From contig OZ316897.1 in assembly GCA_973895155.1 (NCBI GenBank), positions 16,057,375 to 16,121,374 on the forward strand: a DNA stretch of 64,000 bases, given 5' to 3'. Source of the stretch: Marsupella aquatica (Eukaryota; Plantae; Marchantiophyta). Made by a program: the position numbers and the translations under genes. Below the pieces are notes generated by a model. That model made no database searches. It saw nothing but the letters and a program-made list of their open reading frames with translations, and had not been told where the DNA came from. Below are positions 1-64,000 of the stretch, piece after piece; position 1 is the stretch's first letter, and each line of letters begins with the position of its first letter.

Positions 1-1655
1 ATAATTCTCTTGAATGTGTGTTGTATAGTGATGTAGTAGATGGCCTCCTGAGACTCCAATAATGATCATCTTCCTTTCATGACGTAGGCTCAGCCATTAG
101 ACATATGACACGACCAAGTGAAAATCATTGCAGGGTGGGTACCATCACTTTCCTAATGGAATGGTCAAGCATTCTTTACCGTGGGATCTGCTTTGGGTCT
201 CCATCCATGGTATTATGAAAAGCTCATCTCCAATGCTTGGCCCAGGCTTTGACCGGTACCAACTCCATACCTTCCACTGATGAGTCATTGTTGTGGCCCA
301 CTCAATCTCTCCATCTCCTGCATTGTGGATCATGTGTCTCCAGGGTTGGCACCTTTTCCAAGGTGTGGCAATTTTGGTTTTGGCAATAATGCCTTGTGGA
401 TCCTGTCCCCTGGTTTGGCCCTTTTTGTAATATATATGTAATGCCTTTTTGGATCCTCTCCTCTCATGTTTTGGGACTTTGGGAGATATATATGATCCTT
501 GTGGATCCCGTATATGACAATATATTTTGTATTATATCTATATCATAATCATAATAAACTTTGAATCATTGAGTGTACATTCTCTATTATTATATGTTGA
601 TGTGTAATATTTATACATTGATCTGTAATTACAGGGATGCCGAATAGAATGTGGAGTACACTCATAACCCCTAAGTGCACGCATACATATATTCCACTCC
701 TCCCTAAGTGCAATATGTATATGAAAAGGTATTGTTTTATAGTGCATTGTGTATGTAATGCCTCCAAAATGATAACTTCAGATCTAGTTTTGAGTGACTA
801 TTATTGTCCATGCATGATACTCTGGTAATAGGGCCTTGACACACTTAAAGGCCTTATTTGTACTAATCTGAGTAAGTAAAGGAGAATCTTCAAATTGATC
901 CAAATTTTCATTGCGGATTTGTCTGGGGAAATGCACTGAAATTGCTGAGAACAATAGGAGTAGAAAGTTTCACTTATGGCAATTAGGGAGAACTGCAATT
1001 TGTCGCACGAATTGCAATTGTATGCCATTGTTGCATTTGTGAAGGCTAACAGCAAATTTCAAGCAGGCCTGGTGCCAAAGCTACCCTCCCCAAAGCTCAT
1101 GCACTGGACTGGACGGAATCCCCTGTGCTATCTACTCCCATTTACAAAGCAAGTAGTGCAGATTGAGTGCCACAAAGGATATCATCATTCTGCATTATTT
1201 AGCAGACTACAGTGAAAGAAATGGGTCTCCTTCATGAAACTTCTCCAATGCCAATGCTACAAAGCCTGCGTTCATCAGGAATGGGTTTTCCACCTTTTAT
1301 GGACACATTTCTCTCTTCTGTGCAGAGTAAATGTCATACACTTTCTCCATGATTTCCTTGCAAAAATGGGCAGCTCCTTTGCAAATGTTGTAGATTTCAG
1401 TGTGTGAACATTTACCGTGTGCAAGGCAGGGTTTACATCAAAACCTGGATAACTGCAATGCATACATGGGGACTGACAGTCATTTGCATGTAAGGCATCT
1501 CTGGGGAAATTGTCCCACTTAATGGTTGCTTATATGCATAAGTGCAATTCCGTTCTTATAGAGGATTGCACTTGCACTTCCCCTTATGTCAAATTGCACA
1601 ATCCTCCAACTCCCATGTATTGCTTTGTTTTGGAGAGTAACAAAAAAACTGCAGG

Positions 1656-1867
1656 TACTCGAGGGATTCAGCTTAATTATGGAGGTTGCATATTTTTGTT
1701 TTTGGTAGTAAGGAAAACTTGCACTACTCGAGGGATTCAGCTTATGAAGGTTGCCTTTACTTACTCCAGGGATTCAGCTTAATTATGGAGGTTGCATATT
1801 TTTGGTTTTGGTAGTAAGGAAAACTTGCACTACTCGAGGGATTCAGCTTATGAAGGTTGCCTTTACT
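1656..1867. repeat. Tandem duplication, 2 x 106 bp, with an internal TACTCGAGGGATTCAGCTT subrepeat
   Basis: Near-identical units start at 1656 and 1762. Confidence 0.9.
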
Positions 1868-4800
1868 GAGGGATCAGTGTAGCAGTAGAGAGAATTGTAG
1901 TAGAAGAAAACAACTGGTTGTGGGGTCCTCCTTAGTTTCCAGGTGAAGGATTGCTTGGATCAAATTTGAGAGGTTGAGAAGTGGGCAGGTATGGTGAACA
2001 GGTCAGAAACGGAGCACATACGGTACATCTGGACGCTGTTGTGCAATCTTCTTCGAGTGGGGCCAGCCCCACAGAACAGCTTAGGGGGGCTTTCCAGAAT
2101 GTGGTGGTCATTCAATGTATCTCCATCCAACTAGAAAGTGAATGGCCAGTTGCACACGCTAAAAGGTAGATTGCCTTCGCCAAACGTGTAAGGTGTGGAG
2201 AAAATAAATGCAAAGACAGTAAAGAAATGGCAACTTGGTCTATTCTTTTAAACCACCTCAAGAGCAGGTCTGAGTTCTTGACAAGGAAGAATGCACAAAT
2301 CAGCAAAGGAAAGGGCCCACAAGAGGCCCACTGGTAGATGACTAGGATAGGTACCAGTGATGAGTTCATTATGAAGTTGCTATATACTGTAGGTGAATAC
2401 ACCTTTCAGATTTTGTATTCAAATTTTTTTATTTTATTGTGCCTTAACTAGGTGAATCATTTGTACTAATTTGATTTTGAATTAACTCTTGGACCCTTTT
2501 TAATTTTAGTGAATTAGAGTATTTTAAATGTATTTGGCTCCCCTCATAAATGTCTGAACTTACTTTTCAATCACTCCTTAGTGGATTATCTTTTTTTCTC
2601 ATGAGAGTGAGAGAAATGGGTTTGAACATTGTGCACATCTGGTGTACTAACTTTCACTCTTGGTTTACTTTACAAAATTTATGGTTTTCCTTGGAAACAA
2701 AATTTATGGTTTTAACTGAGTTGATTGTCATTACCTAGAAGCAAGTGAAAATTTGTATTGTATGTGCACAAACTTTGAACTGTCTTGGTCATTATATGCT
2801 TTTCTTTGCATGTGTGTTATGTCACTCACTCTTAATTAACAGATATTAATTTTTTGGCATACACTTTTCATGTACCTACTTTAGTTATCAAAAAATAAAT
2901 AACATGAATTACATATAACTACAAGACAAAGAAAGAGACATGTTCCTTCCAGATGAACATGCTATATGCCCCAAGTTCATGTACAGTGAATTGTGGCCCT
3001 TTCCCCGCATTGCATGGGTAGGGATTGGACCTCACAAACATAGGAAAAAGAACTGCTGCCTGATTGTGCCCCAAAAGTTCATGTAAAATGAAGTGTGGCC
3101 TGTTCCCACATCTGCATGGCTAGGATTGGATCTCACACATAGGGGAAAAAACCTTACTCTGGCCTAGCTCTTTCAAAGCCCCCCTTACTACATTACAGAT
3201 TGCCTGTAATCAAAGGACTGCGCACCTTTCTGGGACAGAGGTATTTCAATTTTTCGTCGGTTCAGCATGGCTCATGCTCGCTCTGGTGTGGGACCTCCAC
3301 ACACAGCATTGACGAAAGCTGGAGGACATGATAACTCAAAGTTCTTGGGGATTGAGGGGAGCACATGAGAAACCTTTCTTCTTCTCCCGTGTATGCACCA
3401 GTTTCACGTGAATGACCTTTTTTCGTCTCCTCTGTATGCTGTTTCACGTGACTAACTTTCTTTCATCTCCTCTGTATGCTGTTTCAATAAATGGAATTCA
3501 GTGAAATCTCTCGAGCATAAGTCAGACCTTTATGCTTCTCCTGTGAGCTCGATTGGAGAGTCTAATACTGGAGCTCCAATTTCTCAAGACGACGAGACTG
3601 CGCGTAGGGTGCTGCGTCTTTCTTTGGGTTTAGGGAGAGAGGCTGGATTTTCATGACAGATAACACACCTCCTGGGGACACGAGTCCAACAAGACGGAAG
3701 TGGAGAGCGAAATGGGCGAGCGGTCTCCGATTCTCTTGCCAGCGTATTTCAGCTGCTACTAGTCCTGGGCTATGGTAAACGTCGTGGATCATCTTCATCC
3801 CGATCTTCATCCGCAGGTGTTCTGGGCGGGGAGCCGGTGGAGTCCAGTGGACGTCGACACGCTGACCCTCAGGTGAGAGAGAGGGAGAGAGGGAGGACTG
3901 AGAAATTTGAATATCGGAGAGAGAGAGGGAAAGAACTGTGTCCTGGATGATAGAGAATGGGATTTAACCGTGCACGTTAGAATGTCATTACAAGAGAATG
4001 AGATAAGGCGAAGGAATGTATATTGGCAAGTCTCTGGATGGTTTAGTCAATAGTTGGTTCATATCGAATTTTTACAATTCTAATAATATCAACTTATGGT
4101 ATTGGTATGCATGGCAAGTTGTAAACTTAACAATTCACTTGGAGACCTGTATATTAGTAACGAAAGAAATTATTCATACCGCTGAGCTTTTTCTGGATCG
4201 AATGCACCCTCTTTTGAATTCTTTCGTGGAATTAGAAACCCTTTCCTGACAAGCGTAGTAGTTTAGTTTCTGCACAGGCCCAATGCAAGCCGGCGCGCGG
4301 TCGGAGGATTGCATTACTATTTGCCACTTTCGCAGTAGAAAGACGCGAGAGAAAATTTCCACAGTTTAAAGACGCAGGCGAGCACGTTTTTTGAGTGGCT
4401 TCTTGTTTTTCTGTGCCAAAGTCCAACCTCTGCAGTGAGAAATGCATGTCGACCAAATAACGGGTCATGCGAGACGTGTGGACTTTTGTTCGCCTTGTTA
4501 AGATTGTCGTTGTTTCGTTCACAGGTGTCAATGCTAAGAAGATAGAGATTTATTTCTTGGAACTAAAGAGCGCAGACAGATTAGGCCTCGGGATTCTGGC
4601 TCACCATGCTATGCAAGTCTGACGAAGAGTTCGTCCATAGGCAAACGGTCGTTGAATGCATGTGGAGAGAGCTCCAGAGAGCAATGAACGAATAGCACAA
4701 GCTGCTCTACAATCATGTTGGAAGAATCACGGCCAGTGGAATTCTCTTGGCCTAGGAATGCTATCCTAACACTTCCGTGACCTAAGGTCAACATTAGGTC

Positions 4801-5784
4801 AATAAACCATTCTGCCGGCGGTTCTTCTCTCCCTGTGATATAGGGTCACACGTCCCCCAAGTACAACTAAAACGTCCTCTGGATTCGTACCTTGTCACGT
4901 CCCAGCACAGCCACCAGCAATTCGCCGTCTACAACGAGACATGACCGCCTGAGAACACCCTACTTGCTGCGCAGGCCAATTGTAGTGGAGAATTCGCCCA
5001 ATTACTTGGAGGTAAAGAACCACCTCGTACCCTAGCTAGAATTTTCTCTGCATGGCCGGCAATCAAATCAAAGCCGGCCATCAAATCCGATCCAAGTGCT
5101 GGATTCATGCGTAGTTCCCATCTGTTCTCTTCTGCATCCCGCCTCACAGGTATAGTTGGGTTGCATGGAGCTTTTAGAGTTATCAATACTAGGCCCTAGA
5201 GTTGTACAGATATAGATTGTTTGTACCTATGGCTCTTCCTAACTAACTTCCTAACTAGCTTGTACAGCCAGAGTACGTAAAGCATCTGCCATGGCTTGAC
5301 AATGTGCGTGCCACCTTACTAGCGAACTAGCAGCTCCATAGGTGAAACCCATTACGAGCAATCAGTCCAAGATATCGATAGGTTGTACCGTACTTCCTAT
5401 ACTTAGCACTGACGAACCAATTGGTACAGCCAGATTACCGTCGAGCATCATTCTATCAAGGCTTGACATTGTGCTGGAGGATACTGCTATCTTACCTAGC
5501 AAACGAGCCGCTCTATAAGCGAGACCACGACGACCCATCGTCCAAAGGTATGGATAGGATTGTACCGGATGTAGATCTGAAAATCATGAAATGTTGACAG
5601 CAGCGCGTCTCTCTCAATCCGATCAACAAGATCTCGTACAGTACTGTACAAGATAGTTCCCTGGCGTGTTGGAGGGCTGGCGGTTTTCAAAATGGTAACC
5701 GCAATTTTGGAGGTAAGACTGAAGGTTGGAAGACAGCATTCAACGTAGTGATTCCGGGGAGGATGGCTGAGGTGTGAACTGGAG

Positions 5785-6232
5785 CATTGATCTCATTTGA
5801 AATCAAATTTTCACCTAAAATTCATTCATCCCGGGATGTCGTGGAGGAGGTGTGGGCGAAGGGCAGGCAAAATGGTGACTTCGTTGTTCTTCGAGGTTGG
5901 GACAAGTGCGGGAGCTTGATTCCTTGTGCGGAAACAGGTTCTGGAGCATCTGAGCTAACGCACTGTTGACGTGTAAGCTAATCTTTAGCCCAGTGATTTC
6001 ATTCGTTCCCTCTACATTGATCTCATTTCAAATGAAATTTTCACCTAAAATTCATTCATCCCGGGAGCGGTGGAAGAGACGTGGGCGAATGCCAGTGAAA
6101 ACGGCAACTCAGTTGTTATTCGAGGTAGAGACAAGTGCGGGAGGTTGATTCCTTCTGCAGAAATAGGTTCTGAGCTAACTCTCTGTTGACGTGTAGTCTA
6201 TCTTTAGCCCAGTGATTTCATTCGTTCCTCTG
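5785..6232. repeat. Diverged tandem duplication, 2 x ~225 bp
   Basis: Both units begin CATTGATCTCATTT..AAATTTTCACCTAAAATTCATTCATCCCGGGA and end TCTTTAGCCCAGTGATTTCATTCGTTCC. Confidence 0.85.
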
Positions 6233-8529
6233 CCTGGGAAGATTTCTCAGCCATTTATCCAGACTTGCGGATGAACTAGGAGTGACAGAGTCTTTGTGTT
6301 TTGGACACAAGGACTCGAAGGAATGTGCCCGATCAGCAGTCCAACAAGACAAAGGAGCAGTGCTTGGCCCAATTTATCCCGCACCGGATCACGAGGTCTT
6401 GCGGGAAATATGCCAGCTAATGTACCGTTCTCCAATTCGGACGGATGGGCGGGCTGGCACGGACTCGATTTGGCGCAGTCCTTTGAGTACCATCGCAGAC
6501 GCGGCAAGTCGGTCTACTTGAAATGAACTCATTAGATGTCAGTCGTTATATATCGCTTTGGCTGTTCTAAGATAGAGGCTCTCATTTGTTCTACACTGTG
6601 ACTTTGGGCTCGATCACACGGATGGAAGAGAGTTTGTCACCCAGTTACTCGTCGAAAAGCCCTTCATCGACACTGAGGCTCTGGTAATTTATACTTTTCG
6701 CCATAATGTGTAGAGCATGACCTTGCACATGTGTGTATGAGGCTGTTAGATGTCCGTGGCTTGCTGAAATTCTGAGCCTCCCTGATACATGCCTCGTAGC
6801 TTCCGAAGTACTGTAGCAGCTTCCCTGCGCCTGCCCGGATGTGGTCTGTGCATGTAGAGTGTGGTGAATCCATGCAGGATACGTTCAGTGGACCAATTCG
6901 ATCTCTCTTAGTTGTAAACGACTCATGCTTGCGATAATGCACAATCCCGAAGGTCCTCTGCGTGTCGGCGGCCATTTGCTTGCCTAAAGAAATATGCGTG
7001 CACTTCTATACCGGTATTGGAAGATATTCCTTGAACGTGATCCAAGGATATCTAGGTGGACGAATAAAGAATGTCTCTCAACCTTGTCGATATGCGGTGC
7101 GTTGGCTTCTGGAGTTGGTGAGCACAAACGGGAAGGCCAGGGGCCCAGTTCTCAAGTGGCGAGTCCCTGTGGCTGGGGCTCGTCCGAGTCTTTCAACCGC
7201 ACACGTATGTCTAGGGGGCTTTGAACTCAGTTGGCTACGGTAGAAGGTGAGCTCCGTTGGTCCGTTCACACCGCCGCCTCGCATTGTTGTGTAAAATGTT
7301 AAAGTCTGTGGGACCCAAAAGTGCACGTCGGATCATGCTGTCATGGCACAGACATTGTATTTGCCAATGTACAGACTATAGAGCCCTGCAGGTCATCAGA
7401 TCCAGAACGTAGAGGTGGGACGTTGCTTCACGCATGGTCATGCTACAAGAGCACCAGCTGCAGAGTTTGTGGACTAGACAGCAGATTGTTGTCTACTGTC
7501 TACTGGGAGTTGCCCACAGACTCTTCGTAGGGTAGTCTGGACTGGTAAATTAGAGCCTTTCTCTTGCCAGAAACTTTATATTGAAGAACACAATTTGGTC
7601 CACCACGATCATTCGACCGTCTGTCAGGTGGTTGTTCCGTCGCCCGCTGGTACCAGGGTCCGAGGGTACCTGCTGACTACCCAGCCCCGGGGCCAGCCCT
7701 CCTTCCATATGGCTGACGGTGCCGCCTTCCAACACCATAAAGACCCTTCCTGATAGAGTTCCAATTGTACATCAGAAATACTAAGGTCACCTTCAGTCTA
7801 TCGAATTCTTCCGCTCAATGTACAGAATCTCTTGACATTCAAACATACTACTCGAAAGAGACTCGTCCTCGTTGATCGACTAGTTCATAACCACTGTACC
7901 TGGTTTGCTATTCAGTCTGGAAGTAGCGTAAATGAGAACGTAGGTATAGTGTCCAGACTCGGAGCAAATTCAATTTGAGTGGAGAATTTGAGCATTCTAT
8001 TCTCCAATTGCTTTCTTCCCAGCCGAGACTTCGCTGCAAGGCGTTTCGGAGGCGTTTCGTGTATTGCAATAATTGTCTTCAAGCTTGCGAGAGTCATACA
8101 GGAACATGCTCTCTACAATTATATTCTTCTAATCTTATTGCGTCAAGCACCTGCACTGGGACGCCGTACGTGTATGGTTGCACATCAGACAATATTAACA
8201 TGATACTTTGTAACGAAGGAGTTGTTACAGAGCTGGATCCCTCATCATGAGCTAAACTTCCGACTAAAGCTGAGTACTACCTAATCTTGTTTGCATTTAT
8301 TTCTGTGACAGGTGCAGTAGGCGATTTGTAGTTTATGCTGATGGACGAGACTCATTCTATAATGTCCTCTTCAAGATACCCGTGGAGGAGGGGGAAGCTT
8401 ACCACTGAGCTGAAATGTGGCCCCGCCTAAGAAGAGGATAGGAACCTTTCAGCTGATATATTTCTGATCAATTGACCGGACACCCTATAATTCGAGGTGG
8501 ACAACGCACCAAAGATACAATAGGAAATT

Positions 8530-11055
8530 ATGGGTGATGAGAACCGGGCTCTGCGGTCTAATGACTCGAGCAAGAGCATTTCTACACCCAAACCAACGAC
8601 GAAAGAGGCCGGTGAAGAGCATCTCGGGTATCATGTTTCCTCCTCTCTCTCTAGACGAGGTTCCTTATGGCCTCAAACGTTTGGGAGTCAAATGGACGCC
8701 AAGATTTGCTCCTCATCTTTAAGGAATAGATCTGGTTCTGGCCTTGTAGACACCCAGTCTGCTGGCAGCACTGGCTGTAATTCGGATTCATTCAATGGTG
8801 CTGCAGCAGCTGCAGATGGGACAGATTCAGATTTGACAGAGCCTTTGCTTGGGAGGGATGCGGAAGAGAAGGCTCCCTCGGGCAAGAAGTCCGGGAGTGT
8901 TGATGAAGATCTGGAGACTGGCTGCAGGATAATTCATGGGGATTCGTTGAGTACTAGATGGTCCGAGTCTGCCCCTCGCACTGAAGGGCTAGGTAGCCCA
9001 GCTGGTTTTGGTGACCGTGAACATCAAGAGGAGGCAGTTCCCTCAGGGAGCTCGTTCCTGCAAGCTACGCTTAATGGCGTAAACGTCCTTGCAGGTAAGA
9101 TTGCGAAGCTCGGACAACCTTGGTTCTTATCTCGTTGCAGGTCTTCCTCGAATGTTACATACGGAAAGTCTATTGACAGCCTTAACTGCATACTTCTCTC
9201 TTCTCTCTCTCGGGATCTCATTGTCATGATGTTTAAACTGACTCCAGTTCTCTTTTCATTTTGGGTTTGCCTTCGAGTTCAATTGTTGGCTGTAGAGAAG
9301 GATACTCAAGTCCTCTAGTACCCTTCACATTCTAGGATATAGCAGCGGAAAGCTTAGACAATTTATTCTTTTCACTGCGCTCCCTGTTCCGATTCTTTGA
9401 CAGTTTCAGGCTTTGAGTGATTTGAAGAATTTGAGATTGAAGGCACTTAAGAAATTGTCGGTCGTGAGTCAAATGTAGCTATATTTCACGTGTGGCTCTG
9501 GAACTGTACATCTTCTCATTTTCTGTCTTCCTATGGTTAGCTAGTCGCCATTCCGATGTTCAGCGCCTTAAATGAGGATCTCATCCGCTGCTGATATTGA
9601 TGTTCTGACTACGCAGGAGTCGGAATTCTATCAACTCCTTATGCCCTTGCCCAGGGAGGCTGGCTCTCTATGGTCTTTCTTCTGCTATTTGCTATGATTT
9701 GCCTCTACACCGGGATTCTGTTGAGACGCTGCTTAGACACAGACTCTGCAATCTTAACGTACCCGGATATAGGCCAAGCAGCATTCGGCCGAAAAGGCAG
9801 ACTAGTGGTCTCAGTTCTACTATATTTTGAACTCTATTGTGTAACAGTTGAGTTTCTCATTCTGGAAGGGGACAATTTGGCGAGCCTTTTTCCCTTTCCT
9901 GGCTCTCCCATGGGCGGTTTCAGCTTCACAGAGCAACAAGTATATATTGTGATCTCAGCGCTCTGTATGCTACCTACGCTCTGGTTACGAGATTTGAGCC
10001 TCCTAGCGTATATTTCGGCTGGTGGAGTGGTTGCCTCTGTGGCGATTGTGTTCGCTGTTGGCTATGCGGGAGCCTTTGATGGGATAGGATTCCATCATAG
10101 TGGCATGCTGATCAACCCTAGTGGCCTTCCCGTTGCTGTGGGTGTTTATGCATTCTGCTTCTGTGGACATGCTGTCTTCCCCAGCATTTACAGATCAATG
10201 AAGCATCGACAAGACTTTTCCAAGGTACAATTTTCCTTCTATTCATTCTGCCAACACTGGGTGCTTTTGCCCTCAATGTCATTCTATTCTGCTTGTCCTC
10301 GGCCTTCAAATCTAGTTGCACCACGGACGGACATGAACGTTTGTTGTTGTCGTGAATGCTTTTTCTTGACCAGACGTCCACTGGATGTTTGGCTCCTAAT
10401 ATAAGTGAGAATACTTATCCTCGTGAAGTGGTCAATTTCCATCTCAATTAGAGCCCTACCTACATAGGAGGTACAGCTAACAAAACCGTTGTGTGTTTAC
10501 TGGCAGGTACTCCTAGTTTGCTTTGTGATTGTGACCATCATATACGCAGGCATTGGGGTCCTAGGCTACACAATGTTTGGAAATGAGGTGGAGTCCCAGA
10601 TAACTCTGAATCTGCCAAAACATTATTTGTCATCTAGAATCGCCATTTGGATCACCCTCGTGAGCCCATTCTCAAAGTTTGCATTGACCATCACTCCACT
10701 GGCTGTGGCATTGGAAGAGTTTCTACCCTGGACACCAAAGTCACGCCAGTATTTCATCTGGGGCAATGTCATCCGGACGGGGCTGGTGGTAAGTACAGTA
10801 GCCTTTGCACTACTCGTGCCCTTTTTCGGCTATATGATGGCTTTTATTGGCTCCTTCATGAGCGTGAGCGTTGCTGTCATCCTGCCCTGTCTCTGCTATT
10901 TGAGGATCTTTGGTCGTCGAGGTGGAGTTTCATCAGGAGAATACTCGTTGCAAGTTGTGATTGTGTTTGTGGGCGTAGTAACAGCTGTGGTAGGAACGTA
11001 CTCTTCCATCAATGGTATCATTGGTAGTTTCGATTATGTCACGCTGATGAAGTAA
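8530..11055 (+). CDS. AVT1: AVT1-like amino acid transporter (AAAP/Aa_trans family), ~573 aa; exons 8530-9094, 9617-10224, 10507-11055
   Basis: GT-AG splicing restores the family signature NGVNVLAGVGILSTPYA. Also has TYPDIGQAAFG, FCFCGHAVFPSIY, SQITLNLP, LLVPFFGYMMAFIGS and many hydrophobic segments. Exon lengths 565+608+549 nt sum to 574 codons. Confidence 0.93.
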
Positions 11056-11894
11056 TGTTGACTGCATCCATTGCTCACACCGTTAGACCAATGTTCGCAA
11101 GGGACATTCTCTTCGGAACATTGCTCGGTTTGGGGCATACCAGCATTTAGTAAAATGTTCACTGTTTGTCACATGTAAATATTTGATGAGTCGCTGGCAC
11201 AGAACAGTGCCATTTGAGGCTGAATTTATTTATAGATTTAAGGTAGTTTCTGGGAGATCAGATATGTTTCGAACCTAGTGATCAAAGTAGAGTGGTCCTC
11301 TGCAGTAGTCAAGGTCGAACAATTTTACATAATGGACCTCTCTACAAGTGGTGACTTCAAAGGGATTCTGCCATTTGCATCTCTTTACGACAAGATTGTT
11401 CACTGGACTTGGCTCACAGTTAGCAAAACAGTTGCAATTTTGAGCTTGCCTCTTGTGTCCTGTGGTTGAATTTGGGTATCAATGCAAGTAGAGACTTCAA
11501 TTTGAAATACAAGAAGCAGCAGCAACGTACAAGCTTCAATCTTGAAGTTAAAATATCACCACATTCGATGACAGAATTCTTGGAATGTAAAGGTCAAATG
11601 GCCTCATTCGTGTGTTCTGATCCTCTCTCACCCGGTTAAAGAGGTTCAAATTTTCCTCAGGGCAAACGTATGGGTCGAGCCTTTCTCGTGACTGAGCTGT
11701 AGTGTCCCCAATTCCATGGTGTCGATATGACGGTCAAGGGTGGTAAGATTGGCCGATGGTTCTGACTTGTGAGACAGACATCTCGTTCTGAGAACGTGTG
11801 CTACAGTCTCCTATATACACCCACCACTGTGATGACATCCCAGTTACGGTCGGGACTCTGGTGAATTGGTGGATAGTTGGACCAGCTCAGAGAA

Positions 11895-14156
11895 CTACAC
11901 TATCAGAGAAGTAGAACGCAGTGGAGGCATCGAAGCGGTTTTCCGGCAGTGCGGCGGTGGACCATAATTGTCATGATCTTTTGAAGGTGTGATGAAATGA
12001 GATTTCATTGAGCTGATCAAGGCGGCTTGGTCACTGAATTCATCTGGGTGGCCATACTCATCCGTATGCAGGGTCGACTGAGTGTCATAGACATCAATAC
12101 ACGGAATGAAACTTGGGACAGGTTTGGTACGAGGTAACGGTGGAAAGGGTCTAGAGCCTTTCCAAATGCTGACCACCTCCCTCATGTTAGGTCTTTCATT
12201 GGGGTCGGGGTGAGAGCAGAGAAGTCCGATCTTTAAAAACATAATCATCTCACCAGGATCGAATGCTTCTCGTAGTCGCCAGTCTGCTGCCTCCAAAAGG
12301 TTATCATTTCTGTAGAGACACCATACCCAATCCACAAGCAAAATGTAGTTGGAAGCTTGCTGATCCTGGAACGATAGTATGGGTCTCTTACCCGTGGCGA
12401 TCTCCAACACCATGGCTCCAAAACTATATACATCTGTCTTCTCTGTGGCTTTGAGCGTGTGGGCCATCTCTGGAGCCAAGTATCCATAAGTTCCTGCTAG
12501 AACTGCTGTACTGGGTGGTGCCTGATCGTGAGCAGATAACCTCGCAAGACCAAAATCCCCTAATCGACCATTAAAATCACTGTCAAGCATGATGTTTGAA
12601 GACTTGATATCCCTGTGTATGACTCGCTGCTCCCATTCCTCATGCAAATAGGCGAGGGCGCTGGCAATGCCAGTCACAATCTTCAACCTTCTGGACCACG
12701 TCAGGACAACCTCACCCGAGCCATCGGTGTCTTGGAAAAGGTGTTGATCCACGCTTCCGTTTGGCATGTAGTCGTAGACAAGCAAAAGCTCCCCTTTTTC
12801 ATGACACCAGCCTAATAGTCGTACGAGATTGCGATGTTGGACTTGACCGATGATCTTCACCTCTGCCAGAAACTCCCGAGCTCCTTGGTGTGAGGTAGAA
12901 GAGATTCGTTTCACTGCTATCTCCGTTGGCTTGTCAGCCCCTTTGAGCCACAACCTACCTCGGTAAACCGATCCAAATCCACCACTCCCAAGCAACGCGT
13001 TGGAACTAAATCCCTTTGTAGCAGCACTCAACACTTTGTACTTGAAACTTCGGGGACCTTGGTCCAGGAGAGCCTCGTCTATCTCATACTTCTTAGCAAG
13101 CTCTGTCAGTCGAGCGTTCCGCTTGTAAAGCACGAAAATGACGACCACGAGGAGCAGCAAAATCAGGACGGAAGGAACTGTGGCGACCGTTATGATAATG
13201 GCTTGTCTCTTTTCTGCTCGAGCTGCATCAGCAGCCGGGTCCCCGACCTTTCCGTACGAGTCTCTTGGGAAGTCCGGGGCTTGTCCGTCCGAGTTGAACG
13301 TCCAGCCAGAAATATACAGTATCGAGTAAATCAGATTCACCGAAGCCGAAGATTGTGGTATCGATATGTTCGGGGACGATCCCGAAAATCCAACATACAT
13401 GGGCTGTTGGGATAGTGCTGTGGTCAAATTGACAACACTAATAATGATTGGCATCGTGGGCTTGTCAAAGTTTGGAGAACTGCCACTTGCGTAAACCCGA
13501 AGGACTGGATTGTCGTATTCTATCCACACATCAAGTGAAACACTAACACCTTCAAATGACAAGTTTCCCATCAAGGGCGTGTTAGTGAGCGACGTTTTAT
13601 TCACCTCTACGCTAACATCTGCTTGGATTGGATAAGGGAACTGTGAACCTTCAGAAAACTGGAAGTTGACAGCAAAATAGCGGTCCGTCTGCTGTGTGGT
13701 GGTATCATTGGTGATGATGGTATCATTGGTGATGATGAAACTCAACCTGGTTGTATTTGTTACGGTACTTACCCCTAACTGAAACATGGTGCTAAACGAT
13801 GTAATTGTTGATGGATTAACGGACGTCGACTTGGTCAGCTGGACAGGATTGCCATAGAGGCAACTCCCGGTGCTTGTATAATCAGTACCTAATTCCAGAT
13901 TCATAGTATTGTTACCGGGAATGAAAGAACCAGCACAACTAATCAAGTCAGTTTGGCCGACATTTGCAACACCAGGTACCTGGACAGTGTAATTCCCCGG
14001 AGCATAAGGCATTTCGCCATACTCAAAGATGACGGGTTTCTCTCCCGCTGCAGCTGAGAAACGGAGCACGGCAACGGCGTCGAAGAATAGCAACAACAAT
14101 AATAAGACCTGCCACCGCAAAGTGCGACCACCGGGCCTGCCCCTCAGTAACTCCAT
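11895..14156 (-). CDS. L-type lectin receptor-like Ser/Thr kinase (LecRK), 753 aa, intronless
   Basis: Signal peptide, divergent legume-lectin-like ectodomain (TSFSTMFQL, VWIEYD, MYVGFSGS, GWTFNS), one TM helix, GPRSFKYKVL juxtamembrane motif, and kinase motifs GSGGFGSVYRG, AVK, HRDIKSSN, DFG, GTYGYLAPE. Confidence 0.93.
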   Translation of the reverse strand: MELLRGRPGGRTLRWQVLLLLLLFFDAVAVLRFSAAAGEKPVIFEYGEMPYAPGNYTVQVPGVANVGQTDLISCAGSFIPGNNTMNLELGTDYTSTGSCLYGNPVQLTKSTSVNPSTITSFSTMFQLGVSTVTNTTRLSFIITNDTIITNDTTTQQTDRYFAVNFQFSEGSQFPYPIQADVSVEVNKTSLTNTPLMGNLSFEGVSVSLDVWIEYDNPVLRVYASGSSPNFDKPTMPIIISVVNLTTALSQQPMYVGFSGSSPNISIPQSSASVNLIYSILYISGWTFNSDGQAPDFPRDSYGKVGDPAADAARAEKRQAIIITVATVPSVLILLLLVVVIFVLYKRNARLTELAKKYEIDEALLDQGPRSFKYKVLSAATKGFSSNALLGSGGFGSVYRGRLWLKGADKPTEIAVKRISSTSHQGAREFLAEVKIIGQVQHRNLVRLLGWCHEKGELLLVYDYMPNGSVDQHLFQDTDGSGEVVLTWSRRLKIVTGIASALAYLHEEWEQRVIHRDIKSSNIMLDSDFNGRLGDFGLARLSAHDQAPPSTAVLAGTYGYLAPEMAHTLKATEKTDVYSFGAMVLEIATGKRPILSFQDQQASNYILLVDWVWCLYRNDNLLEAADWRLREAFDPGEMIMFLKIGLLCSHPDPNERPNMREVVSIWKGSRPFPPLPRTKPVPSFIPCIDVYDTQSTLHTDEYGHPDEFSDQAALISSMKSHFITPSKDHDNYGPPPHCRKTASMPPLRSTSLIV

Positions 14157-14877
14157 TCAATTCGCAAGCTTCCCAAGCATCAAACAAGCTCTGAGCACAC
14201 CGAGTATGGTACAACAATTGTCCCCGTCCCTGAGGAGATGAACGAGCAACTTAATCTTGAATGAGCGGTTGGCCTCAAGGGTAGACAACTACAGCAGTGA
14301 ACGAAGGTGATGGGCAATCGTCGAGAATCGTATGCCAAGTTCGGGCGGTTGGCCACACTAGGCCACAACTACAACAGCAATGAACGAAGGAGATGGGAGA
14401 CAGAGAACCGTTTGAGAAGATCGATCAACCTAATGCGTTGCATTTAAGGTGTTTCACAAAATCGCGAGGCGCGTCCGACTTCTAAGGGATCGTCCATAAG
14501 ACTTGAAGTTCTTTACACCAAAAACCGCGTCTGACTTCTTCGAAATCGTCCATAACTATCAGAAATTCTCTTCACCGAGAACCGCGTCCAGAAGAATGCA
14601 CACTAATGGCCAGGAACTGGATTTCCCGTTTCTTGAGACCATAGAGGACACCTTGAAGACCTCGAACGATGGTCGTTCTCAAAGTGCAGCAATCGATTCG
14701 TTCGCACAAGATCAGGAATCAAGACAGCAACATGGGGATCCTGCGGCGGATTCCTCAACATTGACTTAGCCATCTCTAAAGCAGGCGACAGATACACGAA
14801 AACTGAGGACAGCGGTAGAACACGGTAGAACAGAGTTCGTACACCAAGAAAAAAGCAGGATTTCTTTTCTCCTGGAG

Positions 14878-14988
14878 AACTTTCGATGCAACAACCATCA
14901 ATCAATCAAACATTATTTACACCATAGTGAAAACTTTCGATGCAACAAACATCAATCAATCAAACAATATTGAATACACCATAGTGAA
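14878..14988. repeat. Tandem duplication, 2 x ~55 bp, upstream of the LecRK
   Basis: AACTTTCGATGCAACAA.CATCAATCAATCAAACA...ACACCATAGTGAA occurs twice. Confidence 0.8.
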
Positions 14989-15100
14989 GTGAGACCCATC
15001 GCGGCTCGGGGCGGAGTGCAGGGGAAGCCATGACAGAGGAGTGGAGCAGGACTGCTTCAACACGTTTCGGCCCCGGTCTCAATTACAAAGGAATCCATTT

Positions 15101-15889
15101 GGGACTCTCAAAGCTCGTAAATTACACTTATAGCCTTACTACCAGTTCCCCATAGTAACCTAGGTTTGTCAAAATGCTCCCATGGATTTTTGCAACTCAG
15201 ATGGACCCCATTTTACTCACAATATCACATGGAATATTCTCAATTACTCCATCCCAATTGGTTTCTGATTCTCCCTATGTCCATGGGAGCATCATTTTCA
15301 CCAATTTAACCAAAAAAATGAAAATAAAATAAAATCTACCCCATGGGAAATTCCTTTCAAAATCCATGGAAGCACTTGCAGCCACATCAGCACCGTTGGT
15401 CTTAATCAAAAACAGCTCCTTATGCAAAACTTATCAAACAAGACTATGTGTGTATGAAACAAGTCAAAGAAAAACAGTTACACCTTGTAACTGTAAAAAT
15501 AATTGACAACTGAAAACTAACATTTCAAATAAATAAAGAAATGAGTGAAAAGTGGGTAAAAGAAGATAACCTTTGGATGGGCTGTGATTGAAATATCAAT
15601 GTTTTCCAATATCTTGTAAGAGTTTTCTATTTAATTAGCAATTTTTGGAATAACCATGGGTAGAAAAAAACTCTTCAACTATTGTAACATTCACCAGCCA
15701 TAGTAACTCATAGTAATGTAACTAATGGCAATGGCATAAGACCATAAGACCAATCTTTATGGCAAAAGTTTATGGAATATGAATTTTGTAAAGTTTCTGC
15801 ACTGTGAATTTTGTATTCTGTAAACTTTTGTGTTTTTAATCCATAACTAGAGAGTTCAGTTCCATCCAATTGTCAGCTTTGAGACGCCC
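15101..15889. mobile_element. Non-autonomous TIR element (Tourist/Harbinger-like MITE)
   Basis: Termini GGGACTCTCAAAGC ... GCTTTGAGACGCCC are inverted repeats; the 3' interior resembles the copy at 45677-45931. Confidence 0.55.
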
Positions 15890-16083
15890 TGATTGAACAC
15901 AAGTATGGAACCTAGGAGGGAGCTGAAACAAAAACCCTTGGGCTACCATACAGTTTCCACAAGAGTGAATCTCACAAGTCAAAGGTCCAAAAAGGTCTGG
16001 GGCAACCAACTGGCTTTCGTTAGTTGGCTGGGGATAAGCTTAGAACCTAGAGGTCCGAGGTTCAATCCCCACTCCACTCATAA

Positions 16084-16085
<2 letters not shown>

Positions 16086-16127
<42 letters not shown>
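16086..16127. repeat. (GT)n microsatellite, about 20 units
   Basis: Directly visible. Confidence 0.98.
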
Positions 16128-16128
<1 letters not shown>

Positions 16129-16222
16129 GTGGTTTCTCCTTAGCCTCTGGCTGGTTTGCTTTGGGGCTTTTGTTCAACCCTCTCTCCCTCTTGGTCTGGG
16201 TCCTGCCAAATCCCTGTGTATG

Positions 16223-16602
16223 ACCCTCTTGTGGCTATTTATAGAGGTGCATGCTCTAGAGTAGATTGTTTATCCTCTCTTGGATGGGGCAACCTCTTGA
16301 GGCTATTTTATAGAGGTGCATGCTCTAGAGTAGATTGCTCTAGAATGTTTATCCTCTCTTGGATGGGGCAACATCTGTTGTTCTTGATTTGGTCTTGGCT
16401 TTCCATCAAGAGATCTGGGTCTAGGGACAATAGGAAGGACACTGCCCCCAAGTTATACCCTCTTGTGGCTATTCTACAGAAGTGCATGCTCCAGAGTTCT
16501 ATCCTCTCTTGGATGTGGCAGCATCAATTGTTGTTGATTTGGTCTTGGCTTTCCATCAAGAGATCTGGGTCCATGGATGATAGGAAGGACACTACCCAAG
16601 TT
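16223..16602. repeat. Nested imperfect direct repeats
   Basis: CCTCTTG.GGCTATT..A.AGA.GTGCATGCTC occurs three times; TTGATTTGGTCTTGGCTTTCCATCAAGAGATCTGGGTC occurs twice. Confidence 0.85.
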
Positions 16603-16667
16603 AAGCACATTCAAGTCTAACATGTTTGTAGTTGCTGCTCAGGATACATGACACCTGGGGCACATTC

Positions 16668-16946
16668 CAGTGGTTTTTTTAGTGGCGAAAATTAGCTAGA
16701 TTCCACCTCCCAAAAAATCTTTAGCCACTTTTGGCTAAAATTCACTACTTTTTTGTTGTCTCATTAGCCAGTGTTCCACCTAATCCCAGGCCCCATTAGC
16801 CAGAATCTAACGGTCAGCCTTAGATCTAGGGAGATCTGACGGTCAAAAAAATAATTGAATAGTGAATCTTTTGAGCATCTTCTCTTTCACACACTTTAGA
16901 TTCGCCACTCTGGCAAAAAAAAGTGAAACCCTTAAAAAATACACTG
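16668..16946. mobile_element. Possible small MITE with CAGTG...CACTG termini (hAT-like)
   Basis: CAGTGGTTTTTTTAG ... CTTAAAAAATACACTG inverted ends and internal GTGGCGAA/TTCGCCAC; no target-site duplication seen. Confidence 0.35.
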
Positions 16947-17073
16947 ACACCTTGTCTTATTTTCACTCCTCAAGACATCTACAAAACGTAATAAGTGGAA
17001 ACTCCCACACATTGACACATTTCTGAAGGATTAAATCTAAACATTGTCTTCTTTTCAATGTATTCCTTATTTA

Positions 17074-18147
17074 GGGCATCTGAAAGTTGGGGGTGTGGCT
17101 TTGGGTCACAGATATTTCACAGCGTCAAGTACAAGGTTCTTTTTTGCTTCTGTTTTCAGTAGAGACTACAATGACTTGGTCATGGTATACGTTCATCTTT
17201 ATGACAAAAAGTTATAGACCATGAAAATTTGGGTAGTCCATAATTTGTTCTTAACTTCAACTATTAAGTTAAGGCTCTATCTATTGTTGAGGTTTGAGAC
17301 TATCTATTCTCTTCTTTTCACCCCTCTAAGATTAAATCTAGACATTGTCTTCTTTCGACTATATTCCACACTGTCAAGAAAACAGAAGGTGTCTGCCTGG
17401 GAGACACTATCCCAAAGGCAAGAGACCCATAAAGGGGAGGCCACAAAAATTGTGAGAGTCTACACCGGAAGTCCCCTGCAACAACAACCAGAAACTAAAA
17501 GCCTAAAACCCTATGTGTCAAAGAGTCAGCTGAAAAACCTTATAGAGTTTCAGGGTAAACTATAGGTATCAAACATTCACTATTCTTTGTTGGGCAAGGT
17601 AGTTGGTTTTAGGGCCTCTAGTTAGTTTATGTTGTGGAAGGCCTTTAGGGTTCAGTTTTTGGTTGAAGTTTTTTCACTTCAAGTGGACTAAAATGATGAG
17701 AAACCCTCTTGAATTGGGCCACATTAACACACACTGTGAAAAAAACACACCCCCTAATGTTAAGGGTAGTGGAGTTTTTTTAATGCCTCTCGGCTTACCA
17801 GAGCTTGTCACGTATGCAGTTTTATATCTCATTATTTGTGATTGTATTTGGGCTGTATTTATATGCATGACATTAATGGATACAGATTTTTTGAAAACAC
17901 AAACTTGATAGTGCTGTACGATGGAATCCACATGATCGATGGGCGAGACCAACTGTAGATGCGCGTTTCAATCTCAGCTGTCAAATTAGAATAGAACCGC
18001 TTACGTATATTTAGGGTAATAGGGGACTCCTAAATATACTAGGGTTTAACATATATGTCAGGTACAAGAGTTATTTTTAACATATACGTTAGGTACAAGA
18101 GTTATATTTAACCTCCCGGTAGCACCCTGTTTCAGTTTGAGACGCCC
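17074..18147. mobile_element. Possible member of the same GGGCATCTCAAA-TIR MITE family
   Basis: TTA|GGGCATCTGAAA at 17074 and TTTGAGACGCCC|TAG at 18147. Confidence 0.4.
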
Positions 18148-20275
18148 TAGTGTTTGGTACAAGAGTTATATATAGCCTCCCGGTAGCACCCGTTTCAGTG
18201 AGACGCACTAACATTCGGTACAAGAGTTATATTTACCCTCCTGGTGGTACAAGATTGTGTCATTTTATGAAGTGGTCATCATTCAAATTTGCAGTGTCCA
18301 AAAAACATTAATCATATCAAAGAGAAGGAATAAAGGTTATATTTAATTTAGTGTGCACCAAAAAGGTAATAAATGCATTCCAAACAAGAGGGGAATCAAA
18401 TGGGAGACCCAAAAGGAGGGAGCCAATTTTGAGCCAATGAGACACACAAAACAAGAGAAAGAATGTACATGCATGAGTATCAAGGAGGCTCCTGACCCCT
18501 AATGTACACATGAAATACAAAAATACATAATATTTATGATACTATGTATTATTGCAGTATTACAATATTGCAAACTATAATAATGATAATAATTTAATTA
18601 AAATAGGTTAATTAAACACAATAGGCTAGATGACAAGGACAATGTCAAAAGCTATAATAAAATGTTACTTTTATTATAATAGTCATTCAAATTTGCAATA
18701 TACCAAAAATGAAAAACATGAAAGAATGATTTCCTTTGTGAATGAAAATGGTGAGCAATATTTCCAAGCAAAAAATGAATTTAATAGTACAAAGAAAACA
18801 AAGAGGGTCTCTAGCAATGCAAGAGTATCAAGGAGTACTCCATTTACCATGTACCACTATAATATTGATCCTGTCCCTTTACAAACTAAAAAAAGTGACA
18901 ATCAATCTTGAATGTTCATCAAAACATATTTTTTTCCACAATGTAGGATCTATCCATACACCCCTTCTAAAAATAAGTTCCTGCCCAAACTATCCTTTAA
19001 CCTTCCCATACCTGCCACAATGAAAAATTTAATCAAAAGTTAATTAATTTTATTCATATATAAATAATTCTATTTTTAAAAATAATTTCAAATATAAATA
19101 AAATATAGATACAATATGTTCTCATCTTGACATCTTTTCTTCATATTAAGATTTTCTCACCTCAAGATCTTTGTTCATCTTGACATATTTTTCTCATCTT
19201 GAGATTTTTTCTCACCTCAACATATATATTATATTTGTCTTATTTTGTCATATTTTTCTCACCCAGTCATTTTTATCTCACCACAACATCTTTCTTCATC
19301 CTCAACATTTTTTCCTCATATTGACATATTTTTCTCACCTCCAAATGTTTTTCTCTAATATGACTTTTTTTCTCACCTTGTCATCTTTTCTCTTCTTGAC
19401 ATATTTTTCTCAGCTCGAAATGTTTTTCTCTTATCGACATCTTTTCTCACCTTGATATATTTTCTCACCTCAACATGCATCATTTGTACAATGCACAGGT
19501 ATCAGGCCCGAGATGTACTTAATCACATCTTTTACTTCCCAACATCTTTGAGTAATGACATACTTTTATTATCTATTGACCATTTTGTACTTAACAACAT
19601 CTTAATACTTAAAGGCATTTTTCGCATAACGATATCATTGGCGACATGACATCTATTTACTTGACACAATTTTTTACTTGATGACCTTTTGGGCAACATG
19701 CCATCTTTGGCAAAATGACTTTTTTTTCTTAACAACATCTTTTTACTTCATGACATTTTTCACATAAGAATATCATTCTTGAAAAACACAACATATAATT
19801 CTCGTAAGAGCATTTTGGGCGCAATAACACTTTCCTCTTAGCGACATCTTGGGGGACACGACATCTTGGGCGTCACAACATCTGTTTTCTTAACAATATC
19901 TTGGGCGCCACCACATCTTTTTTTCAACGACATCTTGGCCGACATGACAACTTGTTTTCTTAACAACTTTTTTTCTCACAACGACCTCTTGGCCGACACA
20001 ACATCTTTTCTCGCCACGACCTCTTGGCTGACAAGACATCTTTTCTCTCAACGACCTCTTGACTGACACGACATCTTGGTTTTTCTCAACAATATATTGG
20101 CCGACACTACTTATTTTGTGCAACGCACGGGTATTGGGGTATTAACCTAATATGTAACTAACGTTCGATACAAGTTATATTTAGCCTCCCGGTGGTACAA
20201 GAGTTATATTTAATCTCCTGGTAGCACCATGAGTTATATTTAACCTCCCGGCAGCACCAGTTTGAAGACGCCCCC
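18060..20275. repeat. AT-rich block bracketed by arrays of GTACAAGAGTTATATTTAACCTCCCGGTAGCACC, with internal degenerate minisatellites (~19110-20100)
   Basis: The motif repeats at ~18060-18255 and again at ~20168-20260; the interior has many TTGACATATTTTTCTCACCT and ACAACATCTT units. Confidence 0.75.
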
Positions 20276-21023
20276 TATTCGATTGGGCCACGTGACAGCT
20301 GAATTCGCAACGCCCTATATTATTGGATTGGGCAATTTGGCGGGAGAACGGCGCGTATCGCGAACTGTTGTAATAAAAGGATGGGTCGAGAGGACAAGGG
20401 TTGAAGCTCCAATGTCACACGGACGAGGCGTTAAGAAATTGGGTTTCTCTGAAGGCCTAGCATTCTTCGATCGGGAGGAGTGCGTCGAGCAGAGCTGGTG
20501 ATCAAGAACAGAGGTCCTCGATTCGGCGATTGCCCGAAATTTTGAGGTCTGTGTCGTTGAATTGGAGTCTGGAGCTTTGAAATTGAGGTTTGTGTCGTGG
20601 TTTTTCGTGTCAAGCTTTGTTGCAGAGCGCTTCTTCTGTCCGTTGTGATTGCTCCTCTGGCTTCGGAGAGCTTCGGGATACGAGTAGGATTTCAGTGCTC
20701 GGGGGTTACCAGGTGCACCAAGACTGTGGGGAGTGCGAGCTTCACTGGATCAATCGAATCGTCGGTTTCGATCTTGGTACCGTTGTTGTGTTGGAGAGCT
20801 TTTGACTTGCCAGAGCTCTCCCACCTTGAAGCTGCGTGGCGGATCGTTCTGAATCAGCCCTAGCTCGGGAGAGCGGTGATTCTCCGGCATCTGCCAATGT
20901 TGCTGTAAATGGTACTCTGGGAGGTGACATGAGATGGTGGTGATACGAGGCGTTCTAGTACTGATTCAAGAGTTAGTCGTTCGTTGTTGATGAGTATTGT
21001 GGTCCGGAACGTTCAGCGCCACC

Positions 21024-23366
21024 ATGCCAACTCTCCGCTCGCATTCCGTTGGGACTCAAAGGTCCACAGCGCGATTGCCAACTGCTGCTGGCGCGTCAAC
21101 TTCGACTCCGACGGGGTCGCTTCATAATTATAATAATACCAAGAGCAATCCTGCTGCTGAGGCTCCGTCCGTTGTCACGGCTTGTGGCTTAGATCCTCTC
21201 ACACCAGCTGGCGACCGAGAGCATGCCCTTTCGTCTCCTCCGTCTGCCGCGCAAACGAGACCGCAAACGAGAGCAGCAGCAGCAGCTGCAGCAGCAGGGA
21301 CTGCACGGAAGACACGCCAACGCTTTGGAAAGAAAGTGCTTTTCGCTGACCAGCAGGAGCATGAAGAAGGGGATGCCGCAGCGGAGATCACGGTGACGCG
21401 GAGGACTAGTAAGAGGGTGCGGAGAGGTGGAGGAGGTCAAGTTGAGTGCATCGTCGAGACGGACGACACTGCTGTGGCTATAGTTACATCTGAGATGGCG
21501 GATGGAATGGCGGTTGGGAACAAGGGGAAGCGAAAGGTTGTAGTAGCTCTGTCGGATAGTGACGAGGAAGGCCAAACCGGCGTGCCTCCATCTGATGTGG
21601 ATACCAGTGACGCGGAGGAAGAGGCAATTGGAAGAAACGGATCGAGGTGCGAGGAGGTTGGCGATGGATCTTCGAGCCATGCCACTCGAGGAGGACAATC
21701 ACCACGAGTGGTGCAGAGAACCCGGGCAGGCCGTTCTCGAATAGAATTAGATTCGGAGCTCACCAACAGAAGAGTGGAGGCTTCTAAAGCGAAATTCTTA
21801 GAGGTGGCACGGCGGCGAGCTGCACATTTCGCGCACTTCACCGAAGAAGAGGACGATCCCGCAAGCTCCTCCGCAGCCAAAGTGAATGACGTAGATTTAG
21901 GGCGAGTTGTGGATGAGCAAAATAGAAGGGCGGCCCAGCTCCTCGCCCAAGTCTCCAATGACGCCAGTCGGCTAGCTGGTAACGGTGACGGACAGGAGAA
22001 CGCATGGCCCGGCCCGTTTGTCATTGCCAGGAACTTAGTGGAGGGCCGTGAATCCGCTGCAGCTGCTCGGCACGAGTCTATTCGAGGTGCTGGACCAGAT
22101 CCAAAACAAACTTCGGTGGAATGGAAGCCGTCCAGACAGCCTGACTTCAGGAGGGTCAGGATTCCAACCTCTCTACACGACATGTGCGTCGAGGTTCTTT
22201 CTGCTAACATTGAACATGTAACTTCTCTCGAGGGAATGCCAGATGCTGCCAAGAAGCTCATCTGCGCACGGTTGTGCGCACAGCGGATTATGACACCGAA
22301 TGCCCTTCGCCTTTACTTGCTGTCGGAGCCTGAAGAAGTCATTGTCCCCGACTGCTCTTTCGCCACCGAGGAAACCCTCACAGAAGCTCTAGTGAAGTGC
22401 TCAACCCAGAGGCTGGAGGTTTTGGAATTGGGGATGTGTGGACGTGCTATGTCCGATCAGCTCTGTGCTTCCGCTTTGACTGGATTTTCCCACTCATTGC
22501 CTGTTCTTCATACGCTGGTTCTCAACGGAGCTTACCGACTTACCGACATTGGACTCAAAACATTGGTTAGTGGCAGTCCTAACCTCAGTACGCTGATTCT
22601 CAAGCAATGCAGCATGATCTCCGCAGCTGGGCTTGAGACGGTGGCAACTTCCGTCGGAAAAACATTGAAGACCCTCTCTTTGGAATCCTGTACTCAGCTG
22701 GATGCCTTAAAGATCCTGCCCCCTCTTTTGAAGATGGCCAGCTTAGAGAGTCTTTCTCTGTCTGGACTTTGTGGAATGAGCGATGGGATCATTAGTGAAC
22801 TGGCAGTAATTCTGGGCCCCCGCTTGCATGAGCTTTACATTGCCGATTGCAAGGCTCTTACAGATGCTGCAATAAGCGCAATTTCTTTGTGCTGCAGGGG
22901 TCTTAAAGTGCTTGATATTGGTAAACTCCCAACGCTTACTGACGGGGCAATTGGAAGTCTAGCTGATGGCTGCAAGTCCTTGAGAATACTTCGACTGGAT
23001 CGTGGGAAGTTTAGTGATACTACGCTAGCAGCTCTGGTCGCCGTCTCGGGGAGTTACCTGACTGACTTGTCACTTAACAGTGTTCGGCAAGCAGGGGACT
23101 TGACTCTCAGCGCTCTTTCTAAGCACTCCAAGGGGACGTTGGAGCAGCTGGATTTGTCTTTCTGCCGGGCAGTAAGTAGTGAAGCACTGGGGTTACTGGC
23201 CGATACCTGCAAAGGACTTCGTGAAATCCGACTCTTTGGCTGCACTCAGGTCACAGATTTCTTTGTGGAAGGACACTCAAATGCGGTGTTGGATGTGATC
23301 GGCATGCCTAAGACTGTTCTGGATGTCAGCGGCTCAGCTGTAAAATCCTCGAGGAAACCCGTATAG
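21024..23366 (+). CDS. RAD7: RAD7-like DNA-repair LRR protein (AMN1-type LRRs, BC-box-like motif), 780 aa, intronless
   Basis: First ATG at 21024 (the track start is TTG). Disordered N-terminus, the WPGPF motif typical of Rad7 proteins, IPTSLHDMCVEVL BC-box-like segment, then many Cys-containing LRRs ending LFGCTQVTDFF. Confidence 0.82.
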   Translation: MPTLRSHSVGTQRSTARLPTAAGASTSTPTGSLHNYNNTKSNPAAEAPSVVTACGLDPLTPAGDREHALSSPPSAAQTRPQTRAAAAAAAAGTARKTRQRFGKKVLFADQQEHEEGDAAAEITVTRRTSKRVRRGGGGQVECIVETDDTAVAIVTSEMADGMAVGNKGKRKVVVALSDSDEEGQTGVPPSDVDTSDAEEEAIGRNGSRCEEVGDGSSSHATRGGQSPRVVQRTRAGRSRIELDSELTNRRVEASKAKFLEVARRRAAHFAHFTEEEDDPASSSAAKVNDVDLGRVVDEQNRRAAQLLAQVSNDASRLAGNGDGQENAWPGPFVIARNLVEGRESAAAARHESIRGAGPDPKQTSVEWKPSRQPDFRRVRIPTSLHDMCVEVLSANIEHVTSLEGMPDAAKKLICARLCAQRIMTPNALRLYLLSEPEEVIVPDCSFATEETLTEALVKCSTQRLEVLELGMCGRAMSDQLCASALTGFSHSLPVLHTLVLNGAYRLTDIGLKTLVSGSPNLSTLILKQCSMISAAGLETVATSVGKTLKTLSLESCTQLDALKILPPLLKMASLESLSLSGLCGMSDGIISELAVILGPRLHELYIADCKALTDAAISAISLCCRGLKVLDIGKLPTLTDGAIGSLADGCKSLRILRLDRGKFSDTTLAALVAVSGSYLTDLSLNSVRQAGDLTLSALSKHSKGTLEQLDLSFCRAVSSEALGLLADTCKGLREIRLFGCTQVTDFFVEGHSNAVLDVIGMPKTVLDVSGSAVKSSRKPV

Positions 23367-26226
23367 CGCAGCAAATGATAGACTCATTATCTTGGTCCCT
23401 TTCAGGGTTCCTTACAGAACAATTTTTCATTCTGAAGATATTATTTTGGAACTTTGTATATGACTCGAATCAGTCATTTTTCAATTCTCAAGAATTTTAC
23501 GTTGGAAAATACTCTATATGGCTGGCATGACTTTGGTCTTACTTCAGTTGTCCCTTTGTGCAAGTATGTACGTAATCTGGGCCAGTGTATTTCTTTGCAA
23601 GATCGATTGATGTCAAAATATGCAAGTTATTCTGAGTTGGGGACCTCTGGACTCTACTTAAACCCTACTTGTTCACTTCAATGGTTTGGATATTGATGTC
23701 TTCCGCGCCAGGTTTGTCGCTGAATTGTCCTACCGAGAACTGGCACGAGCGATGGGATTCGAGTTTCTACCGAGAACTGGCACGAGTGACGGGATTCGAC
23801 TTTCGATGCGTGATCAAAAGGTTTTGGACTCTGGAAGTGAAATTTGGAAGACAGCAAGGCAAGGTAGGGAGATGTAGTAGGGGACTACACAACCCAAGTT
23901 TGTAAGACATTCCAAATGATCTCTCGTCACATTTTGGTTGAGAACGGAAGACAGGACCACATCTGTGATATCACTTGAAAGTCGTGTAATTTGATAGATG
24001 CTTCAATCCAGAGTTCACATTCATAATCGTGTTGGTCGTCATTGTGATCAAGAAAATTAATCAATGGGTCTCGACTCAGAAATATTTGTAGACAGAAACG
24101 TATCTGGTGATATCATTTCGTAGATAAAAATACATCTGTGATATGACTTGAATTCGTGCTAGACGCTTCAATTCAAAGTTCACATATAATAATTGTGTGA
24201 GTTGTCGTAGTTATTAAGGAGCTCTCGTTTTTATATCGTTTAGAAATTTGTGGCCTACAATTTAGGCATATGATTGATTTGACTTCAATTAGGGGTTTAA
24301 TGAGTTGCTTAGTGTGAACTGTAAAGAGAATTCTGGAGACGTGTGAATTGGTTTGATCTGGGGCACGTCCGACTACATTACACCAAACTTTTGAACGATG
24401 AAAAAAAGCTACATGCTTCCTTTTTAAAAAAATTTACTCCTCAGCATAATTAAGAGTAGAAAATTTATTGCTCATTTACGGACCACAATGTTTCACCATA
24501 CTAGACAATGTATTGCTCATATTACATCCTAGATTAGCCACTAAACTATACCAGATTATTGAAATGATTGACAGACAGTTACTACACCATTTCTTTCGCA
24601 TAAATGATTGCACACTTGGGATGTTTCCTTGGAGTACCAAGACTATCCTTCACGTCAGGGTCTTAGCGGATGGGTGAGGGAATCAGTCAGTGGATTGCCC
24701 CCCACTAAGTGCAGATCCTGAAAAACCTTGGAGCGTCAAACCCGTCAAACCTTCTAAAAGAATAATGCTTGAGCACATCATATATGCCTAGTCCACGATC
24801 TACTGTAGTAACAGTCTGCTGTAACAGTCTGCTGCGATTCCATTGCCTTGCAACAAGGACGCTGTTCCAGTTCAACCTGTAGAGTCCTCGAAAGTCAGAA
24901 AGCAGGTAATCTAAGGCGATTACTTTGGTTTGAGTTCGAGCCCACATCGCCATGTTAATCGTTTTCCTGAGTTGCCCTGTCATCTACAACTACTCTAGTA
25001 GAAGGCAGAACAATCACATGACAGGAGGTTTATTGAATTGTTGGGGAATCATGAATACTTTTGAGGCTGATTTATCTGGAAGGTTTTGTTTTCGGAAAAG
25101 GTCCTTAAGGTTCTGTTTTTGGGCCAAAAACTAAATGCTGATTGTTGGTAATTGGAGCCTGTTGCGTGTCTAAGGTTTAGTTTCGGAGTCGTTCTCTATG
25201 AATGTATCGGTGCGAGACTAGGCATCCACCTTCCTCAGGTCCATGCATGGTCCTACAGGGGAATTACTTTTCTATTCCATCCCTTGCGTTTATCCAGTGC
25301 CTAGGTGGCAGACGACTCTCTATCCATAGTTGGTTGGAAGTGATGTTGGATAGGTGACTTCCGAATGATGATGGTCGTGGTGTAGGCCAGGGCGTTTTGG
25401 ATAACATTCAGAACTCTGTCGTCTTTCACCTTCTTCTTGAGGCGAACGTGTCTCAAACTCAAAACTTTGAGCAAAGCTCATCCGCTTCAAGACGGCCATC
25501 TTTTCTTTCACATCGATCAGGGGCTCAACTCAACTCCCCATTGCATGCATTTATTAAGAAGCCAGAAGAATCTTCCACGGGGAATGATCCATTCCACACA
25601 TTGACATTCTCTCCATTTACCACCAAAATGCCCTGTCATTTGCACGTGGTTGCAATGCTGGTGCTTGATGGAGCCGGGATCTCAGCTTCAAGCAAATAAA
25701 ATATGGGCCTCCTGATCCAGAGAAGAGGGTTCGATGCTTCATATGGTGTCATCATGAATCTGGAAGGAAGAGCGCAGTGTCCTGTCCTACATGATGTGAT
25801 CTTTCCCCTGAAGAACGTCTTCCAGGACCTAGACATATGAAACACCAAATCTAGTTCTCTGAATCATGTGCTTGATGATGACTCTGAGTTGAGAAGCACT
25901 ATGGAGCAAATGCACCTTAAGGACCTTGGAAGCATCAAGCTTGACAGACTTTCTGTCATGAGTGGGTGAGGTCCCCTGGAGGTCAAGGGCTACAAGTTTC
26001 AGCTGAGATCATAATTGTGACTAGTCTAGCAATTGCAGCTGGTGGTGTTGCTGACCACGTGATTCTAAGGGCTTTCTTGCATTTTGGTGGCCCTTTCTTT
26101 TGGGGCCCTAAACTTAACTTCTGGTATCATATTAAAGACCCAGAGTTTCGTGCTTGAACCCCTTTCTGAGGCAGGCCTGATGGCAGTTAAAGTAGAGATC
26201 CAAGTGCAAAGGCCAGAAACTTTCCA

Positions 26227-26482
26227 TCCTTGAGGTCCCCATATGTGAAATCTGAATAAAACAAGATGACATCTGGAGGGCCATTAAGTTACTTTTCCGT
26301 CCTTGAGGTCCTCATATGTGAAATCTGAATAAAACAAAATGACATCAGCAGGGCTATTAAGACATAGCTCCAGTATCAATAGCTGTTGTGCATACCTCAC
26401 TGCAGCAGCGAGGGCTGCAAAAGAGAGGGTGGCCTACATGCTGCAGCAGCGAGGGCTGCAAAAGAGAGGGTGGCCTACATGC
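26227..26482. repeat. Two short tandem duplications (~72 bp and ~42 bp)
   Basis: TCCTTGAGGTCC.CATATGTGAAATCTGAATAAAACAA x2; CTGCAGCAGCGAGGGCTGCAAAAGAGAGGGTGGCCTACATG x2. Confidence 0.85.
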
Positions 26483-27050
26483 AAGACAGCCCTTAGGGTA
26501 GTCACCCTTTAGTCACTTCAAATATATGAATAGTAGCACTAAAGGTTGATTGCCTTGCATGAAGGTTGTGGTGGCTCCTGACCTGGAAGTCTGGAAGGCA
26601 CTATTTGTCCGAAAGCCTATAACACATATAGAAGATTAAGAATATTCCTCTAGCTTTAATTAACTACCTTGGTATATGTCTATACCAAGGTGAGACATCA
26701 AGAAAATGTACTTTGATAGACTACTTGTAGGAGGATAAATATGTCCTATAAATTTCATTGTAAGAACTTCTGACATGAAATGGTACCTTTGGTGGGCCCA
26801 AAGGTCAGTTGGGAGAGAACATGAAAGTTTTAGTCCATTAGGATACAACTTTTGTCAGGGAGTTCCACTAAGTATTTATCCTGGCTAATTCTCGGGTGGA
26901 TCCCTTTGTATGCAAAAAGCAAGATAATCTCACTTTATCACAACAAGAATGTCAAAACTAGTTCTTGAATAATGATTTTCAAATGTATTTTTCTCATTAA
27001 ATTTGTGTGCCTCTCACCAGTCCACTGCCTGTGCATTGCACAATTGTAGT

Positions 27051-29560
27051 TGTAGTCGTGTCGTTGCTGTAGATGTGAGTCGCGGAACTCGACTACCTTA
27101 ACACTTAGCTCCGGCGTCGCTGACTCCGACGCCGAGCTCCCTTATGGTCCAGGCCCAGATAGGCCATCCGGGGAGGACTTAGCATGGGGAGACTTGTGGG
27201 CAATGAGACGTGGCACTGTCGAGGCAAGGGGCCAAGCTGGGGACACAAACTAAGGACTTGGACTAGCCTACGGCTGGTCGGGTCAAGGGGACATGGGTCA
27301 GGCTCAAGGATGGCCGTCCGGACCGTCGGATGGACTTTGAGTTCTGAGGGCTTGGGAGTGAGCTCCTCTTGGGCCCAAGGCCAATGGAGTTGACGCCATT
27401 GGCAACGGACGCTTGGGGCGCAAGTTGTGGCCCGAAGTGGTGGCCCTCCCACCACGTGCCCGTCCAAACTCGTTTCTCAGCCTTGAAACAAGTCGAACCT
27501 TGCACTAACACGGAATGTTGGGGCAAGTTCTCCCCGACTATACTCCTTGTCGTTAGCGACCCCTCCCATACAAAGCCGCACTTGCCCTCGTCAGCACAAC
27601 CGTCGCTCAACGGTCTTTGCTATCTGCACAAGCAACCAACCAACCGGTAAGAACTTGTCTTGATCTCGGAACTCCCAAGACCATTGTCTTGCCTCAAGCT
27701 CAACAGTCGTTAGTAAGTAGGTCAGCGGATAGAGCCTCCCAGGCCCGCATGGCCTTGCCATAAGCTGAAACTAAGGTCGACATCACTGTTCGTCCAGAAC
27801 AGTCTATCTACCGGATGTCGCCCAAGCTTCCCCACTCTTTACCCGTCAATGGCTGACCGCCCTGCCTCCAGGACATGCCCATGGCCCAAACTCAGTTTGT
27901 CACAAACTAGTAGTAACACGTCGGGACCATTCAATTTCTAGATCTTAGCCACCTCTATGCGAAACTGGGTTCCGCTCAACCTCTCACCATGCATCGGGAC
28001 CAGATCTCAATGGCAGCCCCCAAAGTCTACTTGGTTCTACCTCTCCAACATCAGGTCCCCATGGGAACCAAATGCGGTTTGGTCACTGTTCGACTTCGGA
28101 TCGGCAAGAGGGACTCTCCCCATTGCAAGCCTCAAAACCAAAATCATCCAATGCACAATCAGAGAGCACCATGAGGTAGCTTTCTTCATTAGCTTTCCAA
28201 CGAGCCCAAGAACTCCCCCAACGGAGATCCGGTCGTCGAGTTATGTTTGTTTCTGCTTCAAAACTCGAAACGACGTATCTTCGTTGATCGCGATCAGCTC
28301 GAGCTCAAACTTGAGAGGACCACTCCCCTCATATATGCTTCTGGGGACCTGCCACCCCTGGACCAGCTTTGGTCCCCTATCTTTGGCCCCCTACCCGAGG
28401 GTCCGTGGGCCCCGCCACTTAGCTCGAAACGAAGATAATTGAAAACCTTCTGTAACTTGGCCTCGAGCGCAAATTGTGGCATAAGGGGCTAAAAGTTACG
28501 GCCCTAACCCCGCTCTGGTCCAGGCAACCCCCCCTGGTCCAGGCAACCCCCTCTTGGTCCATCGATGCGCGGCGACTCTAATCGAGTCTAAATCGGCCAT
28601 AACTTTTGGCCCCTAGGTCCGTTGGCCAAAACATATGCGGCCCCATGATCGGGCTCATGTGGGGCTTCTCAGGCCCCTATGGTGATCCGTTGGAAAAATA
28701 GTTCATTTTTCCGTGATCGGCAACGGGCCCAAACTACAAGTATGCGGCTTGAGTCGGCCATAACTTTTGGCCCCTGGGTCCGTTGGCCGAGAAATATGCG
28801 ACCCCATGATCGGGCTCATGTAGGGCTTCTTGGGCCCCTATGGTGATCTGTTGGAAAAATAGTTCACTTTTCCATGATCGGCAACGGGCCCAAACTACAA
28901 GCATGCGGCTTGAGTCGGCCATAACTTTTGGCCCCTGGGTCCGTTGGCCGAGAAATATGCGGCCCCATGATCGGGCTTATGTGGGGCTTCTCGGGCCCCT
29001 ATGGTGATCCGTCAGAAACATAGTTCATATTTCCGTGATCGGCAATGGGCCCAATAAAGTTAAGTGGAGCGCGTTTTTCTCAAGTCTTGTCCTTGCTCTT
29101 ACTAGCCTCCTCTTTGTTAGTTGCATCCCTAATGGCCATGATGGTAGCAAATCTAAGAGGGGCTCAACGCTGGAGTTAGGCAACGCCGGAGCAATTACGA
29201 GTAGGTGAAAGTTGTAGTCGCGACTCCCGATCCGGGTTGGGCCGGTCGGTGGCCCTGAGCGGAAATCAGATTTGAGGGCCTAGGTATGAGCACTGGTTCG
29301 GCCCGGTCGCAACGGGCTAAGGCACTCCGCTTGCGGATGCCTATCAGAAAGTTATGGGCGTTGTCAGTTGGTGGCGCGCCCATTATGCGCGATGGGATCC
29401 GAGTTGGGGGCCAAATATTTAGGGACCAAAGCTGGTCCGGGGGTGGCAAGTCCTTAGAAGCATATATGAGGGGAGTGGTGTCTCCCTGGGGGCTAAGGGC
29501 GAGCCGAAGTTGTGAGCCGCGGCGGTTGCGACTGTCGTGCGCATACATATCGCTACACAA
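27051..29560. repeat. GC/CpG-rich LTR-like repeat fragments in both orientations
   Basis: 28320-28392 is an inverted match to 29405-29478; 27077-27145 is an inverted match to 29156-29226; 27560-27890 is an inverted match to 39880-40195. Confidence 0.65.
28593..29054. repeat. 161-bp tandem array, ~2.9 copies
   Basis: TCGGCCATAACTTTTGGCCCCT starts at 28593, 28754 and 28915. Confidence 0.95.
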
Positions 29561-29670
29561 CATACATCGCTTGTCACATACATCCAGACATAGTCACACT
29601 GCCACATCACAAATACAAGAGAATGGAATACAAGTGGAACTCATGTCCACACATGTCCAAAACCCACAAT

Positions 29671-29680
29671 CGCCCCCCTA
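29671..29680 (-). other. Putative polypurine tract of the retrotransposon; 3' LTR would begin at 29668
   Basis: Minus strand reads TAGGGGGGCGAT then TGTGGG, about 165 bp after the pol stop codon. Confidence 0.45.
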
Positions 29681-29846
29681 GCTGGGAGTAAGGTCCCCTA
29701 ACTCTAGCTAGCCATGAGTTCTACAAGGTTGATATACACCTTTTTAGGTGTGAAGATCAGGAGGTCGGGTGCAAGTGAGCCCCATCGATCACCTACCTGC
29801 AATCCATATCTGCCAAGAGAACACAAATGATAACTAGTCGGCTTCA

Positions 29847-29984
29847 CCGACACTGAGGACACAACCATGATCCACTAGGAATCACCTGCAATGGTGGTGT
29901 CAAACATGACATGTGCCATCCTCTAGAACACTTATCACAAATCAACATAGTAGCTGCTCCCTGAGCAGATCCACACAACATATA
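29847..29984 (-). other. PHD finger at the integrase C-terminus
   Basis: YMLC...MLICDKCSRGWHMSCLTPPLQVIPSGSWLCPQC fits C4HC3 with the first Cys replaced by Tyr (TAT). Confidence 0.88.
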
Positions 29985-32900
29985 TTTCAAGCCAGCACGA
30001 ACATGTGCCAAGCTTGGATCTATTGTACCATCAATGTTGGGAAGGTGACATGGTGCACAGTTGCGCACATGATCCTTCCAAACCATACCATCGCGTCCCT
30101 CCAACATCAGGACACCAGAAGGCAACACTTCACGCACACGTAAGATTGTCCGGCCTGTGGTCACATCAAGTGTCGTGGGTGCTGTCTGCTGCAAATAAAC
30201 ATAATCACCAGGATGAAATCGTCGAATGCTTGCACGGTAACCTCCTCCACGAATAGTGGCATACCTCAAAGTATCACGATGTTGGGCAATGGCAAGGTTG
30301 TCAAAAGCCATGGGCATCACTCTCTGAAATACCCGTGCTCTCTCTGAACACACCTTGACCCAAACATCAGGATCATCCAAGTTCACAACTAGTGCAGCAT
30401 GACGACGAATAGCTGCTGGCAAATCTGGCTCTCTACCATAGAGCAAAAAGTAGGGTGAGAAGGATGCAAGTGATGCTTGCCGACTGAAACGGTAGCCCAT
30501 AGCTAACCAAGGTAGCTGGAGATCCCAATCTCCCAGATGACCAACCTGCAAGCCATACTTACGCAATCCTCTCTTCATAGTTTGCACAACTCTCTCAGCT
30601 AATCCATCTGCCTCAGGATGATCACGAGAGGTAGTGCGATGATCAATCAGAGCTTGTTCACACAAACTCTCAAACTCTCCACGGAACTCAGTTCCCTGAT
30701 CAGTCAACACCTCAGCTGGTGCTCCAAAATGACTGAGTACACGATCCAAAAATGTAGCAGCAACTCCTCCACTGGCTTTATCTGGCAACGCCACTAGCTC
30801 AATCCACTTGGAGAAGTGCTCCACCATGACCAAAACATACCGATTATGACGTTGGGTAAGAGGTAATGGACCAGCAAAATCCAAACTCCAACGATATCCC
30901 AAACCCATGATCGGTAACGGGTGCAACTGGGGAGTGGGAGCATTAAATGATGCTCTCACTCTGTCACATACCACACACTTAGCTATCAACTGCTGGACAT
31001 GAGTGTGCATACCACGCCACCAATACTGCGTCTGCAGCAAGCTGTAAGTGCGCTTCACACCAAAGTGACCCAACTCCTCGTGCGCATGTCGCACCAAATG
31101 TACTCGTTGTGATGGTTTTGGTACCACCAACATCCTACCATCATGCAGTACTCTCAAAAGATGGTTTCCCTCCCATCGAAACCTCTTGGCTCTCTGTAGA
31201 ACCCTGTCACGGTCCTTGGCATCAACACTGCCAACAATAGAACTATTGCGCAGATATTCCAACACTCTCACATCATTGTGAATATCTTGTTGTCCAGAAG
31301 TTACCTCACCAACATCCACATCTGAAGACTCATCACCCACTCCATCCAATGAAGTAGAGTCCACAGATCCACTGTATGCTGGCACCCAACAAAGAAAGGC
31401 AGATGCATGCCATCCTGGCACCATCTCCTTATCTGACTCATCATGCCATCTGGCTCCAGTCTCATCCTGCTGACTGGTACATGGATTGCGGCTTAATCCA
31501 TCTGCATCCAAGTTCACTTTTCCAGGCCTATGCACCACCTGGAAATCATACTCCTGTAACAACAATGCCCATCGTGCAAGCTTCCCTGTAAGCTTGTCAG
31601 ACTCCATTAACCACTTAAGAGGCTGATGATCAGTGATCAAGGTGAAGGGGTTACCAAACAAGTAGCAACGAAAGTGTGCAACAGCCCACACTGTTGCCAA
31701 ACACTCTCCCTCATAAGAGCTATACTTAGCCTCTGCTGAATTGTTTGATCTACTGGCATAAGCCACAACAAACTCATTCCCCTCATCATCCTTCTGAGTC
31801 AGCACTGCTCCAAGTCCTACTCCACTCCAATCAGTATGTAGCTGAAATGGTCTGCCTGAAATGGGTCTTCTCAAAATAGGGGATGATGCCAACCTTTGCT
31901 TCAACTCCTGAAAGGCATGCTCCTGGTCATCACCCCAAATCCATTCCTGATCCAACTTAGTGAGTATGGTCAAAGGTTTAGCAAGCTGGCTAAATCCTTT
32001 AACATACCTCCTGTAGTAGCTCGCCAATCCCAAGAATGCACGAACTCTACTCACATCAGTAGGACAAGGAATCTGTGTAATGGCCTCCACTTTAGTCTGC
32101 TGTACACCCAATCCCCCTGGGTATATGGTGTGGCCCAAATACTCAATCTGGTCTTGGAAGAACTTACACTTGCTAGGATGGAGCTTCAACCCATGTGCTC
32201 TCAATCTCTCCAACACAGTCTGCAAGTGCTGCTGATGTTCTTCCACAGTAGAAGAATAGACCAAAATATCATCAATATAACATCTGACAAAATCCAAACC
32301 TGCAAGGATTCGATCCATGACTCTCTAGAACTCAGCTGGTGCATTCTTCAACCCAAATGGTAAGAATAACCATTGATACAAACGATCTTTGCCATAAGAA
32401 TCAATCCCCCAGAATGCTGTCTTGGACCTGTCAGCATGCCTAATTGGAAGCTGATGGTATCCTGCCCTCAGATCCAATGAACTGAAAACCTTTGCATGCC
32501 CCACAGCATCAAAGATCTCCTCAGGTGTGGGCATGGCATATCGATCAGATTTTGTCTGGCGATTAATAGGTCTGTAATCACCACACATGCGCCTATCTGT
32601 GTAATTGCCATGCACATCCTTCTTGGCTGGCATCACTGTGGCAGATGCATACTCCCCATATGAAATCTCCACCAATCCAGCCTCCAACAAATCTTGAGTT
32701 CTGCTTTGAATCAGAGCTCTCTCCATGTCACTATAACGGTATGGTCTACGAAAGATTGGCGCATCACTAGCCAATTCAATCTGAATACCAGGGCCCTTCA
32801 ATGTCCCCAAATCCTTCATGCTGAATGCAAAACAATTCCAATAACTCTTCAGGAATCGATGCATGCGACGTCTCTCCTCCCCTGTTAACTTAGGGCCAAG

Positions 32901-33159
32901 CTGTGGTTCCCAACTCTCCACCAAATCCCTAATATCTCTTTGTAGGGTAGAAGAGATAGCCGATGATTGCTATTTAGCAGTAGATTGAGCAGTCCCTTCC
33001 TGCTCAACAATCTGTCCAGCCGCCAATCCTGTCATAGGTCCATGGACTGTCTGCTCGCCCCCAGCTGTGGTCAATACTGTCTCAGTGGACCGCAAGCTCA
33101 CCAAGGGACAATCAGTAATTCCGGCAGAGCGCATCCGCAACTGTTCAGCTACTCCCAAG

Positions 33160-34100
33160 CTGATAATCCAAGTCAAACAATTCAAATCCATTGCTTGACC
33201 AAGAACCTGGCGCCGCAAACCCTCTGACACAGAGACAACTGCAGTGGTGCCAGTCAAAAATCCCATAGCACGCTCTCTCTCATCAGCAGTAGGCTCCACT
33301 AACTGCTGGAGAGCTGTGTCCCATACAAGTCCAGGGCCACCTGCTCTGAATGCATATGAAGTAGAGTGGCTTACAAGAGTGGGTAATGCACAACGTGGGC
33401 ACCCAACTGCATTGACCATTGCCAATGGAGGTCTATCAGGTTGGGTCACACCCTGTGCACGACGCCCTGGATCCAAAATATCATCCACCACTAAGGCTGG
33501 TGAGCGTGGAATGCTGTCAAATGCGCGCTTCAGCACCTCACATGGGATCAAATTAGTCCACCATAAGCGTGGACGATGTGCACAAGAACCCACACGTGCA
33601 GCATCCAATAACACAGCAGGTCCAATCCAAGACCTCACCTGGTGAACACTGGCAACAATCCGACTACGATCATCACCTAACAATGACACATTCTCCAAAA
33701 TGTATGCTGGAGACTGTGTCTGATGTAGCTGGAGGTGACGCAGCACCCGTAACATCTCCCAAAACAATGCAGAGCGTGGATCATGAAGTCCATGCCCAAT
33801 GCCAGCTCTAGATTGGCCCTGACATGGCCAACCAACAATCACCAAATCAATGGGGCCAACACGATGTAGATGATCCGCCCCCAACAATGAAATATCAGCA
33901 GGTAGTGCATGCTGATAACCACGAACAGCATCCACTGGCAGCAACTGTGGATATCTATCCACCAACATAGCCACATGTCGCAATGAGACCCTCCGTGTTG
34001 TCTCATCTGTCTCCACATACAAATAACGACGCACAGGAATTCCTGCCTGAAGAACAGCAGCCAATCCAATGCTAATCCCACCAAAAAGATCCAACAAAAA
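33160..34100 (-). other. DNMT3-like C5 cytosine DNA methyltransferase domain inside pol, between protease and RT
   Basis: Motif I LDLFGGISIG, motif II YVE, motif IV DLVIVGWPCQ (catalytic Cys codon 33822-33824), motif VI YILENV, motif VIII AHRPRLWWTN, motif IX ERERAMGF, motif X RRQVLGQAM. Confidence 0.92.
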
Positions 34101-37100
34101 AATACCCTCCAGTGGATACTGCCAAGCAATAGGAGTGGTATCCAATGGTGAAAGAGTCACAGGTCCATCTGCAAGAGACTGCTCTGCTCCTGACTGTGGT
34201 GTAAAAGCATGACGTCATGCATCATGTACCAATCGTGCTGCTGCCTGTGGCAAGGCTTGTGCAGTGCCCCACACTGGTGGCACAACACTGCCAACAGGTA
34301 ATCCTCGCATGATGTGCTCCTCATGAGACTCCTCCAATGGTGGAACATCGGCTGCATGCGCATTACCCTCAATCAAATCATCAGGTCCAGCAATTACACC
34401 ACTGAATGCTGCCAAAGACAATGGTGTGGATTTAGGGCCTCCCAGAGGTCCACTAAATCTCACTGGCAATTTGCTCAATCGAGCATCTCCTAACTGCCAA
34501 TCAGGTCTATATGACACTGATTCCTCCCAAAAATCAAGAATAAATCCCATGGGGTAGAGCACTATACATCCCACCAACACATCATATGACTCTGCCTTAG
34601 TCAGAATAGCTCGCGCCTGTATCTGTGATCTATCTGTGGTATGACCTTCCTGAATCCTCAAATCAAGTGGTCTCCAGGTGATATGCTGTGTAGGTGTAGG
34701 TCCCCCCAATGAAGTCTGAATGGGAAAGGGACAATCCTCCAAATCCTCTGGACGCAATCCCAATCCACGTATGGCAGACTTCCCCAACATCAAGGGCTGA
34801 GCACCAGTATCCAGTAACACTCTCTCTGGCTGGTATACTGCTCCAGAAGGCCCAACTAATCGGAAGATACCACTCCGATTATCCAATGACACAACACTAG
34901 GTTTAAACCTAGTCCTCTCAAATGCAGGGCGTGCTGGTAAATCCACCAACCTCGCTGCTGCTGCATGCCATGTCTCACTAGTAGCAGTAGGTGGCATGGT
35001 CTTCACTGCATCAACACTGCAAGTTGCTTCTGCATGGGAAGCAACCACTGGAGTGTCCTCACAGAGTGTAGCTGCCAATCTGAACACTTCTACAGGACCA
35101 ACTCCCAAGTTCAGCATGTTTGTCGCTGAAAATAATGGAGTGCGTACTATGGCAGTAGCCGCCCCCAGCAAGGTACCTATCATCCCTGCTGCATCACTAC
35201 CTGATTTTGCCAACTTACCCACATCAGGGTTTGTCCGAACCGGGTTCATAGAGGCAATCTGAACTGTCTCTGACAATGTAAAAGACTGAGGAAGCTTTGT
35301 CTGCCGACGTGCATCCCCCCTTTGTGGATCTAACTCCACTACTGCTCCTCGGGGCTCAAGAGCTTTGGCTGCCCCGCGTGTCAAAGCTGCTGATGCATCA
35401 ATATGTGCAGTGCCACACATGAATCCCATGGTGGCAAGGTCTCCATCAGCTCCATAAGATGTGGAAGGACCATGGGATGTGGAAGGTCCATAGGATGTAG
35501 ATGCCCCATCACCAAAATTAGGTCTCACCTGGGAACTAGCCATGGCAGCTAGTTGTTGCTCCAATTGAGCAATCTTAGCATCCTTTGGATCTATGGTTAC
35601 AGCAGGGGCAGCGTCACCTCCCTGTCTCCCTGCATGTGGCATGCCACGACCACGTCCACCACCTCTACCTCCTCCTCCTCTTCCCTGATCATGTGTACGG
35701 GATCCTCCTCTCCATAACTCAGGGTGGAGTGAGAAACACCTATCCTTGGTGTGTCCAGGAGCTCCACAGTGATCACACTGTCGCTGATCAGGCGCTGATG
35801 CTCCCCCTGATCCTCTATGATCTGGACAATATCTCTGTGCATGATCCCCACCACAGGTCCAACATCCTGACTGCTGTCCAGCATAAGAGGGCACAGGTCT
35901 CTGGCTGGTAGACTCTCGTGCAGTAGGCTTCTCCCTCTGGCTCTTCCGTGCAGTAGGCTGTGGTGTGGATGTAGATGCAGCCTTTGGTGCTTCCTTGGCA
36001 AATCCGAAAGTCACCACCTTCTCATTCACCATATTGAGCTCAATGCGCTCAGAAAGGGTGAAAACAACTGCTAATGTGGGATCTGCATCCCTAAGCAGAG
36101 TGACATCTCTCACTCTGCGTCGCAATTCTCTGTCCAGAATTGCATACCAAAACTGGACTGCCTGAGCCTCTGTCACTCCCTTGGTGACAGTGATCAATCT
36201 GCGCATACGTGTGTATGCCTCACGTAGGCTCTCTCCAGTCTTGCGTTGGAACTCCTGAAGACCCTTCAACTTATCAGTTCTCACACCCTGATAGTTCTGT
36301 TTCAGTACCTCAAAGAATTCCACCACAGGATTAAATGCTGGCGCAACTCTAGTTCCTGTCACAATCACACCGGCAGGAGTAGTGGTGGATGCTGCTGGAG
36401 TGCTGCTGGTGGATGGTGTGCCACTCTGGCTAGTGCTGCTAGAAGAAGCAGCAGCTGTGGCAATTGGTTGGGCAGCCGCACTAGTGCCATAGGTGATGGA
36501 CATGTAATTAGGCGACCAATGCTGCCTCCATGCCTCAATCTCAACCAAATGAGCCTTCCGAAACTCATGGTAGTCATCCATGGGTGGCCCCTCCAAATGC
36601 TGGAATAATCCCTTCCATGCCATGAAAGGGGTAAACAACGTGACATTACGCAATGTCTGCATATCGCACCACGTATCAAACTCCTGGATGAAGTCATCTA
36701 GATCAATTGTGCCAACTGCACCAGAGTATCGTCGTGGGCCCTTTATAGCCCCGTACATCTCGTCCATATCCCACAACAAAGGTGCAACCACCTGATGATG
36801 AGGAGAACTGGTCACTGAGTCCTCATCAGAATCACTGTCTGAAGCTGCACTGCTGACTGCTACCAATGCCGTTGGCCGAAACTGTGCCCCACTCCGAGTG
36901 AAACCGGTCCATCGTCCATCGGGTAATCCAGCAGCACCAGAAGAATCCGTGGTGACCAACCCTAACCTAATCTATGTGCTAACCCTAAGGGCAATCTATC
37001 CCTGTCAGCACCACAAGCACTCACCATGGTGTGTTGGGCATCACTCCAACATCACCAAGAGAGAAATACACAGCACACTAGAATGTCCAGTTGCAAACCC

Positions 37101-37489
37101 GGATCACTCCTATGGAATCAAGTGCCCACACGAAACTAACATGGCGCATAAACAGGAAACATGTGTGAAGAGGATCCAGAAACAAGAATGGATACCATTC
37201 AACTCTCCACACAAAAGCAAATGCAAATCAATATGACAATGTGCATAAGGTTCAAGGAAGAGCCTTCATAATAGGCTTCACAATGGCACTCCAATGTTGT
37301 AGATGAGAACCAAGGCAAAATTGGTTCAATCTGTGAGTCTAGATGGACTCAGAAGTATCAAAAACCCTCAAACAGCCTCTGATTTGGCTTAGAATAGGCC
37401 TCTAAACAAACCGGGAAGTGTATAAAGCCCCCTGGCGCTTGAATCTAAACAACAAGTTGTCAAAGCTTGTGTGTACACAAGGTGGGATG

Positions 37490-37546
37490 AGAACTTGCCA
37501 GTTAAGCGCTCGCGGTTGGGAATAGCCCTGGGATGGGTGACCTCCT
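37490..37546 (+). promoter_or_regulatory. 5S rRNA-derived internal control region (box A - IE - box C), Cassandra-like
   Basis: AGAACTTGCCAGTTAAGCGCTCGCGGTTGGGAATAGCCCTGGGATGGGTGACCTCCT aligns without gaps, about 43/57 by hand, to the plant 5S core recalled from memory. Both 5S ends are absent. Confidence 0.7.
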
Positions 37547-37924
37547 CGCGCTTGACCTTGTGCCTCCCCTCGCGCTCATGGCCCGGAATAGCCCCGGGAT
37601 GGGTGACCTCGACCTCGCGCCTGCCTGCGCTCGCGATGGGTGACTTCGCGCTCGCAGTTGGGAGCACTTTCGGGATGGGTGACCTCGTGCGCCTCACACC
37701 TGACCCCAAAAATGACTACTTTCTTCACGAAAAGCTCCCGAAAACTGTCGATTTCCTTCATGAAAAACGCAGCCCTTCCACAGAATTGGCAGCAGCTTGA
37801 TTCAACACCCTTGACCCTCGTTTCTTTCACTGAAACGATGATACCGTCGCACGGGGCATTGGCAGCTCCGTTCCTTCAGGAAAAGAGCCGTCGCTTCACC
37901 TGCGCGTTGCCAACATCGTCCAAC

Positions 37925-38014
37925 AATAGCCGGCAATCAGATCTGAAGCCCCACAGTAGCCGACAATCAGATCTGAAGCCTCACAGTAGCCGGCAATCGG
38001 ATCTGAAGCCTCAC
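37925..38014. repeat. 30-bp tandem repeat x3
   Basis: AGTAGCCGGCAATCAGATCTGAAGCCTCAC-like units. Confidence 0.9.
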
Positions 38015-38613
38015 GGATCGACTTCCACTGTCCAACATCTACTCAACATTTGCTTTCCTCCACGAATCATCAATCGACCTCCAACTCAAAACCTGTCACC
38101 AATCACAAATCTGTACATCGATCGGGAAGCAGGCCGATCGGACAACAACGATACAGGTCAAGATACCAACAATCTGTTCGATAACAACACACGATCCGAG
38201 CTACCACGAACCGTCGACAACTCAATCAATCGAACTTCTGTCCGCACAGTCCGTACAACAGATTTCGAATGTGATCTTTCAATGTAATCTCCATACAATC
38301 GGCACAACGATCTCGGTCAACAATACCCCATCGATCCCGCACCGATCCGATCACACACGTATGTCAAGCCAACGCACCTTGCACTACTCAAGGAATCCAC
38401 ATTACACAAGCGGAGCTCACAGCCACCATAGCCACACTCAAGCTCCTCTCTCTCCAAGGCTCAACATTGAAAGATGACCTTTCAATGCCTCACAAGTGAG
38501 AAGTACCCTCTCACACAAACCTGACAGAACCTTATCGGCTCCAATAGCACTCATACCAAACGTACATACTCTAATAGCACGATATACTACTACACTACTC
38601 AGAATGGTGTCAG

Positions 38614-38828
38614 TGACACGACACTAAGGGAAACCGCCAAACAGAAATGGCGATATCTTTCCAACGGGAAGTCCATTGGAGGACTTCCTGGGTTCGTTGG
38701 AAATCTCTTGATGAGGGCTACGATCTTTTGAGATCAGATGGGTCCGAGGGTGCCATAGGTTCTCGTGGTTTGCGGGTGTTAGCTCACCCGCTTGCCAAAT
38801 CCTGCCGAACAGCAGCCATGTCGTGACA
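38614..38828. mobile_element. Candidate short solo or remnant LTR, 215 bp
   Basis: TG...CA ends with near-perfect 9-bp inverted termini TGACACGAC...GTCGTGACA; the interior is an inverted match to 28175-28255. Confidence 0.45.
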
Positions 38829-38954
38829 TATAGTATCGTAGCCATAGTGTATCGAAAACATACAAGTCACCGGCAATGCATATGTGCAAGCTGCTAGCAA
38901 CCAACATGCATAGAAAAAGTCCAATCACATTCACAGGTGCCAAGAAAAAGCAAC

Positions 38955-39280
38955 TGAGGATGCGGTGCCCAAGGTATACTACTGATCTGACAACAAATTC
39001 ACACTTCTTGGGGTGTATCTTTAGGTTCACCTTCTTAAGCCTCATGAATAGCTCCTCAAGGTCAAGTAGATGCTGGTCAAATCCTTTGCTGTGGACCAAC
39101 ACATCATCAATGTAGCATTTCAGAAACTCAGCACCTTGAAGAACCTGGTCCATGACTCTTTGAAAGAATATAGGCGCATTCTTCAAGCCAAATGGCATCA
39201 CCAACCACTCCCATAGTTGGTTACTACCATGGAAAGCTGTTTTCTTGCGGTCTTTTGCAAGTAGCAAAATCTGGTTGAAT
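38955..39280 (-). pseudogene. Reverse transcriptase fragment from a second Gypsy-type element
   Basis: KTAF, VMPFGLKNAPIFFQRVMDQVL, CYIDDVLVHS, LKIHPKKCEF, YLGH; truncated at both ends. Confidence 0.9.
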
Positions 39281-41498
39281 AAACATACCACCTCTTTTAT
39301 AAAAGATGGAGTTCTTCTTGAATAAAAGGCGTGATAGAAACAAACGTACTGAAATCGAATCGAAAACCGGCGAGATGCCAAGATCGGCCGGGAGCATCTA
39401 ACGAATCACTGTGTGATTTCCGTGTACGGAACCGACGAGCAGCCTCTGAAAAACTCTGTCTCACAGCGATTCAAGAAGAACTGAAGAACGGCAAAGAAAA
39501 ACATGCCCTAAGTAGGACCGGGTCCAGGCGTCACACTAACAAACCTCTTTTGCTTCAAGAACAGCCCAGACTCGCTACAAGAACATGACACTAACTCAAG
39601 TAGTACACTAGCCCTAACCATACCTAGCGGGCATGCGAGGGACATGCCGATGTGCACAAGCGGCACTGTCCCTCGACATGATAGCCAAGCCGCGTTCAGC
39701 CTCCCAAGGGAGCTTGCGTTGGGGAGGCAAGGCCAAGTAGGTGTGGAGACTGAGTCCCAAGGGTGCTCGGTCCCTAGACCATCAGTGGGGCGAATTGGGA
39801 GCGATTGCTAGGGTCGGGGCCATTCTGGTCCCAACATGTTGGGACAAGCTTGGGACAAGCTTTAGGACAAGCTACGCTATTTGGGCCATGAGCATGTCCT
39901 GAGGTCAGGGCGGTCAGTTGGTGATGGATAGGTACGAGGGGGAACCCGGGCCGCACCCAAGGAAGGAGCTGTCCTGGACAGACAGTGGGCGTGGGTTCTG
40001 GTTCCGGCTTATGGCATCGGGAGGACCTATCGCTAACCTACTTACCAACGTCTGTTGAGCTTGAGTTAGGATGCTAGACTGGGCGAGTTCTAGATCCGGA
40101 GGGGTTACTTACCAAGGTGCTTGGTCGTTTGTGCAGACAGTGAGGACCGTTGAGTAGCGGTTGTGTAGGTGAGCAAGTGCGGCTTCGTATGAGAGTGGCC
40201 GCAGGTGGTGCTAGAGGCACGTGGAAGTATTCCGTGGAGGCGTTCGGGCACCAAGGGCAGTTAGGCGCAAGCGCTGGGATTGGTGAGGGCGCTGGGTGGC
40301 GAGGTTCACCACTATGTGTCATCATTGCTTTTGTGCTATCTTTTCAAAATTGTTGTGGCTATGGTCATGATCTTGAGCAAAAGTGTTGCAGAGCTCAACA
40401 GAGAGATGCAACCTTCTTAACTGCGTAATTATGTACATCGTGACGAAGTTTAAAAAGTGAGTCAATTTTTGCAAAATTTTATTATCTAGACGGTATATGC
40501 CATTCAAACCACTGCAAACTTGCCAGGCTTGCTGTGATGATAATTCATGTACTTTCACAAATCAATTGGTTATAGAGGAGGCGGAACAAATATGCTCCGC
40601 TTAATCTTGTAATTTCAACACTCAATTACTCACCAGTTCAATTTAACGGTCTCCAAATTGTCAAATGGACTAACAGGAAAGAAAACTGCAAGGAGTGACC
40701 ATCCTATGTACAAGAGCACCAACTGCGCCACACACGCATCTCTGGAATACAACTACTGCTCCAAATGTGAGCTCTCTACCAGGAAACAACTCAGGAGTTT
40801 GCTGTGAAACCCAATGCTTCGTATCCCGGGAGGATGGTGACCCTTTGGGTTCCATCTCGTGTTGGGCTCAGAGATGTCTACCGTCTCTCAATCCCTCGCA
40901 AAAGCATAAGTCAGATACCTGCTTTCAAGTGCTCATACTAAAGAAACGGATGTTCAAAGACACCAAGAAGACCCTCGGCTCCTCACCACCAATACCACCT
41001 ATTAACCTCCATATACCTTCCATTTTACATTTCCCGTGCACACCTGTCCTTGTGATCCAGCCAGTACTTTCGGTTGTGAAAGAAGTCCTTACGAAAAGAC
41101 GTGGAATTAAGGTAGGGTAAAGTACAGGGTTAGCTTTAGAGAACTTGTGCTGATTGATGCCTAATTAGCACATCCTTGAGAGCAAGCATTGCACTTGATG
41201 TAGTGGAGATATTTCACAACAAATGCATCCACAGTCAGACGTAAGAGTTGTAACATACACGACAAAAGGACCACAAACTTACACTTCAGCTTCGCCTTCC
41301 ACGATACTCAAAATATTTTTAGGCTTAAGCACACTTAGCGTCATTCCAGGTTGGCTTTTGGTAGGGAGGATCAATTCTTACTCTAATATCTCCACATTGA
41401 GCCACTCAACAACCTGAAACTACCGTCATACTTGTGCTGTCCCGAATCGGAGAGAACATGATATAGCTGACATAGCTTTCAATTTAGTCTTACTTCCA

Positions 41499-44362
41499 TT
41501 ACGACTTACTGTAGTCTATGGACAAAAACTTGGCGAAAGCTTGAAGCACTCCAGGGGGCCACTGAAGCTCTCTTTCCACCCAACTGTGACAAAGCAAACC
41601 ACAGAGACTTCATTAGTGTACAGCCAATCCTCTAACGACGAGTCTCTTCAAACCAACAGAAACAACTGACAACCCTCCTTCCATTCAATCAAAATCTAAA
41701 ATGCAAGGTTACATTGAAATCTACTCTACCTTGGAGTTGATTTATAACATAAGTGACTCTGAGGAGCTCGGAATTGTTTTTTTATTGAACTAGCAAGCTC
41801 TCCTGCAGGAAACAAAACATACTATCTGTGGCATGTCTTCTCCAAAATTAGACTTACAACGCCTACTGTCTGAAACTACCATCAGGACAATTGTTAGTCA
41901 AGTGTGGCCAGCTCCGGTTGCGGTACCTTATTTTGCTATACATGGGCTCACGATTTGTCGCTTCAGAGAACTGTTCTTCTGCATTACTCCGGTTTCCTTC
42001 ACTCCACAGAAGGGCTGCAAGAGCTGCATGTGCTTCTGTGTAATTTGGATACTTCCGAACCAGTCCTTGCATGAGTTTCTTAGCCTCTTCAGGCCTTCCA
42101 ACCTGGTAACAACTTCACGGTCAAGTACGATGGGCAGCTGCTATCTCAAAGAGTGACAAGGCGAGTATCCCCAACTTTGACATCATGCAAGTCACAGGTG
42201 GTCCAATCTTGGTTCAAAAAATGATGACGATTAAATCTGCGACCTCTTTGTCTTAATTTTCAAATTTAACCATTACCAAAACCTTTCATCTCATCTCCTA
42301 ATTCCTGTCTTAACTGCATTTACTAAGTTCACACGCAAATAAGTTCACAACGTGTTAAATAGATTCACCAGTGCAAGAAAGTCTATATCTTGAGGATATC
42401 AAACTTCCAGATTTGAATTGGACAACCTTTATTGCTCTTACACGGGCAGAAACTGGTTCCGTTCAGCATAAGGGAAGAGACTACACAACTTCCAAACGTT
42501 TGTACAAAAGTAAACGATCAATCACACAATTGCCAACGTAGTATGCAAATTATACATCTGGGTACACTCAGCAGACTCGTGAGAGAGTCAGTGCTGCTGG
42601 ATCGTTTCATTTGAAACCCCACACAGAATATACTCTTCTATTTCTTACCTGGAAGAGGACAAGAGCTTGCCTAAGGCGATAGCCAGCAATGCCAGGAGCC
42701 AGGATTGAGGCTCTTTGATAAGCAAGCAATGACGTATCATAGTCCTTCACACGTGCTTCAACATTGCCTAAGTTGTACCAAGCTGCAGGTTCCTATGCCA
42801 AGAACAAACAGGTAAGTGACCAGCGTCACATGACGACTTTGAGATTGATCTGTTCAAAGCTGGCAATTTGTGAGAGAAGATGCCACTTCTCTCAGAGTGA
42901 GACTTCTGCTATATTGTATTGGCTCTGACGCTTGGCAACTGCCATCTGAGAAATTGAGATTGGCCCATTGGTTGAATCTGAAGAGACAGTATAGACTTGT
43001 CGGGCAGAAAAATGGGTATGCACACCTCCGGGTCATTTTCAATAGCAGCTTTGCAGTCTGCAATTGCCTCCTCATAGCGCCCCACGGCCTGGCCAATAAA
43101 TAATAATATTGTTAGTAATTCTCGCTCCACTAAGAACATTTACAGTAAGAACCTCTCAAAAGTTTTGATTTTCAGCATGAATATCCTTAATTCTTAAGCA
43201 CCAGCATCAAGTTCAGTAGTTCGCAATCACATAATCTTTTAGTCTAAGAATCCGCCCACTTTTACCATGAACTTGCAGCTTCAACTCAGGACTAGTATCA
43301 GGTCCGAACCGTGCCAACACCATGTAGATGCATAGCTTAAACATATTTCAGCTCTTGCAATCTAGGCAGCCTGTTAGAAGGTTAATTTCACCGTCCCCTT
43401 TTTGACATTGTTTTCACTTGAACAGAGGGACCTGAAGATTCACTCCTCTCTGAAGTCCTCTCTGAAGGTCGTGAACATAAACGAATCAAGCATCCTTCGT
43501 AACCCAAGAAATACAAAGGGTAGCGGGGGAACGTTACTTCATAAGATATTGCACGATTTAAGTAGGGAACTGGGGCTTCTGGAGCTAGCTCGATTGCTTT
43601 GGTGAAGTCAGTTGAGGCCAGCTCATACTTTCCCAGAGAAATTCTCACACTTCCACGGTTGGACCACCCGCTGGCACTATTGGGCTCTTCCTTAATTATC
43701 TCCGTGAACAAAGTCTCAGCATTTTCCAAGTCCCCAACGACTGCTGCCCTGAGTGCATCCTGCAGCTTTTGGTTATCGACGTCCTTCAACTTCACTCGTT
43801 GGGATACAGAAGCTTCAGCAGTGTCCTCACTACCATTACCAAGGAAGTTTGCAACTGCAAGGGCTACTGCAAATGAAAATTTGGTCAAAATATCACGGCG
43901 GGTTTGTGTTCCACCTAATAAGGCATCCATAGGATTCCGACTATCAGCTTCTGAGTCATCACCAACCTTCGCATTTCTCCTGATTCTAAGCTCCCCATTT
44001 TGCAGTACGTCGGGAAGTTTCGTCAGCTCGATTCGTCTGTTCCGATGGTGGTACTGAGGTGAGATCCCACCCAATGAAGGACTACCCGAGTCCTTGTGTG
44101 AGGTACCACGCACTGGATTGAAATTCACAGAACCTGACTCTTTGTCAAAGACGTTTCTCGTTGGACTTTGTCGAGGATGGCAATTTCCAGCCAGGAATTC
44201 AACTGTGGACGACGAGGGCTTTGAAGAGTAGCCATTTAGTGAATACCCACTTGTTGTGCAAGAATTGAGGAAGCCGCACAACGAGCATGAGCTCAATCTG
44301 GTGGCCTCGTGAATCTGTAATGCAGGGCTGCAGCCCACACTAGAGTATGCAGAAGAAATCAT
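41499..44362 (-). CDS. Plastid, likely thylakoid-lumen, TPR protein, ~430 aa; exons 44362-43538, 43088-43026, 42792-42649, 42102-41927, 41583-41499
   Basis: Four GT-AG introns give an open 431-codon frame with TPRs (WSNRG, YLNRAISYE, AWYNLGNV, AHAALAALLW) and a C-terminal WVERELQWPP. Ser-rich transit peptide, then TRRD plus a hydrophobic stretch and AEA (Tat-type signal). Confidence 0.88.
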
Positions 44363-45135
44363 CAGTGCAAGCTTAGTAACAACCCTGTAGCTCGATATGC
44401 TCGTAAGGGGTCAGGCAACAGCTGAATGATAGCAAAGTCGACGTTGTCTCTCGCTCTGTTGCTTCTCTGATGTTGAAATCCACAATCCAATGCTCCGGAA
44501 TCTCACTGCACCTCTCTCTCGTGCAATGACCCCGACTGCCGAAGGAACTCTCGCCGGATGGCTATGGCCAACACTAACAGGAAAAGGAACGTCTTCAACT
44601 TCCCTCTGTAAAATTCAAAGCAGACTTCCTTTCCGATTTCTGAAAACTCTCTACCTCTATCGAGCCGGAAAACTACGGCATTACAAATGACGTCTCTCCT
44701 GAGATTCGACCCAGCTTCAATTCTCTCCAATACCGCTCAATGCTCTCTCCGTTGTAGCAACAGGGAGTTGGAGTTTGCGGAAATGGCTCTATCCTTCGTT
44801 TCTCGTTAGTCTGTGTTGTGCTCCGAATTTGCAGCACTCTCACATTAAACAACACTGGATAATGACTGAAGTCTTGGGGACAAGTCAGATTTTCCTCTGC
44901 ACTCCATCAAAGAATTATCCACAAGCTGGAGCACGCGGAGACGTGGAGTCATGAATCTACTACACAAGTGCAAGTTTCCTTTGGGGTGCTGGAAAGTGCA
45001 GCACTCCAGAGCGCCCATTCTGAGCCTCCACTGCCTGCTCTTGTGGGGTCAGCTTATCTGTTGTACAGTGTACTGTAGTGCATTGTAGTGTCCTGATTGT
45101 GCAAAAAATAAACTAAATTATTGTTCAAACTAGTT

Positions 45136-45238
45136 TGCTTTCCTCATGAACAGTGAGGAATAACATCTTAGAGCATCTCCTACTGTAGATTGCTTTCCTC
45201 ATGAACAGTGAGTAGTAACATCTTAGAGCATCTCCTAC
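45136..45238. repeat. Tandem duplication, 2 x ~55 bp
   Basis: TTGCTTTCCTCATGAACAGTGAG.A.TAACATCTTAGAGCATCTCCTAC x2. Confidence 0.85.
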
Positions 45239-45676
45239 GGTAAGGTTCAAAACATTAAATATCCTGTAATCTTACACTCTAACTTTAGTTAAATACCCAG
45301 TAGTCTCCCACCCAGTAGTGTGTCCTAGGGGGTGGGCAAGGAGGGGACAGACATATGGGGAAATTTTCAAGTTTAGTCTACCTTTTATTGAGATTTTACC
45401 ATTAATTAGTTTCCACTTTTGTTCAAATTGAGTTCATGATTAGTCATTAATTATTGAAATATGGTATGTTCAGTGATTCAATGAAGTAAAGTCTAGCACT
45501 CTCTGGTAGGAATTGCATAAAAGATGCATCTATGGGATGGACATTACATAAGGGGAAAGAACTGTCTAAAGTCTAGCACTATGTGTCATTTTTTAAAAGA
45601 GCATGAATTGCATTAAAAATACAAGGGGGAGACACCAGAAAATACAGAGAAGTGAATTCAGAAGACTGAACCATTA

Positions 45677-45931
45677 GGGCATCTCAAAGCATCAAAATTA
45701 TGGATGATGACATTAGGCTGTACGGGAATGGTAATTAAGAACTTTTTCACAAGGTTCTGGAAAAGTTTTTGGTTTTTTCTTTACAAGCCTCTACAATGAC
45801 TGACGGTAATGGCATAGGACCAATCACTATGGAAAAAGGTTAATATGGACTAGGAATTTCTTCATCCGTGACTTTTGCCTGTAACCTGTAACTAGGGGGC
45901 TAAGGTCCATACAATTGTCCTTGAGACACCT
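45677..45931. mobile_element. Tourist/Harbinger-like MITE, 255 bp
   Basis: TTA|GGGCATCTCAA ... TTGAGACACCT|TAA: inverted termini with TTA/TAA flanks. Confidence 0.6.
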
Positions 45932-46090
45932 TAATTAGTTAGATCTTCATGTGTTCACTTCTCTAAAAATGAACCACAGCTACAAAAGGTTTGGGCAGAA
46001 ACCAGTTTGTTGAGTGGTAATGGACAAGATTGTTTCACATTTGATGTAGAATTCACAAGATAACCATAACAGGATCCTTAGTACCCTTCC

Positions 46091-46615
46091 AGCAATTTCT
46101 TTTCCTTCTTTTCAAACATTAGCCAAGGTGGCTACTATTTTACCCTAGAAGCACAATTTCCTTTTCTTGTTTTCAAACATTAGCCAAGGTGGCTACTATT
46201 TTACCCTACAAGCACAGGTCTGGTTCAAGTGTAGTATTTTCTTTCAAGTACACACTCTTGTAGAGTATTTCCTGCCTCACACTCCCCATACTGCATTAGG
46301 TGGTGGGTAATGAAACATAATTTTTAAGGTTTCAGCCTGAATATTATTGGCTTGCCTGTTTTTTAGGTAAATGATTGCATTACGTGGTGGCTAATGAACA
46401 AATTTTTTAAATTTCGGCCTGAGATTGCATTAGGATTTGGCTAATGAAACATAATTTTTTAAATTTCAGCTTGAGTATTATTAGCCTGCCTGCTTTTTAG
46501 GTCAATGATTGCATTGGGTGATGGCTAATGAAACATAATTTTTAAAATTTCTGCCTGGTATCATTAGCCTAGCCTGACTCCCGAGTATCATTAGCCTGCC
46601 TGCCTGTTTTTTAGG
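46091..46615. repeat. Tandem repeats: 2 x ~61 bp, then ~4 degenerate GATTGCATTAGG..GGCTAATGAAACATAATTTTT units
   Basis: Directly visible. Confidence 0.8.
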
Positions 46616-46962
46616 TGAAGGAATGACTAGTCTTCGCCCACAAAAAAATGGCCTTTCACATGGGTACACTATTCTGGCCAATGCTTAGACAGCCTACCAA
46701 TTTGAGGTCAGAGCAGGAATCGAGCTTCCTGCTACTGATTTCTTCGTGTACGAGAAGCACAGGCGTTTGAATAGCTGCACAATGGATTTATAAGCACTGA
46801 CCATTGTAGAACGCACGAGCAATCTGGGACATTAGATCTCTGATGTCAGATTGAACAAACAATCCAGGAAGCGTCACTCGTAGAGCTGGGCAGTGCTTGT
46901 TACGCTTTGGAAGTTTGCAATCACGCTGGGTCGTCAATAAAACCTGTGCCGTCTTGGCTTGA

Positions 46963-47192
46963 CCTGAAATTATTTAAAACGCAGCTACGTACCTGTGAAA
47001 TGTGACGGTGTAAAGAGAGTGTTTCGTTGACTGGTATGCACTCGAAGATGTGAACAAATTTCGTCCAGATACGTTGGCCTGAAATTATTTAAAACGCAGC
47101 TACGTACCTGTGAAATGTCACGGTGTAAAGCGAGTGTTTCGTTGACTGGTATGCACTTGAAGATGTGAACAAATTTCGTCCAGATACGTTGG
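46963..47192. repeat. Tandem duplication, 2 x 115 bp, upstream of ECH copy 1
   Basis: CCTGAAATTATTTAAAACGCAGCTACGTACCTGTG at 46963 and 47078. Confidence 0.9.
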
Positions 47193-48195
47193 CCCAGACA
47201 ACAAGATGACACAACGGAATGCTTCTCACTTTTCATAATCTCCATCTCTGCTGTTGATTGCAACTCGATCGTGTTTTCTCGAAGACAAAACTTGGGTACC
47301 AGGGCAAGTTTCGGCCGAGGCGTCCTAACCTCACGTCAGCATGGCGGCCGACGCCGGGCTGACGCATGGAGCAACGTAGTTACTGAAGCAAGCTCGACAG
47401 GAACGAATGTGCGTGCCCTACACGAATACGGTGGTGGCACGATAACTGACATGAATTTGACATTCAAAAAGCCAATTCTTAGGGAGGGATTGTTGAATTT
47501 GTAGATGATTGGAATTTTCTGGAGAGCTACTTATAACGATCTCCCAGGGTCTTTCAATTTCACATTCGGTGGCAATAGAGGAACCTCTCTGTGCAGCATG
47601 TCAACTCGTCCTTAGTCCGATATGGGCCATGCACCAAACGGTTAGCCATTAACGGGATTTTTGCAAAGGAACAGCCCGAACTAGGTGTGCTTCAAACAGA
47701 GCTCCTCCATCAGGTGCGCCGATATATTCAGGTAAGGAATCGCAGTTTACATTCTGTTCCTGATGCTGGCAGAACTAAATGTGGAGCTACCACAGATCTA
47801 AAGAATAGGATGTAAATTGCAATTCCTTACCTGAATAGGATGTAAATACCTTGAGAGCAGGTTATCATCTACCGTGAACGAACGTGACAGTGGAATAGCA
47901 TTTTCTGATCATTTCTGATTTCCTTGATAACTGATTCCTGTTTAGGTTCCAGTTTAGGGAATGAAGCTGTCATGTGAGTTGGAATCACGTACGGAAACAG
48001 CATTTCATTGCTGTGCCGGGTGCTCATACCAAATAGAAGGCTTAGGAGAGCAATTGTCGACTGAGGACCTCACAGGCAGTTTCCGATTGATTCAAGAACT
48101 TTAGAACGAGCTCACACGCCGGTTCAATTTCACATCCAATTGCAACAGAGTCATTGAGCCGGAATTGCGCTGAAGTTGGAATTTGAACACTCAAA

Positions 48196-49134
48196 ATGGA
48201 CCACCATCACAATCCGCTCTGCTTTTATCTACTCCACCTCGCCTTTCTCGCCTTCCTTCTCCTCTCTCCGGCTTCCTCCACATCAACCCTCCCCACGAGG
48301 AGTCCCCACGGCACCCTCTCCATCAGCACATCCGGCAACATCACCACCGTGACCATCTCCAACCCTCCGATAAACCTCTACGACACGTCCCTCTCAGCGG
48401 ATCTTTTCGGCTTCCTCAGCTCCCTCGAACCCTCCAACCGCACCACACCACCGCCCAAGGTGGTGATCTTCCGCAGCGCCGACCCGGCATTCTTCATAGC
48501 GCACCTCGACCTCGGCTCGCTGCTGCTCCCCTCCACGCCCGAGAAGGCAGCGTTTGTGGGCCAGTACGCGGCAGTGACCCGTCTGCTCCAGAGCTTGACG
48601 ACGACCGTATTCATCGCAGAAGTCGATGGAGAAGCGTTCGGCGCCGGCAACGAGCTGCTCGTGCAGATGGACATGCGCTTCGCAGGCCCGAAAGCACGAG
48701 TGGGATCCCTGGAGACGTCGATCGGAGTGACCCACGGTGCGGGAGGGATGCAATTTCTCGGTCGGTTGATCAACAAGGGCCGAGCGCTGCAGTATCTGCT
48801 CTCGGGGGACAGCGCCGATTGCAAGATTGGGAAGGAGCTGGGCTGGTTCAATGACTGTTTCGCGAGCCGGAGGGAGATGGAGGAGAAGGTCGAAGCGCTG
48901 GCGGAGAGGATTGCGCTGCGGCCTGCAGGGGGGCTGAATGCAACGAAAGCCGGATTGCAGTCGATGAATCCGCCGCTGAGTGTGCTCGAGGCGGACATCG
49001 CGGCCTTTGCTCCCTTGTCTGTGACTCCAGAAGCGCAATTTCTTATCGAGAAATTTCTGCAGCTCGACAAGAACCAGACAAGGTCCTCGTTCGAGTTGGG
49101 CCTGGATGCTTCGCTTGCGGAATTGTTTCTGTAG
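48196..49134 (+). CDS. Enoyl-CoA hydratase/isomerase (crotonase-fold) protein with signal peptide, copy 1, 312 aa, intronless
   Basis: TVTISNPPINL, VVIFRSADPAFFIAHLD, IAEVDGEAFGAGNEL, DMRFA, LETSIG, GRALQYLLSG; hydrophobic N-terminal peptide. Confidence 0.9.
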   Translation: MDHHHNPLCFYLLHLAFLAFLLLSPASSTSTLPTRSPHGTLSISTSGNITTVTISNPPINLYDTSLSADLFGFLSSLEPSNRTTPPPKVVIFRSADPAFFIAHLDLGSLLLPSTPEKAAFVGQYAAVTRLLQSLTTTVFIAEVDGEAFGAGNELLVQMDMRFAGPKARVGSLETSIGVTHGAGGMQFLGRLINKGRALQYLLSGDSADCKIGKELGWFNDCFASRREMEEKVEALAERIALRPAGGLNATKAGLQSMNPPLSVLEADIAAFAPLSVTPEAQFLIEKFLQLDKNQTRSSFELGLDASLAELFL

Positions 49135-49361
49135 CTCGTCGATCAACGAAGAATGGTGGGGAGTGATGTATAGTAGATGCGGTACATTGATCTCCTAGGA
49201 GACTTATTAGCAACCCCGCACTGACAGAGCTGATTAGATTCAACTGGCTTGAATGGTCGAGCTTTGGCAGTAAATAGGTGGTGGTGAATAACATCTCCAG
49301 TTCATCCCTTCTGCAATTATTTATGGAGGTCCTTATTATTTACAAACCACCATGGGAATTT

Positions 49362-49685
49362 ACTTCCTGGATGAAAGCCATATCAACATGATTTATCGGA
49401 ATTTACTTCCTGGATGAAAGCCATATCAACATGATTTTATCACAAACTTAACATGATTTATCACAAACAGGAACCCTTATAAATGGAGCCATATCAACAT
49501 GATTTATCACAAAAAAACCATTATGATATCACAAACTTAACATGATTTATCACAAAAAAAACCATTATGAATGGTTGAAGGTGGAGCCATATCAACATGA
49601 TTTTATCACGACCAAGAACCATTATGAATGGATGAACGTGGAGCCATATCAACATGAGCCATGTCAACATGATTTGTCACAAACA
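49362..49685. repeat. Degenerate minisatellite of GCCATATCAACATGATTTATCACAAA
   Basis: The AACATGATTT core recurs about 7 times. Confidence 0.85.
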
Positions 49686-52600
49686 AAAACGGTTAGGTAA
49701 GAAGAACCAAATTTGATTTTCATATTTGATTTTCATAATGCGTTTTAGGTTTTCCCATTGTAACCATTTATGGTATTCTGTTGTATTTACAAGAAAGCTC
49801 TTTATGGTTATTCACTATTTGCTTCCTGGTGACCTGTTTCTCCCCGTTCTCTAAAAGGATTTGTGAAAACTGTCTACTACAATTGCAAAGCTCGATTGTT
49901 AGCATGGTTTTAGCAATTGCAGGGCTCGCAATTTGGACACACTTGGAGCAGCACTTTCAGCTACTCTTATGTTTCAATCACTGGTGACCAGTCGCTGTTC
50001 ATACTCGAGAGAACGATTCATGGAATCATTTGTGTGCCAAGTCCCTAATACAATTTTTGAAGCAAGGAAATCTATCCTTGGTTGTAGCAAAGAACGAGAT
50101 GCAAAGGGTGAAGCTGTTGAAAAGTGCTCTGTTCCCTGTGGAAATATACTCCAGGACCCAAGTATGACGCTCCCCAAACTGCCGATCCCAGCTGTAGAAG
50201 CTGCACTTTCCGAAGCTCCTACTTACATGCTCCAACTGCCAAGCGCAAGTTCTGGAGACTGAAGTTGCAGCTCCCTGGCCTTCAAGCTCTAAGCTCCAAA
50301 CAGCGAGCGCAACAGCCTCCATCGTCATGCTGTGTGAAACTGAATTTGAAAAAACCCTTTTCATGTGGTGTTGAATACTTCAGTCTTCCTGACAAGCATT
50401 GAGCGTCTCCCATTTCGTACCTCTGGATCATCTAGATTCAACTCAAAATTCCAAAGACCAGACTCGTGCCTGGTATCTGAGCTCGTTGCCCACCCAGTCA
50501 TTCGTCATTCCAGAGTGGTAGAACTACAAATGTCATGCGACACCACGACATTTTGAGCTCTTTTCTTCTTCTGTACAGGCTCTATGCCATGAAAATTTCG
50601 CAACCTGGATTTGGACCTTCTTCTGCCGTCCAGGTCCAGCAAGTTCAGAGTTCCAGGAACTCTTCAAATTGCGATACAAAGCAATCTTGTCTAGCAAAAT
50701 ATTTTCCAAACTACATCCGTAGTACCAAAGTGGAACAGCCCCTCTCAACTCCAGCTTTGTGGACAAAAATTCAATCTTTCTGCTTTCAAATCCTCCTCTT
50801 CTTCTTGCGAGGAGGAACAGCCAACCCGCCAGTGTTTCCGCGAGTAATGATTTCTAGAAATGGATCACCTCGTGGTCTCTTCCTGTCTACTCCTTCCCGG
50901 CTTCTTCCACCAGTGTCTCTATCACCTGCAATAACAGAAGGAACGAACAGTCAGTACAGCTTGCTTTTGACATGCACCAAAAGGATGACCAAGTCACTTA
51001 ACGGAGTAGAATGTAGAGGATGTAGGAAACCCAGGTTCAACTTCAAGGGTTTAAGGGCTCGATGATCGGAAGCTTGAGAAGTGGGAAGCAATACTAGCAC
51101 TGAATGGGGGTATATATCATCAGGAAAACCCTAAACTGAATTTACGGAAAACTGACCTAAATCGTGGGTAAAATCGTCGTCGTCCCCATCTTCATCCCCG
51201 CCAGTGCCCCAAACAAATGTGCTCAGATCAAAAGTGCTTGTGCTAGCATCACACACGTTGCCGTGCGCCATTTCACAACACTTGTTTTTGGAACGTGCAC
51301 CAACAGAGCATCCTTTCTGTCCACAAGTACCCGTCCGGCAGATACCACAATCATCCTCATCACCCCTAACGCTGCTGAGGATTCCCACCCCATCTCCTTC
51401 AGTGTGCCAAATGTAAGTGCTCAAATCGTGTGAGCTGGTGCCACAGTCGCGCTTCCGGGAACAGCAGCAGTAGCTGTGGGTACTGGATCGATGCAGGGAG
51501 CTAATGTTCTCCACACCATTGGCCTTTGCACCCTTCGCCTTGAAAAAATACTCCTGAAAAGCCTCGATCATGTCCATCGCCCCCTTCACGGCAACAATCG
51601 GACTCTTTACTAGTAACCTTGATGAGGGAGAAGACCTTCTGTCCGGGGAAGGAAGTCATTGGCATCTCAGGTGCTTGGCTTGTCGACGAAGCTAGGTGGT
51701 CAAATTGGACTCCTACTGCCAGAAGGGTAAGAGGACCCACACCGCCATAGAGGACTGTAGGACAGCGAGCTGAATTCAGGACGTCAAAATTCATGCATTG
51801 ATCGATCTATCGGTGAGGTCTTTTCGAATTCCTGGAATTCCTTCGAAAAACCCACAACACGATGGTTCTTGAGATTATTGGTGGTGTGTCCCAGTACCTC
51901 CTTGAAGGGTAGATCATTCTGGCCAGATTGACGAGATCCCACGAAGACCCTTTGCTCTTTAAGGTCTACTGTTCGTGGGGGACTCATCACTTATTCGAAC
52001 CCCTTGTGTCAAATGTTTCCTTTTCTGTTTTACAGGTGGCACTTATGGCCAGTTCAGAAACCACATTTTTCGGTCACATTATGACTGTTAGGTCTATGTA
52101 GAGTCAGATTCCAGGCTGTTGATTTTGGCAAATAAATCAGTCAAACTTTTCAAAAATAACTTTGCAGCATTTGCAACTCACTTCACCCCATACCAAATGT
52201 GCAAAAGTTCGCACAAAAATGAAACATTGATTCGAACCCCTTGTGTCTGGTGTTTCCCTTTTGTGTCTGAACAAGTGGCACTTATGGCCAATTCAGAAGA
52301 CTCTGTACCGACATTATGACCATTAGATCTGACCTATGGCATTGATTTTGGCAAAACATCACTAAAACTTTTTAAGAACGTCTTTGTACCATTTGCAAGC
52401 ACCTTCACTTAAACGGGTGAAAATGAATACACTTGGGTCCCACTCTTAGACCCTGCTAGCCATTTGCATTCCATTTAGCTGATAGGAGAGTGATCATGGA
52501 CAATATTTCTTAGTGTCAAGTATTTTGTGTGCATGGGCTTTTGGTGTATTGGGGATGTTTAGGGGATGACTGTACCCCACTTTTAGTTGGGGGTTGGATC

Positions 52601-54348
52601 AAAAGCTAATATGGGTATGCAAGGATTGAACCTGGTGCCCAGAGAGGCAGGGCTGTGTGGTAGGTCACTTAAACTTAAACTATTACTCATGCTACAAAGT
52701 ACCCCAGGCCTTGAGCAGTCTCCTGGCTTTGAGGAAGGGATTTGTCTACAACAGAGTTTCATCTATAGTGGAATTGTTTGTTATGTGGCCAGATCAGGGT
52801 GAGTTGATTATTATATAGCCACAGATGCAGGGTGAGTTGAGCACGTCTTTCAGTTGAACTACTCAGGATTCGAATAGAGATTGAAATTGCCAGAAGGGCT
52901 TGAGGATGTGCTTTGCTCTAAGTTTTTGCTGGAGCAGAATGAGACAATTTTGAGAATGATACAATTTTGAGTTCACAGCACTGCCTCATGACTGCAACCG
53001 TGTTTCACAAGCCAATCTGAATTCATCAGAATTTTGAAGCCCAAATCTTAGAGGCCCACAAAAGGCCGAGGCACAAGTTGTGTAAATTCCTACAATACTT
53101 ATGATGAAGGGGTGGTTTTCTACTGGTATACATCTCTCTAGTACTTGCATCAAACTATTTTTATAGATTTTTTAATAAGTTTTTTATAGAACATTTAGGT
53201 AAATTTCTGAGTTGTGAAAGAAAAAGGATAAAACCAAGGAATGAAACCAATCTCACTTTGTTGTACTTTGGTGGTAGTTGCCTCTCTTTTGCCCCATGAC
53301 ATCTTTTACTCAAGGACATTGTTTATGCAATGAGAACTTTGAAACAAAGAAAATCTTTCACTCAACTAATATATATTTTGCAGAATGTTATTTGAGCAAC
53401 AACTCATTTTACTTAATATCTTTAATGCAACAACATATTCTGTGCAACACACAAAGCTGATTGGACGCTACACTCTGGAGCATGTGTTTTCACTCTAGAC
53501 CATGACTCTTGCCTGACAAGCTTTTGTGTGAGGAATTAGATGGGGAAGGCATTGTGGGCCACGGCAAAGCTTGGGCATCCAGGTTAGTCTTTTAATGAGC
53601 CTAATCTATCTAATAAAACGCCGTCAAAAGCTAGGATAAGGGCATGCCATCTAAAGTGAAGCCTCTAGACTGCCAATTTACTAAACTCACATACCAAACT
53701 ATTTCTACCAAACTAGACTGCAACTCTAGGGGCACTACTAGGGTTGCAGGTGGAACTTGGGGTCCAACTGAGGTTGGGGTGGAGATGGAGATGGTACTCA
53801 CCATCTGTATACTACCAAAGCTGGAGCTTTCAAGCCAGTTTATTTATTTATTGTATAACTACAAAAAAAGCAGGGAGACAGGATCCCAAAGGCAACACAA
53901 CCCAATAAAGGGGGGAAAACAACCAAAAGAACAACTAAAACACAAGAGCCAACAAGCCCAAGAGACCTAACGGCCAAAGAACCAATGAAGCAAAGCCATG
54001 GCCAGATGGGATCCCAAAGGCTAGAAAACCCAATTTTGCTTTGAAGGGTGGGGGGGGGGGGACACAGGAAAGAACAAGGAAAACACAAGAGCCCACAAGC
54101 CCAAGAGACACAATGGCCAACCTATAAAAGCCCTACTGAGGCACAGCCACAAACAAAAGCTTGATAGAGCTCTGGGGTAAACTGCATAATTATATAGGAG
54201 GGTCGCCTAAGAGGGATGTGACTAATCAGCTGTGACTAATCAGCCGTGACTAATCAGCCTGTCATTGCGGGGTTGCTAAATTGCCTGGGAGATCAATTTA
54301 CCACAGCCACCATGAATCACCCTCCACCATTCTTCGTTGATCGACGAG

Positions 54349-55287
54349 CTACAGAAACAATTCTGCAAGCGAAGCATCCAGGCCCAACTCGAACGAGGAC
54401 CTCGTCTGATTCTTGCCCAGCTTCAAAACCTTCTTGAACATCGATTGCGCTTCTGGAGTCACAGACAATGGATTGAAGGCCGCGATGTCCGCCTCGAGCA
54501 CACTCAGCGGCGGATTCAGCGACTGCAATCCGGCTTTCGTTGCATTCAGCCCCCCTGCAGGCCGCAGCGCAATCCTCTCCGCCAGCTCTTCGACCTTCTC
54601 CTCCAGCTTCCTCCGGCTCGAGAAACAGTCGTTGAACAAGCCCAGCTCCTTCCCCGTCTTGCAATCGGCGCTGTCGCCCGAGAGCAGATACTGCAGCGCT
54701 CGGCCCTTGTTGATCAGCCGACCGAGAAATTGCACCCCTCCCACTCCGGGGATCACGCCCACCGACGTCTCCAGAGCTCCCACTCGTGCTTTCGGGCCTG
54801 CGAAGCGCATGTCCATCTGCAGGAGCAGCTCGTTGCCGGCGCCGGTCGCTAGCCCATCGATTTCTGCGATGAATACCGTCGTCGTCAAGCTCTGGAGCAG
54901 ACGGGTCACGGCAATGTACTGGCTCACGAACGCTACCTTCTCGGGCGTGGAGGGGAGCACCAGTGCGTCGATGTCGATGTGCGTTATGAAGATGGCGGGG
55001 TCGGCGCTGCGGAAGATCACCACCTTGGGCGGTGGCGTGGTGCGGTTGGAGGGCTCGAGGGAGCTGAGGAAGCCGAACATATCCGCGGAGAGGGGCTTGT
55101 CGTAGAGGTTTATCGGAGGATTGGAGATGGTCACGGTGGTGATGTTGTTGGATGTGCTGATGGAGAGGGTGCCGTGGGGACTGCTCGTGGGGAGCGTTGA
55201 TGAGGTGGAGGCGGGAGGAAGGAGGGGGAGGGCGACAAAGGCGAGGAGGAGGAGATAAAGCCAGAGTGGATTGTGATGGTGGTCCAT
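54349..55287 (-). CDS. Enoyl-CoA hydratase/isomerase protein with signal peptide, copy 2, 312 aa, intronless
   Basis: Close paralog of 48196-49134 in inverted orientation; ATG (MDHHHN) at 55287. Confidence 0.9.
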   Translation of the reverse strand: MDHHHNPLWLYLLLLAFVALPLLPPASTSSTLPTSSPHGTLSISTSNNITTVTISNPPINLYDKPLSADMFGFLSSLEPSNRTTPPPKVVIFRSADPAIFITHIDIDALVLPSTPEKVAFVSQYIAVTRLLQSLTTTVFIAEIDGLATGAGNELLLQMDMRFAGPKARVGALETSVGVIPGVGGVQFLGRLINKGRALQYLLSGDSADCKTGKELGLFNDCFSSRRKLEEKVEELAERIALRPAGGLNATKAGLQSLNPPLSVLEADIAAFNPLSVTPEAQSMFKKVLKLGKNQTRSSFELGLDASLAELFL

Positions 55288-57595
55288 TTTGAGTGTTGAA
55301 ATTCCAACTTCAGCGCAATTCCCGCTCAATGACGGTTGCTATCGAATGTGAGATTGAACCGGGTGGGAGCTCCTTCTACCACGAGCCTAAACAGGAATCA
55401 ATAACCAAGGAAATCTGAACTGATCAGAAAATGCTGTTCCATAGCTACGTTCTTTCGCGAAAGATGATAATCTGCGCTAAGAAGTCTCTCTGCCACGGGC
55501 CTAAAGAAAATCGACAGAATACGGGCTGACCGATGGCCAGCATAAAGAACAGGATGTAAATTGCGATTCCTTACCTGAATTTCCCGCCGCACGCTGAGGG
55601 AGGAGCTCTATACATATGTCACTTCGCCTGTTCGAAGCACACCTTTTCGAGCTGTTCCTTTGCAAACACATCCATTAAAGGCTAACGTGTGGTGCATGGC
55701 CCATATCAGACTTGGGATGATTAACCATGCAGGACATAAGGTTCCTCTGTTGCTACTGAATGTGAAATTGAAAGAGCCTGAGAGATCGTCATAAATAGCT
55801 CTTGAGAAAGTCCGAAATTAATAATCCATCCTTAAGAATTGGCTTTCTGAACCTCAAACCCCTGTTAGTTCCAACATAGTATTCATGTATGGCAAGCACA
55901 TTCGTTCCTGTCGAGCTTCCTACAGTAGCTCCATGCGTCAGCTCGGCGACGGCGGCCGTGCTGACGTGAACTTACTACGCCTCGGCCGAACCTTGCCAAG
56001 TACCAAAGTTTTGGCTTCGAGAAAACATGATCGAGCTGCAAGCAACAGCCGAGATGCAGATTATGCAAAGTGAGAAGCATGCTGTTGTGCCATCTTGTTG
56101 TCTGGGGCAACGTATCTGGACGAAATCTGGGCACATTTCCAAGTGCATACCAGTCAAAGGGACACTCTCTTTGTACAGTGAATCTTTCACAAGTTCGTAG
56201 CTTTAAAAAAAGTCAGCTGAAGACATGACGGCATGAGTTGTGTTGACGACGCAGCGTGATTGGAAAGTTGTTGGACTCTAGGATATTTCCCTGTGTATAG
56301 CGTTACCCAAGTGTCGTTCATTATTATGTACTATACTATACTATCTTGAGATTTGCTCCACTCCTCGCGGGGATTTACGGGCCGGAGCACTCTCTCCCTG
56401 CACTCACTGCGATTACTTGGTTCGTTAGCTGTTCGTTCTCTTACGTGTTTATCTCGATTGATCTCCCGTATGATCACTGATTCATTCTTGCCAGCGTTGC
56501 ATTTTAATCTTGGATTGATGTGCGCTCCCTGCTGGGGCTCACCTCATTCATTGAGGATTACTAAACTTCTGTCGTAGAGTTTATAGAAGTTACATGCCGT
56601 CAGCACTATGATTCACGCTTCCTGTACACAGTGTGCAGTCAATTAGGCATCACAGATCCAAGGTTACAGATTTCTCGTGCTTTCTACATTGGCCAGCGCT
56701 TGTAATTCAATTGTGCAGCTCTGCGAACGCCTGTGCTCTTTGTAGCCCAAGAAATCAATAGCATGACGCTCCATTTCTTGCTCTGGCATCAATTTGGTAG
56801 GCTGTCTGAGCGTTCTCCGAGTCTCTTAACTTTAACCATCGCCGTGCCTTGCATTTATAAAATGGCGTGCCCGGTGTGGAGAATTGGAACGGAGACTAAA
56901 TTCTTACTGGGCTCTGCCGGTCCACAATGCTGTGTGAACTCCCTCGAAGTGTGACAGGAGAACTCCCTCGAAAGGACTACACACTCGTCGGCACATTAGC
57001 ACTGTACATCTGCCATGCAAAAGACTCCGATAATCCGATCTAATAAGTTTCAGACTGTGTATCTGCAATGTAAGACTCCGATCCCTAGTTGTGCGACTGT
57101 ACATCACATCTTCATCGTAGCTGCATCTCCGCAATTTCAGCTGTCTGCAATCGACGCTACTTTCGGACAAAGAATCGGCGACGAAGCGAATGTTGCCATT
57201 CAGTAAAGAACCTGCATGGGAAGTAGAAGAATATCCTTTCGGTTTGTGGCCTTCAATCCTCCCGTTACTGTAGGTGGTCCGCTATGCAACTTACTCCATT
57301 TCCGCAATCTCAGCTATATTTTACCTGAGTGTCGCTCTAGCCTTCTGAGATCAACCCGTCGGCGGATTTTGCATTGCAAATCTTGTCTCCCACTCAAGTT
57401 CGCACTGTGCAATTCTGCAAATTGGACATAAGGATCGTCGTCGTCGTAGTGCGAGTCGCTCAAGCGCTCAGCGCTTGCATGCATTCGTGCAAGAACAAGC
57501 AGCAGCATGGAATTACTGTGCGGTGCCTCGGAACATATTTAATGTACTGTGTTCGATATTCCTTTTACTGATCTTGGCGCGCATCAAATCGTTTT

Positions 57596-58190
57596 AGACG
57601 ATTGCGCTGCTTCCATGCCTTCTTTCTTGTTTCCAGTGATCAAAGTAGCATTCATCAATACTCTTCGACAATTGCGCTTCCATGATTGTTCTCTTTACTC
57701 CAAGAAACAACACTCGTCAATCCTTCAGGCATCATATACTGCTGGACAATTGCGCTTTCATGCATTTTCTCTTGTTTCTAAGAGACAAACATCCGCCATC
57801 AGATCCTTTGACAGCCGTGCTTCCAAGCCTTCTCTGTTATCAATAAAGAAACAAACAGCACTCGTCAAACCCTCGACAATTGAGCTTCTCAGAGACACGA
57901 ACAACGTTCATCAAATCCTGTTAGACAACTGTGCTGCCATGCATTCGCTCGTATCTCCAAAAAAACAACCAGCATTCATCACATCCTTTTAGCAATTGAG
58001 TTTAGTTCCAGGCCTCATCTCTCTTATCTCCCAGAAACAAACGGCACTGATCAAATCCTGCAAGAAAATGAGCTTCCATGCCTTCTCTCGTTTCTCCAAG
58101 AAACAGCAGTCAACAAATCCACTAGCTGTAGACAGCTGAGCTTTCAAGCCCTCTCCTGTATCTCCAAAGCAACAGCAACTTCAAGAACCT
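57596..58190. repeat. Degenerate ~66-bp tandem array, about 9 units
   Basis: Approximate consensus GACAATTGCGCTTCCATGCCTTCTCT...TCTCCAAGAAACAA.CAGCA.TC.TCAAATCC. Confidence 0.75.
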
Positions 58191-59319
58191 CCCGTGTTTT
58201 TCCGAAACCTCTGCCTTGGTCACTCCAATGCTACAAAATCCAAATGTACATTTGACTCATAACTATTTCCATGTAAAGTTTTTCCTCTATGATGGGGGTG
58301 GCCAAGCGTGCTCAAATAATATGTCCTTGGTGAGCAAACAAACAAAAAACAATGGTGATGGACTCTGCAAATAGCGAGTACTTGTTTTTGAGTGAATTAT
58401 CAATTTGCATAAATCAGGCCAAACAAGGTACACTGGAGAAAGCTCAAGAGATATCCAATGCGGACAGACACTGTCTAACAGCTCTGCGGCGGGGAGGTTT
58501 CTAAGGTTTCTATTAACATCGAGGAGCTCCTGGGCCGATCGAGCACTTGCCGAGCTCTCTGGGCAGAATCCCTGTGACGATCCGCCTTTACTTCCGCTAC
58601 GTGGCAACTGTGGACCTTGGATTTCTCTGTTTGATGAGACATTGCATTCGTTGGAAAGACAGCATTCAACTTTATCTCCACTCAGGCTCTCTGTGCGTTA
58701 GAATTCTTGGCTAAGCTAGTTATCACCTCGTATCAAACCCACTTAATACGCGAGCACTCGGCACCGATTGGAACTACCCTGCTCTATATTCTTAATGTCG
58801 CCTACGTGTGTAATTGGGCACCCTGGTCTTATGACTTGACTAAACGAGTGTTAGCACGGCTTTTCTGGTCCCTATCTCCCTATAATTCAAGGAGCTTACT
58901 GAGGACGCTCTACCGTCTTGCGATGTATTATGATTCCTCTCCTTGTGAGAGTCAGTCACGCATTTTATTGAAAAACTTCCACATTCTGTTGGTTTTCCAG
59001 TGTCCATCCTGTCATTTTCCCTAATTCATCTCACAGGTGAGATGAATGAGCCGAGAACGGTTTAATAGAGGTCCTGTAGTGAGAGCTTATTAGTGTGCGC
59101 CTTTCATCCATAGTACAACGTAATCGCAGGCAGCAGACAAAACAACTACCCCTGTTGTAGCTCGGTAGCTTGACGAAGAAGATTTTAGCTCCACGAGAGG
59201 AAACCGGGGGAATGTGTGTCCTGGGGCTCAGGTTACACTAGTAGCACAGTAGTGTGAACTTCTCAATGCCCGTCCGCCTTTCATCCATAGTACAAAGTGA
59301 GCGCATGCGAAAACAACTA

Positions 59320-59623
59320 CAGTATTGCTGGTCGAGTGGTCTGTCTCAATAAGGAAATCTACGTTCCAATAAAGTATGACCGAGAGGGCAAGTTGATGGT
59401 GTTTAATTGCTCTACTGAGAAGTGGAGGTTGGTAAACAATATCATGCTAGGGAGACCGTTGTTTGTGATCGGTAAACATCTTTTCAGTCTCTCAGATTAC
59501 GTGAATGTGTGTGATCCTTCCTCGAATACCTGGAAGCTGGTACAGCGTATCGAGTATGACAGGTTTCGTCGGGATTCGTTCCGACAGTCGTGCGTTCGGG
59601 CCCTTGCAGTCACGAACTGCTAG
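59320..59623 (+). pseudogene. Kelch-repeat fragment (F-box/kelch-like remnant)
   Basis: VVCLNKEIYV...MVFNCSTEKWRLV and VIGKHLF...VCDPSSNTWKLV resemble kelch blades; no start codon or F-box seen. Confidence 0.5.
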
Positions 59624-62325
59624 GTCTGATGCGGCTTAAGGATGCAAACAGCCGTTGTTAACTTCTGTGCAGGTCTGTGGGCCCGACCGTTAGTCTGGGA
59701 GGTTGTGCACCATGATCGACTGACTGCCGAAAGCTGCCTCGTCGGGACAGTTGATCTTTAAAGCTCTACTCCCTAATGAAAATCGCAAATGATCAGCACC
59801 GCTGAACTTCTCATGACAGCATTTCGTAGACTGATTTCATGATTTCGTAGATTACATTCATGTAGAGGGAAAATATTTATAGAAAGAAGTTCGCAGAGAA
59901 CATTGTGAGTTCGAATCGAGGGGAAAGAGGATGAGGGGTTTCGAATAGTTGGTCATTATGAATTTCATAGGGCCCTTAGTTAGATGTAAGAACCAAAATA
60001 GCGATCCGAAGAGGCAAGCCAACAGTGTTAAGAAAAATCTAAGATGCTAGGAAGGAAGCAATTCTCCTGTCCAGGCAAGCTGTTGCAGACGAGCTCCTCT
60101 GCAACCTGAGCCAGTCACATTGGGGAAAATCGAGGAGGACCTGAGCTGGCAGTGAACAACAAAAGGGAGGCTTGTTACTTGTTTTCCCACTTTGGCCCTT
60201 CGTCGTGTTCATTCAAGGCATGATCACCTTCCAACCCGCCCAGATGCCCATTGCGCGTTCACGCTCGTCAATTGTCAACTGGGAGTTCACCACTGTAGTG
60301 GCAAGATGTCTACTTCACTTTAAATTGGGTCGTTTACTTTTGCTGAATTTTCTCAGCAACCCTAAACCCTTAAACAATGTTTCTCTTGTCGAGATCACGC
60401 CAACATGGTGAGGAATGCCATAGTCTCATCACAAAATCCTGAATTACTACGTCTGTCTAAAATGAACTTCAATAAGTTGCATGTCCGGAAAGCAGATTGA
60501 CTAAGTCTCAGGAATTGCTAGCGTGCCAGTGTCTGCATAGTGCAGTTGGGTGCTGATGGACAAGTTCTCTATCCGATTGGATGTACGACGTGCTTTCTAC
60601 AATGGCCAGCACTTGTAAATTGATAGTGCAGCTCTGCAAACGCCTGTGCTTCTCGCACACGAAGAAATCATTAGCATGAAGCTAAATTCTTGCTTTGACC
60701 TCAACTTGGTAGGCTATCTGAGCATTGGCCAGAGCACCCGGACGCTAGTGAGGATCTGTTCTCGTTAACTAGTGAGCTCTAGATCAATTGTGAAACAATC
60801 TTGTCCTGTACCGCTAAAACAACTCGTTATCACCGAAAGCCTTTTGTAGCTGTGTCTACAAAGTGTCTCTGCTCTGAATCTCCCTAAACTCGAACTTCTG
60901 GAAGTCTAAGAGTAATTGTAGAATGGAAGTATCGTAAAGAATAAAAGTCTACAACACTTAAGACCCGATGCTGTTCCTGGGAATCACGCCCTCGAATTGA
61001 GAGTTCTGCTGGCTTCTGATTGAGGCTTCGATCACCTCTATAGTAGATGATGAATTTGTCCAATTCCCTGCCGTGTTCGACATTGTGGCACTCTCCCTAT
61101 TCGTGCTTCGATCTTGTAATTACCAAGTAGATCACGAATACCTTTGTCTAGCAAAAGCAATCACTTCGTTGCACTAAGTCCTCAAACATTTAGCTATGAG
61201 GTAGCTCTATGGCTGCTGATAACCTCAAATAAAACGAACTTCAGCCAAACAACAACTAGAGTCGTAGCAGAACAATCTGCAAATGCATTAAGAGTTTGAT
61301 GAGATAACCAGGATTGATGGTTGTGGCAAAAGCAGCTTCAACCTGGTACACTATGGAAATTGTCATTAAGGGCTTGGGGAATTGCCTCAAGAAGTACAGT
61401 AGGAGAATTGTCTCAACTTCAGCTTCATTCTACAGTAGCAAGCTACACTTTCTCTTATGCCTTTCCAAAACCAACGTCTCAGCCTTCGCTGAGCAAAAAT
61501 CCTTGCCATCAATCCTGGTCACCGTATCGCATGGTCAGCATACCTTTCCCGTCTTAATCTTTGCTGAGCAAAATCCTTGATTTACTGTGCACCACTAATG
61601 AACCATACACCAAATTTCTGAAGAGAGCCTAAAATTTGACTTTTGAAGAGAGACTACATCTGAAGAGTGGCTAAATTTTCTGGGCGGCAAAATGTTTTTA
61701 AATGATTATTTTTGGCGCAGACTACTATACTACGGAAGGCCCGCCAAATGAGACGTTCAGATTACTACCGAAGTGGAAGGAGCAGCGGAAACTACTCACG
61801 ATTGATCCGAGTCAGACATGCTCGAGCTCATCTTGCCTCCTGTTCCCACCTTCACGGGAGCCGCCCTATCGTTGGAAGGAACCTCGGAAATTGCACGACT
61901 TTCAGTGGAAAAATTGGAAGTGTCTCACGCTCACCTATGGTAACTCTTCGCCTTTCTGCCACAGTCATGACCAAGCTGCTACCAGCAGACCCTTGTCATC
62001 AGCTGAGCGCTGTTCGTGTTACATCCCAAATGTCACTGGGGAAGTACTGTAGAATTCTTGTGCAGACTTATGTGAACTCGTCGCTGCTCAAATAGGCGTT
62101 GCTGAGCACGGATTCTCACTGCACATGAATTAATACCTAGGATCTCGGCGCCTTGCAAGTAACAGGATTGGAGAATTGAGGGTTTAGCACGGCTTTGGCT
62201 TCCATTGTACCGTATGCCTGGTGAGGGATTGTAACTGGCAGTTCGGAGAGGTGAGCGAGTCGCTGGAGTGCACAGGAATTGCCATTCATCTCACAGATCA
62301 TTTTTCGGCCAAATCAGGAGGCGAC

Positions 62326-63243
62326 ATGCTTTCTCAGGAGTCGATTCTGGTTCTCGGCGCCGGCGAATTAGGCACAGCAGTGCTTCGCGGCCTCGCCCTA
62401 CATCGCGAGCGCGGCTCCGTCAAGCTGTCGGTGCTTCTGAGGCCCGCCACAATCAACAGCAGCCAGGCGGAGAAACGCGCTCAAATCACTTCCCTCCAAA
62501 GTCTCGGCATCGCAGTCGTGGCAGGGGATGTGATGACAGACTCGGTTCCAGAGCTCGTGGCTCTGTTCAAGCCCTTCACCACCATCATAAGCTGTTCTGG
62601 TATGACCTTCGAATCAGGAACTCAGCTCAAATTGGCGCATGCAGTGCTCGATGCAGGGGTGCGAAGATACATCCCGTGGCAATTCGGCGCCGACTATGCT
62701 ATCATCGGCCGCAATAGCTCGCAGGACCTTTTCACTGAGCAATTGGACGTCAGAGACCTGCTGCGAGCCCAAACGGAAACGACTTGGATCATTGTATCGA
62801 CAGGGATGTTCATGAGCATTCTGTTCGAGGATTTCTTCGGAATTGTGAACGCCGAGCGGACGATTGTGCGTGCTCTGGGGTCCTGGGACAATCTGGTGAC
62901 TGTCACTTCACCAGAAGACATTGGGAAGCTGACTGCGGAGGTCGTTCTGGCGGCACCCGAGGTCGAAAACGAAATTGTTTTCATAGCTGGAGACACAGTT
63001 TCGTATGCTCAGATTGCAACGATTGTAGAACAGGTGCGAGGGAAGCCGATCGAGCGAGTGCTGTGGGATCTGAGCACCCTTCGAAAGGATCTGATGGAGA
63101 GTCCGAGCGACAGTTTGAAGAAATACAGGATCGTGTTCGCAGAAGGAAAAGGAGTGTCGTGGAATCGGGAACAAACTTTCAATTGGAAGAGAGGTCTAAA
63201 GACAACTTCTCTGGAGCAGTGGGCAAGAGACAATTTGAAATGA
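62326..63243 (+). CDS. NmrA-like / aromatic alcohol reductase (atypical SDR, PCBER/IFR superfamily), 305 aa, intronless
   Basis: Rossmann ILVLGAGELG, RYIPWQFGADY, IVSTGMFM, VTVTSPEDIG, IAGDTVSY; first ATG at 62326 (the track start is GTG). Confidence 0.9.
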   Translation: MLSQESILVLGAGELGTAVLRGLALHRERGSVKLSVLLRPATINSSQAEKRAQITSLQSLGIAVVAGDVMTDSVPELVALFKPFTTIISCSGMTFESGTQLKLAHAVLDAGVRRYIPWQFGADYAIIGRNSSQDLFTEQLDVRDLLRAQTETTWIIVSTGMFMSILFEDFFGIVNAERTIVRALGSWDNLVTVTSPEDIGKLTAEVVLAAPEVENEIVFIAGDTVSYAQIATIVEQVRGKPIERVLWDLSTLRKDLMESPSDSLKKYRIVFAEGKGVSWNREQTFNWKRGLKTTSLEQWARDNLK

Positions 63244-63289
63244 GTTAGTGTAGTTAGTGGCTATTAAGGTTCATGACAGAAAAAGGTTC

Positions 63290-63740
63290 TGGAGTACCAA
63301 ATTCATGATCTATATAGCTTTGAGGAGTACCAAATTCATGATCTATAAGTTTTGAGGAGTACCAAACTCATGTCCATAACCTTTTGCCTTAAAGATAGCT
63401 CATAGCAAACTCATGTCCATATTTTTGCCATAAAGGTTGGTCATGACTAAGTAATTGTAGAGGATAGTGATAAAAAAAATTAGCCATAACGATTGGTCAT
63501 GTGCCTATGACCATAAGTAATTGTAGAGGATAGTGACAAGAAAAACAGCTATGGCCATTTCTTTAGGGCGAAAGCCAAATCTATAAGTATGAAGCTTTTG
63601 GACATCCTAATAGGGGGCTCTAGGGTGTCTCAAAACTCAAAGTTAGATTCTCGACAGAAAAAGTGATGGATTACGAAATTCATGATCCATAACTTTTTGT
63701 TATAAAGATTAGTTCATGATCCATAACTTTTTGTCATTAA
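63290..63740. repeat. Short tandem repeats and MITE-family remnant
   Basis: GGAGTACCAAA.TCATG x3, CCATAACTTTTT motifs, and TAGGGTGTCTCAAA at 63621. Confidence 0.6.
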
Positions 63741-64000
63741 GATTTCAGGTGCTACCTTGTTGTTTGGGAGTCTACACAGATTTTTTTTGTCTTATTGAGA
63801 TTTTTTATATGTATTTTGGTTTCAATTTATTTTATACCATTTAACGCCCTCTTATATTTTCTATATTTCGTTGTTGACACCCCTTTTTAGATCTAGTTTA
63901 TTTTTTAATCTTGCCCCTCCTTTGTTAGAATATGTTATATTCATCCTTAAATTTGGGTTCTTTTAAATTGATTTTTCATACTCTATGGATAGCTAGACCC

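Follow-up and report, generated by a model that had tools for sequence, protein, structure and literature searches.

A DNMT3-type methyltransferase domain on the Gag side of a conserved stop codon in a split-repeat Gypsy retrotransposon of Marsupella aquatica

The window analyzed here is a stretch of 64,000 nucleotides of Marsupella aquatica (contig OZ316897.1, positions 16,057,375 to 16,121,374). It contains on its minus strand an element of 9086 bp (29533..38618) that starts with TGTCA and ends with CACGACA, flanked by 4-bp target-site duplications of sequence GTCG at 38619..38622 on the 5′ side and 29529..29532 on the 3′ side. Of six TGTCA starts in the 3.3-kb stretch ahead of gag, only that at 38618 is preceded by a 4-mer that recurs after the 3′ end. 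At that end the alignment to the related loci L002, L032 and L052 stops at 29532-29533, which is their B|A junction as defined below. The TG...CA termini and the 4-bp duplication are those of canonical LTR retrotransposons, yet there is no LTR pair in the window, two full direct-repeat LTRs being absent; LTR finders would likely miss such elements for this reason. The original prediction had spanned 29844..36959; the real extent is 38618-29533, with no LTR pair and with a terminal PHD finger. A host RAD7-like gene in the window is 83% identical to that of Calypogeia fissa and 52% to that of Sphagnum, bearing out the predicted land-plant host. No tRNA gene was found within the window.

A single frame (36971-29844) carries Gag, protease, C5-methyltransferase, reverse transcriptase (RT), RNase H and integrase, as identified from the window sequence and Pfam, and is interrupted by three in-frame stops at 34215-17, 32970-72 and 32325-27. 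Two of these are private to this copy. That at 34215..34217, in the interval between protease and methyltransferase, is replaced by another letter in 99-100% of the summed contig depth in each of four runs, and that at 32325..32327, within RT, in 84-99.9% of the depth in the four runs. In the related loci no conserved stop was found between protease and methyltransferase, stops there being spread over many positions. Since the two stops are private decay the window copy is dead; on its sequence it is an inactivated full-length Gypsy-type retrotransposon. The remaining stop divides the frame into ORF1, Gag-protease-DNMT (32970..36767, 1265 codons from the first methionine), and ORF2, RT-RNase H-integrase-PHD (29844..32969, 1041 codons), which share one frame and each bear one of the private stops. 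The arrangement is intact in L021, where an ORF1 of 1369 codons (976-5085) is followed by a single TAG CAG TTA and then in frame by an ORF2 of 1047 codons (5086-8229). Unbroken ORF1 counterparts are also found among the Marchantia and Calypogeia-cluster proteins, and Mp_4g09160 is, like L021, a naturally intact copy.

Gag contains two CCHC zinc knuckles by sequence (35736..35864). The aspartic protease (34458..34907, DTG at 34817-34800) gives a weak match to PF13650 (E = 0.006) that is stronger in homologues (2e-4 to 1e-6). ORF2 comprises RT (32115..32933, PF00078, YIDD near 32279-32268), RNase H (31482..31853, PF17917, 7e-37), a DDE integrase with its H2C2 zinc finger (30417..31100, PF17921 and PF00665) and a C-terminal PHD finger (29847..29999, PF00628, 1.7e-10), for which the best PDB matches are CHD4, DPF2, PHF12 and PHF21A. 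The first cysteine of the PHD finger is lost in the window copy and present in all nine related loci shown. PHD fingers that read H3K4me3 feature an aromatic cage, which this one lacks.

The methyltransferase domain (33141..34154) was assigned from Pfam, PDB sequence matches, an AlphaFold fold match and its motifs. It matches the C5-methyltransferase family PF00145 with E = 2.4e-10. The closest PDB sequence is human DNMT3A (7.5e-11), followed by DNMT3C and DNMT3B; the weakest matches are HaeIII and 4onj (both 0.0015), the latter labeled just 'DNA methyltransferase' and presumably a DRM. An AlphaFold model with a pLDDT of 92.8 matches DNMT3A and DNMT3B (E ~1e-19, target TM 0.82-0.84); a model built from six sequences was poor (pLDDT 52.6) and was set aside. 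The motifs run without permutation from 34094 to 33180: I (34094-34065), PCQ of IV (33833-33816), ENV of VI (33701-33687), RxR of VIII (33581-33552), IX (33281-33258) and X (33203-33180). Thus the predicted DNMT3-like order stands, and identity as a DRM is rejected by the lack of a circularly permuted order. The catalytic Cys, Glu and Arg are kept, and C113, E156 and R198 are invariant in alignment A1. Among full-domain proteins of at least 45% identity, PCQ is present in 78 of 82 and ENV in 80 of 82. By sequence and fold the domain is a methyltransferase of DNMT3 type, and DNA methylation activity is predicted.

Between the DNMT and RT lies the conserved stop, TAG followed by CAA TCA (32964..32972), which recurs in copies and related loci and forms the UAG-CAR-YYA readthrough context of PMC3159437. 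Positions 32964-32979 have no variant above 2% in four runs, while the flanking positions 32963 and 32980 are variable. A homologous stop in the RT frame occurs in 28 of 29 clade-A loci that contain the junction (21 TAG, 7 TAA, 1 sense), although 26 of the 29 are one family and the stop-bearing independent lineages number about three. CAR-YY follows the stop position in 28 of the 29, and the full CAR-YYA is found in three of the 29, in the window copy and two diverged contig ends. The conserved stop means that the DNMT ends ORF1, and by default is not translated with RT; indeed 77 of the 82 full-domain proteins have no RT downstream of the DNMT. The original prediction of an intact methyltransferase in frame between protease and RT is therefore right as to position, motifs and catalytic residues, but the frame holds three stops, and the domain closes ORF1 instead of lying inside pol. 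This organization is not universal. Clade B (30 loci, 38-44% identity, with ECQ and ENT motifs) has no conserved DNMT/RT stop, and of 155 wider relatives 91 have their DNMT between RNase H and integrase, so that capsid-level dosage is not required lineage-wide.

UAG-CAR-YYA is the readthrough motif of TMV type and is known in plants; gag-pol of MuLV is likewise expressed by readthrough (PMC3159437). In these systems as in the element an in-frame UAG parts the polymerase from a protein encoded upstream of it and made in abundance, but the MuLV stop directly follows Gag whereas that of the element follows protease and DNMT, and readthrough of the latter is predicted. Readthrough of the UAG would quite probably yield a minor Gag-PR-DNMT-RT-RH-INT-PHD protein beside abundant Gag-PR-DNMT. 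RT and integrase might instead be supplied by splicing or reinitiation, with the DNMT still linked to Gag. Reinitiation is possible in the family of 26 loci (Sphagnum type), because two codons beyond the stop there is an ATG, the context of the stop being CAA CCC and not the full CAR-YYA; and DNMT and RT are joined in four Marchantia and Sphagnum gene models (P0006, P0009, P0012 and P0040), which are predictions. Yet no ATG follows the stop in the window, L021 or L028, all 23 clade-A loci without a linker frameshift have the stop in frame with RT, and the nine invariant bases match a known plant readthrough signal; we consider this route unlikely.

The ends of the element are unusual. Terminal repeat A (38283..38618, ~336 bp) resembles the promoter/R/U5 half of a permuted LTR; we infer its boundary, and its length and position are those of A1 in L032 and L052. 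Terminal repeat B (29533..29669, 137 bp) is the U3-like half and ends in the att half-site CACGACA. A polypurine tract (PPT, 29670..29683), in the same position in related loci, adjoins B, and a candidate self-priming primer-binding site (PBS, 38274..38285) comes immediately after A. The latter is perfectly complementary over 12 nt to the likely transcript 5′ end (38464..38475), which would act as the primer. A 12-nt complement was reached in 3 of 300 shuffles, and it is paired in the minimum free energy fold (overall z = –1.2). Counterparts of 15-17 nt occur in four of nine related loci, and the complement is short or absent in the other five. It is likely that the RNA primes itself in the manner of Tf1.

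While the window copy is A...B, eight related loci have the arrangement A1...B1-A2-B2. Matching 4-bp duplications flank seven of the eight full-ended loci as well as the window copy, L044 being without one. In seven of the eight loci A2|B2 fuses, to within 1-2 nt, the base that precedes the PBS with the one that follows the PPT; in L057 most of B is deleted at this joint, as end-joining would be expected to give. The identities of A1/A2 and B1/B2 run together, e.g. 92/94, 91/93 and 85/87%. The split-repeat geometry suggests, from sequence comparison, that the element integrates from a circle which is opened at an internal palindrome. RT would make linear [BA]-internal-[BA] DNA that is then circularized, and integrase would cut CACGACA-NN-TGTCA to leave CA-3′ ends with 2-nt overhangs, inserting A-internal-B-A-B from a two-repeat circle or A-internal-B, the form in the window, from a one-repeat circle. 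We regard this whole circle step as likely, though the A-internal-B form can alternatively arise by recombination between B1 and B2 after insertion.

There is a parallel in the IS3 family, which transposes via a circle with a DDE enzyme acting at the junction of abutted ends. Retroviral integrases can also cleave palindromic circle junctions (PMC1905944): at the two-LTR circle junctions of HIV-1 and foamy virus a DDE enzyme likewise cuts the palindrome of abutted TG...CA ends (PMC1905944; PMC1180852, PMC4372172). There the cleavage is a side reaction, whereas in the element the palindrome has its template within the repeat and integration would ordinarily go through the circle. Could the split repeats have arisen without a circle, by an RT template switch like that of DIRS and Ngaro elements, with integration of a linear A...B cDNA through its termini? 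The repeat layout is of DIRS type (PMC5890265), and linear single-stranded intermediates have been reported for DIRS-1 (PMC7192593). However, the PPT adjoins B1 and the PBS adjoins A1, from which two-jump reverse transcription would give [BA]-internal-[BA], and A2|B2 is the exact join of the ends of that molecule, once with a deletion. A template switch is thus improbable in our judgment. Membership of the DIRS/Ngaro class itself is rejected: the element has rve and H2C2 domains and target duplications, and no match to a tyrosine recombinase.

How widespread is this type of element? Searches returned 51 + 195 protein matches and 80 loci. Relatives are found in Marchantia, Riccia, Calypogeia, Sphagnum, Closterium and Klebsormidium, and in Scenedesmus with the DNMT elsewhere in Pol, and the same domain order is present in dozens of loci and in named genomes of at least five bryophyte species. 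The family is highly multi-copy, with 6626 matching contigs in run X1, contig depth not being copy number. The DNMT clade comprises 442 clusters at 50% identity (E ≤ 1e-30) and extends to chlorophytes. Matches in viral contigs were all weak and to methyltransferases of phage type (17 loci, 24-42% over short stretches). The domain is under purifying selection similar to that on the protease: dN/dS is 0.11-0.17 in eight between-family pairs, most pairs being near saturation in dS, 0.14 in the unsaturated pair L021/L022, and 0.70 in a close, decayed pair. All 42 PR-DNMT-RT sequences, including GAQ93235.1 of Klebsormidium nitens, fall into one DNMT clade in FastTree (0.993), but the clade has a UFBoot of 43 in a reduced IQ-TREE run, in a set of sequences without host DNMT3, and the RT and DNMT trees each group these elements together. 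A one-off capture of a host gene, or an assembly artefact, would suit the broken state of the window copy; set against the recurrent order, the low dN/dS and the two trees, it has negligible probability. The element is depleted in CG (observed/expected 0.44, compared with 0.76-0.97 in three host genes), which host methylation explains equally well.

The kind of element is already known, as this one is related to KnitGypsy-Dnmt3 of K. nitens, a Gypsy element with a DNMT3 that has been published (de Mendoza et al. 2018, PMC5890265); 'streptophytes (Gypsy-DNMT3)' is the name used in bioRxiv 10.64898/2026.05.21.726589. The two share Gypsy domains, a DNMT3 that is intronless and non-permuted and keeps its motifs intact, purifying selection and DIRS-like split repeats. 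GAQ93235.1 has the order knuckle-protease-DNMT with 36% domain identity, and, compared as a protein alone, also ends after the DNMT, 12 residues beyond the domain. As against KnitGypsy-Dnmt3 as described in PMC5890265, the present element has a land-plant host, bryophyte-wide spread, a readthrough-type stop with the DNMT on the Gag side, a PHD finger, putative self-priming, and an internal att palindrome with 4-bp duplications. 'Marchantia' has no match in the available text and supplements of that paper, nor 'PHD' in the text. The proposal of a new land-plant lineage or a charophyte survivor is thus half upheld: the charophyte kinship is supported, but the lineage is not isolated.

Other elements are more distant. 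SymbioDIRS-Dnmt3 and SymbioLINE-Dnmt are also retroelements with a C5-methyltransferase, and differ in element class or DNMT clade (PMC5890265). In the EpiLTRs of Cymbomonas and Euglena the DNMT is sister to DNMT4 and is encoded 3′-terminally in pol, together with DAM and a chromodomain (10.64898/2026.05.21.726589). The Tcn1 and Tf1-Sushi chromoviruses are, like the element, Gypsy elements of non-seed plants that are predicted to self-prime and whose integrase ends in a chromatin reader (Neumann et al. 2019, PMC6317226), but have a chromodomain, no DNMT and two LTRs in place of PHD finger, DNMT and split repeats; Pfam finds no chromodomain, the mark of Tcn1, at the C-terminus of our integrase. 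Troyka, an element of animals only (PMC12440569), is rejected for want of CG...CG termini and 3-bp duplications, and the NCGN target preference of Phygy (PMC6317226) fits none of eight duplications. The host DNMT3 proteins of non-flowering plants, PpDNMT3a and PpDNMT3b, also have a non-permuted DNMT3-type domain, but with DUF3444 and introns (PMC6453930). Besides PMC5890265 we found no paper on Gypsy elements with split repeats, and none on land-plant DNMT retrotransposons, their readthrough or a circle route; subscription journals and Repbase lay mostly outside the coverage, so that absence is unproven. The searched text of PMC12344493, PMC6317226, PMC12885004 and 10.1101/2021.11.30.470311 has no matching term for a land-plant DNMT retrotransposon, readthrough or a split-repeat Gypsy.

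What might the methyltransferase do? We lean, by a narrow balance, to a Gag-linked DNMT3 that is present at capsid dosage, is packaged, and methylates the element's own new DNA, with rare readthrough supplying RT and integrase. In more specific form the case is evenly balanced: the protease would release the DNMT, which would methylate the cDNA or the circle, so that the copy arrives pre-marked as host-like silent chromatin. The target is likely to be CG, by analogy with DNMT3, and SymbioDIRS-Dnmt3 of Symbiodinium, also carried by a transposable element, performs de novo CG methylation in yeast (PMC5890265). The PHD finger could perhaps read unmodified H3 tails and steer insertion away from active promoters, a step to which we give slightly less credence.

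The fold might alternatively serve, like a nucleocapsid, as a non-catalytic or RNA-acting binding module that holds cDNA ends for the circle or modifies RNA. Dosage at the level of Gag fits a structural role, PCQ is changed to ECQ and ENV to ENT in clade B and many algal members, and the Klebsormidium domain gave no methylation activity in yeast, a result its authors call inconclusive (PMC5890265). Nevertheless the catalytic residues, Cys, Glu and the two Arg, are conserved clade-wide (78-80 of 82), as is motif I for SAM binding, and the fold matches DNMT3, not DNMT2, making this very unlikely. Somewhat less remote, but still quite unlikely, is that the DNMT is a brake or host benefit in cis or trans, silencing resident or fresh copies and not disguising cDNA. 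De Mendoza et al. raised this option (PMC5890265), ORF1-level dosage would suit a diffusible nuclear enzyme, and moss host DNMT3b methylates CG and CHH in heterochromatin (PMC6453930). But copies lacking the DNMT could cheat a brake in trans, and still a great many lineages retain the domain, which is under protease-like selection in a family that is highly multi-copy.

Returning to packaging and self-methylation, a broader picture can be put forward, more tentatively: a green-plant-wide Gypsy lineage rewired for self-priming, an obligate cDNA circle and an IS3-like cut of an internal palindrome, whose bryophyte members load active DNMT3 at capsid stoichiometry. The copy would be silenced in advance by methylation, which could also protect the spare, CG-holding att palindrome inside integrated A...B-A-B copies against a second cut.

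Several ORF1 proteins of the family are annotated as host methyltransferases, and thus inflate DNMT counts in bryophyte annotations. If our interpretation is correct, the geometry of the ends represents a natural case in which a circle precedes integration by an LTR-type integrase, a route long seen as a retroviral side path. The conserved stop in turn predicts the dosage of the DNMT enzyme, and the question of why a transposable element should carry the silencing enzyme of its host would move into Marchantia, where copies are numerous and which is a genetic model.

The element lies on the minus strand (38618-29533). One frame of 2376 codons (36971-29844) encodes Gag, protease, a C5-methyltransferase, reverse transcriptase (RT), RNase H, integrase and a PHD finger. 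The original prediction of a genuine, non-permuted C5-methyltransferase of the DNMT3 kind is borne out. The profile check of the translation gave a significant PF00145 match (E = 2.4e-10), the top of 32 PDB sequence matches is DNMT3A, and the predicted structure (72-sequence alignment, pLDDT 92.8) matches DNMT3A/3B with E about 1e-19. The motif order is unpermuted, and on reading the sequence the catalytic residues are all there.

The frame contains three in-frame stops, at 34215-17, 32970-72 and 32325-27. Are these decay, or a conserved readthrough-type signal? In contigs from four public runs (two possibly from the source material) aligned to 32200-34400, the first and third are replaced by another letter in 84-100% of depth. 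Because these two stops are private to it, the window copy is dead. The central stop behaves differently. In the narrow alignment 10 places vary at a 2% threshold, none of them within 32964-32979, with variants immediately outside at 32963 and 32980. This invariant block contains TAG CAA TCA, which fits the tobamovirus-type readthrough signal UAG-CAR-YYA (PMC3159437, in part). Within the best 80 of 307 metagenome loci, the junction is spanned in 29 of clade A, whose DNMT is 50-71% identical. A stop occupies the homologous place in 28 of the 29, and CAR-YY follows it in 28; 26 are a single family with the context CAA CCC, grouping with named Sphagnum proteins. One metagenome locus, L021, is intact, having a 1369-codon Gag-PR-DNMT, a single TAG CAG TTA and a 1047-codon RT-RH-INT-PHD. 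RT is absent after the DNMT in 77 of 82 full-domain proteins of at least 45% identity, a count that includes 5 truncated sequences and many near-duplicates. The conserved stop between DNMT and RT is absent in 30 loci of clade B, a second family (38-44%). Judged by sequence, the conserved stop, L021 and the proteins without RT after the DNMT indicate that in clade A the Gag-protease ORF terminates with the DNMT. The predicted placement in frame between protease and RT thus stands, but not its description as inside pol.

The DNMT dN/dS is 0.11-0.17 in eight between-family pairs and 0.18-0.30 in three other pairs, values well below 1; one pair of close decayed copies gives 0.70. The protease resembles the DNMT in this respect, and RT is lower.

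No LTR pair was found in the window. Eight related loci, with both clades represented, have a terminal repeat split into halves A and B and arranged A1...B1-A2-B2, a layout also noted for KnitGypsy-Dnmt3 of Klebsormidium nitens (PMC5890265, Fig. 4c legend). In seven of the eight a 4-bp duplication flanks TGTCA...CAYGACA ends. The window copy is A...B only, with GTCG on either side. Six further loci likewise extend no further than the first B, but in these the two ends are not both available for comparison. A 1.5-kb leader separates A from gag, and contains short tandem repeats (37300-38060, minus strand), including three copies of a 30-nt unit around 38010-37925 and repeated GAGGTCACCCATC words. 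B1 is directly preceded by a polypurine tract, and the stretch directly 3′ of A1 complements a sequence within A that follows a TATA-like box by about 25-30 nt. This complement is 12 nt in the window (reached by 3 of 300 shuffles) and 15-17 nt in four of nine loci, and is similar to Tf1-type self-priming (PMC6317226, in part). Because of these two flanking signals, ordinary reverse transcription would be expected to yield a [BA]-internal-[BA] cDNA. Integrated copies are a circularly permuted version of this molecule. In seven of eight loci the A2/B2 joint matches the fusion of both predicted ends of the cDNA to within 1-2 nt, the other having a deletion there. The B/A joint is a palindrome, CACGACA-NN-TGTCA; cleavage after each CA would leave 2-nt overhangs, as used by integrases. 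A two-repeat circle would give A...B-A-B, while the window's A...B could come from a one-repeat circle, or from later B1/B2 recombination.

How widespread are these elements? A profile search gave 442 clusters at E ≤1e-30. The matches listed name Marchantia polymorpha, M. paleacea, Riccia sorocarpa, Calypogeia fissa and three Sphagnum species, together with the algae Closterium, Klebsormidium nitens and Scenedesmus, and no vascular plant. The DNMT is therefore no one-off capture missing from other copies. In 155 proteins it lies in the RNase H/integrase interval in 91 and the protease/RT interval in 27, with 37 unplaced. In unrooted trees without host DNMT3, the PR-DNMT-RT sequences form one group for the DNMT (42/42, FastTree 0.993, but a reduced run gave a UFBoot value of just 43) and fall together for RT (16/16 plus the window, support 0.969). 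Two Scenedesmus proteins (P0305, P0406) and about 90 profile-search representatives form a large RT-RH-DNMT-INT-PHD polyprotein group, likely from green algae, with the same DNMT clade elsewhere in Pol. The second DNMT-Gypsy family (loci L040-L080), with ECQ/ENT motifs and no stop before RT, also has split repeats, the self-priming signal, PHD and 4-bp duplications. A 455-aa relative on a 2.4-kb contig (P0139), labelled a Candidatus Obscuribacterales DNA methyltransferase, is likely plant transposon DNA binned into a bacterial MAG.

Among its 12 matches, a RAD7-like gene (21021-23363) shares 83% identity with that of Calypogeia fissa, compared with 52% for Sphagnum and 38-47% for vascular plants. 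The host is on this basis a land plant, as predicted, and likely a liverwort. In contrast to this gene, the window DNMT (33141-34154) shows much the same identity to copies from Calypogeia (71%) and Marchantia (72%) as to Sphagnum-type ones (69-71%); the RT-integrase DNA shares 71% identity with Sphagnum-type loci, and in the tree the Sphagnum copies are nested among those of liverworts. It is possible from these comparisons that the element moved horizontally among bryophytes. It is embedded in a nest of older repeats: an RT fragment of a different Gypsy element just upstream (38779-39405, minus strand; 45% to the element's RT), inverted matches (27662-27890/39880-40096) and a 161-bp triple repeat (28593-29075). 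Further along, an intronless enoyl-CoA hydratase-like gene with a hydrophobic N-terminal stretch forms an inverted duplication (48150-49206 and 54277-55333, about 90%), enclosed by a longer decayed inverted repeat (about 45984 to 60844). An intronless NmrA-like gene (62188-63243, plus strand; PF05368) could be of microbial origin.

The DNMT-Gypsy kind has already been published for one alga (PMC5890265, in part); in the literature, incompletely covered, nothing turned up on such elements in land plants, on the readthrough-type stop, on the PHD or on a circle as the route to integration. Against a functional mechanism, the Klebsormidium DNMT domain was inactive in yeast (same source, in part), in a test its authors called inconclusive, and the stop is dispensed with in clade B and algal forms. 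The element is CG-depleted, which does not separate host from self methylation. We infer that, most likely, the abundant ORF1 product (Gag-protease-DNMT) would form a particle carrying one DNMT per Gag, with RT and integrase provided via readthrough. The protease would release the DNMT, which may then methylate the cDNA or circle ahead of insertion. The PHD, whose nearest fingers are those of CHD4, DPF and PHF21A, would tether to chromatin without H3K4me3.
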